Below, piece after piece: positions 1 through 64,000 of a stretch of 64,000 nt of DNA. The notes under the pieces are model-generated. The model searched no databases, was not told the origin of the DNA, and worked only from the letters and a program-made list of their open reading frames with translations. A program made the position numbers and the translations under genes. The DNA is taken from contig NIVC01001003.1 of the NCBI GenBank assembly GCA_002269645.1, forward strand, positions 248,001 through 312,000. The letters run 5' to 3'. This stretch comes from Macrostomum lignano (Eukaryota). How positions within the stretch are numbered: position 1 is the stretch's first letter; each line of letters opens with the position of its first letter.

Positions 1-394
1 GCAGTGTTGCATTGGCAGCGATAGTCTATGGCCAGCCCTGCTGACCGCGCCGGCAGGAGGAAAGGCTTTGCATAGCATTGGTAGCGATAGTCTATGGCCA
101 GCCCTGCTGACCGCGCCTGCAGGAAAGGCTTTGCATAGCAGAGTGTTGCATTGGCAGCGATAGTCTATGGCCAGCCCTGCTGACCACGCCAGCAGGAAAG
201 GCTTTGCATAGCAGAGGGTTGCATTGGCAGCGATAGTCTATGGCCAGCCCTGCTGACCGCGCCGGCAGGAAAGGCTTTGCATAACAGAGTTTTGCATTGG
301 CAGCGATAGTCTATGGCCAGCCCTGCTGACCGCGCCTGCAGGAAAGGCTTTGCATAGCAGAGTGTTGCATTGGCAGCGATAGTCTATGGCCAGC
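1..394. repeat. Tandem repeat, 73-bp unit, about 5.5 copies, truncated by the window edge
   Basis: Unit GCAGAGTGTTGCATTGGCAGCGATAGTCTATGGCCAGCCCTGCTGACC(G/A)CGCC(G/A)GCAGGAAAGGCTTTGCATA recurs with starts at 138 and 211. Confidence 0.92.
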
Positions 395-1134
395 TCAGCC
401 GGCGTTAGGGGAATATTTTCATATTTTTACGTTGGTGGGAGAACAGTAAAGCTCACAAATACTAGTTCGCATGTACACTAGATTGTATATAGTATGTTTG
501 GTTAAATCTTAGCGAAAACTATACATTCAATTACGTTGAAGTAGTTTCAAATCCTCATGTTTCCAATTGGTAAATTATCATCGCGTTAAAAATTAATTTT
601 TTGACCTTCATAATCTTAGATTGCGCAAAGCTTACTAATTGTAGTTTACATCTAATAGCGTGGATGCTCGTGGTATACGTGGTATTTGTATATTTTTATG
701 ACATCATGTGCCACTGATTTTGACTCTTGTAAACGTTTTTATGTCTAATGCTTGTCATATTTAAAAAATTAGTTTTAATGAAAATTAATAATCTAATCAA
801 ATGGATTTGTCTTGCCTGTCTTCAACTTTATTCTATCCGAATCATGAATTTTATATCAGTATAAATTTACTGGGAGCTATTTTCAATTTCAACCCGTTGT
901 TTGTTTGTTAAAGTCGAAATAAAAATAAAAATAGCCTTTTCATTTCTATTCATTTCCTTGACGTATTATCAATTTTCACAAACAGTTATGAAATTTAATA
1001 AGACAAAAAATGTCACATTTCCACTGCCAGTAGCTTAATGCGTTGAATAGCCAATTTTGATTTTTTAATAGTGAAAATTTTCACTTTACTACTATCAGTA
1101 GGCGTAAAGATTGCATTCCAATCTATTTATATAA

Positions 1135-4100
1135 TTGCTGGACTCCGAAGAAGCCGTCGCAGCCGGCTGTTCCGTGGCCTGCACGGCCACTCTGGAGCGC
1201 CTGGATCCGCGCCTCGGCTCCGTACAGCACAGCCGACGAATCACCGGCTGCCAGCTGACTTTGCAGCGCGACAGTCACGGCGAGCTGCGCCTGCGCCTAG
1301 CGGCCAAGACGCACTCAGCAAATTTAAGCGCTAAAGGCGTTGTCATCTTTAAGAAATTCTGGCGCGAAGGCAAATGCACGCTCCGTTTGCCCAGCGAATC
1401 CGCACAGCTGCTGCTGTCCAACTGTCCGGTTGATCGGCTGGCCGACTTTCTCAAACTGCTGTTTGTTAAGCAGCAGTGCGCTGCTAGCAGGCAGCAGCGG
1501 GCCGCTCCGCTGCGCCAGCTGCAGCAGCACCGACAGCCAGCGCTGCCGCAGGCTGAGACCGACATCAGCCCAGTGTCCGCTGCGGACTTGGCCGCCGTGC
1601 GGGCAAGGCAGGCTGCTGCTGCTGCTGCTGCCGCTGGCAGTGCGGCCTCGACCGCCACCACGCCTCAGCGGCTGCAGCGGAAGCGGCCCGCTGTCGCGCC
1701 TGCGGCATCTGCTGCCGCCACCGCCGCCATGCTGCAACTGCCGGGCTTTCGGCCGGCGGGGGGAACTCCGCCTAGCTTGAAGGTAAGGGCGCCAGCCTCC
1801 CAGATCCCCAGTTGCTGGGCCAGCCTCCCAGATCCCCAGTTGCTGGGCCAGCCTCCCAGATCCCCAGTTGCTGGGCCAGCCTCCCAGATCCTCAGTTGCT
1901 GGGCCAGCCTCCCAGATCCTCAGTTGCTGGGCCAGCCTCCCAGATCCTCAGCAAACAATCAGCCATAACCAATCCAATCCGCTCTTAGGGCCCCCGTCTC
2001 GACCTGCTGTCGTCGCCGCTGTCCGCCCCGGGCCAGCACGCGCTGACTGAGGAGCAGGCCGCGGTGCTGGACGCAGTCCGCAGCGGAGTGTCGGTGTTCT
2101 ACACCGGCTCGGCGGGCACTGGCAAGTCGGTGCTGCTGCAGCGCATCGTCGGCATGCTGCCACCTGACCGCACAGTGGTCTCCGCCAGCACCGGAGTGGC
2201 CGCCTGTCAGATCGGCGGCCAGACGCTGCACAGCTTCGCCGGCGTCGGCGACGGCTCCGGCGGTATCGAGCGCTGCGTATCCCGCGCCGCCAGCCGGCCG
2301 GCCGTGGCCGAGGCCTGGCGCCGGTGTCGCCACCTGGTCATCGATGAGATCTCCATGGTTGACGCAGAATTCTTCGATTGTCTGGACGTCGTGGCCAGGA
2401 CGCTGCGTCGCAGTCGCGAACCGTTCGGCGGCATCCAGCTGGTGCTGTGCGGCGACTTCCTGCAGCTGCCACCGGTGAAGCCTTCTGACGCCAAAGGGCG
2501 GCGCTTCGCGTTCGAGAGTAGCGCCTGGCAACGGGCGGTGAAGGTGAATTCGCTAATTCACTATAGAAATCGATTTAATGCATCAAGTAATGCCGCAATT
2601 ATGCACTTGAAGTAATCCACCTCGAAATTCGCCCCTAATCCACTCCAAAATGGCCCCTAATCCATCCAAAGAATCACTCCTAATCTACCCCAAAATGGCC
2701 CCTAATATTCCTGAAAAATCGCCCCTAATCCACCCCAGAATTGCCCCTAATACACCCCAAGAATCGCCCCTAATCCACCTAAGAATCGCCCCTAATCCAC
2801 CCAAGAATCGCCCCTATTCCACCCCAAGAATCGCCCCTAATCCACCCCAAGAATCGCCCCTAATCCACCTAAGAATCGCCCCTAATCCACCCCAAGAATT
2901 GCCCCTATTCCACCCCAAGAATCGCCCCTAATCCACCCAAGAATCGCCCTAATCCCTATAGCCCTAAATCACTCCGTCTTCACAGGCGACGCTGCAGCTC
3001 CGCCAGGTGCACCGGCAGGCGGACCGCAAGTTCGTCGACCTGCTGACTCACATTCGCTACGGTCGCTGCGAGCCCCGACACTCGGAGATGCTTCGCTCAA
3101 CTCGCCGCAATCTGGACGAATCCTCGGCCAACTCGGACAAGGACATTGTTGCTACCCAGCTGTGCACGCACAAACGACAGGTGGAAGCCATCAATCAGCA
3201 CCAGCTGCGCCTCTTGCCAACTGAGTCTGTGAATTTTGTTGCCAAGGACTCGATGCCCGCTGGTCTCAACTCGCTGCTGCCTAGCGTGCCTGAGAAAATT
3301 GAGCTCAAAATTGGAGCTCAGGTGAGATTCTTTTAGAGTCCTCTTACACTCTCTCAGAATTATATTCCTTCAGGATCTCCTGACATTCCTTCAAGATTTC
3401 CTGACATTCCTTCAGAATCTCCTGACATTCCTTCAGGATCCCTGACATTCCTTCAGGATCTCCTGACATTCCTTCAGGATCCCCTGACATTCCTTCAGGA
3501 TCTCCTGACATTCCTTCAGGATCTCCTGACATTCCTTCAGGATCTCCTGATATTCCTTCAGGATCTCCTTACATTCCTTCAGAATCTCCTGACATTCCTT
3601 CAGGATCGCCCGACATTCCTTCAGGATCTCCTGACATTCCTTCAGGATCCCCTGACATTCCTTCAGGATCTCCTGACATTCCTTCAGAATCTCCTGACAT
3701 TCCTTCAGGATCTCCTGACATTCCTTCAGGATCTCCTGACATTCCTTCAGGATCTCCTGACATTCCTTCAGGATCTCCTGACATTCTTTCACGATCTCCT
3801 GACATTCCTTCACGATATCCTGACATTCCTTCAGGATCTCCTGACATTCCTTCAGGATCTCTGACATTCCTTCAGGATCTCCTGACATTCCTTCAGGATC
3901 TCCTGACATTCCTTCAGGATCTCCTGACATTCCTTCAGGATCTCCTGACATTCCTTCAGGATCTCCTGACATTCCTTCAGGATCTCCTGACATTCCTTCA
4001 GGATCTCCTGGCATTCTTTCACGATCTCCTGACATTCCTTCAGAATGCCCTCACAAAAGCCATTCAGAATGCCCTCAGAATCCGTCATATTCCCCACCCA

Positions 4101-4554
4101 AACGCCTCCCACCACACGCCAGGTGATGCTCACCCGCAACCTGGACTTGGCCCGCGGTCTGGTGAACGGAGCCCGCGGAGTGGTGACGGGCTTCAGCTCG
4201 GAGCGGGGCAGCGGGCCCGGCTGGCCAGTTGTCCGCTTTGTCGGCGGTCACGAGCGAATCGTTGACCAGCACGAATTCGCCGCGCGAGTGGCCGGCGCCG
4301 AAATGCCGGTGATTCGGCGCCAGGTGCCGCTGCAGCTGGCCTGGGCCATCTCGGTGCACAAGTCGCAGGGCATGACTCTGGACGCCTGCCGGTTGTACGT
4401 CAGCGAGGCCTTCGAAGCCGGCCAGGTGTACGTGGCCCTGTCCCGCTGCCGCAGTCTGGAGTCGCTCAGCGTGGCCAATTGGGACGCCTCCTGCGTGAGA
4501 GCTGACGAGAGGGTGCTCAACTTTTATAGGCAGCTAAGGGAGTGCTCAGGCTGA
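1135..4554 (+). CDS. PIF1: PIF1 5'-3' DNA helicase (SF1B), 4 exons, about 656 aa; start codon unresolved
   Basis: Exons 1135-1782, 1989-2543, 2986-3321 and 4123-4554 join in phase 0 across GT-AG introns. Shows the N-terminal PIF1 domain, LTEEQAAVL..TGSAGTGKS (Walker A), LVIDEISMV, GGIQLVLCGDFLQLPPV, the signature ATQLCTHKRQVEAINQHQL, and QVPLQLAWAISVHKSQGMTL and GQVYVALSR. Confidence 0.97.
1791..1950. repeat. 28-bp minisatellite in PIF1 intron 1
   Basis: GCCAGCCTCCCAGATCC(C/T)CAGTTGCTGG, about 5.5 copies, starting 8 nt after the donor at 1783. Confidence 0.92.
2630..2960. repeat. 22-23-bp C-rich minisatellite in PIF1 intron 2
   Basis: AAGAATCGCCCCTAATCCACCCC-type units; most contain CCCTAA. 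Confidence 0.9.
3362..4080. repeat. 21-bp minisatellite filling PIF1 intron 3
   Basis: CTCCTGACATTCCTTCAGGAT tandem units; source of the spurious MSGDPEG / ILKECQE ORFs. Confidence 0.95.
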
Positions 4555-4611
4555 GGTCTCTTCAGTCTGCTTTGAGACTTGTTATAAGACATGTTGTCTC
4601 CTGTCTCATGG

Positions 4612-5020
4612 TGTGTTTTGAAGGCCTCATGGTGTGCTTTGAAGGCCTCTCGTTGTGTGTGTTTTGAAGGCCTTTCATGTTGTGTTTTGAAGGCCTTTCA
4701 TGTTGTGTTTTGAAGGCCTTTCATGTTGTGTTTTGAAGGCCTCGTGATGTGTTTTGAAGGCCTTTCATGTTGTGTTTTGAAGGCCTCGTGATGTGTTTTG
4801 AAGGCCTTTCATGTTGTGTTTTGAAGGCCTCGTGATGTGTTTTGAAGGCCTTTCATGTTGTGTTTTGAAGGCCTCGTGATGTGTTTTGAAGGCCTTTCAT
4901 GTTGTGTTTTGAAGGCCTCGTGATGTGTTTTGAAGGCCTCGTGATGTGTTTTGAAGGCCTCATTGTGTTTTGAAGGTCTCTCATTGTGTTTTGAAGGCCT
5001 CTCATGGTGTGTTTTGAAGG
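4612..5020. repeat. 21-23-bp minisatellite just 3' of PIF1
   Basis: GTGTTTTGAAGGCCTTTCATGTT and GTGTTTTGAAGGCCTCGTGAT units alternate. Confidence 0.9.
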
Positions 5021-5530
5021 TGTCTCGTTCATTCATTCATGCTATGCGCTATACATACTACTCATGCTTAAGCTTGAACAAGTACAGGTATGCTTTTACA
5101 GCAGCAGTTGTTCTGCAACATTTTTCAAAATTTTTTTACAAAATAACTTATTTTTTACTCTATTGCGCATTAAACTATTGTTGCTTCATCTACATGTATA
5201 TATTTATATGCTGTTTGCTTGTTTGCTCATTTTTATTAGTTGGCTTTTAAACTTTTTGACCGAATTAACGCATTTCGCTAATAATTTGTTTATTATGCTG
5301 TATTTATGCGAGTATTCTGCTGTAACCACACTTATACTTTAATCTACTAATGTGTTTATTGCTCAATCAATCATAACCGAAATAATACAAAATATTGTAT
5401 CTGGCTACCTAAAGTTATTATGTAAACTTTAGCTGGTTGCTTTTTACACGAAATCCTGCCTAATTTCATATGGAGACTCCGTGATTACAAAACTTATTGC
5501 TTTGAGAGGCGGCGGACTGATTGACAGGAG

Positions 5531-5532
5531 AC

Positions 5533-5615
<83 letters not shown>

Positions 5616-5664
5616 GGCAGACAGACAGACAGACAGACAGACAGACACACAGACAGACAGACAC

Positions 5665-5699
<35 letters not shown>

Positions 5700-5764
5700 C
5701 ACAGACAGACAGACACACAGACAGACAGACAGACAGACTGACTGACTGACAGACAGACAGACAC

Positions 5765-5795
<31 letters not shown>

Positions 5796-5856
5796 CACAG
5801 ACAGACAGACAGACAGACAGACTGACTGACTGACTGACTGACAGACAGACAGACAC

Positions 5857-5898
<42 letters not shown>

Positions 5899-5903
5899 TG
5901 ACA
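5531..5903. repeat. (GACA)n microsatellite with GACT/CACA variants
   Basis: Direct reading; produces the spurious QTDR / SVCL ORFs. Confidence 0.97.
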
Positions 5904-6374
5904 TACGAGCGAAATCTGACTAGCCTCAATAGTGTATTGCCAACTGTCATGCCGTGGAAAAAGCTTCCAGGAGAAGCAACAGCAGCAGCAGCTCATATTT
6001 CAATCTGTCCCAGCTGATTTGATTCCGTGATGAGTGCAACAGCCAAAAACTATCACGACAAGCTCACAGAAATTTTGATTGACGGCAGACACAAAACTGG
6101 CTTGCAGCTCCAGTCTCGGAGGAGTGGGAGATGCAGTTGCTGATTGCCAACCCAAGCATCTGCCTGCCTTGTGGTTCTCACAATCCGAGAGCTCAGCTAC
6201 CCTTCTTTAAGGCAGGGCCGCTATAGCCTCTGTCGGTCTAGAGTTGTTCATTAATTATTTAACAGCTGGATTGCTTTTCAGGTAATTTGAGCACATCCGC
6301 GTTGGCTTTTTGTTTGCCAATTGTTGTGCCGTCATTACATGCTCTGTCTAATGCCACATCTCTTCTAATTCTCT

Positions 6375-6790
6375 ATTCACCTCTCCCCTACCCTCTACTC
6401 CTCTCTCCCCTACCCTCTACTCCCCTACCCTCTACTCCCCTCTCCCCTACCCTCTACTCCCCTCTCCCCTACCCTCTACTCCCCTACCCTCTACTCCTCT
6501 CTCCCCTACCCTCTACTCCCCTACCCTCTACTCCCCTACCCTCTACTCCCCTACCCTCTACTCCCCTCTCCCCTACCCTCTACTCCTCTCTCCCCTACCC
6601 TCTACTCCCCTACCCTCTATTCCCCTCTCCCCTACCCTCTACTCTCTCCCCTACCCTCTTTTTCCCCTCTCTCCTACCCTCTATTCCCCTCTCCCCTACC
6701 CTCTTTTCCCTCTACCTCCCCTCTTCCCTACCCTCTACTCCCCTCTTTCTTACCCTCCCTCTCCTCCCCCTCTTCTACCCATCACTTTCC
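6375..6790. repeat. Polypyrimidine minisatellite (CTCTCCCCTACCCTCTACTC-like)
   Basis: Almost G-free plus strand with a recurring CCCCTACCCTCTACT core. Confidence 0.88.
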
Positions 6791-7574
6791 ATATCTCCTC
6801 CATGTACTTCTCTCTACTTTCCCCATCTCTCTTTATCTCTGTTCCTCTCTCTCCTATCCCTATTCTAACCCTCTCATCTACTATCCTTTTCTCTTCACTC
6901 AACACTCCGGCTCCCCCCATCTTGTACCCAATCAGGCTGAACTTTGTTAATGCTCCACTTCTCCCCTTCTGTGACACTGAAAGTCAACAATATATTATTA
7001 TTCTATAAATCCAAGGTAACGACAAAAAGTATAGGAGAACGCGATAGCGTCTTTGCATCCCAGCGCAGGCAAAGAGAAATAGTCGCAGAAACTTCTTTTC
7101 AGAATCGGAGTTTTTGTGTTTAAAAAGCATGGATAGCATAGGGCTGCTATACTCAGCCCAGAATGCCAGCCGCCCCCCCCCCAAAGCCCCCAGCATTGTC
7201 AAATTTTATCTGTCAGCCTCTCGCCGGTTGGCAAGGCGATATTCTCTCTCGCCATCGGGTTTTTTTGACAAAGTGAATGACGGTAGCCACCCCCCCCCCC
7301 CCTAGGACTCACCTGCTGGCCTCTGAGAGACGCTTTAAACTGGGAGAGAAAAGACAGAGACCGGGGGGGGGGGGCGGCAGAAGACAGAATAGAAAACGAG
7401 ACGAAAGCAGAGCTTTGAGCCGCAATCTCGGCAGGCAAAGAAGATTTACAAATACGAACTAGGAGAATAATTACGCACTTCGTAGTCAGGCAAAAGTTTA
7501 CGAGCTATAAATTAGTTTTAGCCTAAACAGTGTTTTCCTCATAACCTACTGAGTTACTTAACGGAACAAGAGAC

Positions 7575-7600
7575 ATGGCTGATAACCAGCAGCAACAGCA

Positions 7601-7645
<45 letters not shown>

Positions 7646-8568
7646 ACAGGAGCAGAAAAAAGACACTAAAAAAGAGGAGAAGAGAAGCAAAACCGACAAG
7701 CAGGAAGACGAGCAGTCAACCAAGACGAACAAGCAGGCCGCCGCGAAGCCGTCCAGGCGCAACAAGCTGTACCGGACGCCGCCAACACCCGACTCGGACG
7801 CGCTGTTCGAACGGGAGCGAAGCTTCGTGCTGGACTCCCGCGTGATGGCCTCCATCTCTGAGGACTACTCGCGGGCCAACCCGAAAGTTGGCTCTGTGAT
7901 TCCACCATACAATGCGCAGAAGGACAACTACGTGAAGACCTACTTTGATTTCATCGGGGTGAAGAAAACTTTGAATAAGAATAAACAGGTGAGATGTCTG
8001 TGTGTGGCGGTACTGTCAGTGGTGTCTGTAAAGTACTGTCAGATACTCTGTAAGTTCTGTAAGCTGTCTGCATGTACGCGTACTATACTATATGCATGTA
8101 AGTACAGAGCCGATAATTCTATGTAGTTAGTACCTGTAAAGTACATCAAGAACTTCTGCTTTCGCCTCAGAACCCGCCGGGCACCTGCGTCGAAGGCCCA
8201 GCAATGGAGCGCTTCTTCACGTCTGGCCACGGCAAGCAGTACCTGACTCCGAGGAACGAGAGGCAGGGAAACGGTAAATCGAGAATCCAACTAATTAGAT
8301 TTTGCTTTATGCTACTAATAGTAGAGCAAAATAGATTTTAATGAATTCCACCATCTACATGTACAAAATACTTTCAGGCTACTCCAACGAGCAGCGAATG
8401 GGCCACGGCAAGCTGTGGCGCCACCCGAACCCCGAGATAGCGCAGTACGAGCGCCAGCCGCCGGAATTCCAGGGCTACAACGGTCGCTTCGGCTATCGGC
8501 GGACAACGCCGCGACTTCGACAGGAGCCGTCGCCGTTCGGCGTCAACACGGAGACGCCGATCTACTGA
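7575..8568 (+). CDS. SPMAP1: C17orf98/SPMAP1-like (DUF4542) sperm/ciliary microtubule-associated protein, 3 exons, about 235 aa, with N-terminal polyQ
   Basis: Exons 7575-7988, 8171-8273 and 8378-8568 join in frame (phases 0 and 1). Motifs ERSFVLD..S..Y....PK..S.IPPYNAQ.D and GYNGRFGYRRTTPRLRQ match my recollection of human C17orf98. Confidence 0.85.
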
Positions 8569-8964
8569 TGCACACAATATATTTGGAAATCGCCGGAGTG
8601 CTGTTGAATAGCTAGAGCGGAGAATTTTGTACTGATAATATGCGAAATATACCACCAAGAGTAGACTAGAAGCGACACCTATATGATGTGCATGTCTGCA
8701 CTGACTGCACTGCGCCTAGATAAAAATTAAATATAAAAAAGCCATTCGGATTTCAAATCAGATTTTTTGATAATACGCTCGTATATATATATTACTAGAG
8801 AACAAACTTCTTGTGAATATACTCCTTCAACTGCGTAAATTTTTACAAAAAAACTGTTTTGCTTGTTAATTTCTTTGCTAGAGAGCGAAAAGCGATAAGC
8901 TCGCTAGCAATCCCTCACTTGTTACCACAGACTATTTTGTTATTGAATTAATCAATATTGTAGC

Positions 8965-9631
8965 CAAGGACAACGTAAGTAGAAGGACGCAACACTCGAA
9001 ATCTATGGTAAATGCTTTGAAGGCAACTTTTCACCGAAAAATACGCTACAGAGATAGGAAATTTCACGGTTTTCAACACTAAAACAGTGACTGAGTCTCT
9101 TAACAGTGTCAGAGAAAGTTCTAATCACACTATTTTGTGCCTCACATGCTGCTCTAACGACGCATTAATCGGTTTTTCATGTTAAATTGGTCTGTCACTT
9201 GAAAAAACTTTTAAAATAATGACAAGACCGATTTAACATGAAAAATCGATTATTGCGTCGTTAGAGCAGCATGTGAGGCACAAAATAGTGTGATTAGAAC
9301 TTTCTCTGACACTGTTAAGAGACCCAATCACTGTTTTAGTGCTGAAAATCGTGAGATTTCCTATCACCGTAGTGAATTTTTCCGGTGAAACCTGCCTTTA
9401 AAACTATTTCTGAACAAAAAGCTTTATGAATATCGATAGAGCAATAAGAAAGGCACAACATATCAGAAGATGAACACTGGATCTGCCTCCTATCAAAAGC
9501 AATAACAATTTTCGTGCTGAAAAAATTAAAACCTCCCATCTCTGTAGTGTATTTTTCGGCGAAAAGTTGCCTTCAAAACATTTACCATTGATTTCGAGTG
9601 TTGCGTCCAATATGTACTTGAGTAGTCCTTG
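8965..9631. mobile_element. Non-autonomous palindromic TIR element with 8-bp TSD (P or hAT superfamily)
   Basis: Ends CAAGGAC...GTCCTTG flanked by ATTGTAGC at 8957-8964 and 9632-9639. Outer inverted repeat about 8985-9065 / 9530-9608; inner long palindrome about 9014-9197 / 9220-9404. Confidence 0.8.
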
Positions 9632-10102
9632 ATTGTAGCGTATACGATGCTTGGCCTTTCTGCCTGGCAGGCCAATGTCTGCGCCTGCATGGTAAATGCT
9701 TCTACTTTCGTCTATGGTCAAAACACCGTCTATGGTCCGTGGCACGACAATATCAGTTAAATTTTACTTTTAGTTATCAAGTGCAGCTTGGTTTGTTCAC
9801 ACACTGTGCTTCCTGCCCCGCTGCTCAATTGGCCCGTGAAACACATCTGATTGCAAGCACTGACAGTTTATTCACAGTTGCAGTTGCAGACTTGTCCGGT
9901 ATGTTTGCTTTCTGCGTCACATAAGTCACATTTTTTTGTCAAAATAAGGTTTCGAGTTCAAAGTCTGAATTCAACTGCTCGATGTCTGAAATTCAATATA
10001 CCCTCTCCATACACGGTTTTGTCCATAGACAGACAGTCGTGACGGAATGGTTTGGCATCTTAAATTGAATGCTCGACTTCTTAAATAAGATGAAAAGTGA
10101 AT

Positions 10103-10418
10103 GGGGGCCGTATCCCATGCAGTGGTCTAGCGAGGCGCTCTGATGTACCAGCGGCCCAGGCTCGATTCCAAGTGCAGCCACATTAATCTGGGCTAATTTG
10201 GCATCTCGGCTTGGCTCTGCTCGTGCAATTAAGGGCCTTGAGGCCCAACCCCTTGAGGCCGCTGTACACTCCTGTGTGAGTGTGCCTGTGCGTATGACCG
10301 TGTACGTATCTGCGCGCTTGTGTGCCTGCTCAGGGGTCTGGGCGGAATGGGCAACAATTCCTCCCGCAGGTTGTGTGACAATGTCGCTTAAAGTGCGCCA
10401 GCCCTCTGTCTCTATAAT
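10103..10418 (+). mobile_element. tRNA-derived SINE, copy 1
   Basis: tRNA-like head with B box GGCTCGATTCC; body collinear with 44735-45093, e.g. GGCCGCTGTACACTCCTGTGTGAGTGT and ATGTCGCTTAAAGTGCGCCAG. Confidence 0.75.
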
Positions 10419-10769
10419 ATATATGGTAAGTGACAGTCCTTGCCGTTTTATTGTGTGCTGAAATGGATTTCGCCTGCAGGCTTGCTTCAATGTGTCAATG
10501 AGAATGAGCAACAGTAAAAGTATTGACATATTGGCTCACGCAGCCATTGACCAAAATCAATGAGTTCAATAAGTTCATCAAATGCTATTTATCGATAATA
10601 GAAAACCTTTCTGAGTAGTGTAAGATTATCAATCAATCAATCAATATTTATTGTCTGTTCTAAAGCATAAACAACAATAGACAATAGTATGAACTGTATA
10701 AAATAATAATTAAATTTATTGACTACACAGCTGGGAAGTAAAATTATTTACCAAGAAGATAATGATAAC

Positions 10770-10972
10770 TCCAGAATCTCACTTTATAACCCCGGAATCT
10801 CACTCTATGACTCCGGAATCTCACTCTATGACCCTGGAATCTCACTCTATGACTCCGGAATCTCACTCTATGACCCTGGAATCTCACTCTATGACCCTGG
10901 AATCTCACTCTGTGACCCTGGAATCTCACTGTGACCCTGGAATCTCACTCTATGACCCTGGAATCTCATGCA
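10770..10972. repeat. 21-bp minisatellite
   Basis: GGAATCTCACTCTATGAC(C/T)C(T/C) units, about 9 copies. Confidence 0.9.
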
Positions 10973-11439
10973 AATCACTTTTATGACTCAGTCTTGTCAC
11001 ATTATAGAAATCTTTGCTAGAAAAAAGTTCTGATAAAATCATAATTCAGAAAATTCTGTAATAGCATGACATAAGAAGCCGAGTAATTAATTAATTACTG
11101 AATAAGTAAATCTGAAAAATGAAAACTGAAGAGTTCAGCACAGAACAGCACATTTTATAGTTTATAAAACTATATTGTTCTAAAAAATATAGTCACAGAC
11201 AAAATAAACAGTATATAAAATGAAACGAAAAAATGAATACAAATCGTTAAAACTTGGATAAATTCTTCATTAAAAAACTTAAGTAGCACCATTAGTAGAA
11301 TATGTAGCACACTGTTAGTGAATTTCTTTTTGTAAATGACAAATAAAAAGTTTTTACTGGAATCAATAGTCAATAATCTGTAGTGAATATTAAGCTGGTG
11401 GAAGACAAAATAAAGGAAATGGGGTAGCCTTATAAGAGG

Positions 11440-11590
11440 CACCATTTGATTTTTAAAGGGCGCCATTTCATTTTTAAAGGGCGCCATTTCATTTTAAAGG
11501 GCGCCATTTCATTTTAAAGGGCCCCATTTTAGTTTAAAGGGCCCCATTTCAGTTTAAAGGGCGCCATTTCATTTTTATGGGGCTCCATTT
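11440..11590. repeat. 20-21-bp minisatellite downstream of Abi
   Basis: GCGCCATTTCATTTTAAAGG units. Confidence 0.85.
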
Positions 11591-11770
11591 CATTCTAAAG
11601 GGACCCATTGTATTTTTAAGCAGCTTCGTACTAACCGCGGCCAGCTCTGCTTAACCCACTCAGCTACGTAGGATGTGGGTATTCCATAGGTAAAAGGCGG
11701 GAGTAAATCTGACTTTATTTTTCATAAACTAACGCCTCGTCATCTAATTAGCGATAGCTGCCGCAGCGCG

Positions 11771-13033
11771 TCACTCGACAAAGTTTCCGGGAAACAGACC
11801 GGACACCCCCGGCTCCATGTAGCCCTCCCACCAGCCATCGTCGTTTTTGCGCACCACGTAGATAACGGCGCCTTCATTAAAGGTCAATTCGTCCGACACG
11901 TCGGATATGTAATCGTAGATGGCCACCACCCGGCGCAGGTAGAACTCCGGCGCCCAGTCCGGGTCGCTCGGCTGATGCGGCACCAGCTGCTCGTCTGCCT
12001 GCGGCACCAGGCTGCTGATGTCCACGTTGGCGTTGCTGCTGCTATCGAATTGCGGCTCAGGCAGCTCCGGTTCGGGCGGCGGCGGCGGTGGCAGCGGCGT
12101 TTGCGTCCTCGGCGGCATCGCGGATGTCGGCAGGGGCGGCGCTGGCGGCGGGGCCGGCGGAGGAGGCGGCGGCTCCGCCACAGCGGGCGTCGCCGTAATC
12201 ATCTTAGACGACGCCGTTGACACGGTGGACAGTCGGCGAGGTGAACCAGTGGACTCCGGATGACTGCCAGCAACAGAAGCCGTGACAGCGGAGCCCCGCC
12301 GACTGCCGCTGGCACCGCCGGCGATGGTGCTGTAGTTGCCGGATGCGCCCCGGTCAACGGCGCCGCGGCCTGTTGAATAAGCCGCCGACACCTGCCTGCC
12401 AGCCTGCCGGCCGACTGTCATTGAGCCGTCCGGATTAACGACTCCAGACTGCTGCTCAACTACGCCGTGTCCAATGCTGTCCAGCACAGAGTAGTCTATG
12501 GGCTGGCGGCTGTAGCGGGGCGGAGCCGGCGGCGGTGCATTGGCCCCGGCGTGATAGACAATACCGGGCAGGCGGTGCTGCCCAGCAACTGGTAGCGGCT
12601 CGGCCGGCCTTGGCGTAGCCAGCTGGCCAATATGCCTGCGGGCCATGCGCTCTTTGTGCACAGAGACCCGAGCGCTTAGGGAGCCAATGTCGGTAGATAG
12701 ACGGCTGAGCTCGCCTGTCTCCAGATCTAGTAGGTCTTGAAAATCTTTAGCTAGCACATTGATCTGGTAAGCCACGCTAGCCAGGGACTGAGTGGCGTAT
12801 TTTTCTGTCTGCCTTACAGCCGCCTCGCGTTCCTTCCGATCTTTGGCGTTCAGATAATTGGTGCGGCAGAATTGGGCAACAGATTCCAGGCTCTGCGAGC
12901 TGCGGTCCAGCTCTTTGATGCCGTTGGCTATGTCAACGTCCAGGTGCTTTGATAGCTCGTCTAGGCGACTGCCGCCGTCTTGGGCAACTGCTGCTGACGA
13001 TGGAGCCTCTGGTGCCGCAGACATGGCCTTCAT
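11771..13033 (-). CDS. ABI: Abl interactor (Abi) family protein, single coding exon, 420 aa
   Basis: N-terminal Abi/WAVE-binding region (YATQSLASVAYQINVLA...RVSVHKERMARRHIGQL), the Y.R.PIDYSVLD.IGHGV motif, a proline-rich linker and a C-terminal SH3 (VVAIYDY..D..DELTFNEG..IYV..KNDDGWWEG...GLFPGNFVE). Start may be 13033 or 13024. Confidence 0.95.
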   Translation of the reverse strand: MKAMSAAPEAPSSAAVAQDGGSRLDELSKHLDVDIANGIKELDRSSQSLESVAQFCRTNYLNAKDRKEREAAVRQTEKYATQSLASVAYQINVLAKDFQDLLDLETGELSRLSTDIGSLSARVSVHKERMARRHIGQLATPRPAEPLPVAGQHRLPGIVYHAGANAPPPAPPRYSRQPIDYSVLDSIGHGVVEQQSGVVNPDGSMTVGRQAGRQVSAAYSTGRGAVDRGASGNYSTIAGGASGSRRGSAVTASVAGSHPESTGSPRRLSTVSTASSKMITATPAVAEPPPPPPAPPPAPPLPTSAMPPRTQTPLPPPPPPEPELPEPQFDSSSNANVDISSLVPQADEQLVPHQPSDPDWAPEFYLRRVVAIYDYISDVSDELTFNEGAVIYVVRKNDDGWWEGYMEPGVSGLFPGNFVE

Positions 13034-13103
13034 GAAGAGGGATATTGCTGCACAGTGAGTGGAAGGAGTGTTGAGTCATTTGTGGCACGGGTAGATGGGG
13101 ACA

Positions 13104-13830
13104 ACCTAGGGAAGGCAAAGAAGTGGCAGCCTAGGGAAGGCATAGGGCAGCCTAGGGAAGGCATAGAAGTGGCAGCCTAGGGAAGGCAAGAAGGGGAAGC
13201 CTAGGGAAGGCATAGAAGTGGCAGCCTAGGGAAGGCAAGAAGGGGAAGCCTAGGGAAGGCATAGAAGTGGCAGCCTAGGGAAGGCATAGAAGTGGCAGTC
13301 TAGGGAAGGCATATAAGTGACAGCCTAGGGAAGGCATAGAAGTGACAGCCTAGGGAAGGCATAGAAGTGACAGCCTAGGGAAGGCATAGAAGTGACAGCC
13401 TAGGGAAGGCATATAAGTGACAGCCTAGGGAAGGAATAGAAGTGACAGCCTAGGGAAGGCATAGAAGTGACAGCCTAGGAAAGGCATAGAAGTGACAGCC
13501 TAGGGAAGGCATAGAAGTGACAGCCTAGTGAAGGCATATAAGTGACAGCCTAGGGAAGGCATAGAAGTGACAGCCTAGGGAAGGAATAGAAGTGACAGCC
13601 TAGGGAAGGCATAGAAGTGACAGTCTAGGGAAGGCATAGAAGTGACAGCCTAGTGAAGGCATAGAAGTGACAGCCTAGGGAAGGAATAGAAGTGACAGCC
13701 TAGGGAAGGAATAGAAGTGACAGCCTAGGAAAGGCATAGAAGTGACAGCCTAGGGAAGGCATAGAAGTGACAGCCTAGGGAAGGCATAGAAGTGACAGCC
13801 TAGGAAAGGCATAGAAGTGACAGCCTAGAC
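13104..13830. repeat. 25-bp minisatellite between RPL7L1 and Abi
   Basis: GCCTAGGGAAGGCATAGAAGTGACA units. Confidence 0.95.
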
Positions 13831-14028
13831 AAGAGAGGACTGCTCTAACTTCTTACTAGAAACTATGCTTCAAACAGATAAAAATTAACAAAAAACTTCA
13901 TTACGCACAATTTACCAGCCAGTCAACCAACGGGGTTATAGACAATGTCTTACCCAACAAATTATGATGGTTTATTAAAATAGACAGACTTGGCGTCAAT
14001 GCAATTTAGTACACAGAGCAATATTAAA

Positions 14029-16287
14029 TCAGATCATCTCCCTAAGCAGGCCGTTAATGTACTCGTCTCGACTGCAACTAAGCGGCTGCCGCTTCCTAAT
14101 CAATTCCGGCTGACTCTCGTTGCCCCTAAATCTGGCCTCGGCCTTGGCCCAGCCACCTAGCGGTGCTTTCAGCCGCATCGGAGCCAGATAGCTGGCCGCC
14201 TGTACAAATGCCGGGCCGCAGGTGGCCAGTTCGTGCACCAGATCCTCAATGCACAATAGGCCGTATTTGCCCAGTGCGGCTTCGATAGCGGCATTATCCG
14301 TGATGGGAACTGGCCGCTGCTGATTGCCGGCCTCTGATTGGCTGCCGCTGGCCCGGCCGCGCTTGTACACAAGCTCGCGTACCGAGCGCATATCCGGAGC
14401 GCCCCAGGCTACAAACGGATCCAATAGGCGCAGCACAGATAGGCAGGCGGGCGTGGGCTTAGCAAACACGGCTGTGTTTAGCCGGGTCAGGCGGAACAGG
14501 CGCAGAGCTTTCACAATGCGCGGGTCCATGCCGGCCGAGCGGCCCCGACAGCGGACAATCAGGATTGGCCGCTCAGCTGACGACTGCGGCGCCTCCTCGG
14601 CTGCTGTCGGCAGCAGGGTAACCACAGGAGCCATCGGCTCTGCCGCTGCTGGCCTGCGCGCCAGTCGGTTCAACCTGTTGGTGTCGCGGTCCTGGAATGA
14701 GTTGACCAAACTGACTCGTAGTTGATGGAGAAAGCTCATTACATGACTTCCTGACATTCCCTCCTGACACATCTGCAAGTAGCATATCTGACATTCCCTC
14801 TGATACATCTGCGAGTAGCTTATCTGACATTCCCTCTGACACATCTGCAAGTAGCTTATCTGACATTCCCTCTGACCATCTGCGAGTAGCTTATCTGACA
14901 TTCCCTCTGACACATCTGCGAGTAGCTTATCTGACATTCCCTCTGACCATCTGCGAGTAGCTTATCTGACATTCCCTCTGACACATCTAAGAGTAGCTTA
15001 TCTGACATTCCCTCTGACACATCTGCGAGTAGCTTATCTGACATTCCCTCTGACACATCTGCAAGTAGCTTATCTGACATTCCCTCTGACCATCTGCGAG
15101 TAGCTTATCTGACATTCCCTCTGACACATCTAAGAGTAGCTTATCTGACATTCCCTCTGACACATCTAAGAGTAGCTTATCTGACATTCCCTCCTGGCAC
15201 ATCTAAGAGTAGCTTATCTGACATTCCCTCTGACACATCTAAGAGTAGCTTATCTGACATTCCCTCTGATACATCTGCGAGTAGCTTATCTGACATTCCC
15301 TCTGACACATCTAAGAGTAGCTTATCTGACATTCCCTCTGATACATCTGCGAGTAGCTTATCTGACATTCCCTCTGACACATCTAAGAGTAGCTTATCTG
15401 ACATTCCCTCTGACACATCTAAGAGTAGCTTATCTGACATTCCCTCTGACATATCTGCGAGTAGCTTATCTGACATCCCCTCTGACACATCTGCGAGTAG
15501 CTTATCTGACATTCCCTCTGACACATCTAAGAGTAGCTTATCTGACATCCCCTCTGACACATCTAAGAGTAGCTTATCTGACATTCCCTCTGACACATCT
15601 GCGAGTAGCTTATCTGACATTCCCTCTGATACATCTGCGAGTAGCTTATCTGACATTCCCTCTGACATATCTGCGAGTAGCTTATCTGACATTCCATCTG
15701 ACACACCCAGCTCATCTGACATTCCCACCGACATACCCAGCTCATCTGACATTCCCACTGACATACCCAGCTCATCTGACATTCCCACCGACATACCCAG
15801 CTCATCTGACATTGACACACCCAGCTCATCTGACATTCCCACCGACATACCCAGCTCATCTGACATTCCCACCGACATAACCAGCTCATCTGACATTCCA
15901 TCTGACATACCCAGCTATCTGACATTCCCACCGACATACCCAGCTCATCTGACATTCCCACCGACATACCCAGCTCATCTGACATTCCATCTGACACAAC
16001 TAGCTCATCTGACATTCCCACCGACATACCCAGCTCATCTGACATTCCATTTGACACACCCAACTCATCTGACATTCCCTTACCTTCAGCCTGCCCAGTT
16101 TCACCAGCCGTTCAACCCTAACAAAAGCTTCTTTGGTCTTCTTAACCCGCTGTCGCCTGGCCAGCCGCCTGTCCGCCGCCTGCTGTCGAGCCCGCGTCGA
16201 CCGGGCCTCCATGGCGGCCTTGCGGCGTTTTAACATCGTCTCCTGAACTGTGGGCAGAGCGCCCGCGCGTCTCTTGGTGCCGGCCAT
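14029..16287 (-). CDS. RPL7L1: uL30/RPL7-family protein, most like the nucleolar biogenesis factor RPL7L1/Rlp7; 2 exons, 288 aa
   Basis: Exon 16287-16084 (MAGTKRRAGALPTVQETMLKRRKA...FVRVERLV) joins exon 14691-14029 in phase 0. Motifs VRCRG..GM, FVAWGAPDMRSVRELVYKRG, ITDNAAIEAALGKYGLLCIEDLVHE and INGLLREM. The F.R.E.(F/L) segment resembles RPL7L1/Rlp7 more than cytoplasmic RPL7. Confidence 0.88.
14745..16080. repeat. Two-part minisatellite (36-bp, then 30-bp units) filling the RPL7L1 intron
   Basis: ACATCTGCGAGTAGCTTATCTGACATTCCCTCTGAC units to about 15690, then CCCAGCTCATCTGACATTCCCACCGACATA units; begins right after the GTAAG donor. Confidence 0.95.
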
Positions 16288-16984
16288 TGTCTGTTGTCTC
16301 TGTGTGACTATTGTTTGTATCAAGTCGAAATTTAGTCAGCTGATGACTGGCTGCAAACAAAAAACGAATAGCATTGATGCAGAAACGGGGGGGGGGGGGT
16401 TGAGGTACTTATTAAATTTGTTAAAATACACTGAATATACTGAATTAAATTTCCCGGCCGGGTACCCTGGCACAACGAGGCAATTCTGCCTACTATTCAA
16501 CTTATATATAATGTATATAATCCGATATATAATTTATCAGAAACTAATCACGGAAATTAAATATAATAAAAAATATAAAATAAATATAAGCACTATTTTT
16601 CTTAGAAATCAACCATTCAAAGTATGCGGGGGTACATAACAATTTAGTATTATTATTCAATATTAACACACATTTCATTTACAAAAAAAAATAATAATGA
16701 CCATAAGCAGAGTAGGCTTCACTTTTATTCATACATCTATGCAGCTGGATAGGTAGGTAAGCGATTCAGCAATGCTCTTCTACTTAACAATGTTGCGTTC
16801 AAGAATTGATCATATTGATTTTTATAAGTCTATACAAAGGTATATTCCTTAAATATAATTGGAGAAAGCATTGGAAAATAAATTGGTATTACAGCCGACA
16901 CCATCTACTAACTACTTAGCTAGGGGAACAGGGGAGAAAGTGGGTAGACAGAGGATTTAGAAATATACCTGTCTCAGTAGACAT

Positions 16985-17670
16985 GGGGATCTGGAGACTT
17001 GGTAGAAATTGGCATCTAGAGACTCGGCGGGTATCTAGAGACCCGGTAGGGATCTAGAGACTTGGTAGGAATCTAGAGACTCAGTAGGAATCTAGAGACT
17101 CAGTAGGGATCTAGAGACTCGGTAGCAGATCTAGAGACTAGATAGACAGAGGGATCTAGAGACTCAGTAGGGATCTAGAGACTCGGTAGCAGATCTAGAG
17201 ACTGGATAGACAGAGGGATCTAGAGACTCGGTAGGGATCTAGAGACTCGGTAGGGATCTAGAGACTCGGTAGAGATCTAGAGACTCGGTAGGAATCTAGA
17301 GACTCAGTAGGGATCTAGAGACTGTAGACATAGGGATCTAGATGGTAGATATAGGGATCTAGAGACTCGATAGACAGAGGGATTTAGAGACTCAGTAGGG
17401 ATCTAGAGACTGTAGACATAGGGATCTAGATGGTAGATATAGGGATCTAGAGACTCGATAGACAGAGGGATTTAGAGACTCAGTAGGGATCTAGAGACTG
17501 TAGACATAGGGATCTAGATAGTAGATATAGGGATCTAGAGACTCGATAGACAGAGGGATTTAGAGACTCGGTAGGGATCTAGATACTCAGTAACTATAGG
17601 GATCTAGATACTCAGTAACTATAGGGATCTAGATACTCAGTAACTATAGGGATCTAGAGACTCGGTAAGG
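16985..17670. repeat. About 19-bp minisatellite between YIPF6 and RPL7L1
   Basis: GGGATCTAGAGACTC(G/A)GTA core with longer variants. Confidence 0.9.
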
Positions 17671-17807
17671 GTTCTAGAGAACAAAAAGAAACGACACCCA
17701 AACCGTACAGAAGTATTAAAAGCCCATCCAAATAGATAGATCAGGTAAAAAGGCATCAGAATATAAATTCTTAAACAGTACAAGCCGCAAGAGCCGTAGC
17801 CCTGCAG

Positions 17808-20800
17808 TCAGCCAGAATGCGACAGAATCATCCAGCTGATCACAAAATAGAACAGGCACACCGGGTACACGGCCAGAGCTTTCCTATTGGGCGGTTGGCT
17901 GGATGCCAGAAACGCTGTAGAGGCAAACACGGACCAGGATAGGCCTAGCAGGACCAGACAGCAGCGGACAATGAACAGCACCAGACTGCGGCTTGCCAGC
18001 AGAATTATTCGGCAACCAATTAGCGATAGAAGCAGAGGCAGTACGCAGTAGCCAAGTACGCAGATAGCCTGCGGTTTAGAGATGCAGTTGCGTGTGAGAC
18101 ACTGACACTATTAGTGGTATCCTTCCCTGACACTATTAGTGGTATCCTTCCCTGACACTATTAGTAGTATCCTTCCCTGACACTATTAGTGGTATCCTTC
18201 CCTGACACTATTAGTGGTATCCTTCCCTGACACTATTAGTGGTATCCTTCCCTGACACTATTAGTGGCATCTACCTGACACTGTTAATGGAATCTACCTG
18301 ACACTATTAGTGGTATCCTTCCCTGACACTATTAGTGGCATCTACCTGACACTGTTAATGGAATCTACCTGACACTATTAGTGGTATCCTTCCCTGACAC
18401 TATTAGTGGTATCCTTCCCTGACACTATTAGTGGCATCTACCTGACACTGTTAATGGAATCTACCTGACACTATTAGTGGTATCCTTCCCTGACACTATT
18501 AGTGGCATCTACCTGACACTGTTAATGGAATCTACCTGACACTATTAGTGGTATCCTTCCCTGACACTATTAGTGGTATCCTTCCCTGACACTATTAGTG
18601 GTATCCTTCCCTGACACTATTAGTGGTATCCTTCCCTGACACTATTAGTGGTATCCTTCCCTGACACTATTAGTGGTATCCTTCCCTGACACTATTAGTG
18701 GTATCCTTCCCTGACACTATTAGTGGTATCCTTCCCTGACACTATTAGTGGCATCTACCTGACACTGTTAATGGAATCTACCTGACACTATTAGTGGTAT
18801 CCTTCCCTGACACTATTAGTGGCATCTACCTGACACTGTTAATGGAATCTACCTGACACTATTAGTGGTATCCTTCCCTGACACTATTAGCGGTATCCTT
18901 CCCTGACACTATTAGTGGCATCTACCTGACACTGTTAATGGAATCTACCTGACACTATTAGTGGTATCCTTCCCTGACACTATTAGTGGCATCTACCTGA
19001 CACTGTTAATGGAATCTACCTGACACTATTAGTGGTATCCTTCCCTGACACTATTAGTGGTATCCTTCCCTGACACTATTAGTGGTATCCTTCCCTGACA
19101 CTATTAGTGGTATCCTTCCCTGACACTATTAGTGGTTTCCTTCCCTGACACTATTAGTGGTTTCCTTCCCTGACACTATTAGTGGTTTCCTTCCCTGACA
19201 CTATTAGTGGTTTCTTTCCCTGACACTATTAGTGGCATCTACCTGACACTGTTAATGGAATCTACCTGACACTATTAGTGGTATCCTTCCCTGACACTAT
19301 TAGTGGCATCTACCTGACACTGTTAATGGAATCTACCTGACACTATTAGTGGTATCCTTCCCTGACACTATTAGTGGTATCCTTCCCTGACACTATTAGT
19401 GGTATCCTTCCCTGACACTATTAGTGGTATCCTTCCCTGACACTATTAGTGGTATCCTTCCCTGACACTATTAGTGGTATCCTTCCCTGACACTATTAGT
19501 GGTATCCTTCCCTGACACTATTAGTGGTATCCTTCCCTGACACTATTAGTGGTATCCTTCCCTGACACTATTAGTGGCATCTACCTGACACTGTTAATGG
19601 AATCTACCTGACACTATTAGTGGTATCCTTCCCTGACACTATTAGTGGCATCTACCTGACACTGTTAATGGAATCTACCTGACACTATTAGTGGTATCCT
19701 TCCCTGACACTATTAGTGGTATCCTTCCCTGACACTATTAGTGGCATCTACCTGACACTGTTAATGGAATCTACCTGACACTATTAGTGGTATCCTTCCC
19801 TGACACTATTAGTGGCATCTACCTGACACTGTTAATGGAATCTACCTGACACTATTAGTGGTATCCTTCCCTGACACTATTAGTGGTATCCTTCCCTGAC
19901 ACTATTAGTGGTATCCTTCCCTGACACTATTAGTGGTATCCTTCCCTGACACTATTAGTGGTTTCCTTCCCTGACACTATTAGTGGTTTCCTTCCCTGAC
20001 ACTATTAGTGGTTTCCTTCCCTGACACTATTAGTGGTTTCTTTCCCTGACACTATTAGTGGCATCTACCTGACACTGTTAATGGAATCTACCTGACACTA
20101 TTAATGACATCTACCTGACACTATTAATGGCATCTACCTGACACTATTAATGGAATCTACCTGACACTATTAGTGGCATCTACCTGACACTATTAATGGA
20201 ATCTAACTGACACTATTAGTGGCATCTACCTGACACTATTAATGGAATCTAACTGACACTGTTAGTGGCATCTACCTGACACTATTAGTGGTTTCCTTCC
20301 CTGACACTATTAGTGGTTTCCTTCCCTGACACTATTAGTGGTTTCTTTCCCTGACACTATTAATGGCATCTACCTGACACTGTTAATGGAATCTACCTGA
20401 CACTATTAATGACATCTACCTGACACTATTAATGGCATCTACCTGACACTATTAATGGAATCTACCTGACACTATTAATGGCATATAACTGACACTATTA
20501 ATGGTATCTACCTGACACTATTAATGGCATCTACCTGACACTGTTAATGGAATCTATCTGACACTATTAGTGGTATCCTTCCCTGACACTATTAGTGGCA
20601 TCTACCTGACACTGTTAATGGAATCTACCTGACACTATTAGTGGCATCTACCTGACACTATTAATGGAATCTAACTGACACTATTAGTGGCATCTACCTG
20701 ACACTGTTAATGGAATCTACCTGACACTATTAGTGACATCTACCTGACACTATTAATGGAATCTACCTGACACTATTAATGGAATCTACCTGACACTGTT

Positions 20801-23800
20801 AATGGCATCTACCTGACACTATTACTGGCATCTACCTGACACTATTAATGGCATATAACTGACACTATTAATGGTATCTACCTGACACTATTAATGGCAT
20901 CTACCTGACACTGTTAATGGAATCTATCTGACACTATTAGTGGTATCCTTCCCTGACACTATTAGTGGCATCTACCTGACACTGTTAATGGAATCTACCT
21001 GACACTATTAGTGGTATCCTTCCCTGACACTATTAGTGGTATCCTTCCCTGACACTATTAGTGGTTTCCTTCCCTGACACTATTAGTGGTTTCCTTCCCT
21101 GACACTATTAGTGGTTTCTTTCCCTGACACTATTAGTGGCATCTACCTGACACTGTTAATGACATCTACCTGACACTATTAATGGCATCTACCTGACACT
21201 ATTAATGGAATCTACCTGACACTATTAGTGGTATCCTTCCCTGACACTATTAGTGGTATCCTTCCCTGACACTATTAGTGGTATCCTTCCCTGACACTAT
21301 TAGTGGTTTCCTTCCCTGACACTATTAGTGGTTTCCTTCCCTGACACTATTAGTGGTTTCCTTCCCTGACACTATTAGTGGTTTCCTTCCCTGACACTAT
21401 TAGTGGTATCCTTCCCTGACACTATTAGTGGTTTCCTTCCCTGACACTATTAGTGGCATCTACCTGACACTATTAATGACATCTACCTGACACTATTAAT
21501 GGCATCTACCTGACACTATTAGTGGCATCTACCTGACACTATTAATGGCATCTACCTGACACTATTAGTGGCATCTACCTGACACTATTAGTGGCATCTA
21601 CCTGACACTATTAATGACATCTACCTGACACTGTTAATGGAATCTACCTGACACTATTAATGACATCTACCTGACACTATTAATGGCATCTACCTGACAC
21701 TATTAATGGAATCTACCTGACACTATTAGTGGCATCTACCTGACACTATTAATGGAATCTAACTGACACTGTTAATGGAATCTACCTGACACTATTAATG
21801 GCATCTACCTGACACTATTAATGGAATCTACCTGACACTGTTAATGGAATCTACCTGACACTGTTAATGGAATCTACCTGACACTATTAGTGGCATCTAC
21901 CTGACACTATTAATGGCATCTACCTGACACTATTAATGGAATCTAACTGACACTATTAGTGGCATCTACCTGACACTGTTAATGGAATCTACCTGACACT
22001 ATTAATGACATCTACCTGACACTATTAATGGCATCTACCTGACACTATTAATGGAATCTACCTGACACTATTAGTGGCATCTACCTGACACTATTAATGG
22101 AATCTACCTGACACTATTAATGACATCTACCTGACACTATTAATGGCATCTACCTGACACTATTAATGGAATCTACCTGACACTATTAGTGGCATCTACC
22201 TGACACTATTAATGGAATCTACCTGACACTATTAATGACATCTACCTGACACTATTAATGGCATCTACCTGACACTATTAATGGAATCTACCTGACACTG
22301 TTAATGGAATCTACCTGACACTGTTAATGGAATCTACCTGACACTATTAGTGGCATCTACCTGACACTATTAATGGCATCTACCTGACACTATTAATGGA
22401 ATCTAACTGACACTATTAGTGGCATCTACCTGACACTATTAATGGAATCTAACTGACACTATTAATGGCATCTACCTGACACTATTAATGGAATCTACCT
22501 GACACTATTAATGGCATCTACCTGACACTATTAGTGGCATCTACCTGACACTATTAATGGTATCTACCTGACACTATTAATGACATCTACCTGACACTAC
22601 CAACAATACCTACAAGCATATAAAAAGAGTACCAGAGCAAGCTCACCTGAAAGAAAGAAATATCACCGCCAAGAAGCTTGGCATTAAGCGTGACAGCGCA
22701 GGCTCCAACCCAGAACACGATGAACACCTGAGCAAACTGCGGACCTCCGTCGTTTGATCCGGCACTGGAGTGGCCTTGCAACAGGCTGCAAGTGTGTTTG
22801 GCGAACCACAGTTACTAAAGTACTATGATAGTGAAATTTTGTTTGCAGAGGAAAAAACAATAGGATTAAAACTTACGTTGCCAAAAAGGTGCAAAGGATC
22901 AACGGGCCCCAGAGGTCCCCTGGAAATAAAATGGAACATTGATTAATGCAAAATTTTGCATTTTCATTATCATAGATGCAAATTTCTCGTGTCTCACATC
23001 TCGCATTTCATCTCCCGGACGTTATATTAACCCTCAACTGTAGTCTCACATGTTTACCTGGCACCTCAACTAACACCTCCCGTATCTACCTGACACCTGA
23101 ACTGACATCTCCCGTATCTACCTGACACCTGAACTGACATCTCCCGTACCTACCTGACACCTCAACTAACACCTCCCGTATCTACCTGACACCTGAACTG
23201 ACATCTCCCGTATCTACCTGACACCTCAACTAACACCTCCCGTATCTACCTGACACCTGAACTGACATCTCCCGTATCTACCTGACACCTCAACTGACAT
23301 CTCCCGTATCTACCTGGCACCTCAACTAACACCTCCCGTATCTACCTGACACCTGAACTTACATCTCCCGTATCTACCTGACACCTGAACTGACACCTCC
23401 CGTATCTACCTGACACCTGAACTGACATCTCCCGTATCTACCTGGCACCTGAACTGACATCTCCGGTATCTACCTGACACCTGAACTGACATCTCCCGTA
23501 TCTACTTGACACCTGAACTGACATCTCCCGTATCTACCTGACACCTGAACTGACATCTCCCGTGTCTACCTGACACCTGAACTGACATCTCCCGAGTCTA
23601 CCTGATACCTCAACTACAGTCTCACATGTTTACCTGACACCTCGGCTGACATCTACCGTGTCTACCAGACACATGAACTGACATCTCCCGTATCTACCTG
23701 ACACATAAACTGACATCTCCCGAGTCTACCTGATACCTCAACTACAGTCTCACATGTTTACCTGACACCTGAACTGACATCTCCCGTATCTACCTGACAC

Positions 23801-24645
23801 CTGAACTGACATCTCCCGTGTCTACCAGACACCTGAACTGACATCTCCCGAGTCTACCTGATACCTCAACTACAGTCTCACATGTTTACCTGACACCTCG
23901 GCTGACATCTACCGTGTCTACCAGACACATGAACTGACATCTCCCGTATCTACCTGACACATAAACTGACATCTCCCGAGTCTACCTGATACCTCAACTA
24001 CAGTCTCACATGTTTACCTGACACCTGAACTGACATCTCCCGTATCTACCTGACACCTCAACTGACATCTCCCGCGTCTGACACCTCAAATGCAGTCTCA
24101 CATTTTTACCTGACACCTGAACTGACATCTCCCGTGTCTACCTCACTCCTCAACTAAGATCTCCCGAGTCTACCTGGCACCTGAACTGATATCTCCCGTG
24201 TCTACCAGACACATGAACTGACATCTCCCGAGTCTACCTGGCACCTGAACTGATATCTCCCGTGTCTACCAGACACATGAACTGACATCTCCCGTGTCTA
24301 CCTGACACCTCAACTGACATCTCCTGTGTCTCTTAAGTACTTAGCGTTCTACATGAGATATTTACACTAGCCTCTAATTAATATTGTCACTATAAACCAC
24401 AGCCTACAGCAACAAAAAGAATAAGAATCGAAAAAAAGCTCACAATCTCTCAGCAGAGATTTGCTCGATCTTGGAATGAACACATGATAGAACTTAACAC
24501 CAACTGCTTTCACATCTCTCAGTATAGTATCCTTAACAGGCTCGTCCAGGGTTGATGGATACAAGTTAGAGCCATTCAGTGGCACATTTGGCACATTGCT
24601 GGGCCCAGAGTTGGACATATCACCTTCTAATGGTGCCGCTGATGC
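17808..24645 (-). CDS. YIPF6: YIPF6 (Yip1-domain Golgi membrane protein), at least 4 coding exons; 5' end uncertain
   Basis: Exons 24645-24444, 22919-22877, 22785-22647 and 18068-17808 join in frame (phases 1, 2, 0): STLDEPVKDTILRDVKAVGVKF.HV..P...SLLRD|WDLWGPLILC|..GGPQFAQVF..W.GA..VTLNAKLLGG.ISFFQ|.ICVLGYC.LPL..QPPNRKALAVYPV.LFYFVISWMI. First in-exon ATG is at 24618; an upstream exon is possible. Confidence 0.95.
18102..22599. repeat. 4.5-kb variant-unit minisatellite (23-25 bp) filling a YIPF6 intron
   Basis: Units CTGACACTATTAGTGGTATCCTTCC, CTGACACTATTAGTGGCATCTAC and CTGACACTGTTAATGGAATCTAC intermixed. Confidence 0.97.
23030..24330. repeat. 32-bp minisatellite in a YIPF6 intron
   Basis: ACCTGACACCTGAACTGACATCTCCCGTATCT units. 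Confidence 0.93.
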
Positions 24646-25424
24646 CTGTGTGGTGGCGTGGAGGCAGTGCACAAAGATTTATCTAAAAATATGGCTTCAG
24701 ATATTGAAAGATATTGATGCAGATACAGTTATGATTTCCCAAATCTAGTTTGAACTTTTAAAATTAGCATGGTCTATTCAAAAAGATGACCCTATAGAAA
24801 TTTTATGACAGTATTTGTCTGCTGAATCGACTCACATTAAAATTTACAATCCTTTATTTACACACAGGTTTTTATGATTGCTGGTCTATAATCTAAGTAT
24901 AAAATATAATTTCAGTAGTACATGGGAGAAACTATTAATCTTTATAGATAATTTATCCACCTGACCAAAAATATTTGTCCTTTCAAAAACAATAAGTGTG
25001 CCAGTTGTGCCACAAGTATGCCCTTTGACAGAGTTATAACTATCTTTGTATGTGATATTTGGCACACTTTACACAATTGTACCAGTTGTGCCATAGCTAT
25101 GCCATTTGGCACAGTTGTAAATGTCTTTGTCTGTCCTTTTTGGTATACTTGGCACAAATAATTTTATTATTGCTAATTACACAACGAAACCAACTGGCAC
25201 ACTTGGCATACTTGCTAAAATTGTACTAGTGGTGCCACAGCTATGCCGTTTGGCACAGTTATAAGTCTTTGTATATCTTTATTGTCAAAGTTAATAGCAG
25301 GGGATTCTCACATAGGAGTGAGATATTATACATGAAAAAATGAATCTATTAGAACATCATAACTCTTTAAAGTAATCGTAAGACTATATTACTAGTTCTT
25401 TTTTATTGACAAAATGTCTTTTGT

Positions 25425-25625
25425 AAAAGATTTCTCAGATCTAGGAAATGTATTGTGAAAATGGTATGTCTTTTGTAAAAGATTTCTTAGATCCAGGAAA
25501 TGTATTATGAAAATGGTATGTCTTTTGTAAAAGATTTCTCAGATCCAGGAAATGTATTGTGAAGATAGTATGTCTTTTGTAAAAGATTTCTCAGATCCAG
25601 GAAATGTGTTGTGAAAATTGTATGT
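25425..25625. repeat. About 52-bp tandem repeat, about 4 copies
   Basis: ATGTCTTTTGTAAAAGATTTCTCAGATCCAGGAAATGTATTGTGAAAATGGT recurs. Confidence 0.85.
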
Positions 25626-27499
25626 CATATATTATGTTACAGGTAGGTGTTTGTCATATTGTATGTATATTTCTAAGAAGTATGGCCCCTTTTAAAATGT
25701 TTGTTTTGCATATAATATATGTAATATAAAATAGTATAAGGTTTAGGTTTAGTTGATGATAGCTGAATATCTGAATGTATGTATAGAGAGCTTGTTCCTG
25801 TGTAAATGCAATATATGTTCATATCTAATACAAAATAGGTTTATGCTTATCATCTCTATGTTCAGTTGATAAATTTTAATGACAAATGGATAAATATTAT
25901 TTTATTATAAATATACAATTGTATACAATAGTTTATTTTTGAAAATTTTAAGTCTTATTGAGTTGTTTATTAATTTGCATTTTGCTGAATAGCTAATTAT
26001 GATATTATATTAGAATGTTAGCATATTCAGACATATTAGGCCTAAGACTCCTAAGTTACAAAGTATAAATGGCAGAATGCTAATCTTTCTAATATATCAA
26101 TATATACTAATAGTATATGAGGGCATCTTCATATTATTAGGGCATCTTTTGTCCTCATTTTAAATTCATTATTAATAGAAAATGTACAAAACTTACACTT
26201 GGTGAGTCATGAAACTCCATGACAAATTGTTTATTGTCTGTAGCCATCTTTACCTTTTTGACAGACAAGATAGGCCTACCTTTAAATGTTAGACCTACTA
26301 GTAAATGTCAAATATGTGTGCACTACTACTATGTCTTCTTTTCTTATGCCTTAAGCTTAACACTTATCTTCAGGGCAATGCTATTATTTAGCGAGTAGGT
26401 ACTAGACAAAATTTTAACTGTATATAATATGAATGCGACAATAATCAGCTGGCTGCTAGCTGTTACGATTTACAAACACCAAGTAAGGCCCTACCAACAA
26501 TATATACTTGCCTAGTTCTTCACAATCTCAAATATCATCTACTATGTCTTCTGAATTAAAATATACCAGAAGTCCAGAATAGAATTCTACCTGACAATTA
26601 TGATGAGCAGCGGCGGCGGGGGCCGATTCAACGAACTCGTAATATAAAGTTTGAATTTGAACCAGATTTTTTAGAAAAATATAGTATTTTAAACAAATAG
26701 CTACTAGCGAACTTTTTAAAATGAACAAATATGTTTTGTTGAATTTTTGATGTACAATTTTTCTCTTTACTTTGCATACTTTTTCTACGTGGTTTTAACA
26801 TTTGGGTTTCAACGGCGCGACATTATATGATTCGATTATTCAATTATGCCAATGGCATAATAAATGGAATAATACTCCTTTAGAAAAAGTCAGAACTTGT
26901 TAATGTCTAAAATACAACGCTCTATAAAAACAGCAGAGCAATGAGATAGTTAGAGCAATATGTGCAACCCTAAAAATATGCCCCTAAAAAGTGTCAGGAA
27001 TTAGTGTCAGCGCATCACCGAGCAATTAGCAAGAGGACGAAGATCAATCCCAGTAGCAGTGCCCAGTGCCTCGGCGTCACAAAGCAGACCAGTCCAACGT
27101 GTCCGCTCCCCCTTCCGTCTGAGCGGATCTACCGTCTGAGGGTTGTCTGGCGAAATATAGGACTAATGTGCTCATAATTGCTCATTTCTATTCATGTATA
27201 TCATGACAATTCATACTGTACTAGAAAGTGCAACTAATTAGTCTATGACTAAAGCCTCTGCTTAAAAACTAAAGGTCATATTCTACCCCTAATGAAACTT
27301 CTTGATCTGAGAAAATGGTTCAACAGCGAGATGTCGCGTTATCGTCATCTTTATCTTAAAAACTAAGTCGTTATCGATTGCTACAAAGCTGGAAAGTCTG
27401 CGATAGAGTGTCTTCGCCACCTGCAGGCAATCTACCAGGATGATGCCTTGTCTAGAAGCTAGGTCTATTACATCTATGACCAACTGCGCTCTGGCCACG

Positions 27500-28323
27500 A
27501 CGGTTCGGTTCTGATGGACGTGGAAAGAACAAGGACCCGACTGTCAGGACCCCAGCAAAAATTGAGATTGTTGCTCGTCTGATTGAGGACAGGCGCCTCA
27601 CTGTTAGGGAGCTCTCAGATAAATCTGGGATTCCCAAGACAACTATTCATGAGATTCTTGTCCATGACCTGCAGTCAAGCATGTGTCTGCCAGGTGGGTG
27701 CCTTACCTGCTCACGGAAGAAAACCGCAGGGAGTGCACACACTGTGCTCAGGACTTCTTTTGCATGAGCCGGGCTTTCAGCAGCAAATAATAACTGCTGA
27801 TGAAACATGGCTTTACTACGTGACTCCGGAAACCAAGAACCAATCTAAGCAGTGGGTGCCAATGGTTGCCAATGCCCCGACAAAGGCCCGGGTGTCCCGC
27901 AGTGCCGTGACTCACAGGGCCTTGCCTACACGTAGAGCAGGGCCAGACAGTCAACGCATACTTGACACTCTGAGGGACCACATTCGACGCAAGCGGCCAG
28001 AATGGATGGCAAGAACCAGGTTCACTGTTCTGCATGACAATGCCCGTCCACACACGTGTCAGCCCACACCAGGGAGTTTCTTACCAGGAGAGGCATTCCG
28101 GTGGTGCCGCATCCAACCTACTCACCTGATTTGGCCCCTGGCTGCGGACTTCTGGCTATTTCCGCATGTCAAAAACTGCATTGCCGGTTGCCGGTTCGAC
28201 ACCTTGCTGGAGCTTTTGACACCAACCCCATGGCTGCTTCCCAGTGCACTGAGGCCTTCAACAAGTGGCTGTTAGGGATGGCAGCGGTGCATTGAGAAGG
28301 ATGGAGATTATGTTGAAAAATGA
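27500..28323 (+). mobile_element. Decayed mariner (DD34D-type) transposase
   Basis: Pieces across several frames: LIEDRRLTVRELSDKSGIPKTTIHEIL, IITADETWLYYVTPETKNQSKQWV, LHDNARPH, PHPTYSPDLAP, DFWLFPH, and GDYVEK*. Multiple frameshifts; TIRs not identified. Confidence 0.88.
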
Positions 28324-29316
28324 CAGTTATTGTTTCGTTTCAATTGTTTGTTTAAAATCGTATATGGCACCTGCTGTCCTATATTTCGCCGGACAACCCT
28401 CTCCTGGTATTACAACATGATCGAGAGTAAGCAGGAAGTCCTGTACGACTTTGGGCCAGGGGCAGAAGCGATCTCGGCCCGAATACGCGGTCCCCAATTC
28501 CATCGCCGGCGCAGTCTCTCGATCGATCAGCCGATCCCGACGCTATCCCCGCAAATTTCTACATTAAAGATCTACAATTTCTACACGAACATGTGGAGCA
28601 TGTACATCTGCAGCGGGCTGCAGCGCTGCAGCCAGGTATTCCGCGTCCGACCGTCTCGACCTTAGCCTGCCACAGCCGGGCAGCGGTAACGTACATGTAC
28701 AACGTTACATGTACATACAACATACGCCGTACAGCTAGGCTGCATTGTACATGTACATAAATTAACATGTACATTTTGGGAATGTTTCTGAGGAGGACAT
28801 GTATATGCCCCCCGCGCCACCCGAAAAATTACAATATTTTTATATTGTACTTGAAGTAAATGTAGTTTCTACATGCATATTTTGACTAATATCGAATATT
28901 CGGTTCGATTTTAGAATATGTGCAGTATTAACTACCCAATTTCGGTGAAATATACGTTCGCAGAATAGAAACTTAGGTATCGTGAACATATCGTCCTAAC
29001 TTCTAATGCATTACTAAAAGTAGCAAATTTAGCGAATAATTACAATCAGATGAAGTCGCAACTCGTACTTACGCACTTTTTATAATACAAAAAGGCATTG
29101 GCTGACCAATTGCTATTTGGCAAGCATAGTACGCAGATTGGGTATCAAAGTATGAAAATGTTGTATCTAAATAAAATTCAGACAAGAACGGTACGATTGT
29201 GCCGCAGTCTTCCGTAGTGTCCACACAGTTTTGCTGCTGGGCAAGTCTCTCTGCGAGTGCGTTTTGATCTTCGCTGTGCTATAGAAGAGTGAAGAAGGTC
29301 TGCTGCTGCACCGAAT

Positions 29317-29436
29317 ATGCCGTTGGTATTACGTGTTGTTATGCCACTGTTGCTGTGTGCATTGTGCTCCGACTGCCTGCCGGCTAGCAACAGCATGTAC
29401 AGCCATCAGTCTGCGGACTGTGCCAGTGCCGACTTG
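29317..29436 (+). CDS. Candidate first exon encoding a signal-peptide-like N-terminus (possibly of the receptor-like gene)
   Basis: MPLVLRVVMPLLLCALCSDCLPASNS... followed by the good donor TTG|GTGAGA at 29436/7. Linkage to downstream exons not demonstrated. Confidence 0.3.
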
Positions 29437-29867
29437 GTGAGATGCTCGACATATTTTATCTATATTTGCGCGTATAAAACTATTCATGAAATTGGAAAAA
29501 ATGATCAGCTGGTTCTACCATAGATCCATAGATTTCACTGGTTACATACATGTAGTGTTTGAGGTTAAAGAGGTTAAAGCAATATGTTGGAAGATACACT
29601 CGTTAAAAGAGTGGATGGAGGCAGGGGCGGACCCAGGGGGGGGGGGAGCAAGGTGACCTCGGCCCCCCTCAGCCGTGGCCAAAAAATTAGCTCATGCTTT
29701 TTGGCCTGTAATTATACAAGGTCTCTTTTCTAATATTGATCCGAGGGCGATGGAAGATAGAGTGATATAAGGGTAAATGGATCATATTGAGGGCAGACAG
29801 TGGAGACAGAGGTGTCAATGGAGAATGGTACAACTGATATGAATGAATGAGTTATAAAGAGGATAGC

Positions 29868-30540
29868 ACTCCGTCACTCCGTCACTGCCTCACTCCGTCA
29901 CTGCCTCACTCTGTCACTGCCTCACTCCGTCACTGCCTCACTCCGTCACTGCCTCACTCCGTCACTGCCTCACTCCGTCACTGCCTCACTCCGTCACTGC
30001 CTCACTCCGTCACTGCCTCACTCCGTCACTGCCTCACTCCGTCACTGCCTCACTCCGTCACTGCCTCACTCCGTCACTGCCTCACTGCCTCACTGCCTCA
30101 CTCCGTCACTGCCTCACTCCGTCACTGCCTCACTCCGTCACTGCCTCACTCCGTCACTGCCTCACTCCGTCACTGCCTCACTCCCTCACTCCGTCACTGC
30201 CTCACTCCGTCACTGCCTCACTCCCTCACTCCGTCACTGCCTCACTCCGTCACTGCCTCACTCCGTCACTCCGTCACTCCCTCACTCCGTCACTGCCTCA
30301 CTCCGTCACTGCCTCACTCCGTCACTGCCTCACTCCGTCACTGCCTCACTCCGTCACTGCCTCACTCCGTCACTGCCTCACTCCGTCACTGCCTCACTCC
30401 CTCACTCCGTCACTGCCTCACTCCGTCACTGCCTCACTCCGTCACTGCCTCACTCCGTCACTCCCTCACTCCGTCACTGCCGTACTCCGTCACTGCCTCA
30501 CTCCGTCACTGCCTCATTCCCTCTCTCCGTCACTCCGTCC
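29868..30540. repeat. 16-bp minisatellite
   Basis: CTCCGTCACTGCCTCA units. Confidence 0.95.
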
Positions 30541-31454
30541 CTCAGTCATTCCGTCACTCCCCCAACCCGTCACTTCCTCACCCTGTCACTCAGTCACTCC
30601 TTCATTCCCGCAAACTGTCACTGCCGAATATTGCTATAGCAAGTCACAATCCCGAATGCAACTGCCCTGAGGCCTCGCATTGGTACTAAAAAAATATCCC
30701 AGAGCCGATTCTGGACTTCTCTGTTGGCGTACGAGGCTTAATTTTAATTGTCGTTACGCTAAAAACTTCGAAAATTACAGTTGTTAATTTAGCCTATCTT
30801 GATCTTTTTCTTTCGCTATATAAATTAGTTCGCTTCAATATACGCTCGTAGCAGTACAGTAGTCCTAGATGGTAGAAGCTTCATGCAGCTGTCATTCAAT
30901 CATCGTCATTATAGTGCAGCAACATGTCATGGTCGCTAAAAAGTTTATCTACAGTAGTTGACTACAAAATTTCGCTAGCAGAAAACAGCTCGCGATTCAA
31001 CTTAGTGGCTAAGCACTAAACACTGGGGGGAGGGGGGTTCGGTCTTGTGTTTCCCACGTTCGGGCGAGCTGTGCCTGACAAAGAAGGCATTTTATTCGGT
31101 ACAACAAACAAATGCATGTAAATGAAGACAAGGAACTGAGGAGGATATTTGGCGTCAGCCTGTCCCGCCGCCTCTCATCCCAGCAAAGATCCCAAGCAGA
31201 GATAGATTTCCCAATTGTCCCCACTCGCAACCAAGGGCTCCGGTTTTGTAGCTTCATGGACTGCTAATAAGGTACAATATGGATCGGAGGTCACTAGAGC
31301 AATTTTTGGGAACCATTCACAATGTATGAGTATTGAGTAAGTAAATAGGCAATGAATGGGATACTTTACAACATTATAAATTATGTTTAGTAAGTAACTT
31401 TCACAACCCATGGACAGATAGAAGCTTAAAAATGCAGAAATTTCTCAGATTAAA

Positions 31455-32050
31455 TAGTAGATTGTGTCGATGGTTTTGGAGACAGACAATGGTAGATTGT
31501 GTCCATGGTTTTGGAGACAGACAATGGTAGATTGTGTCTATGGTTTTGGAGTCAGACAATGGTAGATTGTGTCCATGGTTTTGGAGACAGACAATGGTAG
31601 ATTGTGTCTATGGTTTTGGAGTCAGACAATGGTAGATTGTGTCTATGGTTTTGGAGACAGACAATGGTAGATTGTGTCTATGGTTTTGGAGTCAGACAAT
31701 GGTAGATTGTGTCTATGGTTTTGGAGACAGACAATGGTAGATTGTGTCTATGGTTTTGGAGACAGACAATGGTAGATTGTGTCTATGGTTTTTGAGGCAG
31801 ACAATGGTAGATTGTGTCTATGGCTTTGGAGGCAGACAATGATAGATTATGTCTATGGTTTTTGAGGCAGACAATGGTAGATTGTGTCTATGGTTTTTGA
31901 GGCAGACAATGGTAGATTGTGTCTATGGTTTTTGAGGCAGACAATGGTAGATTGTGTCTATGGTTTTGGAGACAGACAATGGTAGATTGTGTCTATGGTT
32001 TTGGAGGCAGACAATGGTAGATTGTGTCTATGGTTTTTGAGGCAGACAAG
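31455..32050. repeat. 35-bp minisatellite
   Basis: GACAATGGTAGATTGTGTCTATGGTTTTGGAG(A/G/T)CA units. Confidence 0.95.
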
Positions 32051-32231
32051 GATTGATATTTCACGAGTAGAGAGAAGCCACTAATCTTGTCTATGACAAA
32101 ACCATATACACAAGCACATTGTCTCATGAATGTTGCGTTGAATAATGAGCGTAGATCCTAAGACAATGATCCATGCATGACAACATAAAATAAGTGATGA
32201 GTTGCTTTTTCTCAAAATTAAATACTAGTAG

Positions 32232-32412
32232 AATATCCACCTTTTTGTACCTGGTACATTGTTGACTGCTGCCTCCAGTCCAGATGCTTTGCGCCAGGAG
32301 TCCATGCTTCCTTTCCCACCGGACCGGATCCGGATATGACACTAATACTGCAGCAAAGCACACCCCATGTTAATATTTCATATATAGTAAGCGAAGCCCT
32401 CAAAGTCTGTCT
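32232..32412 (+). CDS. Candidate Cys-containing extracellular exon (weakly CUB-like)
   Basis: AG acceptor at 32231; reads (E)YPPFCTWYIVDCCLQSRCFAPG...ALKVC. The phase-2 GTAAGC donor at 32413 is compatible with the exon at 34681. Confidence 0.3.
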
Positions 32413-32709
32413 GTAAGCAGATTTTGAGACTAGACTGAGAATTAATATTTAAAGAAGAATTAGTGCGACTATTACATTAGAAAGGGGCCGGTGTGTCTGA
32501 ACCCCCCCATCTTGACAAGCATGACAAGACAAATTAACAACATGTAGTCATGCCAGTCCTAGAGCAGACAGGGTGGAAGCGAGAGCAGAATCTGAGAAAT
32601 GCTTAATACTCGCACAGTTTATATGACGGTTGTTAAACAGTGAGGCCGTAAAATGAGTAATTTTGTAGCGTAAAATCAATATCAAAATTTCATAAACTAT
32701 AAATTATCA

Positions 32710-33265
32710 CAAACCTGAAATATCACAGACCCGAAATATCACAAACCCGAAATATCACAAACCTGAAAAATCACGGACCTGAAATATCACAGACCTGAAA
32801 TATCACAAACCTGAAATATCACAAACCCAAAATATCACAAACCTGAAATATCACAAACCTGAAATATCACAAACCCGAAATATCACAAACCCGAAATATC
32901 ACAAACCTGAAATATCACGGACCTGAATATCACAGACCTGAAATATCACAGACCTGAAATATCACAGACCTGAAATATCACAAACCCGAAATATCACAAA
33001 CCCGAAATATCACGAACCCGAAATATCACAAACCCGAAATATCACAAACCCGAAATATCACAAACCCGAAATATCACAAACCTGAAACATCTCAAACCCG
33101 AAATATCACAAACCCGAAATATCACAAACCCGAAACATCTCAAACCCGAAACATCACAAACCTGAAATATCACAGACCTGAAATATCACAAACCTGAAAT
33201 ATCACAGACCTGAAATATCACAAACCCGAAATATCACAAACCCGAAACATCTCAAACCCGAAATG
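32710..33265. repeat. 16-bp minisatellite
   Basis: AAACC(C/T)GAAATATCAC units. Confidence 0.93.
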
Positions 33266-33934
33266 CGAGCTATCATAACTCCGAAAAGCAAAATACCGTT
33301 GGGTGTTGCTGGAACTTTCGGAGTTATTTCAGCAAAAGACTGAAAAAAACAGAGCGAAAACACTTATCAGCCACGTGTTGGTTGCATCGCAAGTTTTCTA
33401 TTCTGAAGCAACTACAATCTCTTTCTTGCACCCACATGCCACTGTCCCGGAAAAGATCGACAGTTATGGCGTGTTCTGCGCGTTATTTTGCATCACGTGC
33501 TCTAACTTAAAAGAAAGGTAAAAGTAAATTATGCTGCAGATTTTATGCTGCTGTTTAAACAACAGATCAAACTCCGGTGTAAACTACAGTTGACTCTTTA
33601 AGCACAGCACAGATTTCATCGATTAGATCTGCTCCTACACAAACCTCAGCAGCGAACGGAAATGAATTCACGACACATGCCCTAACCCCCAACCTTGCTC
33701 TCCTTCAGACCCAGCACGGGCTTGGCACAGTGTCCAGGCACGCGGAAATGTGCAGCGAAATGCCTGGTAAGCCAGCGCGATTTCAATAACATGATTTTTT
33801 GTATTGAGGGTCAAATTTGTTGAAGGGAAAGTGGCTGGGGGTAGCCAGCAGCAGCACTTCAATGCGTTAATCCAGGGTTTAAGCATCGGACTTTATCGAT
33901 AAGCTCGATCTAAAAGTAATCTAGGCAAGGGTCA

Positions 33935-34678
33935 GCACTCTCCACAGCCTCCCTGTACAACTGCTTAGAGCCAGCTGCTCAAATGCACTCTCCCACAGCC
34001 TCACTGTACAACTGCTCAGAGCCAGCTGCTCAAATGCACTCTCCCACAGCCTCCCTGTACAACTGCTCAGAGCCAGCTGCTCAAATGCACTCTCCCACAG
34101 CCTCCCTGTACAACTGCTCAGAGCCAGCTGCTCAAATGCACTCTCACACAGCCTCCCTGTACAACTGCTCAGAGCCAGCTGCTCAAATGCACTCTCCCAC
34201 AGCCTCCCTGTACAACTGCTCAGAGCCAGCTGCTCAAATGCACTCTCCCACAGCCTCCCTGTACAACTGCTCAGAGCCAGCTGCTCAAATGCACTCTCCC
34301 ACAGCCTCCCTGTACAACTGCTCAGAGCCAGCTGCTCAAATGCACTCTCCCACAGCCTCCCTGTACAACTGCTTAGAGCCAGCTGCTCAAATGCACTCTC
34401 CCACAGCCTCCCTGTACAACTGCTTAGAGCCAGCTGCTCAAATGCACTCTCCCACAGCCTCCCTGTACAACTGCTTAGAGCCAGCTGCTCAAATGCACTC
34501 TCCCACAGCCTCCCTGTACAACTGCTTAGAGCCAGCTGCTCAAATGCACTCTCCCACAGCCTCCCTGTACAACTGCTTAGAGCCAGCTGCTCAAATGCAC
34601 TCTCCCACAGCCTCCCTGTACAACTGCTTAGAGCCAGCTGCTCAAATGCACTCTCCCACAGCCTCCCTGTACAACTAC
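33935..34678. repeat. 51-bp tandem repeat, about 14.5 copies, stop-free in one frame
   Basis: CACTCTCCCACAGCCTCCCTGTACAACTGCT(C/T)AGAGCCAGCTGCTCAAATG; translates as MHSPTASLYNC(S/L)EPAAQ. Confidence 0.95.
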
Positions 34679-34680
34679 AG

Positions 34681-37148
34681 CGTGCAGACGGCTCAGTCAG
34701 CTGACAGCCTTCAGAGCACCGAGTTCTCAGACACTGCCAGCGGCCTCATTATCGGCTCCTTCGAGCTGGAGCACTGCCTGACTCCGTCAGACTCGCTGCT
34801 CATCGTTCTGGGCGAAGCCTCCGACTCGATGGGCGCCTCTGAGCACAGATGTCAGAGGCTGACCGTCTGCAACCAGATGGCCGACGGGAAGCGGCGACGA
34901 CTGCGGCTTCAACTGAGCCTCCGTCCGACCAGATCCTACACGATGAAGGTCTTCAAGCTGGCCAGCGGGTCCAGGCTGTGCGAGCAGCCCCGAGTTCGAT
35001 TCTTCTTCACCAGGTCGGCGGGCGACGACCGGCCGCTGGTGCAGCTGGCGGCGCGACGCTGCGGCGCCTGTGGTGACGATGGCAGCGACTTCCGCTGCAA
35101 CATGACGGCCTACCTGCGGAGCGGCTGGGTTGGTGGGCTGCTGCTAAAGCTGACCGGAGTTTTAGGCGATCAAAGTGACTGGATCAAATTTCCGGCCAAT
35201 CAGAGTCAGCGGGTGTCGGTGAGCTCACGGAGACCGTTTTGGGCGAGCAAACGGCGGGAGTAATGATTTAGTACGACTCACGTAGAATACTATAGCATTA
35301 AAATACTGTATTTTTTGCTTAAGGCAGCCTTCAAAGATTCTAAGAAACGAAATATTCTAGCCTTCTAAGATTTTCTAAGACACGTATGTTGCAGTCTTGA
35401 AAATTTTTATAAGAAAATAAATGTTGCAGTCTTGAAAGATTTTCTAAGAAACACAAATTCCAGTCTTGAAAGATTTTCTAAGAAACTAAATATTCCAGCT
35501 TTCAAATATTTTTTAAGAACGAAACGTTTTGACTCAAATGCAATTGTAAATTCAAACTAACTTTTTAAATTGCTGCAGAATTCAAACAGTTGGATTAAGG
35601 CAAACCTCTCCATGCAGATCCGAAGTTGGCAGCTCACCTATCATGTGAGTAATGTTTTTAATAATTTGTAACACAGCTGAGCATATTTCGTAGAACTCAG
35701 AGCCTTCCAATTTAATTTCAATCCAGTTTCGCAAAACTGCCGGATCGAGACGGACGATTTCCAGTGCAAGGCGAAGCATCTTTTCATTAGGATTCAATGG
35801 TAATCCACTCTGTGATTGACCTCATTGACACTGTGATTGACCTCACCGACACTCTGATTGACCTCACCGACACTCTGATTGACCTCACCGACACTCTGAT
35901 TGACCTCACCGACACTCTGATTGACCTCACCGACACTGTGATTGACCTCACCGACACCCTGTGATTGACCTCACCGACACTTTGATTGGCCTCACCGACA
36001 CCCTGTGATTGACCTCACCGACACTGTGATTGACCTCACCGACACCCTGTGATTGACCTCACCGACACTTTGATTGGCCTCACCGACGCTCTGATTGACC
36101 TCACCGACACTCTGATTGACCTCACCGACACTCTGATTGACCTCACCGACACTCTGATTGACCTCACCGACACTGTGATTGACCTCACCGACACTGTGAT
36201 TGACCTCACCGACACTTTGATTGACCTCACCGACACTGTGATTGGCCTCACCGACACTCTGATTGACCTCACCGACACTCTGATTGACCTCACCGACACT
36301 CTGATTGACCTCACCGACGCTCTGATTGGCCTCACCGACACTCTGTGATTGACCTCACCGACACTCTGATTGACCTCACCGACACTCTGATTGACCTCAC
36401 CGACACTCTGATTGACCTTAACGGTGATTGACCTCACCAACACTCTGTGATTGATCTCAATGACACTCCAAATTCCTCTGACTAATTATTTACAGACAAG
36501 TCGCTCCGCTCGCCGACCCTCTGTCAGCCCTCTGAGCCGCTGGCAGTCTGCCCGAGGCCGCTGTTGCCGCCGACAGTGGGCCAGTGGAGCGCGCCTTCGC
36601 CCTCCCAGTCGGCCAGAGGGTCTGTCAATCGATCAACAATCAGCGACACAGCGCCCGCAGTTTTAAGCTGGGCGCTTCCTCCGGCGCTAGTCCTGGCGCT
36701 CTTCCTGGCGCTCTACCGGGCGCTCTATGCTCAGCGCAATTGCGGCGATAGCAACACGAGAAAACTTGTCCTGCTAGTGCTTCCAGAAGCCGGAAATCCA
36801 ACGACCCGTCAGCTTATTCGCCGGCTGCCAGCGGCCCCGGCCGGAGTCGAGATACGTCAGGTGGTCGGCCTGAGCAAGCTCAACCGACAGCTAATTGGCA
36901 GCTCGTGCCTCGTCATCTTCCTGAGCTGGGACTCAAAGTTCGACAGCTTCCAAGCTGGCAGCCTGTCGGATGCAGCCGGGAGGAGTCTGAGAACGGTGCT
37001 GCTGACTGAGAAGCACCGGATGCTGGGAGCCTTCATCAACTCGGGAGCTGGACCGCCTGCTGACTCGATCTGGTCCGGCCTCGATGCCAGGATGCTGGGA
37101 CTGGACGATGGAGCGGCTTGGAAAGATCTGCTGCTCCAGGCTGCTTGA
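34681..37148 (+). CDS. Unassigned type I membrane protein: Cys-containing ectodomain, one TM helix, about 140-aa alpha/beta cytoplasmic domain (SEFIR/TIR-like)
   Basis: GC-rich open exons 34681-35218 and 36496-37148; small exons 35579-35644 and 35727-35799 give a phase-consistent chain (0, 0, 1). Hydrophobic VLSWALPPALVLALFLALY at about 36660-36716. No family match confirmed. Confidence 0.55.
35808..36450. repeat. 21-bp minisatellite in an intron of the receptor-like gene
   Basis: GATTGACCTCACCGACACTCT units. Confidence 0.95.
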
Positions 37149-37344
37149 GAACGGATGGTAGCTTTTGGTGGGTCTCAGGTTATTAGACGAGCGGGAATCG
37201 TTTTTAGAAATCATGGACCCGTGGGTTACGTTGCTCCCTAGCGTGTTTTAGCAACTTTAGATTTTTTTTATGGACTAAAAGTAAAATATTAAATATCTTC
37301 ATTTGGAAAATTCACGAGGTCCGACAAGCCAAATACGTCATGCC

Positions 37345-37710
37345 ATGTACACTGGGAATCGCCCATGTACACTAAGAATCGCCCATGTACATTGGGAATC
37401 GCCCATGTACATTGGGAATCGCCCATGTACATTGGGAATCGCCCCCCCACCGAATGACACTGTGGGAATCGCCTCCCCCCGATACACATTGGGAATCGCT
37501 CCAACCGATATACATTGAGAATCGCCCCCCCCTGCCCCGATATACATTGGGAATCGCCCCCCCCCGGCCCCCACCGATGTACATTGGGAATCGCCCCCCC
37601 CACCGATGTACATTGGGAATCGCCCCCCCACCGATGTACATTGGGAATCGCCCCCCCACCGATGTACATTGGGAATCGCCCCCCCCCACCGATGTACATT
37701 GGGAATCGCC
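37345..37710. repeat. Variable-length minisatellite (about 21-30 bp)
   Basis: TACATTGGGAATCGCCC(C)n(ACCG)ATG units with variable C runs. Confidence 0.88.
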
Positions 37711-38279
37711 CCCCCCCCATTTACGCCTCTGCCTCCTTGTCCAAACGGTGGCCTCAATTCGCCATTGATGTCAACCCCTCCAATTAAATTTCAGATCAAG
37801 CTTGAAAAGTTTGGCAAACTTTTGTGCGGTCAACTGATCCCGCGATCACTCACTGATGTACAAAGTTGACACCTGCAGCTATCATTATAAAAGTTCATAC
37901 GCATCGAGTTAAGATTTAGGTCAGGAGGCAAAGAACATTCATTAGTCAATTTCTGTGTTCAATTCCTATTTTGAAAAGCCATTATTATTTCATAGTTTAT
38001 TAGTCTGTCATTTTACGCGTATTTTCGAATTGATTTCGCCAAATACTCTACTAGTAGTCACTGTACGTTCAGTGCCAAAATGTTATTGAGAAGAAATTTG
38101 TAAATAAATTGAAATAAATTTTTTAATGCTTGATTTTTGTCCCTTGTTGAAGTTTGGGCAATGCAATAATAAAATACAATGATTATTTATTTAAATTATA
38201 CGCTTGTAAATACTTGCTGTAAATCTGCAATAATGACCTCTAGGTACTTACAGTTTGACACCCAGTTACTTTATGGCTC

Positions 38280-38480
38280 ACTCTGACACCCGGTTAGTGT
38301 ACTTTTATAGTTTACTCTGACACCCGGTTAGTGTACTTTTATAGTTCACTCGGACACCCGGTTAGTGTACTTTTATAGTTCACTCGGACACCCGGTTAGT
38401 GTACTTTTATAGTTCACTCGGACACCCGGTTAGTGTACTTTTATAGTTCACTCTGACATCCGGTTAGTGTACTTTTATAG
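38280..38480. repeat. 34-bp minisatellite, about 6 copies
   Basis: ACTC(T/G)GACACCCGGTTAGTGTACTTTTATAGTTC units. Confidence 0.92.
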
Positions 38481-39655
38481 TTCACTCCGGACACCGGTTA
38501 ATGCAGTATTATTGTGTGTCTCACTCCAAAACCAGTTATTATAACAATAATTATAACATATGAGGCTATACTTCAAGTCATGGTAGTATTGACCTAATCA
38601 GCGAAGGTGCAAATTAGGACCCAAAATAGTTCTTTTTAATTGTTCTGCACTTTAATCAGGGACAACTGATGCAGGACGCTTCCGTACATGTATTTCTTCA
38701 GAGCATATAGTATAGCCCATGTACGTGCATACTCGTACATGTATAGACAAACCTAAGGTCAGTGTTTTAGAGTCGCAAAAATTGAGTTATTTCGCTGCTA
38801 TGCTTCTGCTTTTCATACATGTGGATCTAATTTGTTTCAGATCTTTAGCGGAAATCGCACCCCAACACGTGTATTCTGTTGTGTATTAAAAGGATTGACT
38901 GGAAAGTAAAACGGCCCTTTTCAGGGCCACCTTAAGCCACAGATACTAGAGTACACTAAGTAGATGAGCCACTCAGGCAAAAAATAAGCCTTCTGTTTAA
39001 TAAAGGCAGCTGAAATGACTTTGAGTTCAGAAGCCCAAGCTTGCAGGCGTAAACAGCTTGCTAATTGGTTCAGCCATGATCTACATTAGCCAGTCCAACT
39101 GAAATGTACATGGCAGCTTTAGGCTGGAATTCCGAGAAAGGCAATAAAAATTGGGACGGGCAGGGGTTAGTGAGGAAAGGCGCGGTTGGAGGGTTTAAGC
39201 TACGCTGCTACGGGTAAGAGTCAATTAATGAGCTTTTGGTGTTAAAAATACATTAAAATCCTTCTGTTTAACGTACTACTGAACTGAAAGTAGCTTGCAC
39301 GCAAATGTGCTGAGTGGCCCTAATCTATTTTATTCTAGTACATTATCTGTGCCCTAAACGAACATAGCGGTTGAGGCTAAAAAGAGTGGGGGCACAAAAT
39401 ATGCGAAATATGGAGAACACGATGATGCGGTTCTGAATGCTACACTCGTAAAAAAACCGCGCGGAGTAAGAATATCAATCTCTCTGTTCCTACAGTGCCC
39501 GTCTGGCACCAACCAGCGTAAACAGCCCTAGGCTTGCTCTTTCTTTTGAGTCGTTTCCTTCGTGCAACAGATCATACTCTTCCAGTTTAACCAGAAGTAT
39601 AAAGCCGCAGACCAATAAGTATAACAATGAGTAAGCACATTCAACAACTTTCAAT

Positions 39656-40174
39656 CAAGGACGACTTAAGTAGGACAGGAAACCTCGTTTCTTAGAAAAT
39701 TTTAGAAGGCAGGTTTTTCCGAAAAAATACACTACGGAGATAGGAAGTTTTCATTTTTTTCAGCACAAAAAAATTGCTATTGCTTTTGATATGAGGCAGA
39801 TCCAGTGTTCATCTTTGTTTGTTTGTTACAGAGTCAGCTAAGAATGACAAAATAACATCATAAAGTTAAAGAGCAGACCTGTGCCATCTCAATAGTTTTC
39901 AGGCACAAGACACGCGCAAATGTATGTAGAATAAAAAATTCACATAGCATCCTAATTTTCTGAACGAGAAGCTTATTGAATATCGATAGAGCAATAAGAA
40001 AGACACAACATAGCAAAAGATGAACACTGGATCTGCTTCCTATCAAAAGCAAAAGCAATTTTTGTGCTGAAAGAATGAAAACTTCCTATCTCCGTAGTGT
40101 ATTTTTTCGGGAAAGCCGGCCTTCTAAATTTTTCTAAGAAATGAGGTTTTTTTGTCCTCCTAAGACTGGCAAAT
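39656..40174. mobile_element. Second copy of the CAAGGAC palindromic TIR element family
   Basis: Starts CAAGGACGACTTAAGTAGGAC; about 135-bp arms at about 39680-39815 and 40019-40150 are inverted; 39960-40130 is homologous to 9405-9580. Right end and TSD are degenerate. Confidence 0.7.
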
Positions 40175-40239
40175 CTCTCAATTAGATGCATTTTTACAGT
40201 GCCGGATGATTTTAAGACTGGTCCAGTTCCATTTAATTC

Positions 40240-40560
40240 TAAACTGTCAGCTTCCACTGCTTCTGTGCTGAGTCAGCTGATGATGGTAGGCATGACAAGG
40301 ACAGTTGAATGGTGGCATCCTGCTGCTTCAGATTCGGATTGACAGACTGGAGAATCCCTCCTCCGGCATGCACCAGCAGCTGCCTAAATGCTGAGCGAAA
40401 CTTACGAGTATTGCCCAGTCTGAGTCCGTGGCTTTCCTGTACTTGCTGCAACATACACACATATTTACATTCTTCTGTTCGGCCACACAAATGTTCCCAG
40501 GGACTGCCACTGCATGGTTTCGAATCAGCTTCAACATGTGCGACACATCCAAGAAGGCTG
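40240..40560 (-). mobile_element. Degenerate P-element/THAP9-type transposase fragment
   Basis: DVSHMLKLIRNH resembles the D.PHL.K..RN motif, and RKFRSAFRQLLVH resembles the C-terminal QF..A.R.LL motif of P-type transposases. The two pieces are in different frames with a large gap missing. Confidence 0.5.
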
Positions 40561-41689
40561 AAACCTGAATGCCAGGATCTCAGCGCTATCAGTCACTTTT
40601 TTCTCATTACTTTAATTGTCCGTTGGAAAAGTCTGGAAGGACTCCGGGATTCCGGATACAGCGGGAGGCGTCGCGTCGCCGCTAAGTAAGGAGGGACACT
40701 CCCGCCACCACCAGCGGCATCGCTGCATTGTTTGAACAGCCAAACAGCACAGCAAAAGCTGTCATGACTTCCTCTTCTTTTCCCGGCAATTTAGAAGATT
40801 CAGATTGTTATTTCATTTCATTTAAGTAATTATATTTCCAATAACTTTGCTTGTCACTTAAAAACTAGTATAGCATTGCTATTTTGGTCTCTAGTGCCAC
40901 TTTAATGTAGATGTTAATTTAAATAAGGGCAGACAGCTAAAGAAGGGCCAGGGCCAGTCTTCCCCAGGCCACTGATATCGATCGTTTTGGGATGGAGTAG
41001 AGGGGACCATTTTTTGCTTGGTCATTTTTTACAAAAAAAACAGCCCCAGGCAAAGCAATGCTGGATGCGCAGTTTAGTTATACTTATTGTTCTGAGGCTG
41101 GCGCTGCCCTGCAACATCATTTCGAGAAGAACATTTCTTGGAAATAAACCCAACTACACTAAAAAAATTATTCACTGCGCCATAGCAGCGTACACTGAAC
41201 CACGGCCGGAGACAGTAAATGATTGTACATTTGCATGTACACACCGGACAGAAATGTATACGTACATCGAACCATTCATTTCTATAGTTTACTAGTTTAC
41301 TGGCCAATTAGAGTTAATAATTAATTATAGCCGACAATTGGTTGAGGTCAGCATAAAATAACATACATATATTAGAAACCAAAACTTAATTATTACAAGC
41401 CTCTCGATAATTATCTCTTGATAAGCAATCCTCGTTTCTCAGTAAGTTCCAGTTAACAAATTAAAACGAAAAGATTTTGCTCTTCGAAATGAGGCGAGCG
41501 CGAAAGCAAGCCAAGAGAAAATCTGCCAATTCTTCTGGCAAGACTTCGTCTCAATCTCCATCATCGCTGCAGCTAGTGAGTTCCATTGTATATGATATCC
41601 ACTTGTACGATTTCCTGAAATTTTCCTAAAAATTACATGTAATATGTAATATGGGTCACTTTTCCACCCTTTGACACTCTTACCCATCA

Positions 41690-42785
41690 TCTACCACCTC
41701 TTCCCACCCCCTCTCCCACTCTTTTCTCACCCCCTCTCCCACTCTTTTCCCACCCTCTCTCCTACTCTTTCCCACCCTCTCTCCTACTCTTTTCCCACCC
41801 TCTCTCCCACTCTTTTCCCATCCTCTCCCACTCTTTTCCCACCCTCTCTCCCGCTCTTTTCCCACCCTCTCTTCTACTCTTTTCCCACCCTCTCTCCCAC
41901 TCTTTTCCCACCCTCTCTCCCGCTCTTTTCCCACCCTCTCTTCTACTCTTTTCCCACCCTCTCTCCCACTCTTTTCCCACCCTCTCTCCCGCTCTTTTCC
42001 CACCCTCTCTTCTACTCTTTTCCCACCCTCTCTCCCACTCTTTTCCCACCCTCTCTCCCGCTCTTTTCCCACCCTCTCTTCTACTCTTTTCCCACCCTCT
42101 CTCCCACTCTTTTCCCACCCTCTCTCCCGCTCTTTTCCCACCCTCTCTTCTACTCTTTTCCCACCCTCTCTCCCACTCTTTTCCCACCCTCTCTCCCGCT
42201 CTTTTCCCACCCTCTCTCCCGCTCTTTTCCCACCCTCTCTCCCGCTCTTTTCCCACCCTCTCTCACACTCTTTTCCCACCCTCTCTCCTACTCTTTTCCC
42301 ACCCTCTCTCCCACTCTTTTCCCACCCTCTCTCCCGCTCTTTTCCCACCCTCTCTTCTACTCTTTTCCCACCCTCTCTCCCACTCTTTTCCCACCCTCTC
42401 TCCCGCTCTTTTCCCACCCTCTCTCCTACTCTTTTCCCACCCTCTCTCCTACTCTTTTCCCACCCTCTCTCCTACTCTTTTCCCACCCTCGCTCCCACTC
42501 TTTTTCCCACCCTCTCTTCTACTCTTTTCCCACCCTCTCTCCCACTCTTTTCCCACCCTCTCTCCCGCTCTTTTCCCACCCTCTCTTCTACTCTTTTCCC
42601 ACCCTCTCTCCCACTCTTTTCCCACCCTCTCTCCCGCTCTTTTCCCACCCTCTCTCCCGCTCTTTTCCCACCCTCTCTCCCGCTCTTTTCCCACCCTCTC
42701 TCACACTCTTTTCCCACCCTCGCTCCCACTCTTTTTCCCACCTTCTAAAACTCTTTTCCCACCCTCTCCCACTCTTTTCCCACTT
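41690..42785. repeat. 1.1-kb polypyrimidine minisatellite (22-bp core)
   Basis: CTCTCTCCC(A/G)CTCTTTTCCCACC units; source of the proline-rich and GKERE ORF artefacts. Confidence 0.93.
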
Positions 42786-42901
42786 TTTCCGTTCCTCTAA
42801 GTAATTCAAGACTTGCCAATTTTTTTAAAGTTGAAGCATTTATTTCAGTGTTATTTCTTTTACTACAGGCGGAGACGACCGCTGCGCCACCTTCGAGCGA
42901 C

Positions 42902-47484
<4,583 letters not shown>

Positions 47485-47629
47485 ATGCCCTTAATGATGA
47501 GAGCGGAACAGAAAATACTGATCAAGGAGGCGAACGGAGTTGAAAAGTAAATTACAAAGAATAAAAATATCTGAGGAGACACGGACTTGAGACTGAGAGA
47601 GGAAAGACGACAGCGACAGAAGACGCGTA

Positions 47630-50600
47630 TGCAGACAAGGATGAGTGAGGCAGAAGCGGACACAAAGCGAGTGGACACAAACGGGCAAAGAGTGAGGCAG
47701 AAGCGGACACAAGCGGTCAAGGAGTGAGGCAGAAGCGGACACAAACGGGCAAGGAGTGAGGCAGAAGCGGACACAAACGGTCAAGGAGTGAGGCACAAGC
47801 GGACACAAACGGGCAAGGAAGAGTGAGGCAGAAGCGGACACAAACGGGCAAGGACGAGTGAGGCAGAAGCGGACACAAACGGTCAAGGAGTGAGGCAGAA
47901 GCGGACACAAACGGGCAAGGAAGAGTGAGGCAGAAGCGGACACAAGCGGTCAAGGAGTGAGGCAGAAGCGGACACAAACGGGCAAGGAGTGAGGCAGAAG
48001 CGGACACAAACGGTCAAGGAGTGAGGCACAAGCGGACACAAACGGGCAAGGAGTGAGGCACAAGCGGACACAAACGGGCAAGGAGTGAGGCAGAAGCGGA
48101 CACAAACGGTCAAGGAGTGAGGCAGAAGCGGACACAAACGGGCAAGGAGTGAGGCACAAGCGGACACAAACGGGCAAGGAGTGAGGCACAAGCGGACACA
48201 AACGGGCAAGGAGTGAGGCAGAAGCGGACACAAACGGTCAAGGAGTGAGGCACAAGCGGACACAAACGGGCAAGGAAGAGTGAGGCAGAAGCGGACACAA
48301 ACGGGCAAGGACGAGTGAGGCAGAAGCGGACACAAACGGTCAAGGAGTGAGGCAGAATCGGACACAAACGGGCAAGGAAGAGTGAGGCAGAAGCGGACAC
48401 AAACGGGCAAGGAGTGAGGCACAAGCGGACACAAACGGGCAAGGAGTGAGGCACAAGCGGACACAAACGGGCAAGGAGTGAGGCAGAAGCGGACACAAAC
48501 GGTCAAGGAGTGAGGCACAAGCGGACACAAACGGGCAAGGAGTGAGGCAGAAGCGGACACAAACGGTCAAGGAGTGAGGCACAAGCGGACACAAACGGGC
48601 AAGGAAGAGTGAGGCAGAAGCGGACACAAACGGGCAAGGACGAGTGAGGCAGAAGCGGACACAAACGGTCAAGGAGTGAGGCAGAAGCGGACACAAACGG
48701 GCAAGGAAGAGTGAGGCAGAAGCGGACACAAGCGGTCAAGGAGTGAGGCAGAAGCGGACACAAACGGGCAAGGAGTGAGGCAGAAGCGGACACAAACGGT
48801 CAAGGAGTGAGGCACAAGCGGACACAAACGGGCAAGTAGTGAGGCACAAGCGGACACAAACGGGCAAGGAGTGAGGCAGAAGCGGACACAAACGGTCAAG
48901 GAGTGAGGCAGAAGCGGACACAAACGGGCAAGGAGTGAGGCACAAGCGGACACAAACGGGCAAGGAGTGAGGCACAAGCGGACACAAACGGGCAAGGAGT
49001 GAGGCAGAAGCGGACACAAACGGTCAAGGAGTGAGGCACAAGCGGACACAAACGGGCAAGGAAGAGTGAGGCAGAAGCGGACACAAACGGGCAAGGACGA
49101 GTGAGGCAGAAGCGGACACAAACGGTCAAGGAGTGAGGCAGAATCGGACACAAACGGGCAAGGAAGAGTGAGGCAGAAGCGGACACAAACGGGCAAGGAG
49201 TGAGGCACAAGCGGACACAAACGGGCAAGGAGTGAGGCACAAGCGGACACAAACGGGCAAGGAGTGAGGCAGAAGCGGACACAAACGGTCAAGGAGTGAG
49301 GCACAAGCGGACACAAACGGGCAAGGAAGAGTGAGGCAGAAGCGGACACAAACGGTCAAGGAGTGAGGCACAAGCGGACACAAACGGGCAAGGAAGAGTG
49401 AGGCAGAAGCGGACACAAACGGGCAAGGAAAAGTGAGGCAGAAGCGGACACAAACGGGCAAGGAAGAGTGAGGCAGAAGCGGACACAAACGGGCAAGGAA
49501 GAGTGAGGCAGAAGCGGACACAAACGGTCAAGGAGTGAGGCAGAAGCGGACACAAACGGTCAAGGAGTGAGGCAGAAGCGGACACAAACGGTCAAGGAGT
49601 GAGGCAGAAGCGGACACAAACGGTCAAGGAGTGAGGCAGAAGCGGACACAAACGGGCAAGGAGTGAGGCAGAAGCGGACACAAACGGTCAAGGAGTGAGG
49701 CACAAGCGGACACAAACGGGCAAGGAGTGAGGCACAAGCGGACACAAACGGGCAAGGAGTGAGGCAGAAGCGGACACAAACGGTCAAGGAGTGAGGCAGA
49801 AGCGGACACAAACGGGCAAGGAGTGAGGCACAAGCGGACACAAACGGGCAAGGAGTGAGGCACAAGCGGACACAAACGGGCAAGGAGTGAGGCAGAAGCG
49901 GACACAAACGGTCAAGGAGTGAGGCACAAGCGGACACAAACGGGCAAGGAAGAGTGAGGCAGAAGCGGACACAAACGGGCAAGGACGAGTGAGGCAGAAG
50001 CGGACACAAACGGTCAAGGAGTGAGGCAGAATCGGACACAAACGGGCAAGGAAGAGTGAGGCAGAAGCGGACACAAACGGGCAAGGAGTGAGGCACAAGC
50101 GGACACAAACGGGCAAGGAGTGAGGCACAAGCGGACACAAACGGGCAAGGAGTGAGGCAGAAGCGGACACAAACGGTCAAGGAGTGAGGCACAAGCGGAC
50201 ACAAACGGGCAAGGAGTGAGGCACAAGCGGACACAAACGGGCAAGGAGTGAGGCACAAGCGGACACAAACGGGCAAGGAAGAGTGAGGCAGAAGCGGACA
50301 CAAACGGGCAAGGAAAAGTGAGGCAGAAGCGGACACAAACGGGCAAGGAAGAGTGAGGCAGAAGCGGACACAAACGGGCAAGGAAGAGTGAGGCAGAAGC
50401 GGACACAAACGGTCAAGGAGTGAGGCAGAAGCGGACACAAACGGTCAAGGAGTGAGGCAGAAGCGGACACAAACGGTCAAGGAGTGAGGCAGAAGCGGAC
50501 ACAAACGGTCAAGGAGTGAGGCAGAAGCGGACACAAACGGTCAAGGAGTGAGGCAGAAGCGGACACAAACGGTCAAGGAGTGAGGCAGAAGCGGACACAA

Positions 50601-50697
50601 ACTGGCAAGGAGTGAGGCAGAAGCGGACACAAACTGGCAAGGAGTGAGGCAGAAGCGGACACAAACGGGCAAGGAGTGACGCAGAAGCGGACACAAC
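47630..50697. repeat. 3-kb satellite, 32-35-bp units with higher-order periodicity
   Basis: GAGTGAGGCA(G/C)AAGCGGACACAAACGG(G/T)CAAG units; all the SASASLL..RLCP ORFs derive from it. Confidence 0.97.
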
Positions 50698-51127
50698 ACA
50701 TCGAAATTTTCAAAGAAATCGACACTCAAATCGGCAAAAATTCCGCCACGGAGCAGCGGAGCATGGCAAAAAAATAACAAAGAACACTTGCTCTCCTACC
50801 GAAAATATTTTAATTGTATTGTTTTATATCAAACCAAATATATATTATACACTTAACGAATGCTGTGATGTAAAAAAACAAAATACTTTTATATTTTTTA
50901 TTTAAAGTTAAAAAGAACGTTACGGCGACAGTTCTCTATTTATGACAGTATAAATGAGTCAAATGACAGCTAGTGTGAGTGACAGCTATAATGTCCGTGT
51001 ATTGATAGCATCGCTAAAATAACGTGCAAGCCCATAAAGGTGTAAGACGTAATCATCATTCATACGTTAGCTTTTAGTTATGTTTAATAGCTGTCTACGA
51101 CAGGCGATTGAATAAGGAGAAAAGACT

Positions 51128-51950
51128 GAGAAACATGAGGGAGAGGCTCTGAGACATGACGGGAGACTCTGAGACATGACGGGAGACTCTGAGACATGAC
51201 GGGAGACTCTGAGACATGACGGGAAACTCTGAGACATGACGGGAGACTCTGAGACATGACGGGAAACTCTGAGACATGACGGGAGACTCTGAGACATGAC
51301 GGGAGACTCTAAGACATGACGGGAGACTCTGAGACATGACGGGAGACTCTGAGACATGACGGGAGACTCTAAGACATGACGGGAGACTCTGAGACATGAC
51401 GGGAGACTCTAAGACATGACGGGAGACTCTGAGACATGACGTGAGACTCTGAGACATGACGGGAGACTCTGAGACATGACGGGAGACTCTGAGACATGAC
51501 GGGAGACTCTGAGACATGACGTGAGACTCTGAGACATGACGGGAAACTCTGAGACATGACGGGAAACTCTGAGACATGACAGGAGACTCTGAGACATGAC
51601 GGGAGACTCTGAGACATGACGGGAGATTCTGAGACATGACGGGAAACTCTGAGACATGACGGGAGACTCTGAGACATGAGGAAGAGACGCTGAGACATGA
51701 GGAAGAGACGCTGAGACATGAGAAAGAGACTCTGAGGCATGAGGAAGAGACGCTGAGACATGAGAAAGAGACTCTGAGACATGAGAAAGAGACTCTGAGA
51801 CATGAGGAAGAGATTCTGAGACATGAGGAAGAGACGCTGAGACATAAGAAAGAGATTCTGAGACATGAGGAAGAGACGCTGAGACATGAGAAAGAGACTC
51901 TGAGACATGAGAAAGAGATTCTGAGAAATGAGGGAGATTTTGAGACAATA
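51128..51950. repeat. 20-bp minisatellite grading into 21-bp units
   Basis: GAGACTCTGAGACATGACGG to about 51675, then GAGAC(G/T)CTGAGACATGAG(G/A)AA. Confidence 0.93.
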
Positions 51951-52921
51951 CCGAGAGAGGAGCAACACAATAAACAACAAATATAGGTTTTCAATTAAAT
52001 ATTTCACAAAGGCAAGCGACTATTCGTAATGTATAAGACTGTTTGAAAAAACACATAAATAAATACAAGTCCCGTATCAACAAACAAACAAAGCAAAGTT
52101 GAACAAAAATTAAGAGATTGTTTACGAAGAGATCTTCAATAAGATAGCCAGAGAATCAAGATGATATGAACTCTTAGTTATCTGCTATACTTGAGATGGC
52201 TGCAACAACGTAAATACAAATTTCATGTCACTGCAAACAAAGTACAAACGGAAAATGGTTTCTTTTAAGGTGTAAATTTTGCTCTTTTCTTTGGAAATCC
52301 GATTGGGAAACCATCCTATCTCATCACTTACGCGATTTACCTTCGACTCACAACCCTAGGTCACATATTCAACACTTAAGATTCACAACTAACTACCCAA
52401 TCTTTCACAACCCTATAATCACCAATTCACAAACCTATATGTATAATCACCTATTCACAAACCTCACATATAATAACCTATTCACAAACCTATAATCCCA
52501 ATTCACAACCCTATAATCACCAATTCACAAACCTATATTCACCTATCTACAAACTTCTAATATACGATTCACAACCAACTATCCAATCATTCATAACTCC
52601 ATAATCACTTATTCACAGAGTAGCATACGATTCACACAACAACCTATCTCCAATTCGCAACAAAAACACAACAAAAAGCCACACAACAAAAAACAGTTAT
52701 AATGATATGATAGAAATTGATGAGAGCTATAGGATCAATATAAAAACTTTTGTTCGCAGAATACCTTACAAGTTGAGTAAAACGATTAATAAAATTTGTT
52801 GCCTAATAATAATATGTTATAATTTGAGACAATATCAGAGCAGACGAGGAATGAAGCGGCAATATGCCCGCTGAACTGTATAATATGTAGACAGTTCATG
52901 AAGTTGTTACGCTTCGACCCG

Positions 52922-55900
52922 TCAGTGGCTCCCGTTAGCGAGCTTCTCAACGCAATCCACGGCGGCAAGAACCCAAGCCATGGGGCGGTCCCGCTTTGCC
53001 AGCAGTTCGTTGAGCTGCGTTGGAAGGCAATGTGTTGGATATTGTATGCCATTCTCTAACCTCTGAATCAGTGACTAGATCTTTAAGATTTATTGACTAG
53101 ATCAGCATGAGCAATGACCAGATCAGCATAAGCAGCATTAGCAATGACTAGATCAGCATGAGCGATGACTAGATAAGCATGAGAAATGACTAGATCAGCA
53201 TGATTAATGACTAGATCAGCATGAGCAATGACTAGATCAGCATGAGCAATGACCAGATCAGCATGAGCAATGACTAGATCAGCATGATCAATGACTAGAT
53301 CAGCATGAGCAATGACTAGATCAGCATGAGCAATGACCAGATCAGCATGAGCAATGACCAGATCAGCATGCCAGACTTACCTGACCAGACCGGACCACGA
53401 CTCCGTGAGCGGCGGTCAGCTTGGCCTTAGTGGCGGCGATGCCATCCGGCATGACACCGCAGCAGGCGTCCTCAAGCAGCGCGGTGCGGTAGCCCAGCTC
53501 CTGGGCGTGGGCAGCCGTGGATCCGACGCAGACATCTGTGGCCAGGCCGCAGACGATGAGGTCAGAAATTCCCAGTTTGCTCAGTCTGTCGTGCAGGTCC
53601 GTCTTCTTCAGCTTGTTGTTGTCCCAGAATGCCGAGTAGCTGTCTATATCCGGGTCCGTGCCCTTGTACACCTTGGTGTGGTTGCCAGCCAGCTGCAGGA
53701 GGGACGAGACGGACAAAACTGTTCCAGGTGGACACAATCAGTTCCAAACAGACACAGTCAGTTCCAAACAGACACAGTCAGTTCCAAACAGACACAGTCA
53801 GTTCCAACACAGACACAGTCAGTTCCAACACAGACACAGTCAGTTCCAAACAGACACAGTCAGTTCCAAACAGACACAGTCAGTTCCAAACAGACACAGT
53901 CAGTTCCAAACAGACACACTTAGGTCTAAACAGACACATTTCCAAACAGACACAGTCAGTTCCAAACAGACACAGTCAGTTCCAAACAGACACAGTCAGT
54001 TTCAAACAGACACACTTAGGTCTAAACAGACACATTTCCAAACAGACACAGTCAGTTCCAAACAGACACAGTCAGTTTCAAACAGACACACTTAGGTCTA
54101 AACAGACACATTTCCAAACAGACACAGTCAGTTCCAAACAGACACAGTCAGTTCCAAACAGACACAGTCAGTTCCAAACAGACACAGTCAGTTCCAAACA
54201 GACACAGTCAGTTCTAAACAGACACAGTCAGTTCCAAACAGACACAGTCAGTTCTAAACAGACACAGTCAGTTCCAAACAGACACAGTCAGTTCTAAACA
54301 GACACAGTCAGTTCCAAACAGACACAGTCAGTTCCAAACAGACACAGTCAGTTCCAACACAGACACAGTCAGTTCCAAACAGACACAGTCAGTTTCAAAC
54401 AGACACAGTCAGTTCCAAACAGACACAGTCAGTTCTAAACAGACACAGTCAGTTCCAAACAGACACAGTCAGTTCCAAACAGACACAGTCAGTTCCAAAC
54501 AGACACAGTCAGTTCCAACACAGACACAGTCAGTTCCAAACAGACACAGTCAGTTCTAAACAGACACAGTCAGTTCCAAACAGACACAGTCAGTTCTAAA
54601 CAGACACAGTCAGTTCCAAACAGACACAGTCAGTTCCAAACAGACACACTTAGGTCTAAACAGACACATTTCCAAACAGACACAGTCAGTTCCAAACAGA
54701 CACAGTCAGTTCCAAACAGACACAGTCAGTTTCAAACAGACACAGTCAGATCCAAACAGACACAGTCAGATCCAAACAGACACACTTAGGTCTAAACAGA
54801 CACATTTCCAAACAGACACAGTCAGTTCCAAACAGACACAGTCAGTTCCAAACAGACACAGTCAGTTCCAAACAGACACAGTCAGTTCCAAACAGACACA
54901 GTCAGTTCCAAACAGACACAGTCAGTTCCAAACAGACACAGTCAGTTACAAACAGACACAGTCAGTTCCAAACAGACACAGTCAGTTCCAAACAGACACA
55001 GTCAGTTCTAAACAGACACAGTCAGATCCAAACAGACACAGTCAGTTCCAAACAGACACACTTAGGTCTAAACAGACACAGTTCCAAAGAGACACAGTTA
55101 CAGATGGACACAATCAGTTCCAGACGAACATAATCAGTTCCAGACGGACACAAACAGCTCCAGATGGACACAAACAGCTCCAGACGGACACAAACAGCTC
55201 CAGACGGACACAAAATATGAAATACACCAACCTTAAGCTCCGAGTGCAGTTCAGCGCCTGAAGAATTTTGCACGCAATGCCGAGGCCACATTATCTGCTC
55301 GATGGGTCCGTAGGCCTTCGTCTCCAGCACCACAACATCGTTGAGGCCCACTTTGGCTGCGTCCTTGATCTGCAGAGTGGAGGCCGGCCTGGTTTGATGT
55401 AACTTTTAGATTAAAACTTTTTGATGCAAGAGAGGGACACTGAGACAAGATAAAGGCGGACACTGAGACAATATAGATAGGGATATTGAGACTAGATAGA
55501 GGGACACTGAGACAAGATAGAGACGGATACTGAGACAAGATAAAGGGACACTGAGACAAGATAGAGGGGGATACTGAGACAAGATAGAGAGGGACACTGA
55601 GACAAGATAGAGAGGGACACTGAGACAAGATAGATAGGGATATTGAGACAAGATAGATAGGGATACTGAGACAAGATAGAGGCGGACACTGAGACAAGAT
55701 AAAAATACACTGAGACAAGATAAAAATACACTGAGACAAGATAGTGACGGACACTGAGACAAGAAAGACATCTATCAGACTGATAAAAATCCCATTGTTG
55801 AGGCGCTCTCCCACCTTAGACTTGTCGCTTAGCTTCCGCTTAGCCAAGTTGTCCAAAAACGAGATGTGATCAGCTGGGTGCCAGTCGAGGGAATAGATGA

Positions 55901-56621
55901 CTGTCTTGAAGGCGGCAGAGTGCTTGGCTATGACGTCATTGATAACGGGTACAACGTTGGCACCATCCTCTTTGGCTGGATAGACTTTCAAAGCGAGGCT
56001 ACCCGTGATGAAGTCGTTCTGCACGTCAACAATCACCATGGCAACTGGGCCGGAGAAAATCACGCTCAGCCAGGGCAGAGCGCGAGCCGCCATGTCCGAG
56101 GGCGACACGAGGCCGTCCTGGAGAAGAGGAGCACTTTACTGCAGTCACCTGACCCCACCAATGGAATCAAAGGGTGTCACCTGACCCCACCAATGGAATC
56201 CCAGGGTGTCACCTGACCCCACCAATGGAATCCCAGGGTGTTACCTGACCCCACCAATGAAATCCCAAAGTGTATCATATGCTAAAAAAATTCTTAGCAT
56301 TTCAAGACCATACCAACCTTGTCCTTGTCCAAGAAGGCATAGATTTTATCCAGCTCAGCTGCACTCAGTGAACCACTGGTTGCAATGGACTCAACCAAAT
56401 TTTTTACCTCTGCTTTGTCTAATGCATTATCTCTAAAATAGATAAATTTTTTGAGACAATCAGAATAATTTATTTAAAACTGAAGTGCAAATTAAACATA
56501 TATGTTAAACAAAAATCATAACTTACTTGTTTGCATCAAATGTCTGAAAGATCCTTTTTATATCAGCTTCTGTGATATCCTTGCCAGGATATTGGTTAAA
56601 AAACTTGCTATTGCCAAACAT
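52922..56621 (-). CDS. PNC1: Nicotinamidase (PNC1/Naam; isochorismatase family) with an N-terminal EF-hand; at least 5 exons
   Basis: Exons 56627(ATG 56621)-56527, 56117-55815, 55369-55232, 53692-53381 and 53014-52922. Motifs IVDVQNDFITGSL, SLDWHPADHISF, MWPRHCVQNSSGAELH, VYKGTDPDIDSYSAFWDN and VCGLATDVCVGSTA. The last three junctions are phase 0; the first junction is 1 nt out of phase. Confidence 0.93.
53095..53370. repeat. 21-bp minisatellite in the last nicotinamidase intron
   Basis: GATCAGCATGAGCAATGAC(T/C)A units. Confidence 0.92.
53725..55212. repeat. 1.5-kb 20-bp minisatellite in a nicotinamidase intron
   Basis: CAGTTCCAAACAGACACAGT units with periodic CTTAGGTCTAAACAGACACATTTCC insertions. 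Confidence 0.95.
55430..55765. repeat. About 23-25-bp minisatellite in a nicotinamidase intron
   Basis: GA(C/T)ACTGAGACAAGATA core with variable linker. Confidence 0.88.
56144..56260. repeat. 32-bp repeat, about 3.5 copies, in the first nicotinamidase intron
   Basis: GTCACCTGACCCCACCAATGGAATC(C/A)(C/A)AGGGT units. Confidence 0.85.
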
Positions 56622-56943
56622 TTTGTGCTGTAAGTAGTTGTAAGATTATACAACATAAGAAGTTAAATCTATAAAAATAAATAGAAAGTCATGGTAATAG
56701 TTACTAAGGCTAATTTCAAATGTCAAATGTTTAATATTTAATAAAATTGTAATAGTTGGCTTTATTATAATATATATTGCTTGTCATTAAATATGAATAA
56801 AGGTAAAACCTTATATCCTTGAATTGTCTTTTTGAAAAGCAACTATTTCAATTTTTTATAAAGACTAGCTATAAGTATAAAGGCTAATAAATACATAATA
56901 CTATCAATACTGATATTCATAAACTAGAATACTAATAAAAATT

Positions 56944-57111
56944 CAGTGGCATATATAGGATTTTCTATTGGTGGTGGGGGTTGCTGACAAACCAGGGCCA
57001 CAGGGAGTATCGTCTATCTGCACCAACAAGTTTGGACAATAAAGGACCTTTTTGGGGTTCTCTCTGGCTAGTCACCTCTGGCAAGCCCCTCGCCCCCTGC
57101 ATATGCCACTA
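56944..57111. mobile_element. Small MITE-like element
   Basis: 10-bp inverted termini AGTGGCATAT (56945-56954) / ATATGCCACT (57101-57110) around a GC-richer core in AT-rich DNA; no clear TSD. Confidence 0.45.
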
Positions 57112-60100
57112 TAAACATTAGAAGTAAACATAGTTGTGACATTGTCACTGGTAAATAGATAAAAATTAGTTTTAATTTTCCAAATCAATGACAATAACTA
57201 GTAAACTAAGGGCCTAAATATAGCTGATTTTCTTTAGCTATAGATTAAATTTTATTTCAATAGCATACTTAAGCTTAGTGCTAAATGACTACCTATTAAT
57301 ATTACTAAAGTTTAAAATAAAAAATGAAATGATTAATTTAAATTCATGTAGGGGCCTATATTACTGTGATCTCAGCAGACAGAAGTTAAAAAGTTAAAAG
57401 CACATGTACTAATGTATTTTTGTCTATGGCTGAAATCAGTGAAATGCTTGTTCGGTCAGGGAGGTTACTACACTTAAGTGAGCACAGCGAGCCAAAGAGC
57501 TTTGGAGTACAAGTGCCCATGTGATATCCGCACACCCGTCAAGTTTAAGACCTTTGAACCCAACTCATTAGTCAACAAAATTACAGAAATTGATTGCGGT
57601 TGGTTTGGTATCTAACTTGTCGAGTGATAAAAACAGTACACTTACAGCAGTTAAAATTTGCCAAACTACAGAGACACATGGGTAAGAAACGCAATCGTTT
57701 CTGTCACATGACAAGCTTTTAAAAGATAAATAAAGTAAGTACAAAAAACTAAAATAAGGTCAGTATTCTGCAAACCTACATAAAAATCGTTTGTTTTTAG
57801 TTAAAATGCAAAGCTTACTAAAAATAGTTTTCGCCTTTGAACACGACAATTGTTTCAGAACCAGAATATATATTTCCGATTCTTGAACCAGTATTGGTAG
57901 GAAAATCAAAATCATAATCATTCAAATTGTTTCAAGTGTTTCATTAGCTTTTACAAGCAATGGATTTCTCGATCAAAATTTTTGAACCTGCAGCTGACAA
58001 CGGTTCTGGAACTGATTCTTGAATACGGAACATTGAAGATGAAGCACAAGTGCTGTTTTCGGAAGCAGTAATATGAAAACGCTGTATTAAGTGATTCTGC
58101 GTACGCGGACACAAAATGATAGCAGTGCAGTTTCTGGACGCAGGACAATACAATTACATGCTAGAAAAAATCGGCGAATTTCTATCTTTTTTAATTGATT
58201 CAATGCGCTGTAGCTGATCCCGTTGGCCTTTTTCTTACATGTATAGATTTTGTTGAGTTTATGGCGAAATTGTTTAGCGAAAACGGACCTCTTATGTTGT
58301 AAGTTTTCTTTTAGGCCTTGCTGACTTTTACCCAAGTATATAATTATTTTACCTATTATAATTATTTATATACCTATAAGCTATATTTGTCTTATTTTAC
58401 ATAATTCTTCTTGCTCTTTTCGGACTCGGCTTACTTTGCTGTCTTATATCGGGCCTTTCCGCTAGGCCGCTAGGCCTCTTCGGGTTAATTTATTTACTCG
58501 CATTTTTGTGTCAATTGGACTGATGACTGACTTCTCGGCCGATCTTCTGCTGGACCTCTAAGGGCCTCCTTTTTTAATAACTAATTTCTGACGGGGCAGA
58601 TGCTAAGTACCCGAGGGTGCTGCGTCAGCAGGCCGCAGTGCCTCGAGCGGGCGTCGGTGTAGATTGGGTGAGAGAGACCAGAGAGATAAAAGAACTATTT
58701 TACCGCAGTGCGCCCTCATCCCGCTCGCTACGTGGGCCCTCTACCCCTAATGGTGTTCACCAGCTTGGACCTGCCATCCTGCTGGTCCTTGTGAGCGCTC
58801 TTTCTTGGTTCGGCCGTCGCTTCTTGGTGTCTCCGGTGCTCGAAGTTGCTGTCGCGCGCTCTGTTGAATTTCCTTGCTGATACTTGCTCTGGGGTACCCC
58901 TATGTAAATGTTCATTCCCAGAGCTTTACGCTAATTCCTGGCGAATTTGCTGAATTGGAATCTTCTGTTGATAGCCCTGCCGGTCCTGAATTCCTATACT
59001 AGTTTTCGTGCCTATCTGGCACTGCATTAAATAGTTACGGTAAGCATGCATTTTTTGTCCTTTTAAAAAGATTTTTCTCTGTTTTTGTTTGTTTTCTATA
59101 ATTTCTTTGGTGCTCTTTTACAGCAGCTTGTAAATGAGCAAATCAGGGAATTAAGCTGCACTCATCCTGTCCTTCCGCGCTCCTGCCTCCGCCGATGAAG
59201 TTACTCAGCCATACCGTGCGATCTCGTCAGGTTGAAATTTGTAGATGACTCTGAGGTCAGAGGGAACCACTTGTAAGTCTTCTTTTAGGCCTTGCTGACT
59301 TTTACCTAAGTCGGTCTCTCATGCACTTCCGTTCTAAATAATTCTTAAGCCTAAAAGATCTTACAACCGAGATCGTCAGCCGGTTGGCTACAAATTGAGC
59401 CTTTAGCACAAAGGAAAAATATAAGTCGCTTGGATTTAAATGAACTGCACAGGAGTTCTAGCTACCACTTAAGGTTCTTTTAAGGCTCATTTCGGGGCCG
59501 AGGCCGTGTCTATTTTATAGATTTTACACGTCATCCCCCGCCGCTGATTAGCAACGGCGGGGTGCCAAAACAGACGCAGCAACATTAGATTAGCGCGTTG
59601 CTACGGGGCAACAGAGATAATTTAATATCTGTTAGTTGGTCGCCTCAGGCGATGGTTAAAGGTCAGTTCAGGGTTCATTATTCGAGTCGATTCGCACGTC
59701 AGACCACCCGTGCGTCCCTCGGTGAGTCGTGCTTTCGCTCCCTGGGCCGATCCACGTACGTCACCGCTGACCTTGGCCTGTTGACCATCGCTCTATCTCG
59801 CCCGCCAGTCGGGGTATCTTGCCGTATCGATTCTCCTGGCACCGCGCCGACTGACTCTGTCTGATGGCACCTCGACCAACTTTGAAGTCATCTCGTTTGG
59901 TCTGAAATCTTGGGGGACAGCGACAGTTAAGTTCTTATCATATGTATGATTTATTTCGCTTTCTTGTCGTTCTTTTAATTTCTTTTACTTAAGTGTCAGG
60001 GACAACTTAAACTACCGGGACGCGAAACCAGCCAAATCATGGCGAAAAACGTTGGGGGCTCGTTCATTCTATGGTCCTATAGCTGAGACACTTTAATTAG

Positions 60101-60276
60101 ATTGGAAAATGAAATTAGAATTGGTGCAGAAATGTCGTAAAAATTTTTCTTATAAAACCAACAAGTCGTAGTTTAACCCCTGTACAGAGCCCGAAATGTG
60201 TTTTATTAAAATCCTGAATAATACGCACAAAATGGCGTACAATACTCGCGACAAGCAGTCATAACAAAGTATAAGG

Positions 60277-60915
60277 TGTAGTGAGCCGCTAGTTTATTGT
60301 TTGGCGTCGCCCTTTGTCAGCAGTCGCCCTTGCTCTCGCCCCCTCTTTGGGTTGCTGTCTGCCGCTGGTCAGCTTCCCGCTCCCTTGTCTGTCTGCTCCT
60401 GTCCCTTTTGCGCTCCCTTTGCGTCTCTGTTCTCAGCCTTCAGCTTCTCTGCTGTTGGCTGTCTCTGTTTCGCTTCCGTCCCGTTTTCCTTGTCTTGTGA
60501 GCTAGTCACATGACAGTTTTTGAGTTCTTCGAGTCTTAAAGTGCAGTAAACATGTTTACTGCACTCGCTGGCCCTGTTTACCGGGTGAGTCACATGCTTT
60601 TGGTCCCCTCCCTTCTCTAAGGAGAGGAGTGACTCGTGTTGCTAAAAATAGCAACTGAGTCACAGCCATGTGCACTCTGCCGGGACCCTCAAGTGACGTC
60701 AGTTCTAAAAATAGAACGAGTCACGAGGTCTTCCGCACGCTTGTACCCTGCCCAAGACTCTTAAGTGACGTCAGTTCTAAAAATAGAACGAGTCACGAGG
60801 TCTTGTGCGTGGTAGTTTCCCGGCTATAAATAGGACCCCTCTCCCCCTTGTTTCCGTCAAGGAGCTTCCAGTTTTCTTAAGTGCCTAACCGGGAAGCAAA
60901 CCGCGTTCTACAACA
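60277..60915 (+). mobile_element. Probable solo LTR nested in the TIR element
   Basis: Begins TGT, ends ACA, flanked by AAGG at 60273-60276 and 60916-60919; contains duplicated enhancer-like modules and a TATA box. No canonical AATAAA seen after the TATA box. Confidence 0.65.
60541..60832 (+). promoter_or_regulatory. Dense cluster of Pol II motifs (MEF2 x3, CRE x2, AP-1 x2, TATA)
   Basis: CTAAAAATAG at 60642, 60705 and 60777; TGACGTCA at 60694 and 60766; TGAGTCA at 60586 and 60656; TATAAATA at 60825; 24-bp palindrome at 60541-60564. Confidence 0.55.
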
Positions 60916-61325
60916 AAGGGAAGGCATAACAAAAAAGTAAAAACTTGTAAGAAAAAGTGGTGTGTGCGAAAACGTGCATCGGGCCCGGTTGGAAAAGAAA
61001 ATATTCTTGTTCGTTTAGTTTCAGAGTTGTAGTTTGATCTGCACGTTCGTGGCATGGCTTTCTCTCAACTACAGGCGCATGATTCTTAGAGCTCATTGAA
61101 AATTATAGAAGCCCCTCAGCAGTCGACTTACTTTAGTATAGGATTTTTATTTTTTTTTTACTTTATTATAGAATTCATAACTTTGCCACTTCATTTCGAC
61201 ATACCCAGTAGAAAGGCAACAGAAAAGTCGATGCGCTTGTCCAGTACAGAAAGAACTGTTAAAAACAGAAAGCTGTGTATTTAAGTCACATGAGGAAGTA
61301 GACAGTTGCAACAGTGAAATCAGTT

Positions 61326-61645
61326 ATGTCCGCCAAAGTTAATGCTCGTTCGCTGCAACAAGCTACAAATTTCACATTATCTGCTGCTCATTGATGCACA
61401 GGGGCAGAAACCGCATCACATGTCGTTCCCAGGCAAGGCACTTCGCGGCGGAAATTTCCTCTAGTGCAACGTAGCCGCAGCGGAAAAGCACCATGAGTCT
61501 CCACTGCGTTGGGTTGATGCCATCAGGCGGATAGCTAAGTCACTTTCTAAGTCACTTTTAAGTCCGTCACTTTCTCACCCCTGTTCATTGCTTCAATGAC
61601 AAGATGCCTTCTGTCGTTTCCAATGGACGCGTATGCAGCCATTTT
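61326..61645 (+). pseudogene. Degenerate THAP-domain remnant
   Basis: Frameshifted pieces in the expected order: M..CS.RCN, KFP, RWVDAIRR and RVCS-HF. Confidence 0.45.
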
Positions 61646-63499
61646 TAGGCACACAAGGAAAGTGACTGTTGCCCAAGAAGAGGACACGTTCATATAGGCT
61701 TTTCATTTCTATGAGAGGTTTGGCCATAGATATTCACCCACTGATATCCCAGCCCCCTCTGGCAGTGTTTGAGTCACTCCGCGCGTCAAGTCGAAATGAT
61801 GTGGCAAAGTTATGAATTCAATTGGAAAACAGCGCACTTTATTGCCATAGACTCTATGGCCACTCTGCCAACTTCTATGGACGAAATCAAATGACAATTT
61901 TATGAAATCAAACGAAAAAACCTATACTATATAGAACGAAGAAGGCGCGTATCACAAAGCAAAACACATTAAATTGTCCACAGCCATAGACAAACAAACG
62001 AGCCCCCAACTTTTTTCGCCATGATTTGGCTTGTTTCGCGTCCCGGTAGTTTAAGTTGTCCCTGTTAAGTGTCTTATCTCTAAATTGAACTTTCGCCCCC
62101 TGATTTTTGCTTCTTACTTTGCCCTTTAGAGAACCTTTTTTATTTGCTCAGACTTTTCCTAATTTCTAATCCCTATATAAACTTTTTAAAAATATTCGTA
62201 ACTTTATTAGACTACTGCATCGATCTTTTTTGCATTTGCAAAAAGAAAAATTTGCTGAAAAGGCAATGCTGAGATCGATTCATTCATGCATCGAAACATT
62301 TAGCAAAGTGAGATGTTATTCTGCTATTAGCTATACTACTGCTAGCATGTTATTCACTAGTAGCGTCCTGACGTGTTAAGTCGTCCAATACAAACTTACA
62401 AAGAATAATAATATTTAATTACATTTATATGATGGTCCAATATTGTTTTAAACTCATTTTTGCACGTGTGATGGCGTGTCAAAGGCAAAAATCCCAAAAT
62501 TTGTCTACATGTAGCTCAGTTGACATGCAATGATCGAGGAACCAAAAGCACGACTATACATGTATATTGAGTATATCTACTGTATGTACCATCTACTGTA
62601 CATGTACGGGCGTGGTTGCATAAATGAACCAGAAGTGCTCTGTTTGTCTGTCCGTGCATCTCAAGGCCCGTGCAACATTACCATCGATAATTGTATATAT
62701 TAATACACGGAAACATATGTAGAGAAACGTTGTGATACAATGTACGTGTACATGCAAGATGCACGGCTCCTCTTGAAGAGATCTCCAAGCTTAGCAGAGT
62801 ACTATAAAAGTAGTAAGATAAAAACATGAATAAGCTTTCATGAACATGCCTGCAATATCACGTAAACAGCGAGTGATCATTACATAGTCCGAAAAACCGG
62901 CCGGTTTTCAACCGATATTTCCAAATATGGTAAATGTCAATTTAAATGCGACCTAAGCTTCACCCCTTTTCTATGTAAAACCCCACCGGTCAATGGACAA
63001 AGTACATTTCTTGATTCTTATCAATAAAACCGGTTTGGGGCTCAAGGTCAATTATAAGTGTGTATAAATACAAGCGAGAAATCCGAGCTGAAACCTCAGA
63101 CTCAGAGCAGCCTTAAGAAATCTTGGGCTTAGCCAGAGCTACTAAGCAAGGCTATATCTCTGAGAGAGACAAACACAAATTGGTAAGCCTTTGTTTGAGT
63201 CTTTGTTACTTGAGTCTTTGTTATTCGATTATTAAGAGCTGTCATTGCCGGCCGTTACTGATCAGTCGATTTATTAAGTTATTGAATTTGAGGCCTCCCT
63301 ATTTCTAAGGGATTGGATAGGATCTGCGGACCGATTCCAATACTCTTAGTCGATTATTGATTGATTAATTTTGGTACCCTAGAGTAACCGATAGGAGCAC
63401 ACGACTCCGATTCCGTTATTTCTAGAAGAAGACGCCCTTTCGGAGGACTTTGTCATTGTTATAGAGTTGACTTTGTTATTAGGGCGCATCTCTGATCTC

Positions 63500-64000
63500 A
63501 GCACTCGAGGAATATGATGGTTTCTGCAATCGAGGAATATAATGGTTTCTGCAATCGAGGAATATATCGATTTCTGCACTCGAGGAATATAATGGTTTCT
63601 GCAATCGAGGAATATATCGATTTCTGCACTCGAGGAATATAATGGTTTCTGCAATCGAGGAATATATCGATTTCTGCACTCGAGGAATATAATGGTTTCT
63701 GCACTCGAGGAATATATCGATTTCTGCACTCGAGGAATATAATGGTTTCTGCAATCGAGGAATATATCGATTTCTGCACTCGAGGAATATATCGATTTCT
63801 GCACTCGAGGAATATAATGGTTTCTGCAATCGAGGAATATATCGATTTCTGCACTCGAGGAATATAATGGTTTCTGCAATCGAGGAATATATCGATTTCT
63901 GCACTCGAGGAATATATCGATTTCTGCACTCGAGGAATATATTGATTTCTTCACTCGAGGAATATATCGATTTCTTCACTCGAGGAAAATAATGGTTTCT
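63500..64000. repeat. 25-bp minisatellite with two alternating variants, runs off the window end
   Basis: GCA(C/A)TCGAGGAATATATCGATTTCT and GCA(C/A)TCGAGGAATATAATGGTTTCT units. Confidence 0.93.

What the first reader, a model, noticed from the sequence alone, without database searches (positions are those of the whole stretch)
11771..24645. Operon-like run YIPF6 > RPL7L1 > Abi with minisatellite spacers and orphan splice acceptors
Three unrelated housekeeping genes lie head-to-tail on the minus strand, with about 1.5 kb and 1.0 kb between stop and next start. Each gap is mostly one minisatellite. Both downstream genes have a strong acceptor just before the ATG: TTCGTTTTTTGTTTGCAG ending at 16351 (63 nt upstream) and CTCCTTCCACTCACTGTGCAG ending at 13048 (14 nt upstream). 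Little unique DNA is left for a promoter, especially for Abi. This fits polycistronic transcription resolved by spliced-leader trans-splicing, known in flatworms, with the repeat acting as the intercistronic outron.
Basis: partly seen in the sequence, partly recalled or inferred. Interest (0 to 1): 0.7.

Follow-up and report, generated by a model that had tools for sequence, protein, structure and literature searches.

The report
Known flatworm trans-spliced operon locus
This is part of the published Macrostomum lignano genome where three unrelated genes sit in a row and the downstream ones very probably receive a spliced leader; repeat-padded operons of this kind are already described and annotated for this flatworm, so the finding is correct in outline but ordinary.

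Summary
Window 23030-1771 (minus strand) is base-for-base identical to Macrostomum lignano assembly Mlig_3_7, contig NIVC01001003.1; the rest was not compared. The three genes are real and head-to-tail on the minus strand: a Yip1-family gene, a divergent uL30/RPL7-like gene, and Abi.

Corrections:
- The Yip1 gene starts at 26247, not 24645, because it has an extra upstream exon.
- Minisatellites fill 46% of gap 1 and 73% of gap 2. They fill 84-98% of this locus's large introns and 37% of the window, so they are not specific to spacers.
- The deposited Abi model starts at 13030, not 13047.

The deposited names put the Yip1 and uL30-like genes in one transcriptional unit at two loci. Repeat-adjusted distances (753 and 269 nt) meet the published operon threshold of under 1 kb. 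Published work already reports that 30% of M. lignano genes are trans-spliced, 15% lie in operons, and repeats inflate intercistronic distances. Verdict: already known, low interest.

The parts
26197..26247 (-).
   Evidence: The deposited 231-aa product starts here. The protein rebuilt from the window exons is an exact database match, PAA64719/PAA73618.
24444..24645 (-). Yip1 gene exon 2. Position 24645 is a cis-acceptor (CACACAG|), not the gene start.
23055..24331 (-). 32-nt minisatellite (40 copies) inside a Yip1 gene intron
   Evidence: TRF. The sister copies have 48 copies.
22877..22919 (-). Yip1 gene exon 3 (WDLWGPLILC motif)
22647..22785 (-). Yip1 gene exon 4
18102..22599 (-). 23-nt minisatellite (189 copies) filling 98% of the last Yip1 intron
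   Evidence: Copy number is 176-207 in the sister copies.
17808..18068 (-). Yip1 gene last exon, stop codon at 17810-17808
17014..17680 (-). 19/25-nt minisatellite in gap 1, probably inside the Yip1 3' UTR
   Evidence: TRF. There is no minus-strand AATAAA between the stop codon and this array.
16724..16729 (-). First minus-strand AATAAA after the Yip1 stop codon (1079 nt downstream), a candidate poly(A) signal
   Evidence: function inferred
16352..17013 (-). Unique AT-rich (33% GC) DNA between the minisatellite and the acceptor. It is either an intercistronic region or the site of an internal promoter.
   Evidence: It is 95.9% identical to the sister copy. It contains no GT[AG]AG donor.
16351..16368 (-). 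TTCGTTTTTTGTTTGCAG, the predicted spliced-leader acceptor of the uL30-like gene
   Evidence: It fits the published [T/C]TNCAG motif. It is conserved in all three copies. The 5'-partial model P0122 begins 2 nt after this AG.
16084..16350 (-). uL30/RPL7L1-like gene exon 1: 63-nt 5' UTR, then coding sequence from the ATG at 16287
   Evidence: The product is an exact match to PAA64718/PAA73617.
14751..16079 (-). 30-nt and 36-nt minisatellites filling 95% of the single uL30-like gene intron
14029..14691 (-). uL30/RPL7L1-like gene exon 2, stop codon at 14031-14029
13971..13976 (-). AATAAA 53 nt after the uL30-like stop codon, a candidate poly(A) signal
13856..13953 (-). Two donor-like GTAAGA sites (at 13953 and 13856) just upstream of the gap-2 minisatellite
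   Evidence: These are the basis of the cis-splicing rival.
13100..13828 (-). 25-nt minisatellite (29 copies), 73% of gap 2
   Evidence: The sister copies have 15.6 copies.
13048..13068 (-). It does not fit [T/C]TNCAG.
   Evidence: A spliced leader joined here would open a 6-codon upstream ORF.
13031..13033 (-). ATG in the window and in NIVC01003280.1, but CAG (CTTCCAG| acceptor) in NIVC01001724.1. The deposited Abi model begins at the next base, 13030.
11771..13033 (-). Abi coding sequence, single exon, 420 aa. It is deposited as a 419-aa 5'-partial product starting at K.
11714..11719 (-). AATAAA 52 nt after the Abi stop codon. The next gene (7575-8568) is on the opposite strand, so the run ends here.

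Best explanation
This is an ordinary, already annotated spliced-leader (SL) trans-spliced gene cluster of Macrostomum lignano.

Proposed mechanism:
1. Transcription starts upstream of the Yip1 gene's first exon (above 26247) and runs through Yip1 into the uL30/RPL7L1-like gene, and probably on into Abi.
2. Each upstream mRNA is released by cleavage and polyadenylation. Candidate AATAAA signals lie at 16729-16724, 13976-13971 and 11719-11714.
3. Each downstream mRNA gets its cap from the 35-nt SL (CGGTCTCTTACTGCGAAGACTCAATTTATTGCATG). For the uL30-like gene the SL joins at TTTGCAG| (16351/16350).
4. For Abi the SL joins at the site whose first exon base is 13030. That site reads CTTCCAG| in the sister copy, and there the leader's terminal AUG is in frame and gives MKAMS...
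5. The minisatellites are neutral, copy-number-variable filler. The same kind of filler occupies the introns.

Shown here: gene identities, coordinates, identity to the deposited assembly, the shared transcriptional-unit names, the 5'-partial model boundaries, and the repeat-adjusted distances.

Inferred: actual SL joining, read-through transcription, and poly(A) site use.
For: - Window 23030-1771 is identical to GCA_002269645.1 contig NIVC01001003.1.
- The same three-gene run occurs on two further contigs of that assembly.
- The Yip1 and uL30-like proteins are unrelated in sequence yet share a name prefix at two loci: Mlig002884g1/g2 and Mlig003448g1/g2. [quoted passage not shown] Genes were then cut from those units at SL-read peaks and poly(A) sites (PMC5730564).
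- 5'-partial coding sequences begin 0-2 nt after [TC]TNCAG acceptors: TTTGCAG|cc-AGT for the uL30-like copy P0122, CTTCCAG|AAG for Abi on NIVC01001724.1, and GTTGCAG| for the Abi paralogues. The open frame upstream of P0122's start shows the model really ends at the acceptor.
- Gap 1 has no GT[AG]AG donor in 1457 nt, against a background of 0.23 per 100 nt. That is the published condition for an acceptor to be trans-spliced (PMC8629364).
- Repeat-adjusted distances from stop codon to acceptor are 753 and 269 nt. Both are under the 1-kb operon threshold of PMC8629364, which also reports that repeats inflate operon spacers.
- Array copy numbers differ between assembly copies in gaps and introns alike, for example 29.4 versus 15.6 units in gap 2.
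Against: - I could not reach any SL-bearing read, long read or transcription-start data. All RNA-level support comes second-hand from the deposited annotation.
- Abi has a different transcriptional-unit prefix (Mlig023343), so no assembled precursor links it to the uL30-like gene. The authors say units tend to break at repeats, but that is an excuse, not evidence.
- In the window copy the annotated Abi 5' end is preceded by ATG, not AG.
- Gap 1 keeps about 660 nt of unique AT-rich DNA that could hold an internal promoter.
- By the published operational criteria only about 40% of trans-spliced M. lignano genes are in operons, so trans-splicing alone does not imply co-transcription.
- Gap 2 has two donor-like GTAAGA sites upstream of its minisatellite.
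Confidence: 0.75

Rival explanations
1. The genes have separate promoters and only trans-splicing is shared. The uL30-like gene, and perhaps Abi, is transcribed from its own promoter in the intergenic DNA. The acceptor removes a short outron from a monocistronic pre-mRNA. The shared transcriptional unit reflects a long Yip1 3' UTR overlapping that outron in RNA-seq coverage.
For: Gap 1 has about 660 nt of unique, 33% GC DNA directly upstream of the acceptor. The first AATAAA for the Yip1 gene is only about 375 nt upstream of the acceptor, so transcripts could abut or overlap. About 60% of trans-spliced M. lignano genes are not assigned to operons (PMC8629364).
Against: Both loci were assembled as a single transcriptional unit and then cut. 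Repeat-adjusted distances are below the published operon threshold. For Abi only 269 nt of non-repeat DNA is available, of which about 200 nt is the upstream gene's 3' end.
Confidence: 0.18
2. Gap 2 is removed by cis-splicing. Its minisatellite is an ordinary intron, running from a donor at 13953 or 13856 to the acceptor at 13048 (or 13031 in the CAG copies). Abi would then receive a cis-spliced 5' exon that overlaps the uL30-like gene's 3' end, or a bicistronic mature mRNA would form.
For: Two GTAAGA donor-like sites lie just upstream of the array, and acceptors lie just downstream. Every other large minisatellite in this locus sits in an intron. Flatworm acceptors are often shared between cis- and trans-splicing (PMC12582326).
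Against: The deposited Abi model is 5'-partial and begins exactly at the acceptor in two copies, with no upstream exon. The donors lie at or after the expected cleavage site of the AATAAA at 13976-13971. GT[AG]AG is common, at 0.23 per 100 nt.
Confidence: 0.07
3. The minisatellites are functional intercistronic elements, for example spacers that slow the polymerase or recruit splicing factors through their pyrimidine-rich ...CTAG motifs. On this view they are not neutral filler.
For: Both gap arrays carry a pyrimidine-rich stretch ending in TAG in every unit. The arrays occupy the same positions in all three copies.
Against: Copy number differs up to two-fold between copies with no change in the flanks. 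Unrelated arrays fill the introns even more densely, and 37% of the window is minisatellite. The published analysis treats such repeats as neutral accumulation.
Confidence: 0.04

Closest known systems
Macrostomum lignano spliced-leader operons (Wudarski et al. 2017, PMC5730564; Ustyantsev & Berezikov 2021, PMC8629364)
   Same: Same organism and same assembly. It has a single 35-nt leader ending in AUG, a [T/C]TNCAG acceptor, same-strand unrelated conserved genes, spacers inflated by tandem repeats, and repeat-adjusted spacing under 1 kb. The Yip1 and uL30-like genes are already named as g1 and g2 of one transcriptional unit.
   Different: Nothing essential differs. Abi is not joined to the unit in the deposited names, and in the window copy its annotated 5' end lacks the AG.
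Caenorhabditis elegans SL2 operons
   Same: A polycistronic precursor is resolved by 3' end formation of the upstream gene plus trans-splicing of the downstream gene. The genes are functionally unrelated housekeeping genes.
   Different: C. elegans uses a dedicated SL2 for downstream genes and spacers of about 100 nt. M. lignano has one leader. Here the spacers are about 0.36-0.9 kb, taking the poly(A) sites inferred from AATAAA, and are much longer because of repeats.
Parasitic flatworm polycistrons (Schistosoma, Echinococcus; PMC12582326)
   Same: The leader ends in AUG, which can serve as the initiator codon. There is no leader specialisation, and candidate operons are defined by short same-strand spacing.
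   Different: Those surveys use spacing of 300 bp or less. This locus passes only after repeats are subtracted. I found no orthologous locus with which to test conservation.

Membership tests
M. lignano SL operon (operational definition of PMC8629364) | Adjacent genes on the same strand with no opposite-strand gene between them | tested here: met
   Gene models and the deposited gene table agree. The next gene after Abi is on the opposite strand.
M. lignano SL operon (operational definition of PMC8629364) | Intergenic distance under 1000 bp after subtracting repeats | tested here: met
   The distances are 753 nt (gap 1) and 269 nt (gap 2). They are measured from the stop codon, which is conservative.
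M. lignano SL operon (operational definition of PMC8629364) | The downstream gene is SL trans-spliced, meaning SL-bearing reads map at its 5' end | tested here: inconclusive
   No reads were available. Indirect support: 5'-partial deposited models begin 0-2 nt after the AG of TTTGCAG (uL30-like copy P0122) and CTTCCAG (Abi on NIVC01001724.1). The pipeline sets such 5' ends from SL-read peaks.
M. lignano SL operon (operational definition of PMC8629364) | [T/C]TNCAG motif at the trans-splice acceptor | tested here: inconclusive
Met at 16351 (TTTGCAG). The window's gap 2 has no such motif. The annotated site reads TTCATG in the window and TTCCAG in the sister copy.
Polycistronic transcription unit (Wudarski et al. 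2017 sense) | One assembled precursor transcript contains both genes | tested here: inconclusive
   For Yip1 plus uL30-like, the shared prefixes Mlig002884g1/g2 and Mlig003448g1/g2 support it. For uL30-like plus Abi it is not supported, because Abi's prefix is Mlig023343. The precursor sequences themselves were not seen.
C. elegans-type SL2 operon | A specialised second leader for downstream genes and a spacer of about 100 nt | tested here: not met
   M. lignano has a single leader. The spacers here are hundreds of nt even after subtracting repeats.
Yip1 domain family | Pfam PF04893 above the gathering score | tested here: met
   60 bits against a 28.6 cutoff. The YIPF6-versus-other-YIPF assignment was not resolved.
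For the subfamily, closer similarity to RPL7L1/Rlp7 than to RPL7. | tested here: inconclusive
   The family is clear: phmmer gives 1.9e-39 to uL30 chains. Human RPL7L1 scores 8e-31 and yeast Rlp7 5e-25, lower than RPL7. Identity to uL30 proteins is only 36-40%, which suggests a divergent paralogue. The Pfam domains fall below their cutoffs.
Abl-interactor (Abi) | Abi_HHR domain plus a C-terminal SH3 domain | tested here: met
   Abi_HHR at 54 bits and SH3_1 at 46 bits. Hundreds of Abi1/2 homologues were found.

The most novel reading that the evidence does not exclude
The CAG/ATG difference at 13033-13031 may be real rather than a polishing error. If so, near-identical copies of one gene alternate between two ways of making the same N-terminus (MKAMS...). 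In one copy the start codon is donated by the spliced leader's terminal AUG at a CTTCCAG| acceptor. In the other the start codon is genome-encoded at the very same position and trans-splicing shifts 17 nt upstream. That would be a snapshot of how leader-donated initiator codons are gained or lost.
Probability: 0.3. Interest if true: 0.35.

Novelty: already known. Interest (0 to 1): 0.12.

Why it matters
It matters little beyond confirming that a reader working from raw sequence can recognise a flatworm operon. The phenomenon, its genome-wide statistics and the role of repeats in stretching spacers are all published, and this locus is already in the deposited annotation. The one point worth a specialist's minute is the ATG/CAG discrepancy at the Abi trans-splice site. 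If it is an artefact, it warns that polishing a genome with RNA-seq can write leader bases into trans-splice sites. If it is real, it is a small case study in leader-donated start codons.

Tried and rejected
- An exact look-up of the window's 420-aa Abi found nothing. The deposited product lacks the first M.
I worked around this with cluster look-ups.
- The 35-nt leader does not occur in the window, so no SL RNA gene is present. Its 3' 13-mer is not enriched either: 21 matches against 23 expected.
- Supplements of PMC5816591 and PMC5730564 contain none of the three Mlig identifiers, so no per-gene trans-splicing flags could be read.
- No RNA-derived contigs of M. lignano for these genes turned up in the protein collection, so the SL-exon junctions could not be seen directly.
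- The homologue search with the uL30-like protein returned no flatworm orthologues, so conservation of the gene order in other flatworms could not be tested.
- I considered and rejected reading the 'gN' suffix as position in the operon. The uL30-like gene is g2 and g3 at different loci, so the suffix simply numbers genes within a prefix cluster.
- I considered that the minisatellites mark intercistronic regions specifically. I rejected this because the introns are denser in them.


Full report
**What the sequence is.** The Abi reading frame at 13033-11771 is 98% identical to a GenBank protein of Macrostomum lignano. Minus-strand window 23030-1771 is identical, base for base, to 21,260 nt of assembly Mlig_3_7 (GCA_002269645.1), contig NIVC01001003.1, positions 249771-271030. 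The window is therefore a piece of a published, annotated flatworm genome. The same three-gene run occurs on two more contigs of that assembly. On NIVC01001724.1 the unique DNA is 96-99.8% identical to the window. NIVC01003280.1 is a poorly polished near-duplicate of NIVC01001724.1, differing by 4 mismatches and 24 indels over 5.7 kb. The assembly is known to hold duplicated chromosome copies (PMC8629364).

**Gene models.**
- Yip1-family gene: five coding exons at 26247-26197, 24645-24444, 22919-22877, 22785-22647 and 18068-17808. The product is 231 aa and matches PAA64719/PAA73618 exactly. It carries a Pfam Yip1 domain.
- uL30/RPL7-like gene: two exons at 16287-16084 and 14691-14029. The product is 288 aa and matches PAA64718/PAA73617 exactly. 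Membership of the uL30 family is clear. The RPL7L1 subfamily call is plausible but not proven.
- Abi: a single exon at 13033-11771 with Abi_HHR and SH3 domains.

**Checking the observation.**
- Minisatellites with period 10 or more cover 46% of gap 1 and 73% of gap 2.
- They also cover 84%, 98% and 95% of three introns in these genes, and 37% of the whole window. They are a property of this genome, not of spacers.
- Their copy numbers differ between the assembly copies in gaps and introns alike. The gap-2 array, for example, has 29.4 units in the window and 15.6 in the sister copies. That fits neutral filler.
- Gap 1 retains about 660 nt of unique, 33% GC DNA. Gap 2 retains only 269 nt of non-repeat DNA.

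**What is known for this animal.**
- M. lignano has one 35-nt leader, CGGTCTCTTACTGCGAAGACTCAATTTATTGCATG.
- About 30% of its genes are trans-spliced and about 15% are assigned to operons.
- The acceptor motif is [T/C]TNCAG.
[quoted passage not shown] They therefore defined operons by a repeat-adjusted spacing under 1 kb with a trans-spliced downstream gene (PMC8629364).
- The genome paper assembled 'transcriptional units' that often were precursor mRNAs. It cut them into genes at peaks of leader-containing reads and at poly(A) sites, and named clustered units with a common prefix (PMC5730564).

**Locus-specific evidence.**
1. The Yip1 and uL30-like proteins have no sequence similarity, yet they are named Mlig002884g1/g2 at one locus and Mlig003448g1/g2 at the other. 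A shared prefix for unrelated proteins is only explained if both were cut from one transcriptional unit.
2. In the frameshifted third copy, the deposited 5'-partial uL30-like product (P0122, SHQLTKF...) starts 2 nt after TTTGTTTGCAG|.
3. Abi is deposited as 5'-partial, starting at K (window 13030), in two copies. In NIVC01001724.1 the preceding bases are CTCTTCCAG|, a good motif match. The leader's AUG would be in frame there and give MKAMS.... Abi paralogues show the same pattern, with GTTGCAG|.
4. Gap 1 has no GT[AG]AG donor in 1457 nt, so the acceptor at 16351 has no cis partner there.
5. Repeat-adjusted spacing is 753 and 269 nt, both under the published threshold.
6. Minus-strand AATAAA signals lie 53 and 52 nt after the uL30-like and Abi stop codons. 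The first one after the Yip1 stop codon is 1079 nt away, beyond the minisatellite. The gap-1 array therefore probably sits in a 3' UTR, and the true spacer is about 0.36 kb of unique DNA.

**What remains open.**
- I saw no RNA reads. All transcript-level support is read off the deposited annotation.
- Abi has its own unit prefix (Mlig023343), so its co-transcription with the uL30-like gene rests on spacing alone.
- Gap 2 has two donor-like GTAAGA sites (13953 and 13856) upstream of its array, so a cis-spliced route cannot be excluded.
- In the window copy the annotated Abi 5' end is preceded by ATG rather than CAG.

**The ATG/CAG site.** Two of the four mismatches between the near-identical contigs NIVC01003280.1 and NIVC01001724.1 are this CA-to-AT change. 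The assembly was polished with Pilon using RNA-seq as well as genomic reads, and the leader ends in ...GCATG. Leader-bearing reads could therefore have written ATG over CAG. Against that idea, the base at -5 was not changed to the leader's G, and NIVC01003280.1 otherwise looks unpolished. I leave it unresolved. Genomic read pile-ups would settle it.

**Verdict.** It describes a phenomenon, and a locus, that are already published and annotated. Novelty: already known. Interest is low.

Noticed in passing
window 13031-13033 (minus strand); L005 12613-12615; L003 12665-12667: At the base before the deposited Abi 5' end, the window and NIVC01003280.1 read ATG while NIVC01001724.1 reads CAG, a trans-splice acceptor. 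The spliced leader ends in AUG and would be in frame. The assembly was polished with RNA-seq, so this may be an imprint of leader bases, or it may be a real swap between a leader-donated and a genome-encoded start codon.
   Followed up: partly
window 27583-28275 (+): An open frame resembles a mariner-type transposase remnant (…ETWLYYVTPETKNQSKQW…HDNARPH…). It lies about 1.3 kb upstream of the Yip1 gene's first exon. The call rests on the motifs alone; no family search was run.
   Followed up: no
window 7575-8568 (+) and at or below 4554 (+): The deposited annotation places a 235-aa gene with no Pfam hit and a PIF1-family helicase gene (648 aa) on the opposite strand, convergent with Abi. In the sister contig the first is annotated as a 145-aa SPMAP1-like product.
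   Followed up: no
window 13100-13828, 17014-17680, 18102-22599, 23055-24331 (minus strand): The minisatellite units carry splice-site-like motifs. The gap arrays have a pyrimidine-rich stretch ending in CTAG in every unit. The intron arrays repeat GTCAG|GTAGAT. Whether these are used or suppressed by the splicing machinery is unknown.
   Followed up: no
window 16387-16399 (minus strand): A run of 13 C lies 36 nt upstream of the uL30-like acceptor. Its length differs between the assembly copies, so it is either a homopolymer error or real variation.
   Followed up: no
L006 5985-6000, L007 2161-2176, L008 5985-6000: The Abi paralogues (Mlig028412 and Mlig001963) have tandem acceptors, GTTGCAG|CAG|. 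Their deposited 5'-partial products start one codon apart (STAGMS versus TAGMS), which suggests NAGNAG-type alternative trans-splice sites. These paralogues sit in a different gene neighbourhood, next to a mitochondrial uS9 gene.
   Followed up: partly
whole window: Tandem arrays with period 10 or more cover 37% of the 64 kb, including a 3-kb 32-mer array at 47673-50696 and (ACAG)n/(AGAC)n tracts at 5533-5903 and 45942-46484. AATAAA is twice as frequent as in shuffled sequence (77 versus 37).
   Followed up: no

Follow-up and report, generated by a model that had tools for sequence, protein, structure and literature searches.

Gene structure

The 64-kb stretch of the Macrostomum lignano genome analysed here, referred to as the window, contains a gene on the forward strand, the core of which is a chain of four exons (34662–35218, 35579–35644, 35727–35799 and 36496–37148) that keeps the reading frame and uses canonical GT..AG splice sites. 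Exon 1 (34662–35218) is the main ectodomain exon (ASLYNYSVQT...QSQRVS; donor gtgagc) and contributes 7 of the 11 ectodomain cysteines. The 66 nt exon 2 encodes NSNSWIKANLSMQIRSWQLTYH, and the 73 nt exon 3 encodes FRKTAGSRRTISSARRSIFSLGFN together with the first base of the next codon. The last exon, exon 4, includes a Pro/Ser stalk, a TM helix and a cytoplasmic tail, and ends with a TGA stop codon at 37146–37148.

The same four exons are present in PAA52225.1 (GenBank), a 458 aa protein from a 98% identical copy of the gene in a syntenic M. lignano contig of assembly GCA_002269645.1. PAA52225.1 was deposited as a hypothetical protein (BOX15_Mlig029866g3), and the M. lignano annotation behind it was built from RNA-seq and transcriptome assemblies only (PMC5730564). 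Comparison with this transcript-derived annotation revealed that the exon chain proposed in an initial annotation of the window was essentially right. The extent given there, 34681–37148, is correct at its end but not at its start, as exon 1 begins at 34662 (cacag/CCTCC), in the last unit of a 51-bp minisatellite. This intronic minisatellite (33935–34676) consists of 14.6 copies with 98% identity, and its final unit is the source of the exon 1 acceptor and of the first 15 nt of the exon (34662–34676). As one unit equals 17 codons, the exon frame runs open through the minisatellite. A 21-bp minisatellite (35813–36418; 28.5 copies) occupies most of the last intron.

While the core exons stood, the 5′ part of the gene was incomplete in the initial annotation. 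An upstream exon at 33709–33766, preceded by the acceptor cttcag, encodes TQHGLGTVSRHAEMCSEMP and includes the ATG at 33748 that is the start of PAA52225.1. Further upstream, a probable first coding exon at 29317–29436 encodes MPLVLRVVMPLLLCALCSDCLPASNSMYSHQSADCASADL, which has a signal-peptide-like N-terminus. Its donor, gtgaga, is in phase 0 and is an exact phase match to the 33709 exon. The 29317–29436 exon is included in an ab initio UniProt model, here P0002, and is identical in the M. lignano locus L001; it is not in PAA52225.1. The gene would thus extend from 29317 or 33709 to 37148 and comprise five or six exons, with minisatellite-stuffed introns between them.

Several other exon joins were considered and set aside. 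A direct join of exon 1 to exon 4 from a donor at 35174 (AAA/gtgact) is conceivable on paper, and another, via an acceptor at 36528, is used by the ab initio model A0A1I8IVD9; neither is used by PAA52225.1. A join running directly from the signal-peptide exon to 34688 was given up in favour of the chain found in P0002, which runs from 29436 through 33709–33766 to 34662. The frame of exon 3 that is better in composition (SQNCRIETDDFQCKAKHLFIRIQ) leads to a stop codon when joined to exon 4, and PAA52225.1 uses the other frame.

Predicted protein and its topology

The full product is 508 aa long and consists of a signal peptide, an ectodomain of ~320 aa, a Pro/Ser stalk, a single TM helix and a tail of 139 aa. 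A Kyte–Doolittle analysis found only two hydrophobic segments, residues 1–23 (the signal peptide) and 346–369. The latter corresponds to AVLSWALPPALVLALFLALYRALY (36657–36728), most of which is derived from a 12-bp tandem repeat at 36671–36726; as the sole hydrophobic segment besides the signal peptide, it confirms the single TM helix of the initial annotation, and the Pro/Ser-rich stretch described there is also present. The five NxS/T sequons all precede the TM helix, as do 11 of the 13 cysteines of the mature chain, and K/R residues are found on the C-terminal flank of the helix. The features of a type I protein are therefore in place, with the signal-peptide exon found in the ab initio model and not in PAA52225.1, and judged from these sequence features an N-out/C-in topology would fit. 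The ectodomain had been described as Cys-bearing and beta-rich. The 11 cysteines N-terminal to the TM helix bear out the first property, and the AlphaFold2 model of the ectodomain is all-beta, with a pLDDT of 37.2.

The signal-peptide exon is missing from the transcript-derived model, and SL trans-splicing at 33709 may apply. The M. lignano SL sequence and its acceptor motif, YTNCAG, have been described (PMC8629364), and the cttcag acceptor of the 33709–33766 exon fits this motif. The SL ends in ATG (PMC8629364), which we infer would be in frame with the 33709–33766 exon. An mRNA trans-spliced at 33709 would begin as PAA52225.1 does and exclude the 29317–29436 exon, and no signal peptide would therefore be left. 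The segments called ectodomain and tail here could then be reversed, and the protein could be a signal-anchor protein (type II or type III), or could have a cytosolic N-terminal domain. We regard such an mRNA as unlikely, and the same holds for these forms of the protein. The positive-inside rule speaks for a C-terminus in the cytoplasm, the five sequons are all N-terminal to the TM helix, and the 29317–29436 exon has a textbook signal-peptide shape as well as exact phase compatibility.

Provided that the 29317–29436 exon is used, the product of the preferred, type I arrangement would thus carry a signal peptide, followed by a putatively beta-rich ectodomain with cysteines and N-glycosylation sequons, the Pro/Ser stalk, and a TM helix flanked by positive charges on its C-terminal side. 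The pattern of hydrophobic runs and amphipathic segments in the tail suggests a small alpha/beta module.

Coding signal, gene copies and orphan status

In the frame claimed for them, exon 1 and the portion of exon 4 that encodes the tail show a coding-like choice of codons, with GC3 values of 0.77 and 0.67, respectively, and the in-frame coding score of exon 1 is +0.18. Exons 2 and 3 showed no coding-like composition of their own in the codon-composition test. The composition of exon 3 favours another frame, but only the frame that is used splices through.

The M. lignano genome is partly duplicated, and near-identical gene copies are expected (PMC5730564). Three copies of the gene have kept an intact frame and every splice site, and the equivalent of exon 2 (35579–35644) has been deleted from tandem copy 1 of locus L001. 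No paralogue was found when the 64-kb window was searched with the gene model using tblastn. Two copies that were compared differ by 6 synonymous and 8 non-synonymous changes and one in-frame 9-bp indel. Five of the eight amino acid differences are in the C-terminal third of the tail. At 0.45, the pN/pS ratio does not fall significantly under 1 (binomial P=0.11, two copies).

When 1.84 billion representative proteins were searched, the only match was the gene's own cluster, in agreement with the orphan status claimed initially. A search for homologous proteins with the exon 4 product alone returned nothing, and missed PAA52225.1 as well. There were no matches to phage records (tblastn), to NCBIfam or to PADLOC, which includes many TIR and SEFIR defence models, and no Pfam match of any kind, including FN3 and IL17_R_N, was found in the ectodomain at E≤10. 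The literature searched contained no mention of Mlig029866, and the gene identifier was absent from the supplements examined of M. lignano expression papers. With transcript-backed exons, one TM helix and no homologue beyond its own cluster, the description of an orphan single-pass receptor-like protein holds. The gene resembles other M. lignano orphan genes in being transcribed, annotated as hypothetical and present in near-identical duplicates, and in having neither a Pfam domain nor, in the collections searched, a homologue from any other species. However, it differs from many orphans in its coherent architecture of signal peptide, ectodomain, TM helix and tail, which suggests a defined cellular location.

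These observations also bear on whether the open reading frame is young. A de novo and poorly constrained transcribed ORF, perhaps partly repeat-derived, would have neither a stable fold nor a conserved function, and its receptor-like appearance would be an accident of composition. The single cluster match, the 12-bp repeat that encodes the TM helix, the minisatellite unit that supplies the 5′ end of exon 1, the composition of exons 2 and 3, the pN/pS value, the loss of exon 2 from one L001 tandem copy and the failure of AlphaFold2 to predict anything confidently are all consistent with this origin. We nonetheless consider it improbable. In both large exons, codon usage and GC3 give a clear signal in the right frame, and frame and splice sites have been retained in three copies. 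The sequons, cysteines and signal peptide are on one side of the TM helix and the basic residues on the other, and low AlphaFold2 confidence is expected with any single-sequence input. We conclude that this is probably a genuine, transcribed, lineage-restricted M. lignano gene for a 508-aa single-pass membrane protein, for which a STIR-type tail is tentative.

Deposited models and their names

Two ab initio models that include this gene have been given domain names in UniProt. P0002 is named 'Cadherin domain-containing', and begins with ~225 aa of unrelated sequence from antisense and intergenic ORFs, which may explain the name. No match to the cadherin repeat (PF00028 and relatives) was found at E≤10 in P0002, PAA52225.1 or the ectodomain in the window. 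The second, A0A1I8IVD9, is an artificial two-copy fusion model that contains only the sequence of this gene, twice, and was automatically named 'SEFIR domain-containing protein'. This automatic name is the sole independent pointer to SEFIR. PAA52225.1 has the same tail as the gene studied here and does not have the SEFIR name, being listed as 'Uncharacterized' in UniProt. The match behind the A0A1I8IVD9 name is therefore probably borderline, and we infer that it is a profile match (PROSITE PS51534) that needs the artificial read-through extension.

The cytoplasmic tail

The tail (139 aa, 36729–37145) is a candidate alpha/beta module, possibly SEFIR/TIR-like, with the pattern RKLVLLVLPE ... GVEIRQVV ... 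CLVIFLSW ... RTVLLTE ... ARMLGL ... AAWKDLLLQ. The alternation of strands and helices noted initially is present and is weakly non-random, as two hydrophobic runs of at least 5 residues occur in 3% of shuffles. The order and spacing of the strands had also been likened to SEFIR domains. The strand spacing is 27, 20, 28 and 33 residues in the tail and 30, 33, 57 and 24 residues in the IL-17RA/IL-17RB SEFIRs, and only the first interval matches.

When the tail, the tail with its read-through, the whole model, PAA52225.1, P0002 and A0A1I8IVD9 were searched with the Pfam SEFIR (PF08357) and TIR (PF01582, PF13676) models, no matches were returned at E≤10, noting that HMMER filters hide matches with E above ~0.1 and very weak similarity could escape. 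The positive controls, the SEFIRs of IL-17RA and ACT1, scored 148 and 135 bits, respectively, and the ACT1 SEFIR also reached TIR_2 at 25.6 bits. A custom HMM made from 31 IL-17RA, IL-17RB and ACT1 SEFIRs gave the tail -2.4 bits, a score equalled by 27% of shuffles, and one made from 30 IL-17RA and IL-17RB sequences gave -2.5 bits, equalled by 41% of shuffles. Alignment of the tail with SEFIR using hhalign had a probability of 0.07–0.09%, and Smith–Waterman comparison with three solved SEFIRs (IL-17RA, 4NUX; IL-17RB, 3VBC/9OT1; ACT1, 9OT1) gave z values of -1.43 to 0.65. No SEFIR or TIR match was found in the PDB using phmmer at E≤10. Thus, the SEFIR/TIR-like tail of the initial annotation found no support in Pfam, custom HMM, hhalign, Smith–Waterman or PDB searches.

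Structure prediction was of limited use here. AlphaFold2, run on the tail as a single sequence without homologues, gave a mean pLDDT of 36.7, with every residue below 50, because there were no homologues for an alignment. A Foldseek search of the PDB with this model returned nothing at E≤0.001 and TM-scores of at most 0.25, values that are meaningless at such confidence.

Comparison with IL-17 and TIR receptors

The layout of the protein is that of the IL-17 receptors (PF08357/PS51534; IL-17RA–RE and SEF/IL-17RD), namely a type I single-pass protein with a beta-rich, cysteine-containing ectodomain and a cytoplasmic module that starts a few residues past the TM helix. A 10-residue linker separates the TM helix from the first strand, the whole succession being much like that of IL-17RB, and the first strand, KLVLLVLPE, resembles KVLVVYPSE there, a hydrophobic strand followed by Pro and acidic residues. 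The CLVIFLS strand resembles KVVFLLS, and KLVLLVLPE and CLVIFLS are similar to the SEFIR strands betaA and betaC. However, neither PF08357 nor the solved SEFIRs of IL-17RA, IL-17RB and ACT1 showed any sequence similarity to the tail that was statistically detectable. From the first strand to the C-terminus the tail is 128 aa, while a SEFIR is ~150 aa; the invariant alphaB Trp and alphaC DLF of IL-17RA/IL-17RB have no counterpart, and the alphaB and CC'/alphaC segments are 13–30 residues too short. The ectodomain also differs from those of IL-17 receptors in having no double-FN3 signature.

A true but highly divergent SEFIR would make the protein a flatworm member of the IL-17 receptor family that recruits an adaptor by SEFIR–SEFIR contact. 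The name of A0A1I8IVD9 and the IL-17RB-like succession of signal peptide, ectodomain, TM helix, linker and first strand, together with the betaA- and betaC-like strands, point in this direction. Degeneration of SEFIR and double FN3 is also common among invertebrate IL-17Rs: in many of them these domains have degenerated too far for domain models to recognize, and FN3 is degenerate beyond detection in about half (PMC11087794). Against this, PF08357 was silent while its controls scored strongly, the custom HMM, hhalign and Smith–Waterman results were all at the level of shuffles or background, the alphaB and alphaC features are missing or too short, the ectodomain matches neither FN3 nor IL17_R_N, and PAA52225.1, with the same tail, is uncharacterized. 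We therefore consider a divergent SEFIR possible but doubtful.

The TLR/IL-1R family (TIR, PF01582/PF13676) has the same receptor layout, with a juxtamembrane (beta-alpha)5-type module, and the strand spacing of the tail is closer to that of a generic TIR/flavodoxin-like fold than to SEFIR. However, there is no Pfam TIR match, none of box 1, the BB-loop and box 3 (FW) is recognizable in the tail, and neither LRR nor Ig domains are present in the ectodomain.

Returning to the lineage-restricted membrane protein, its most likely action would be that of a cell-surface receptor or adhesion-type protein, the ectodomain of which would bind an extracellular partner while the tail would recruit cytoplasmic partners. 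None of the family, fold and homologue searches lent support to a specific function. The best named candidate for the tail, put forward tentatively, is a homotypic interaction domain of the STIR type (SEFIR/TIR-like) in a minimal and degenerate form, and the remaining probability belongs to an unrelated or novel fold.

Implications

The protein is already known as a deposited hypothetical, and a SEFIR-like tail is possible but doubtful. If the tail is not a SEFIR, the gene is one more taxonomically restricted membrane protein, of local interest only, in a genome with many unassigned genes. SEFIR was not found paired with Macrostomum, Platyhelminthes or planarian in the literature searched, and the IL-17 evolution literature searched did not cover Platyhelminthes. 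It is conceivable, though unlikely, that this is the first IL-17-receptor-like (STIR-superfamily) receptor to be recognized in a flatworm; its tail would then be, with equally low likelihood, a stripped-down SEFIR of ~128 aa without the alphaB and CC' elements, combined with a lineage-specific ectodomain. RNAi is possible in M. lignano. As transgenesis also exists for this species (PMC5730564), the part that the gene plays in regeneration or immunity can be tested directly. If the IL-17-receptor-like reading is true, the gene would show how far a SEFIR can degenerate while the receptor architecture is kept, would define a minimal SEFIR, and would provide a candidate cytokine or wound-signal receptor for a regenerating model organism. 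A real SEFIR in this tail would place IL-17-type signalling in the Platyhelminthes.

Structure and transcription of the candidate gene

The candidate gene is a spliced, transcribed and lineage-restricted gene on the + strand. Four segments can be joined in frame via canonical splice sites: exon 1 (34662-35218; acceptor cacag/CCTCC, donor gtgagc), the small exons 2 (35579-35644; acceptor ctgcag, donor gtgagt) and 3 (35727-35799; acceptor atccag, donor gtaatc), and the last exon, exon 4 (36496-37148; acceptor tttacag), which ends in TGA. The identical four-exon chain is found in GenBank entry PAA52225.1, which is 98% identical to the window product. As the Mlig_3_7 GenBank annotation was built solely from RNA-seq and transcriptome assemblies, with ORFs called by TransDecoder (PMC5730564), transcript support, on which the initial annotation had made its reading depend, exists at least for the sister copy. 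The exon chain proposed there was essentially recovered, with a correction of the start at 34681, which lies 19 nt inside exon 1. Coding-type codon usage was seen in exon 1 and the tail part of exon 4, in the claimed frame only (GC3 of 0.77 and 0.67, respectively; 0.73 in the known genes of the window), and was not seen in exons 2 and 3.

The exon 1 acceptor sits in the last unit of a 51 bp minisatellite (33935-34676). The 14.6 units, each of 17 codons, are open in the exon 1 frame, and the acceptor used, cccacag/cctccctg, recurs in every one. Splicing to an upstream unit would insert in-frame 17 aa repeats (ASLYNCSEPAAQMHSPT) into the ectodomain.

Two exons have been placed further upstream. 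The first (29317-29436, + strand; MPLVLRVVMPLLLCALCSDCLPASNS...) resembles a signal peptide. It is part of the ab initio UniProt model A0A1I8H6B0 and has no transcript backing, and its signal-peptide likeness was also spotted independently in the window sequence. The second (33709-33766, + strand; TQHGLGTVSRHAEMCSEMP) provides the GenBank model with its ATG. The cttcag acceptor of this exon, at 33709, agrees with YTNCAG, the acceptor motif of the M. lignano spliced leader, whose last three bases are ATG (PMC8629364). Thus, a trans-spliced isoform that has no signal peptide and a different topology is possible; we consider it fairly unlikely, and it would be compatible with either of the alternatives discussed below.

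Genomic context and sister locus

The window sequence is eukaryotic; its exons are rich in GC, and its introns are rich in AT and packed with minisatellites. PAA52225.1, annotated as 'hypothetical protein BOX15_Mlig029866g3 [Macrostomum lignano]', is encoded by a sister locus, L001, on contig NIVC01003280.1 of assembly GCA_002269645.1. Window positions 27712-46419 are collinear with L001 at 92-99% identity, which indicates that the window represents this M. lignano locus in a further copy, haplotype or assembly. L001:5686-13741 (window equivalent 32685-37715) contains the gene twice in tandem, compared with once in the window, and the two copies are virtually identical (one mismatch over 2.1 kb and none over 1.15 kb). 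Their junction precedes the CDS end by 14 nt (window-equivalent ~37134 joined to ~33320), and copy 1 has lost exon 2 to a deletion of ~400 bp. This arrangement could reflect duplication in the very recent past, or an artefact of assembly.

The surrounding genes include a PIF1-family helicase gene (1135-4554, + strand; PF05970, 1.9e-43, and a Pif1 2B domain), with an intronic minisatellite (3433-4035) that reads as an open ORF on the opposite strand, and an Abl-interactor homologue of 420 aa, apparently in a single exon (11771-13033, - strand; Pfam Abi_HHR and a C-terminal SH3). An L7/L30-type ribosomal-protein-like gene (14029-16075, - strand; weak PF00327 match) adjoins long minisatellite ORFs of the MSDELG/MSDKLLAD type, and an isochorismatase/nicotinamidase-family gene identified by Pfam (53363-56108, - strand) is interrupted by an intron filled with repeats. 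Downstream of the candidate gene, L001 has a CCCH zinc-finger gene. ORFs at 27583-28275 and 43667-44311 (both + strand) resemble decayed mariner/Tc1-type transposase fragments by eye; no Pfam match at E<=0.001 was returned for the two segments scanned, 27583-28275 and 43746-44222. A minisatellite block of several kb (46000-51000), in which the strands are extremely asymmetric (in 2 kb windows, AT skew reaches 0.80 and GC skew 0.32), is the source of many long spurious - strand ORFs.

Orphan status and database models

When 1.84 billion cluster representatives were queried using phmmer without filters, the sole match was PAA52225.1, and a search of 90% clusters returned only this entry and UniProt A0A1I8IVD9, which bears out the orphan status claimed earlier. 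No paralogue was found in the window. A word-indexed homology search with the 217 aa exon 4 product missed the 98% identical PAA52225.1, probably because low-complexity words saturated the candidate list, and the full-length query found it. Negatives obtained with short queries in such searches need caution.

Both A0A1I8H6B0 and A0A1I8IVD9 are ab initio predictions by WormBase/UniProt for this locus. ORF sequence at 28330-28665 and antisense to the ribosomal-protein-like gene (14324-14725) has wrongly been built into the former, and the latter (871 aa) fuses two tandem copies by read-through.

Protein architecture

The only hydrophobic segments in the full 508 aa model are residues 1-23 and 346-369. 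The mature N-terminal part contains five NxS/T sequons and 11 Cys, the stalk is rich in Pro and Ser, and R/K residues flank the TM helix C-terminally. The receptor-like architecture in the initial annotation, with ectodomain, stalk and single TM helix, is therefore real, and the features of the predicted product are those of an N-out/C-in orientation. A caveat is that the TM helix (ALPPALVLALFLALYRALY) is encoded by a 12 bp tandem repeat (GGCGCTCTTCCT x 4.7; 36671-36726), and so may have originated by microsatellite-like expansion.

Tests for a SEFIR or TIR domain

A SEFIR/TIR-like fold had been proposed for the 139 aa tail (36729-37145), but it was not demonstrated. At E<=10, Pfam returned no SEFIR or TIR match in the tail, the whole model, the three database proteins, or the A0A1I8IVD9 tail with its read-through extension, while the control SEFIR domains of IL-17RA (checked against PDB 4NUX) and ACT1 (checked against 9OT1) scored 148 and 135 bits on PF08357. 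Nothing relevant came from PADLOC, NCBIfam or phmmer against the complete set of PDB sequences. HMMs drawn from a set of 37 IL-17RA and IL-17RB SEFIR fragments were built without and with ACT1. When every HMMER filter was switched off, the tail scored -2.5 and -2.4 bits on them, values equalled by 41% and 27% of composition-matched shuffles, respectively. The hhalign probability was 0.07-0.09%, with IGSSCLVIFLSW against VESNSKIIVLCS the sole pairing, and Smith-Waterman z scores against IL-17RA, IL-17RB (human and mouse) and ACT1 were -1.43 to 0.65. The IL-17RA/IL-17RB invariant residues (alphaB Trp, alphaC DLF) have no counterpart in the tail, and strand spacing (27, 20, 28, 33, versus 30, 33, 57, 24 in SEFIR) agrees only at the first interval. 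The pattern of hydrophobic runs is weakly non-random (P=0.03). AlphaFold2 without an alignment gave pLDDT values of 36.7 (tail) and 37.2 (ectodomain), and Foldseek with this low-confidence tail model returned noise.

The sole independent pointer to SEFIR is the automatic UniProt name of A0A1I8IVD9, 'SEFIR domain-containing protein', presumably derived from the PROSITE SEFIR profile. This protein consists of the candidate gene twice and nothing else, and has no Pfam match. As PAA52225.1, with the identical native tail, is named 'Uncharacterized protein', and A0A1I8H6B0, with a truncated tail, 'Cadherin domain-containing protein', the match seems to require the artificial read-through at the C-terminus (...DLLLELFEQKTEKNRAK...), which suggests a borderline score. 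In invertebrate IL-17Rs, many of the SEFIR and FN3 domains go undetected by domain models (PMC11087794), and the architecture of the candidate protein is compatible with IL-17R. For these reasons we retain a real SEFIR receptor, the strongest version of our main reading, as a tentative possibility.

Constraint between copies

A comparison of the window with L001 copy 2 shows no change at any splice site and no break in the frame, with a single 9 bp in-frame indel in the juxtamembrane linker. There are six synonymous and eight non-synonymous differences (pN/pS 0.45). The ratio does not differ significantly from the neutral value (binomial P=0.11), and the numbers are too small to conclude on. 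Of the eight replacements, five fall in the final third of the tail and none in its first 83 residues, which hold the betaA-to-betaC-like part. A young, poorly constrained ORF without a defined function, as the pN/pS value would allow, appears improbable.

Implications

The gene was already on deposit as a hypothetical protein, one model already bears the automatic SEFIR label, and a literature search found no paper discussing it. We favour a cell-surface protein whose ectodomain would bind a partner outside the cell and whose compact tail would recruit partners in the cytoplasm, with STIR-type homotypic contacts the best named candidate for recruitment. In the M. lignano genome, where genes with recognised homologues are a minority (PMC5730564), it would be at worst one more orphan membrane protein and at best a new, divergent member of a type of receptor already known.
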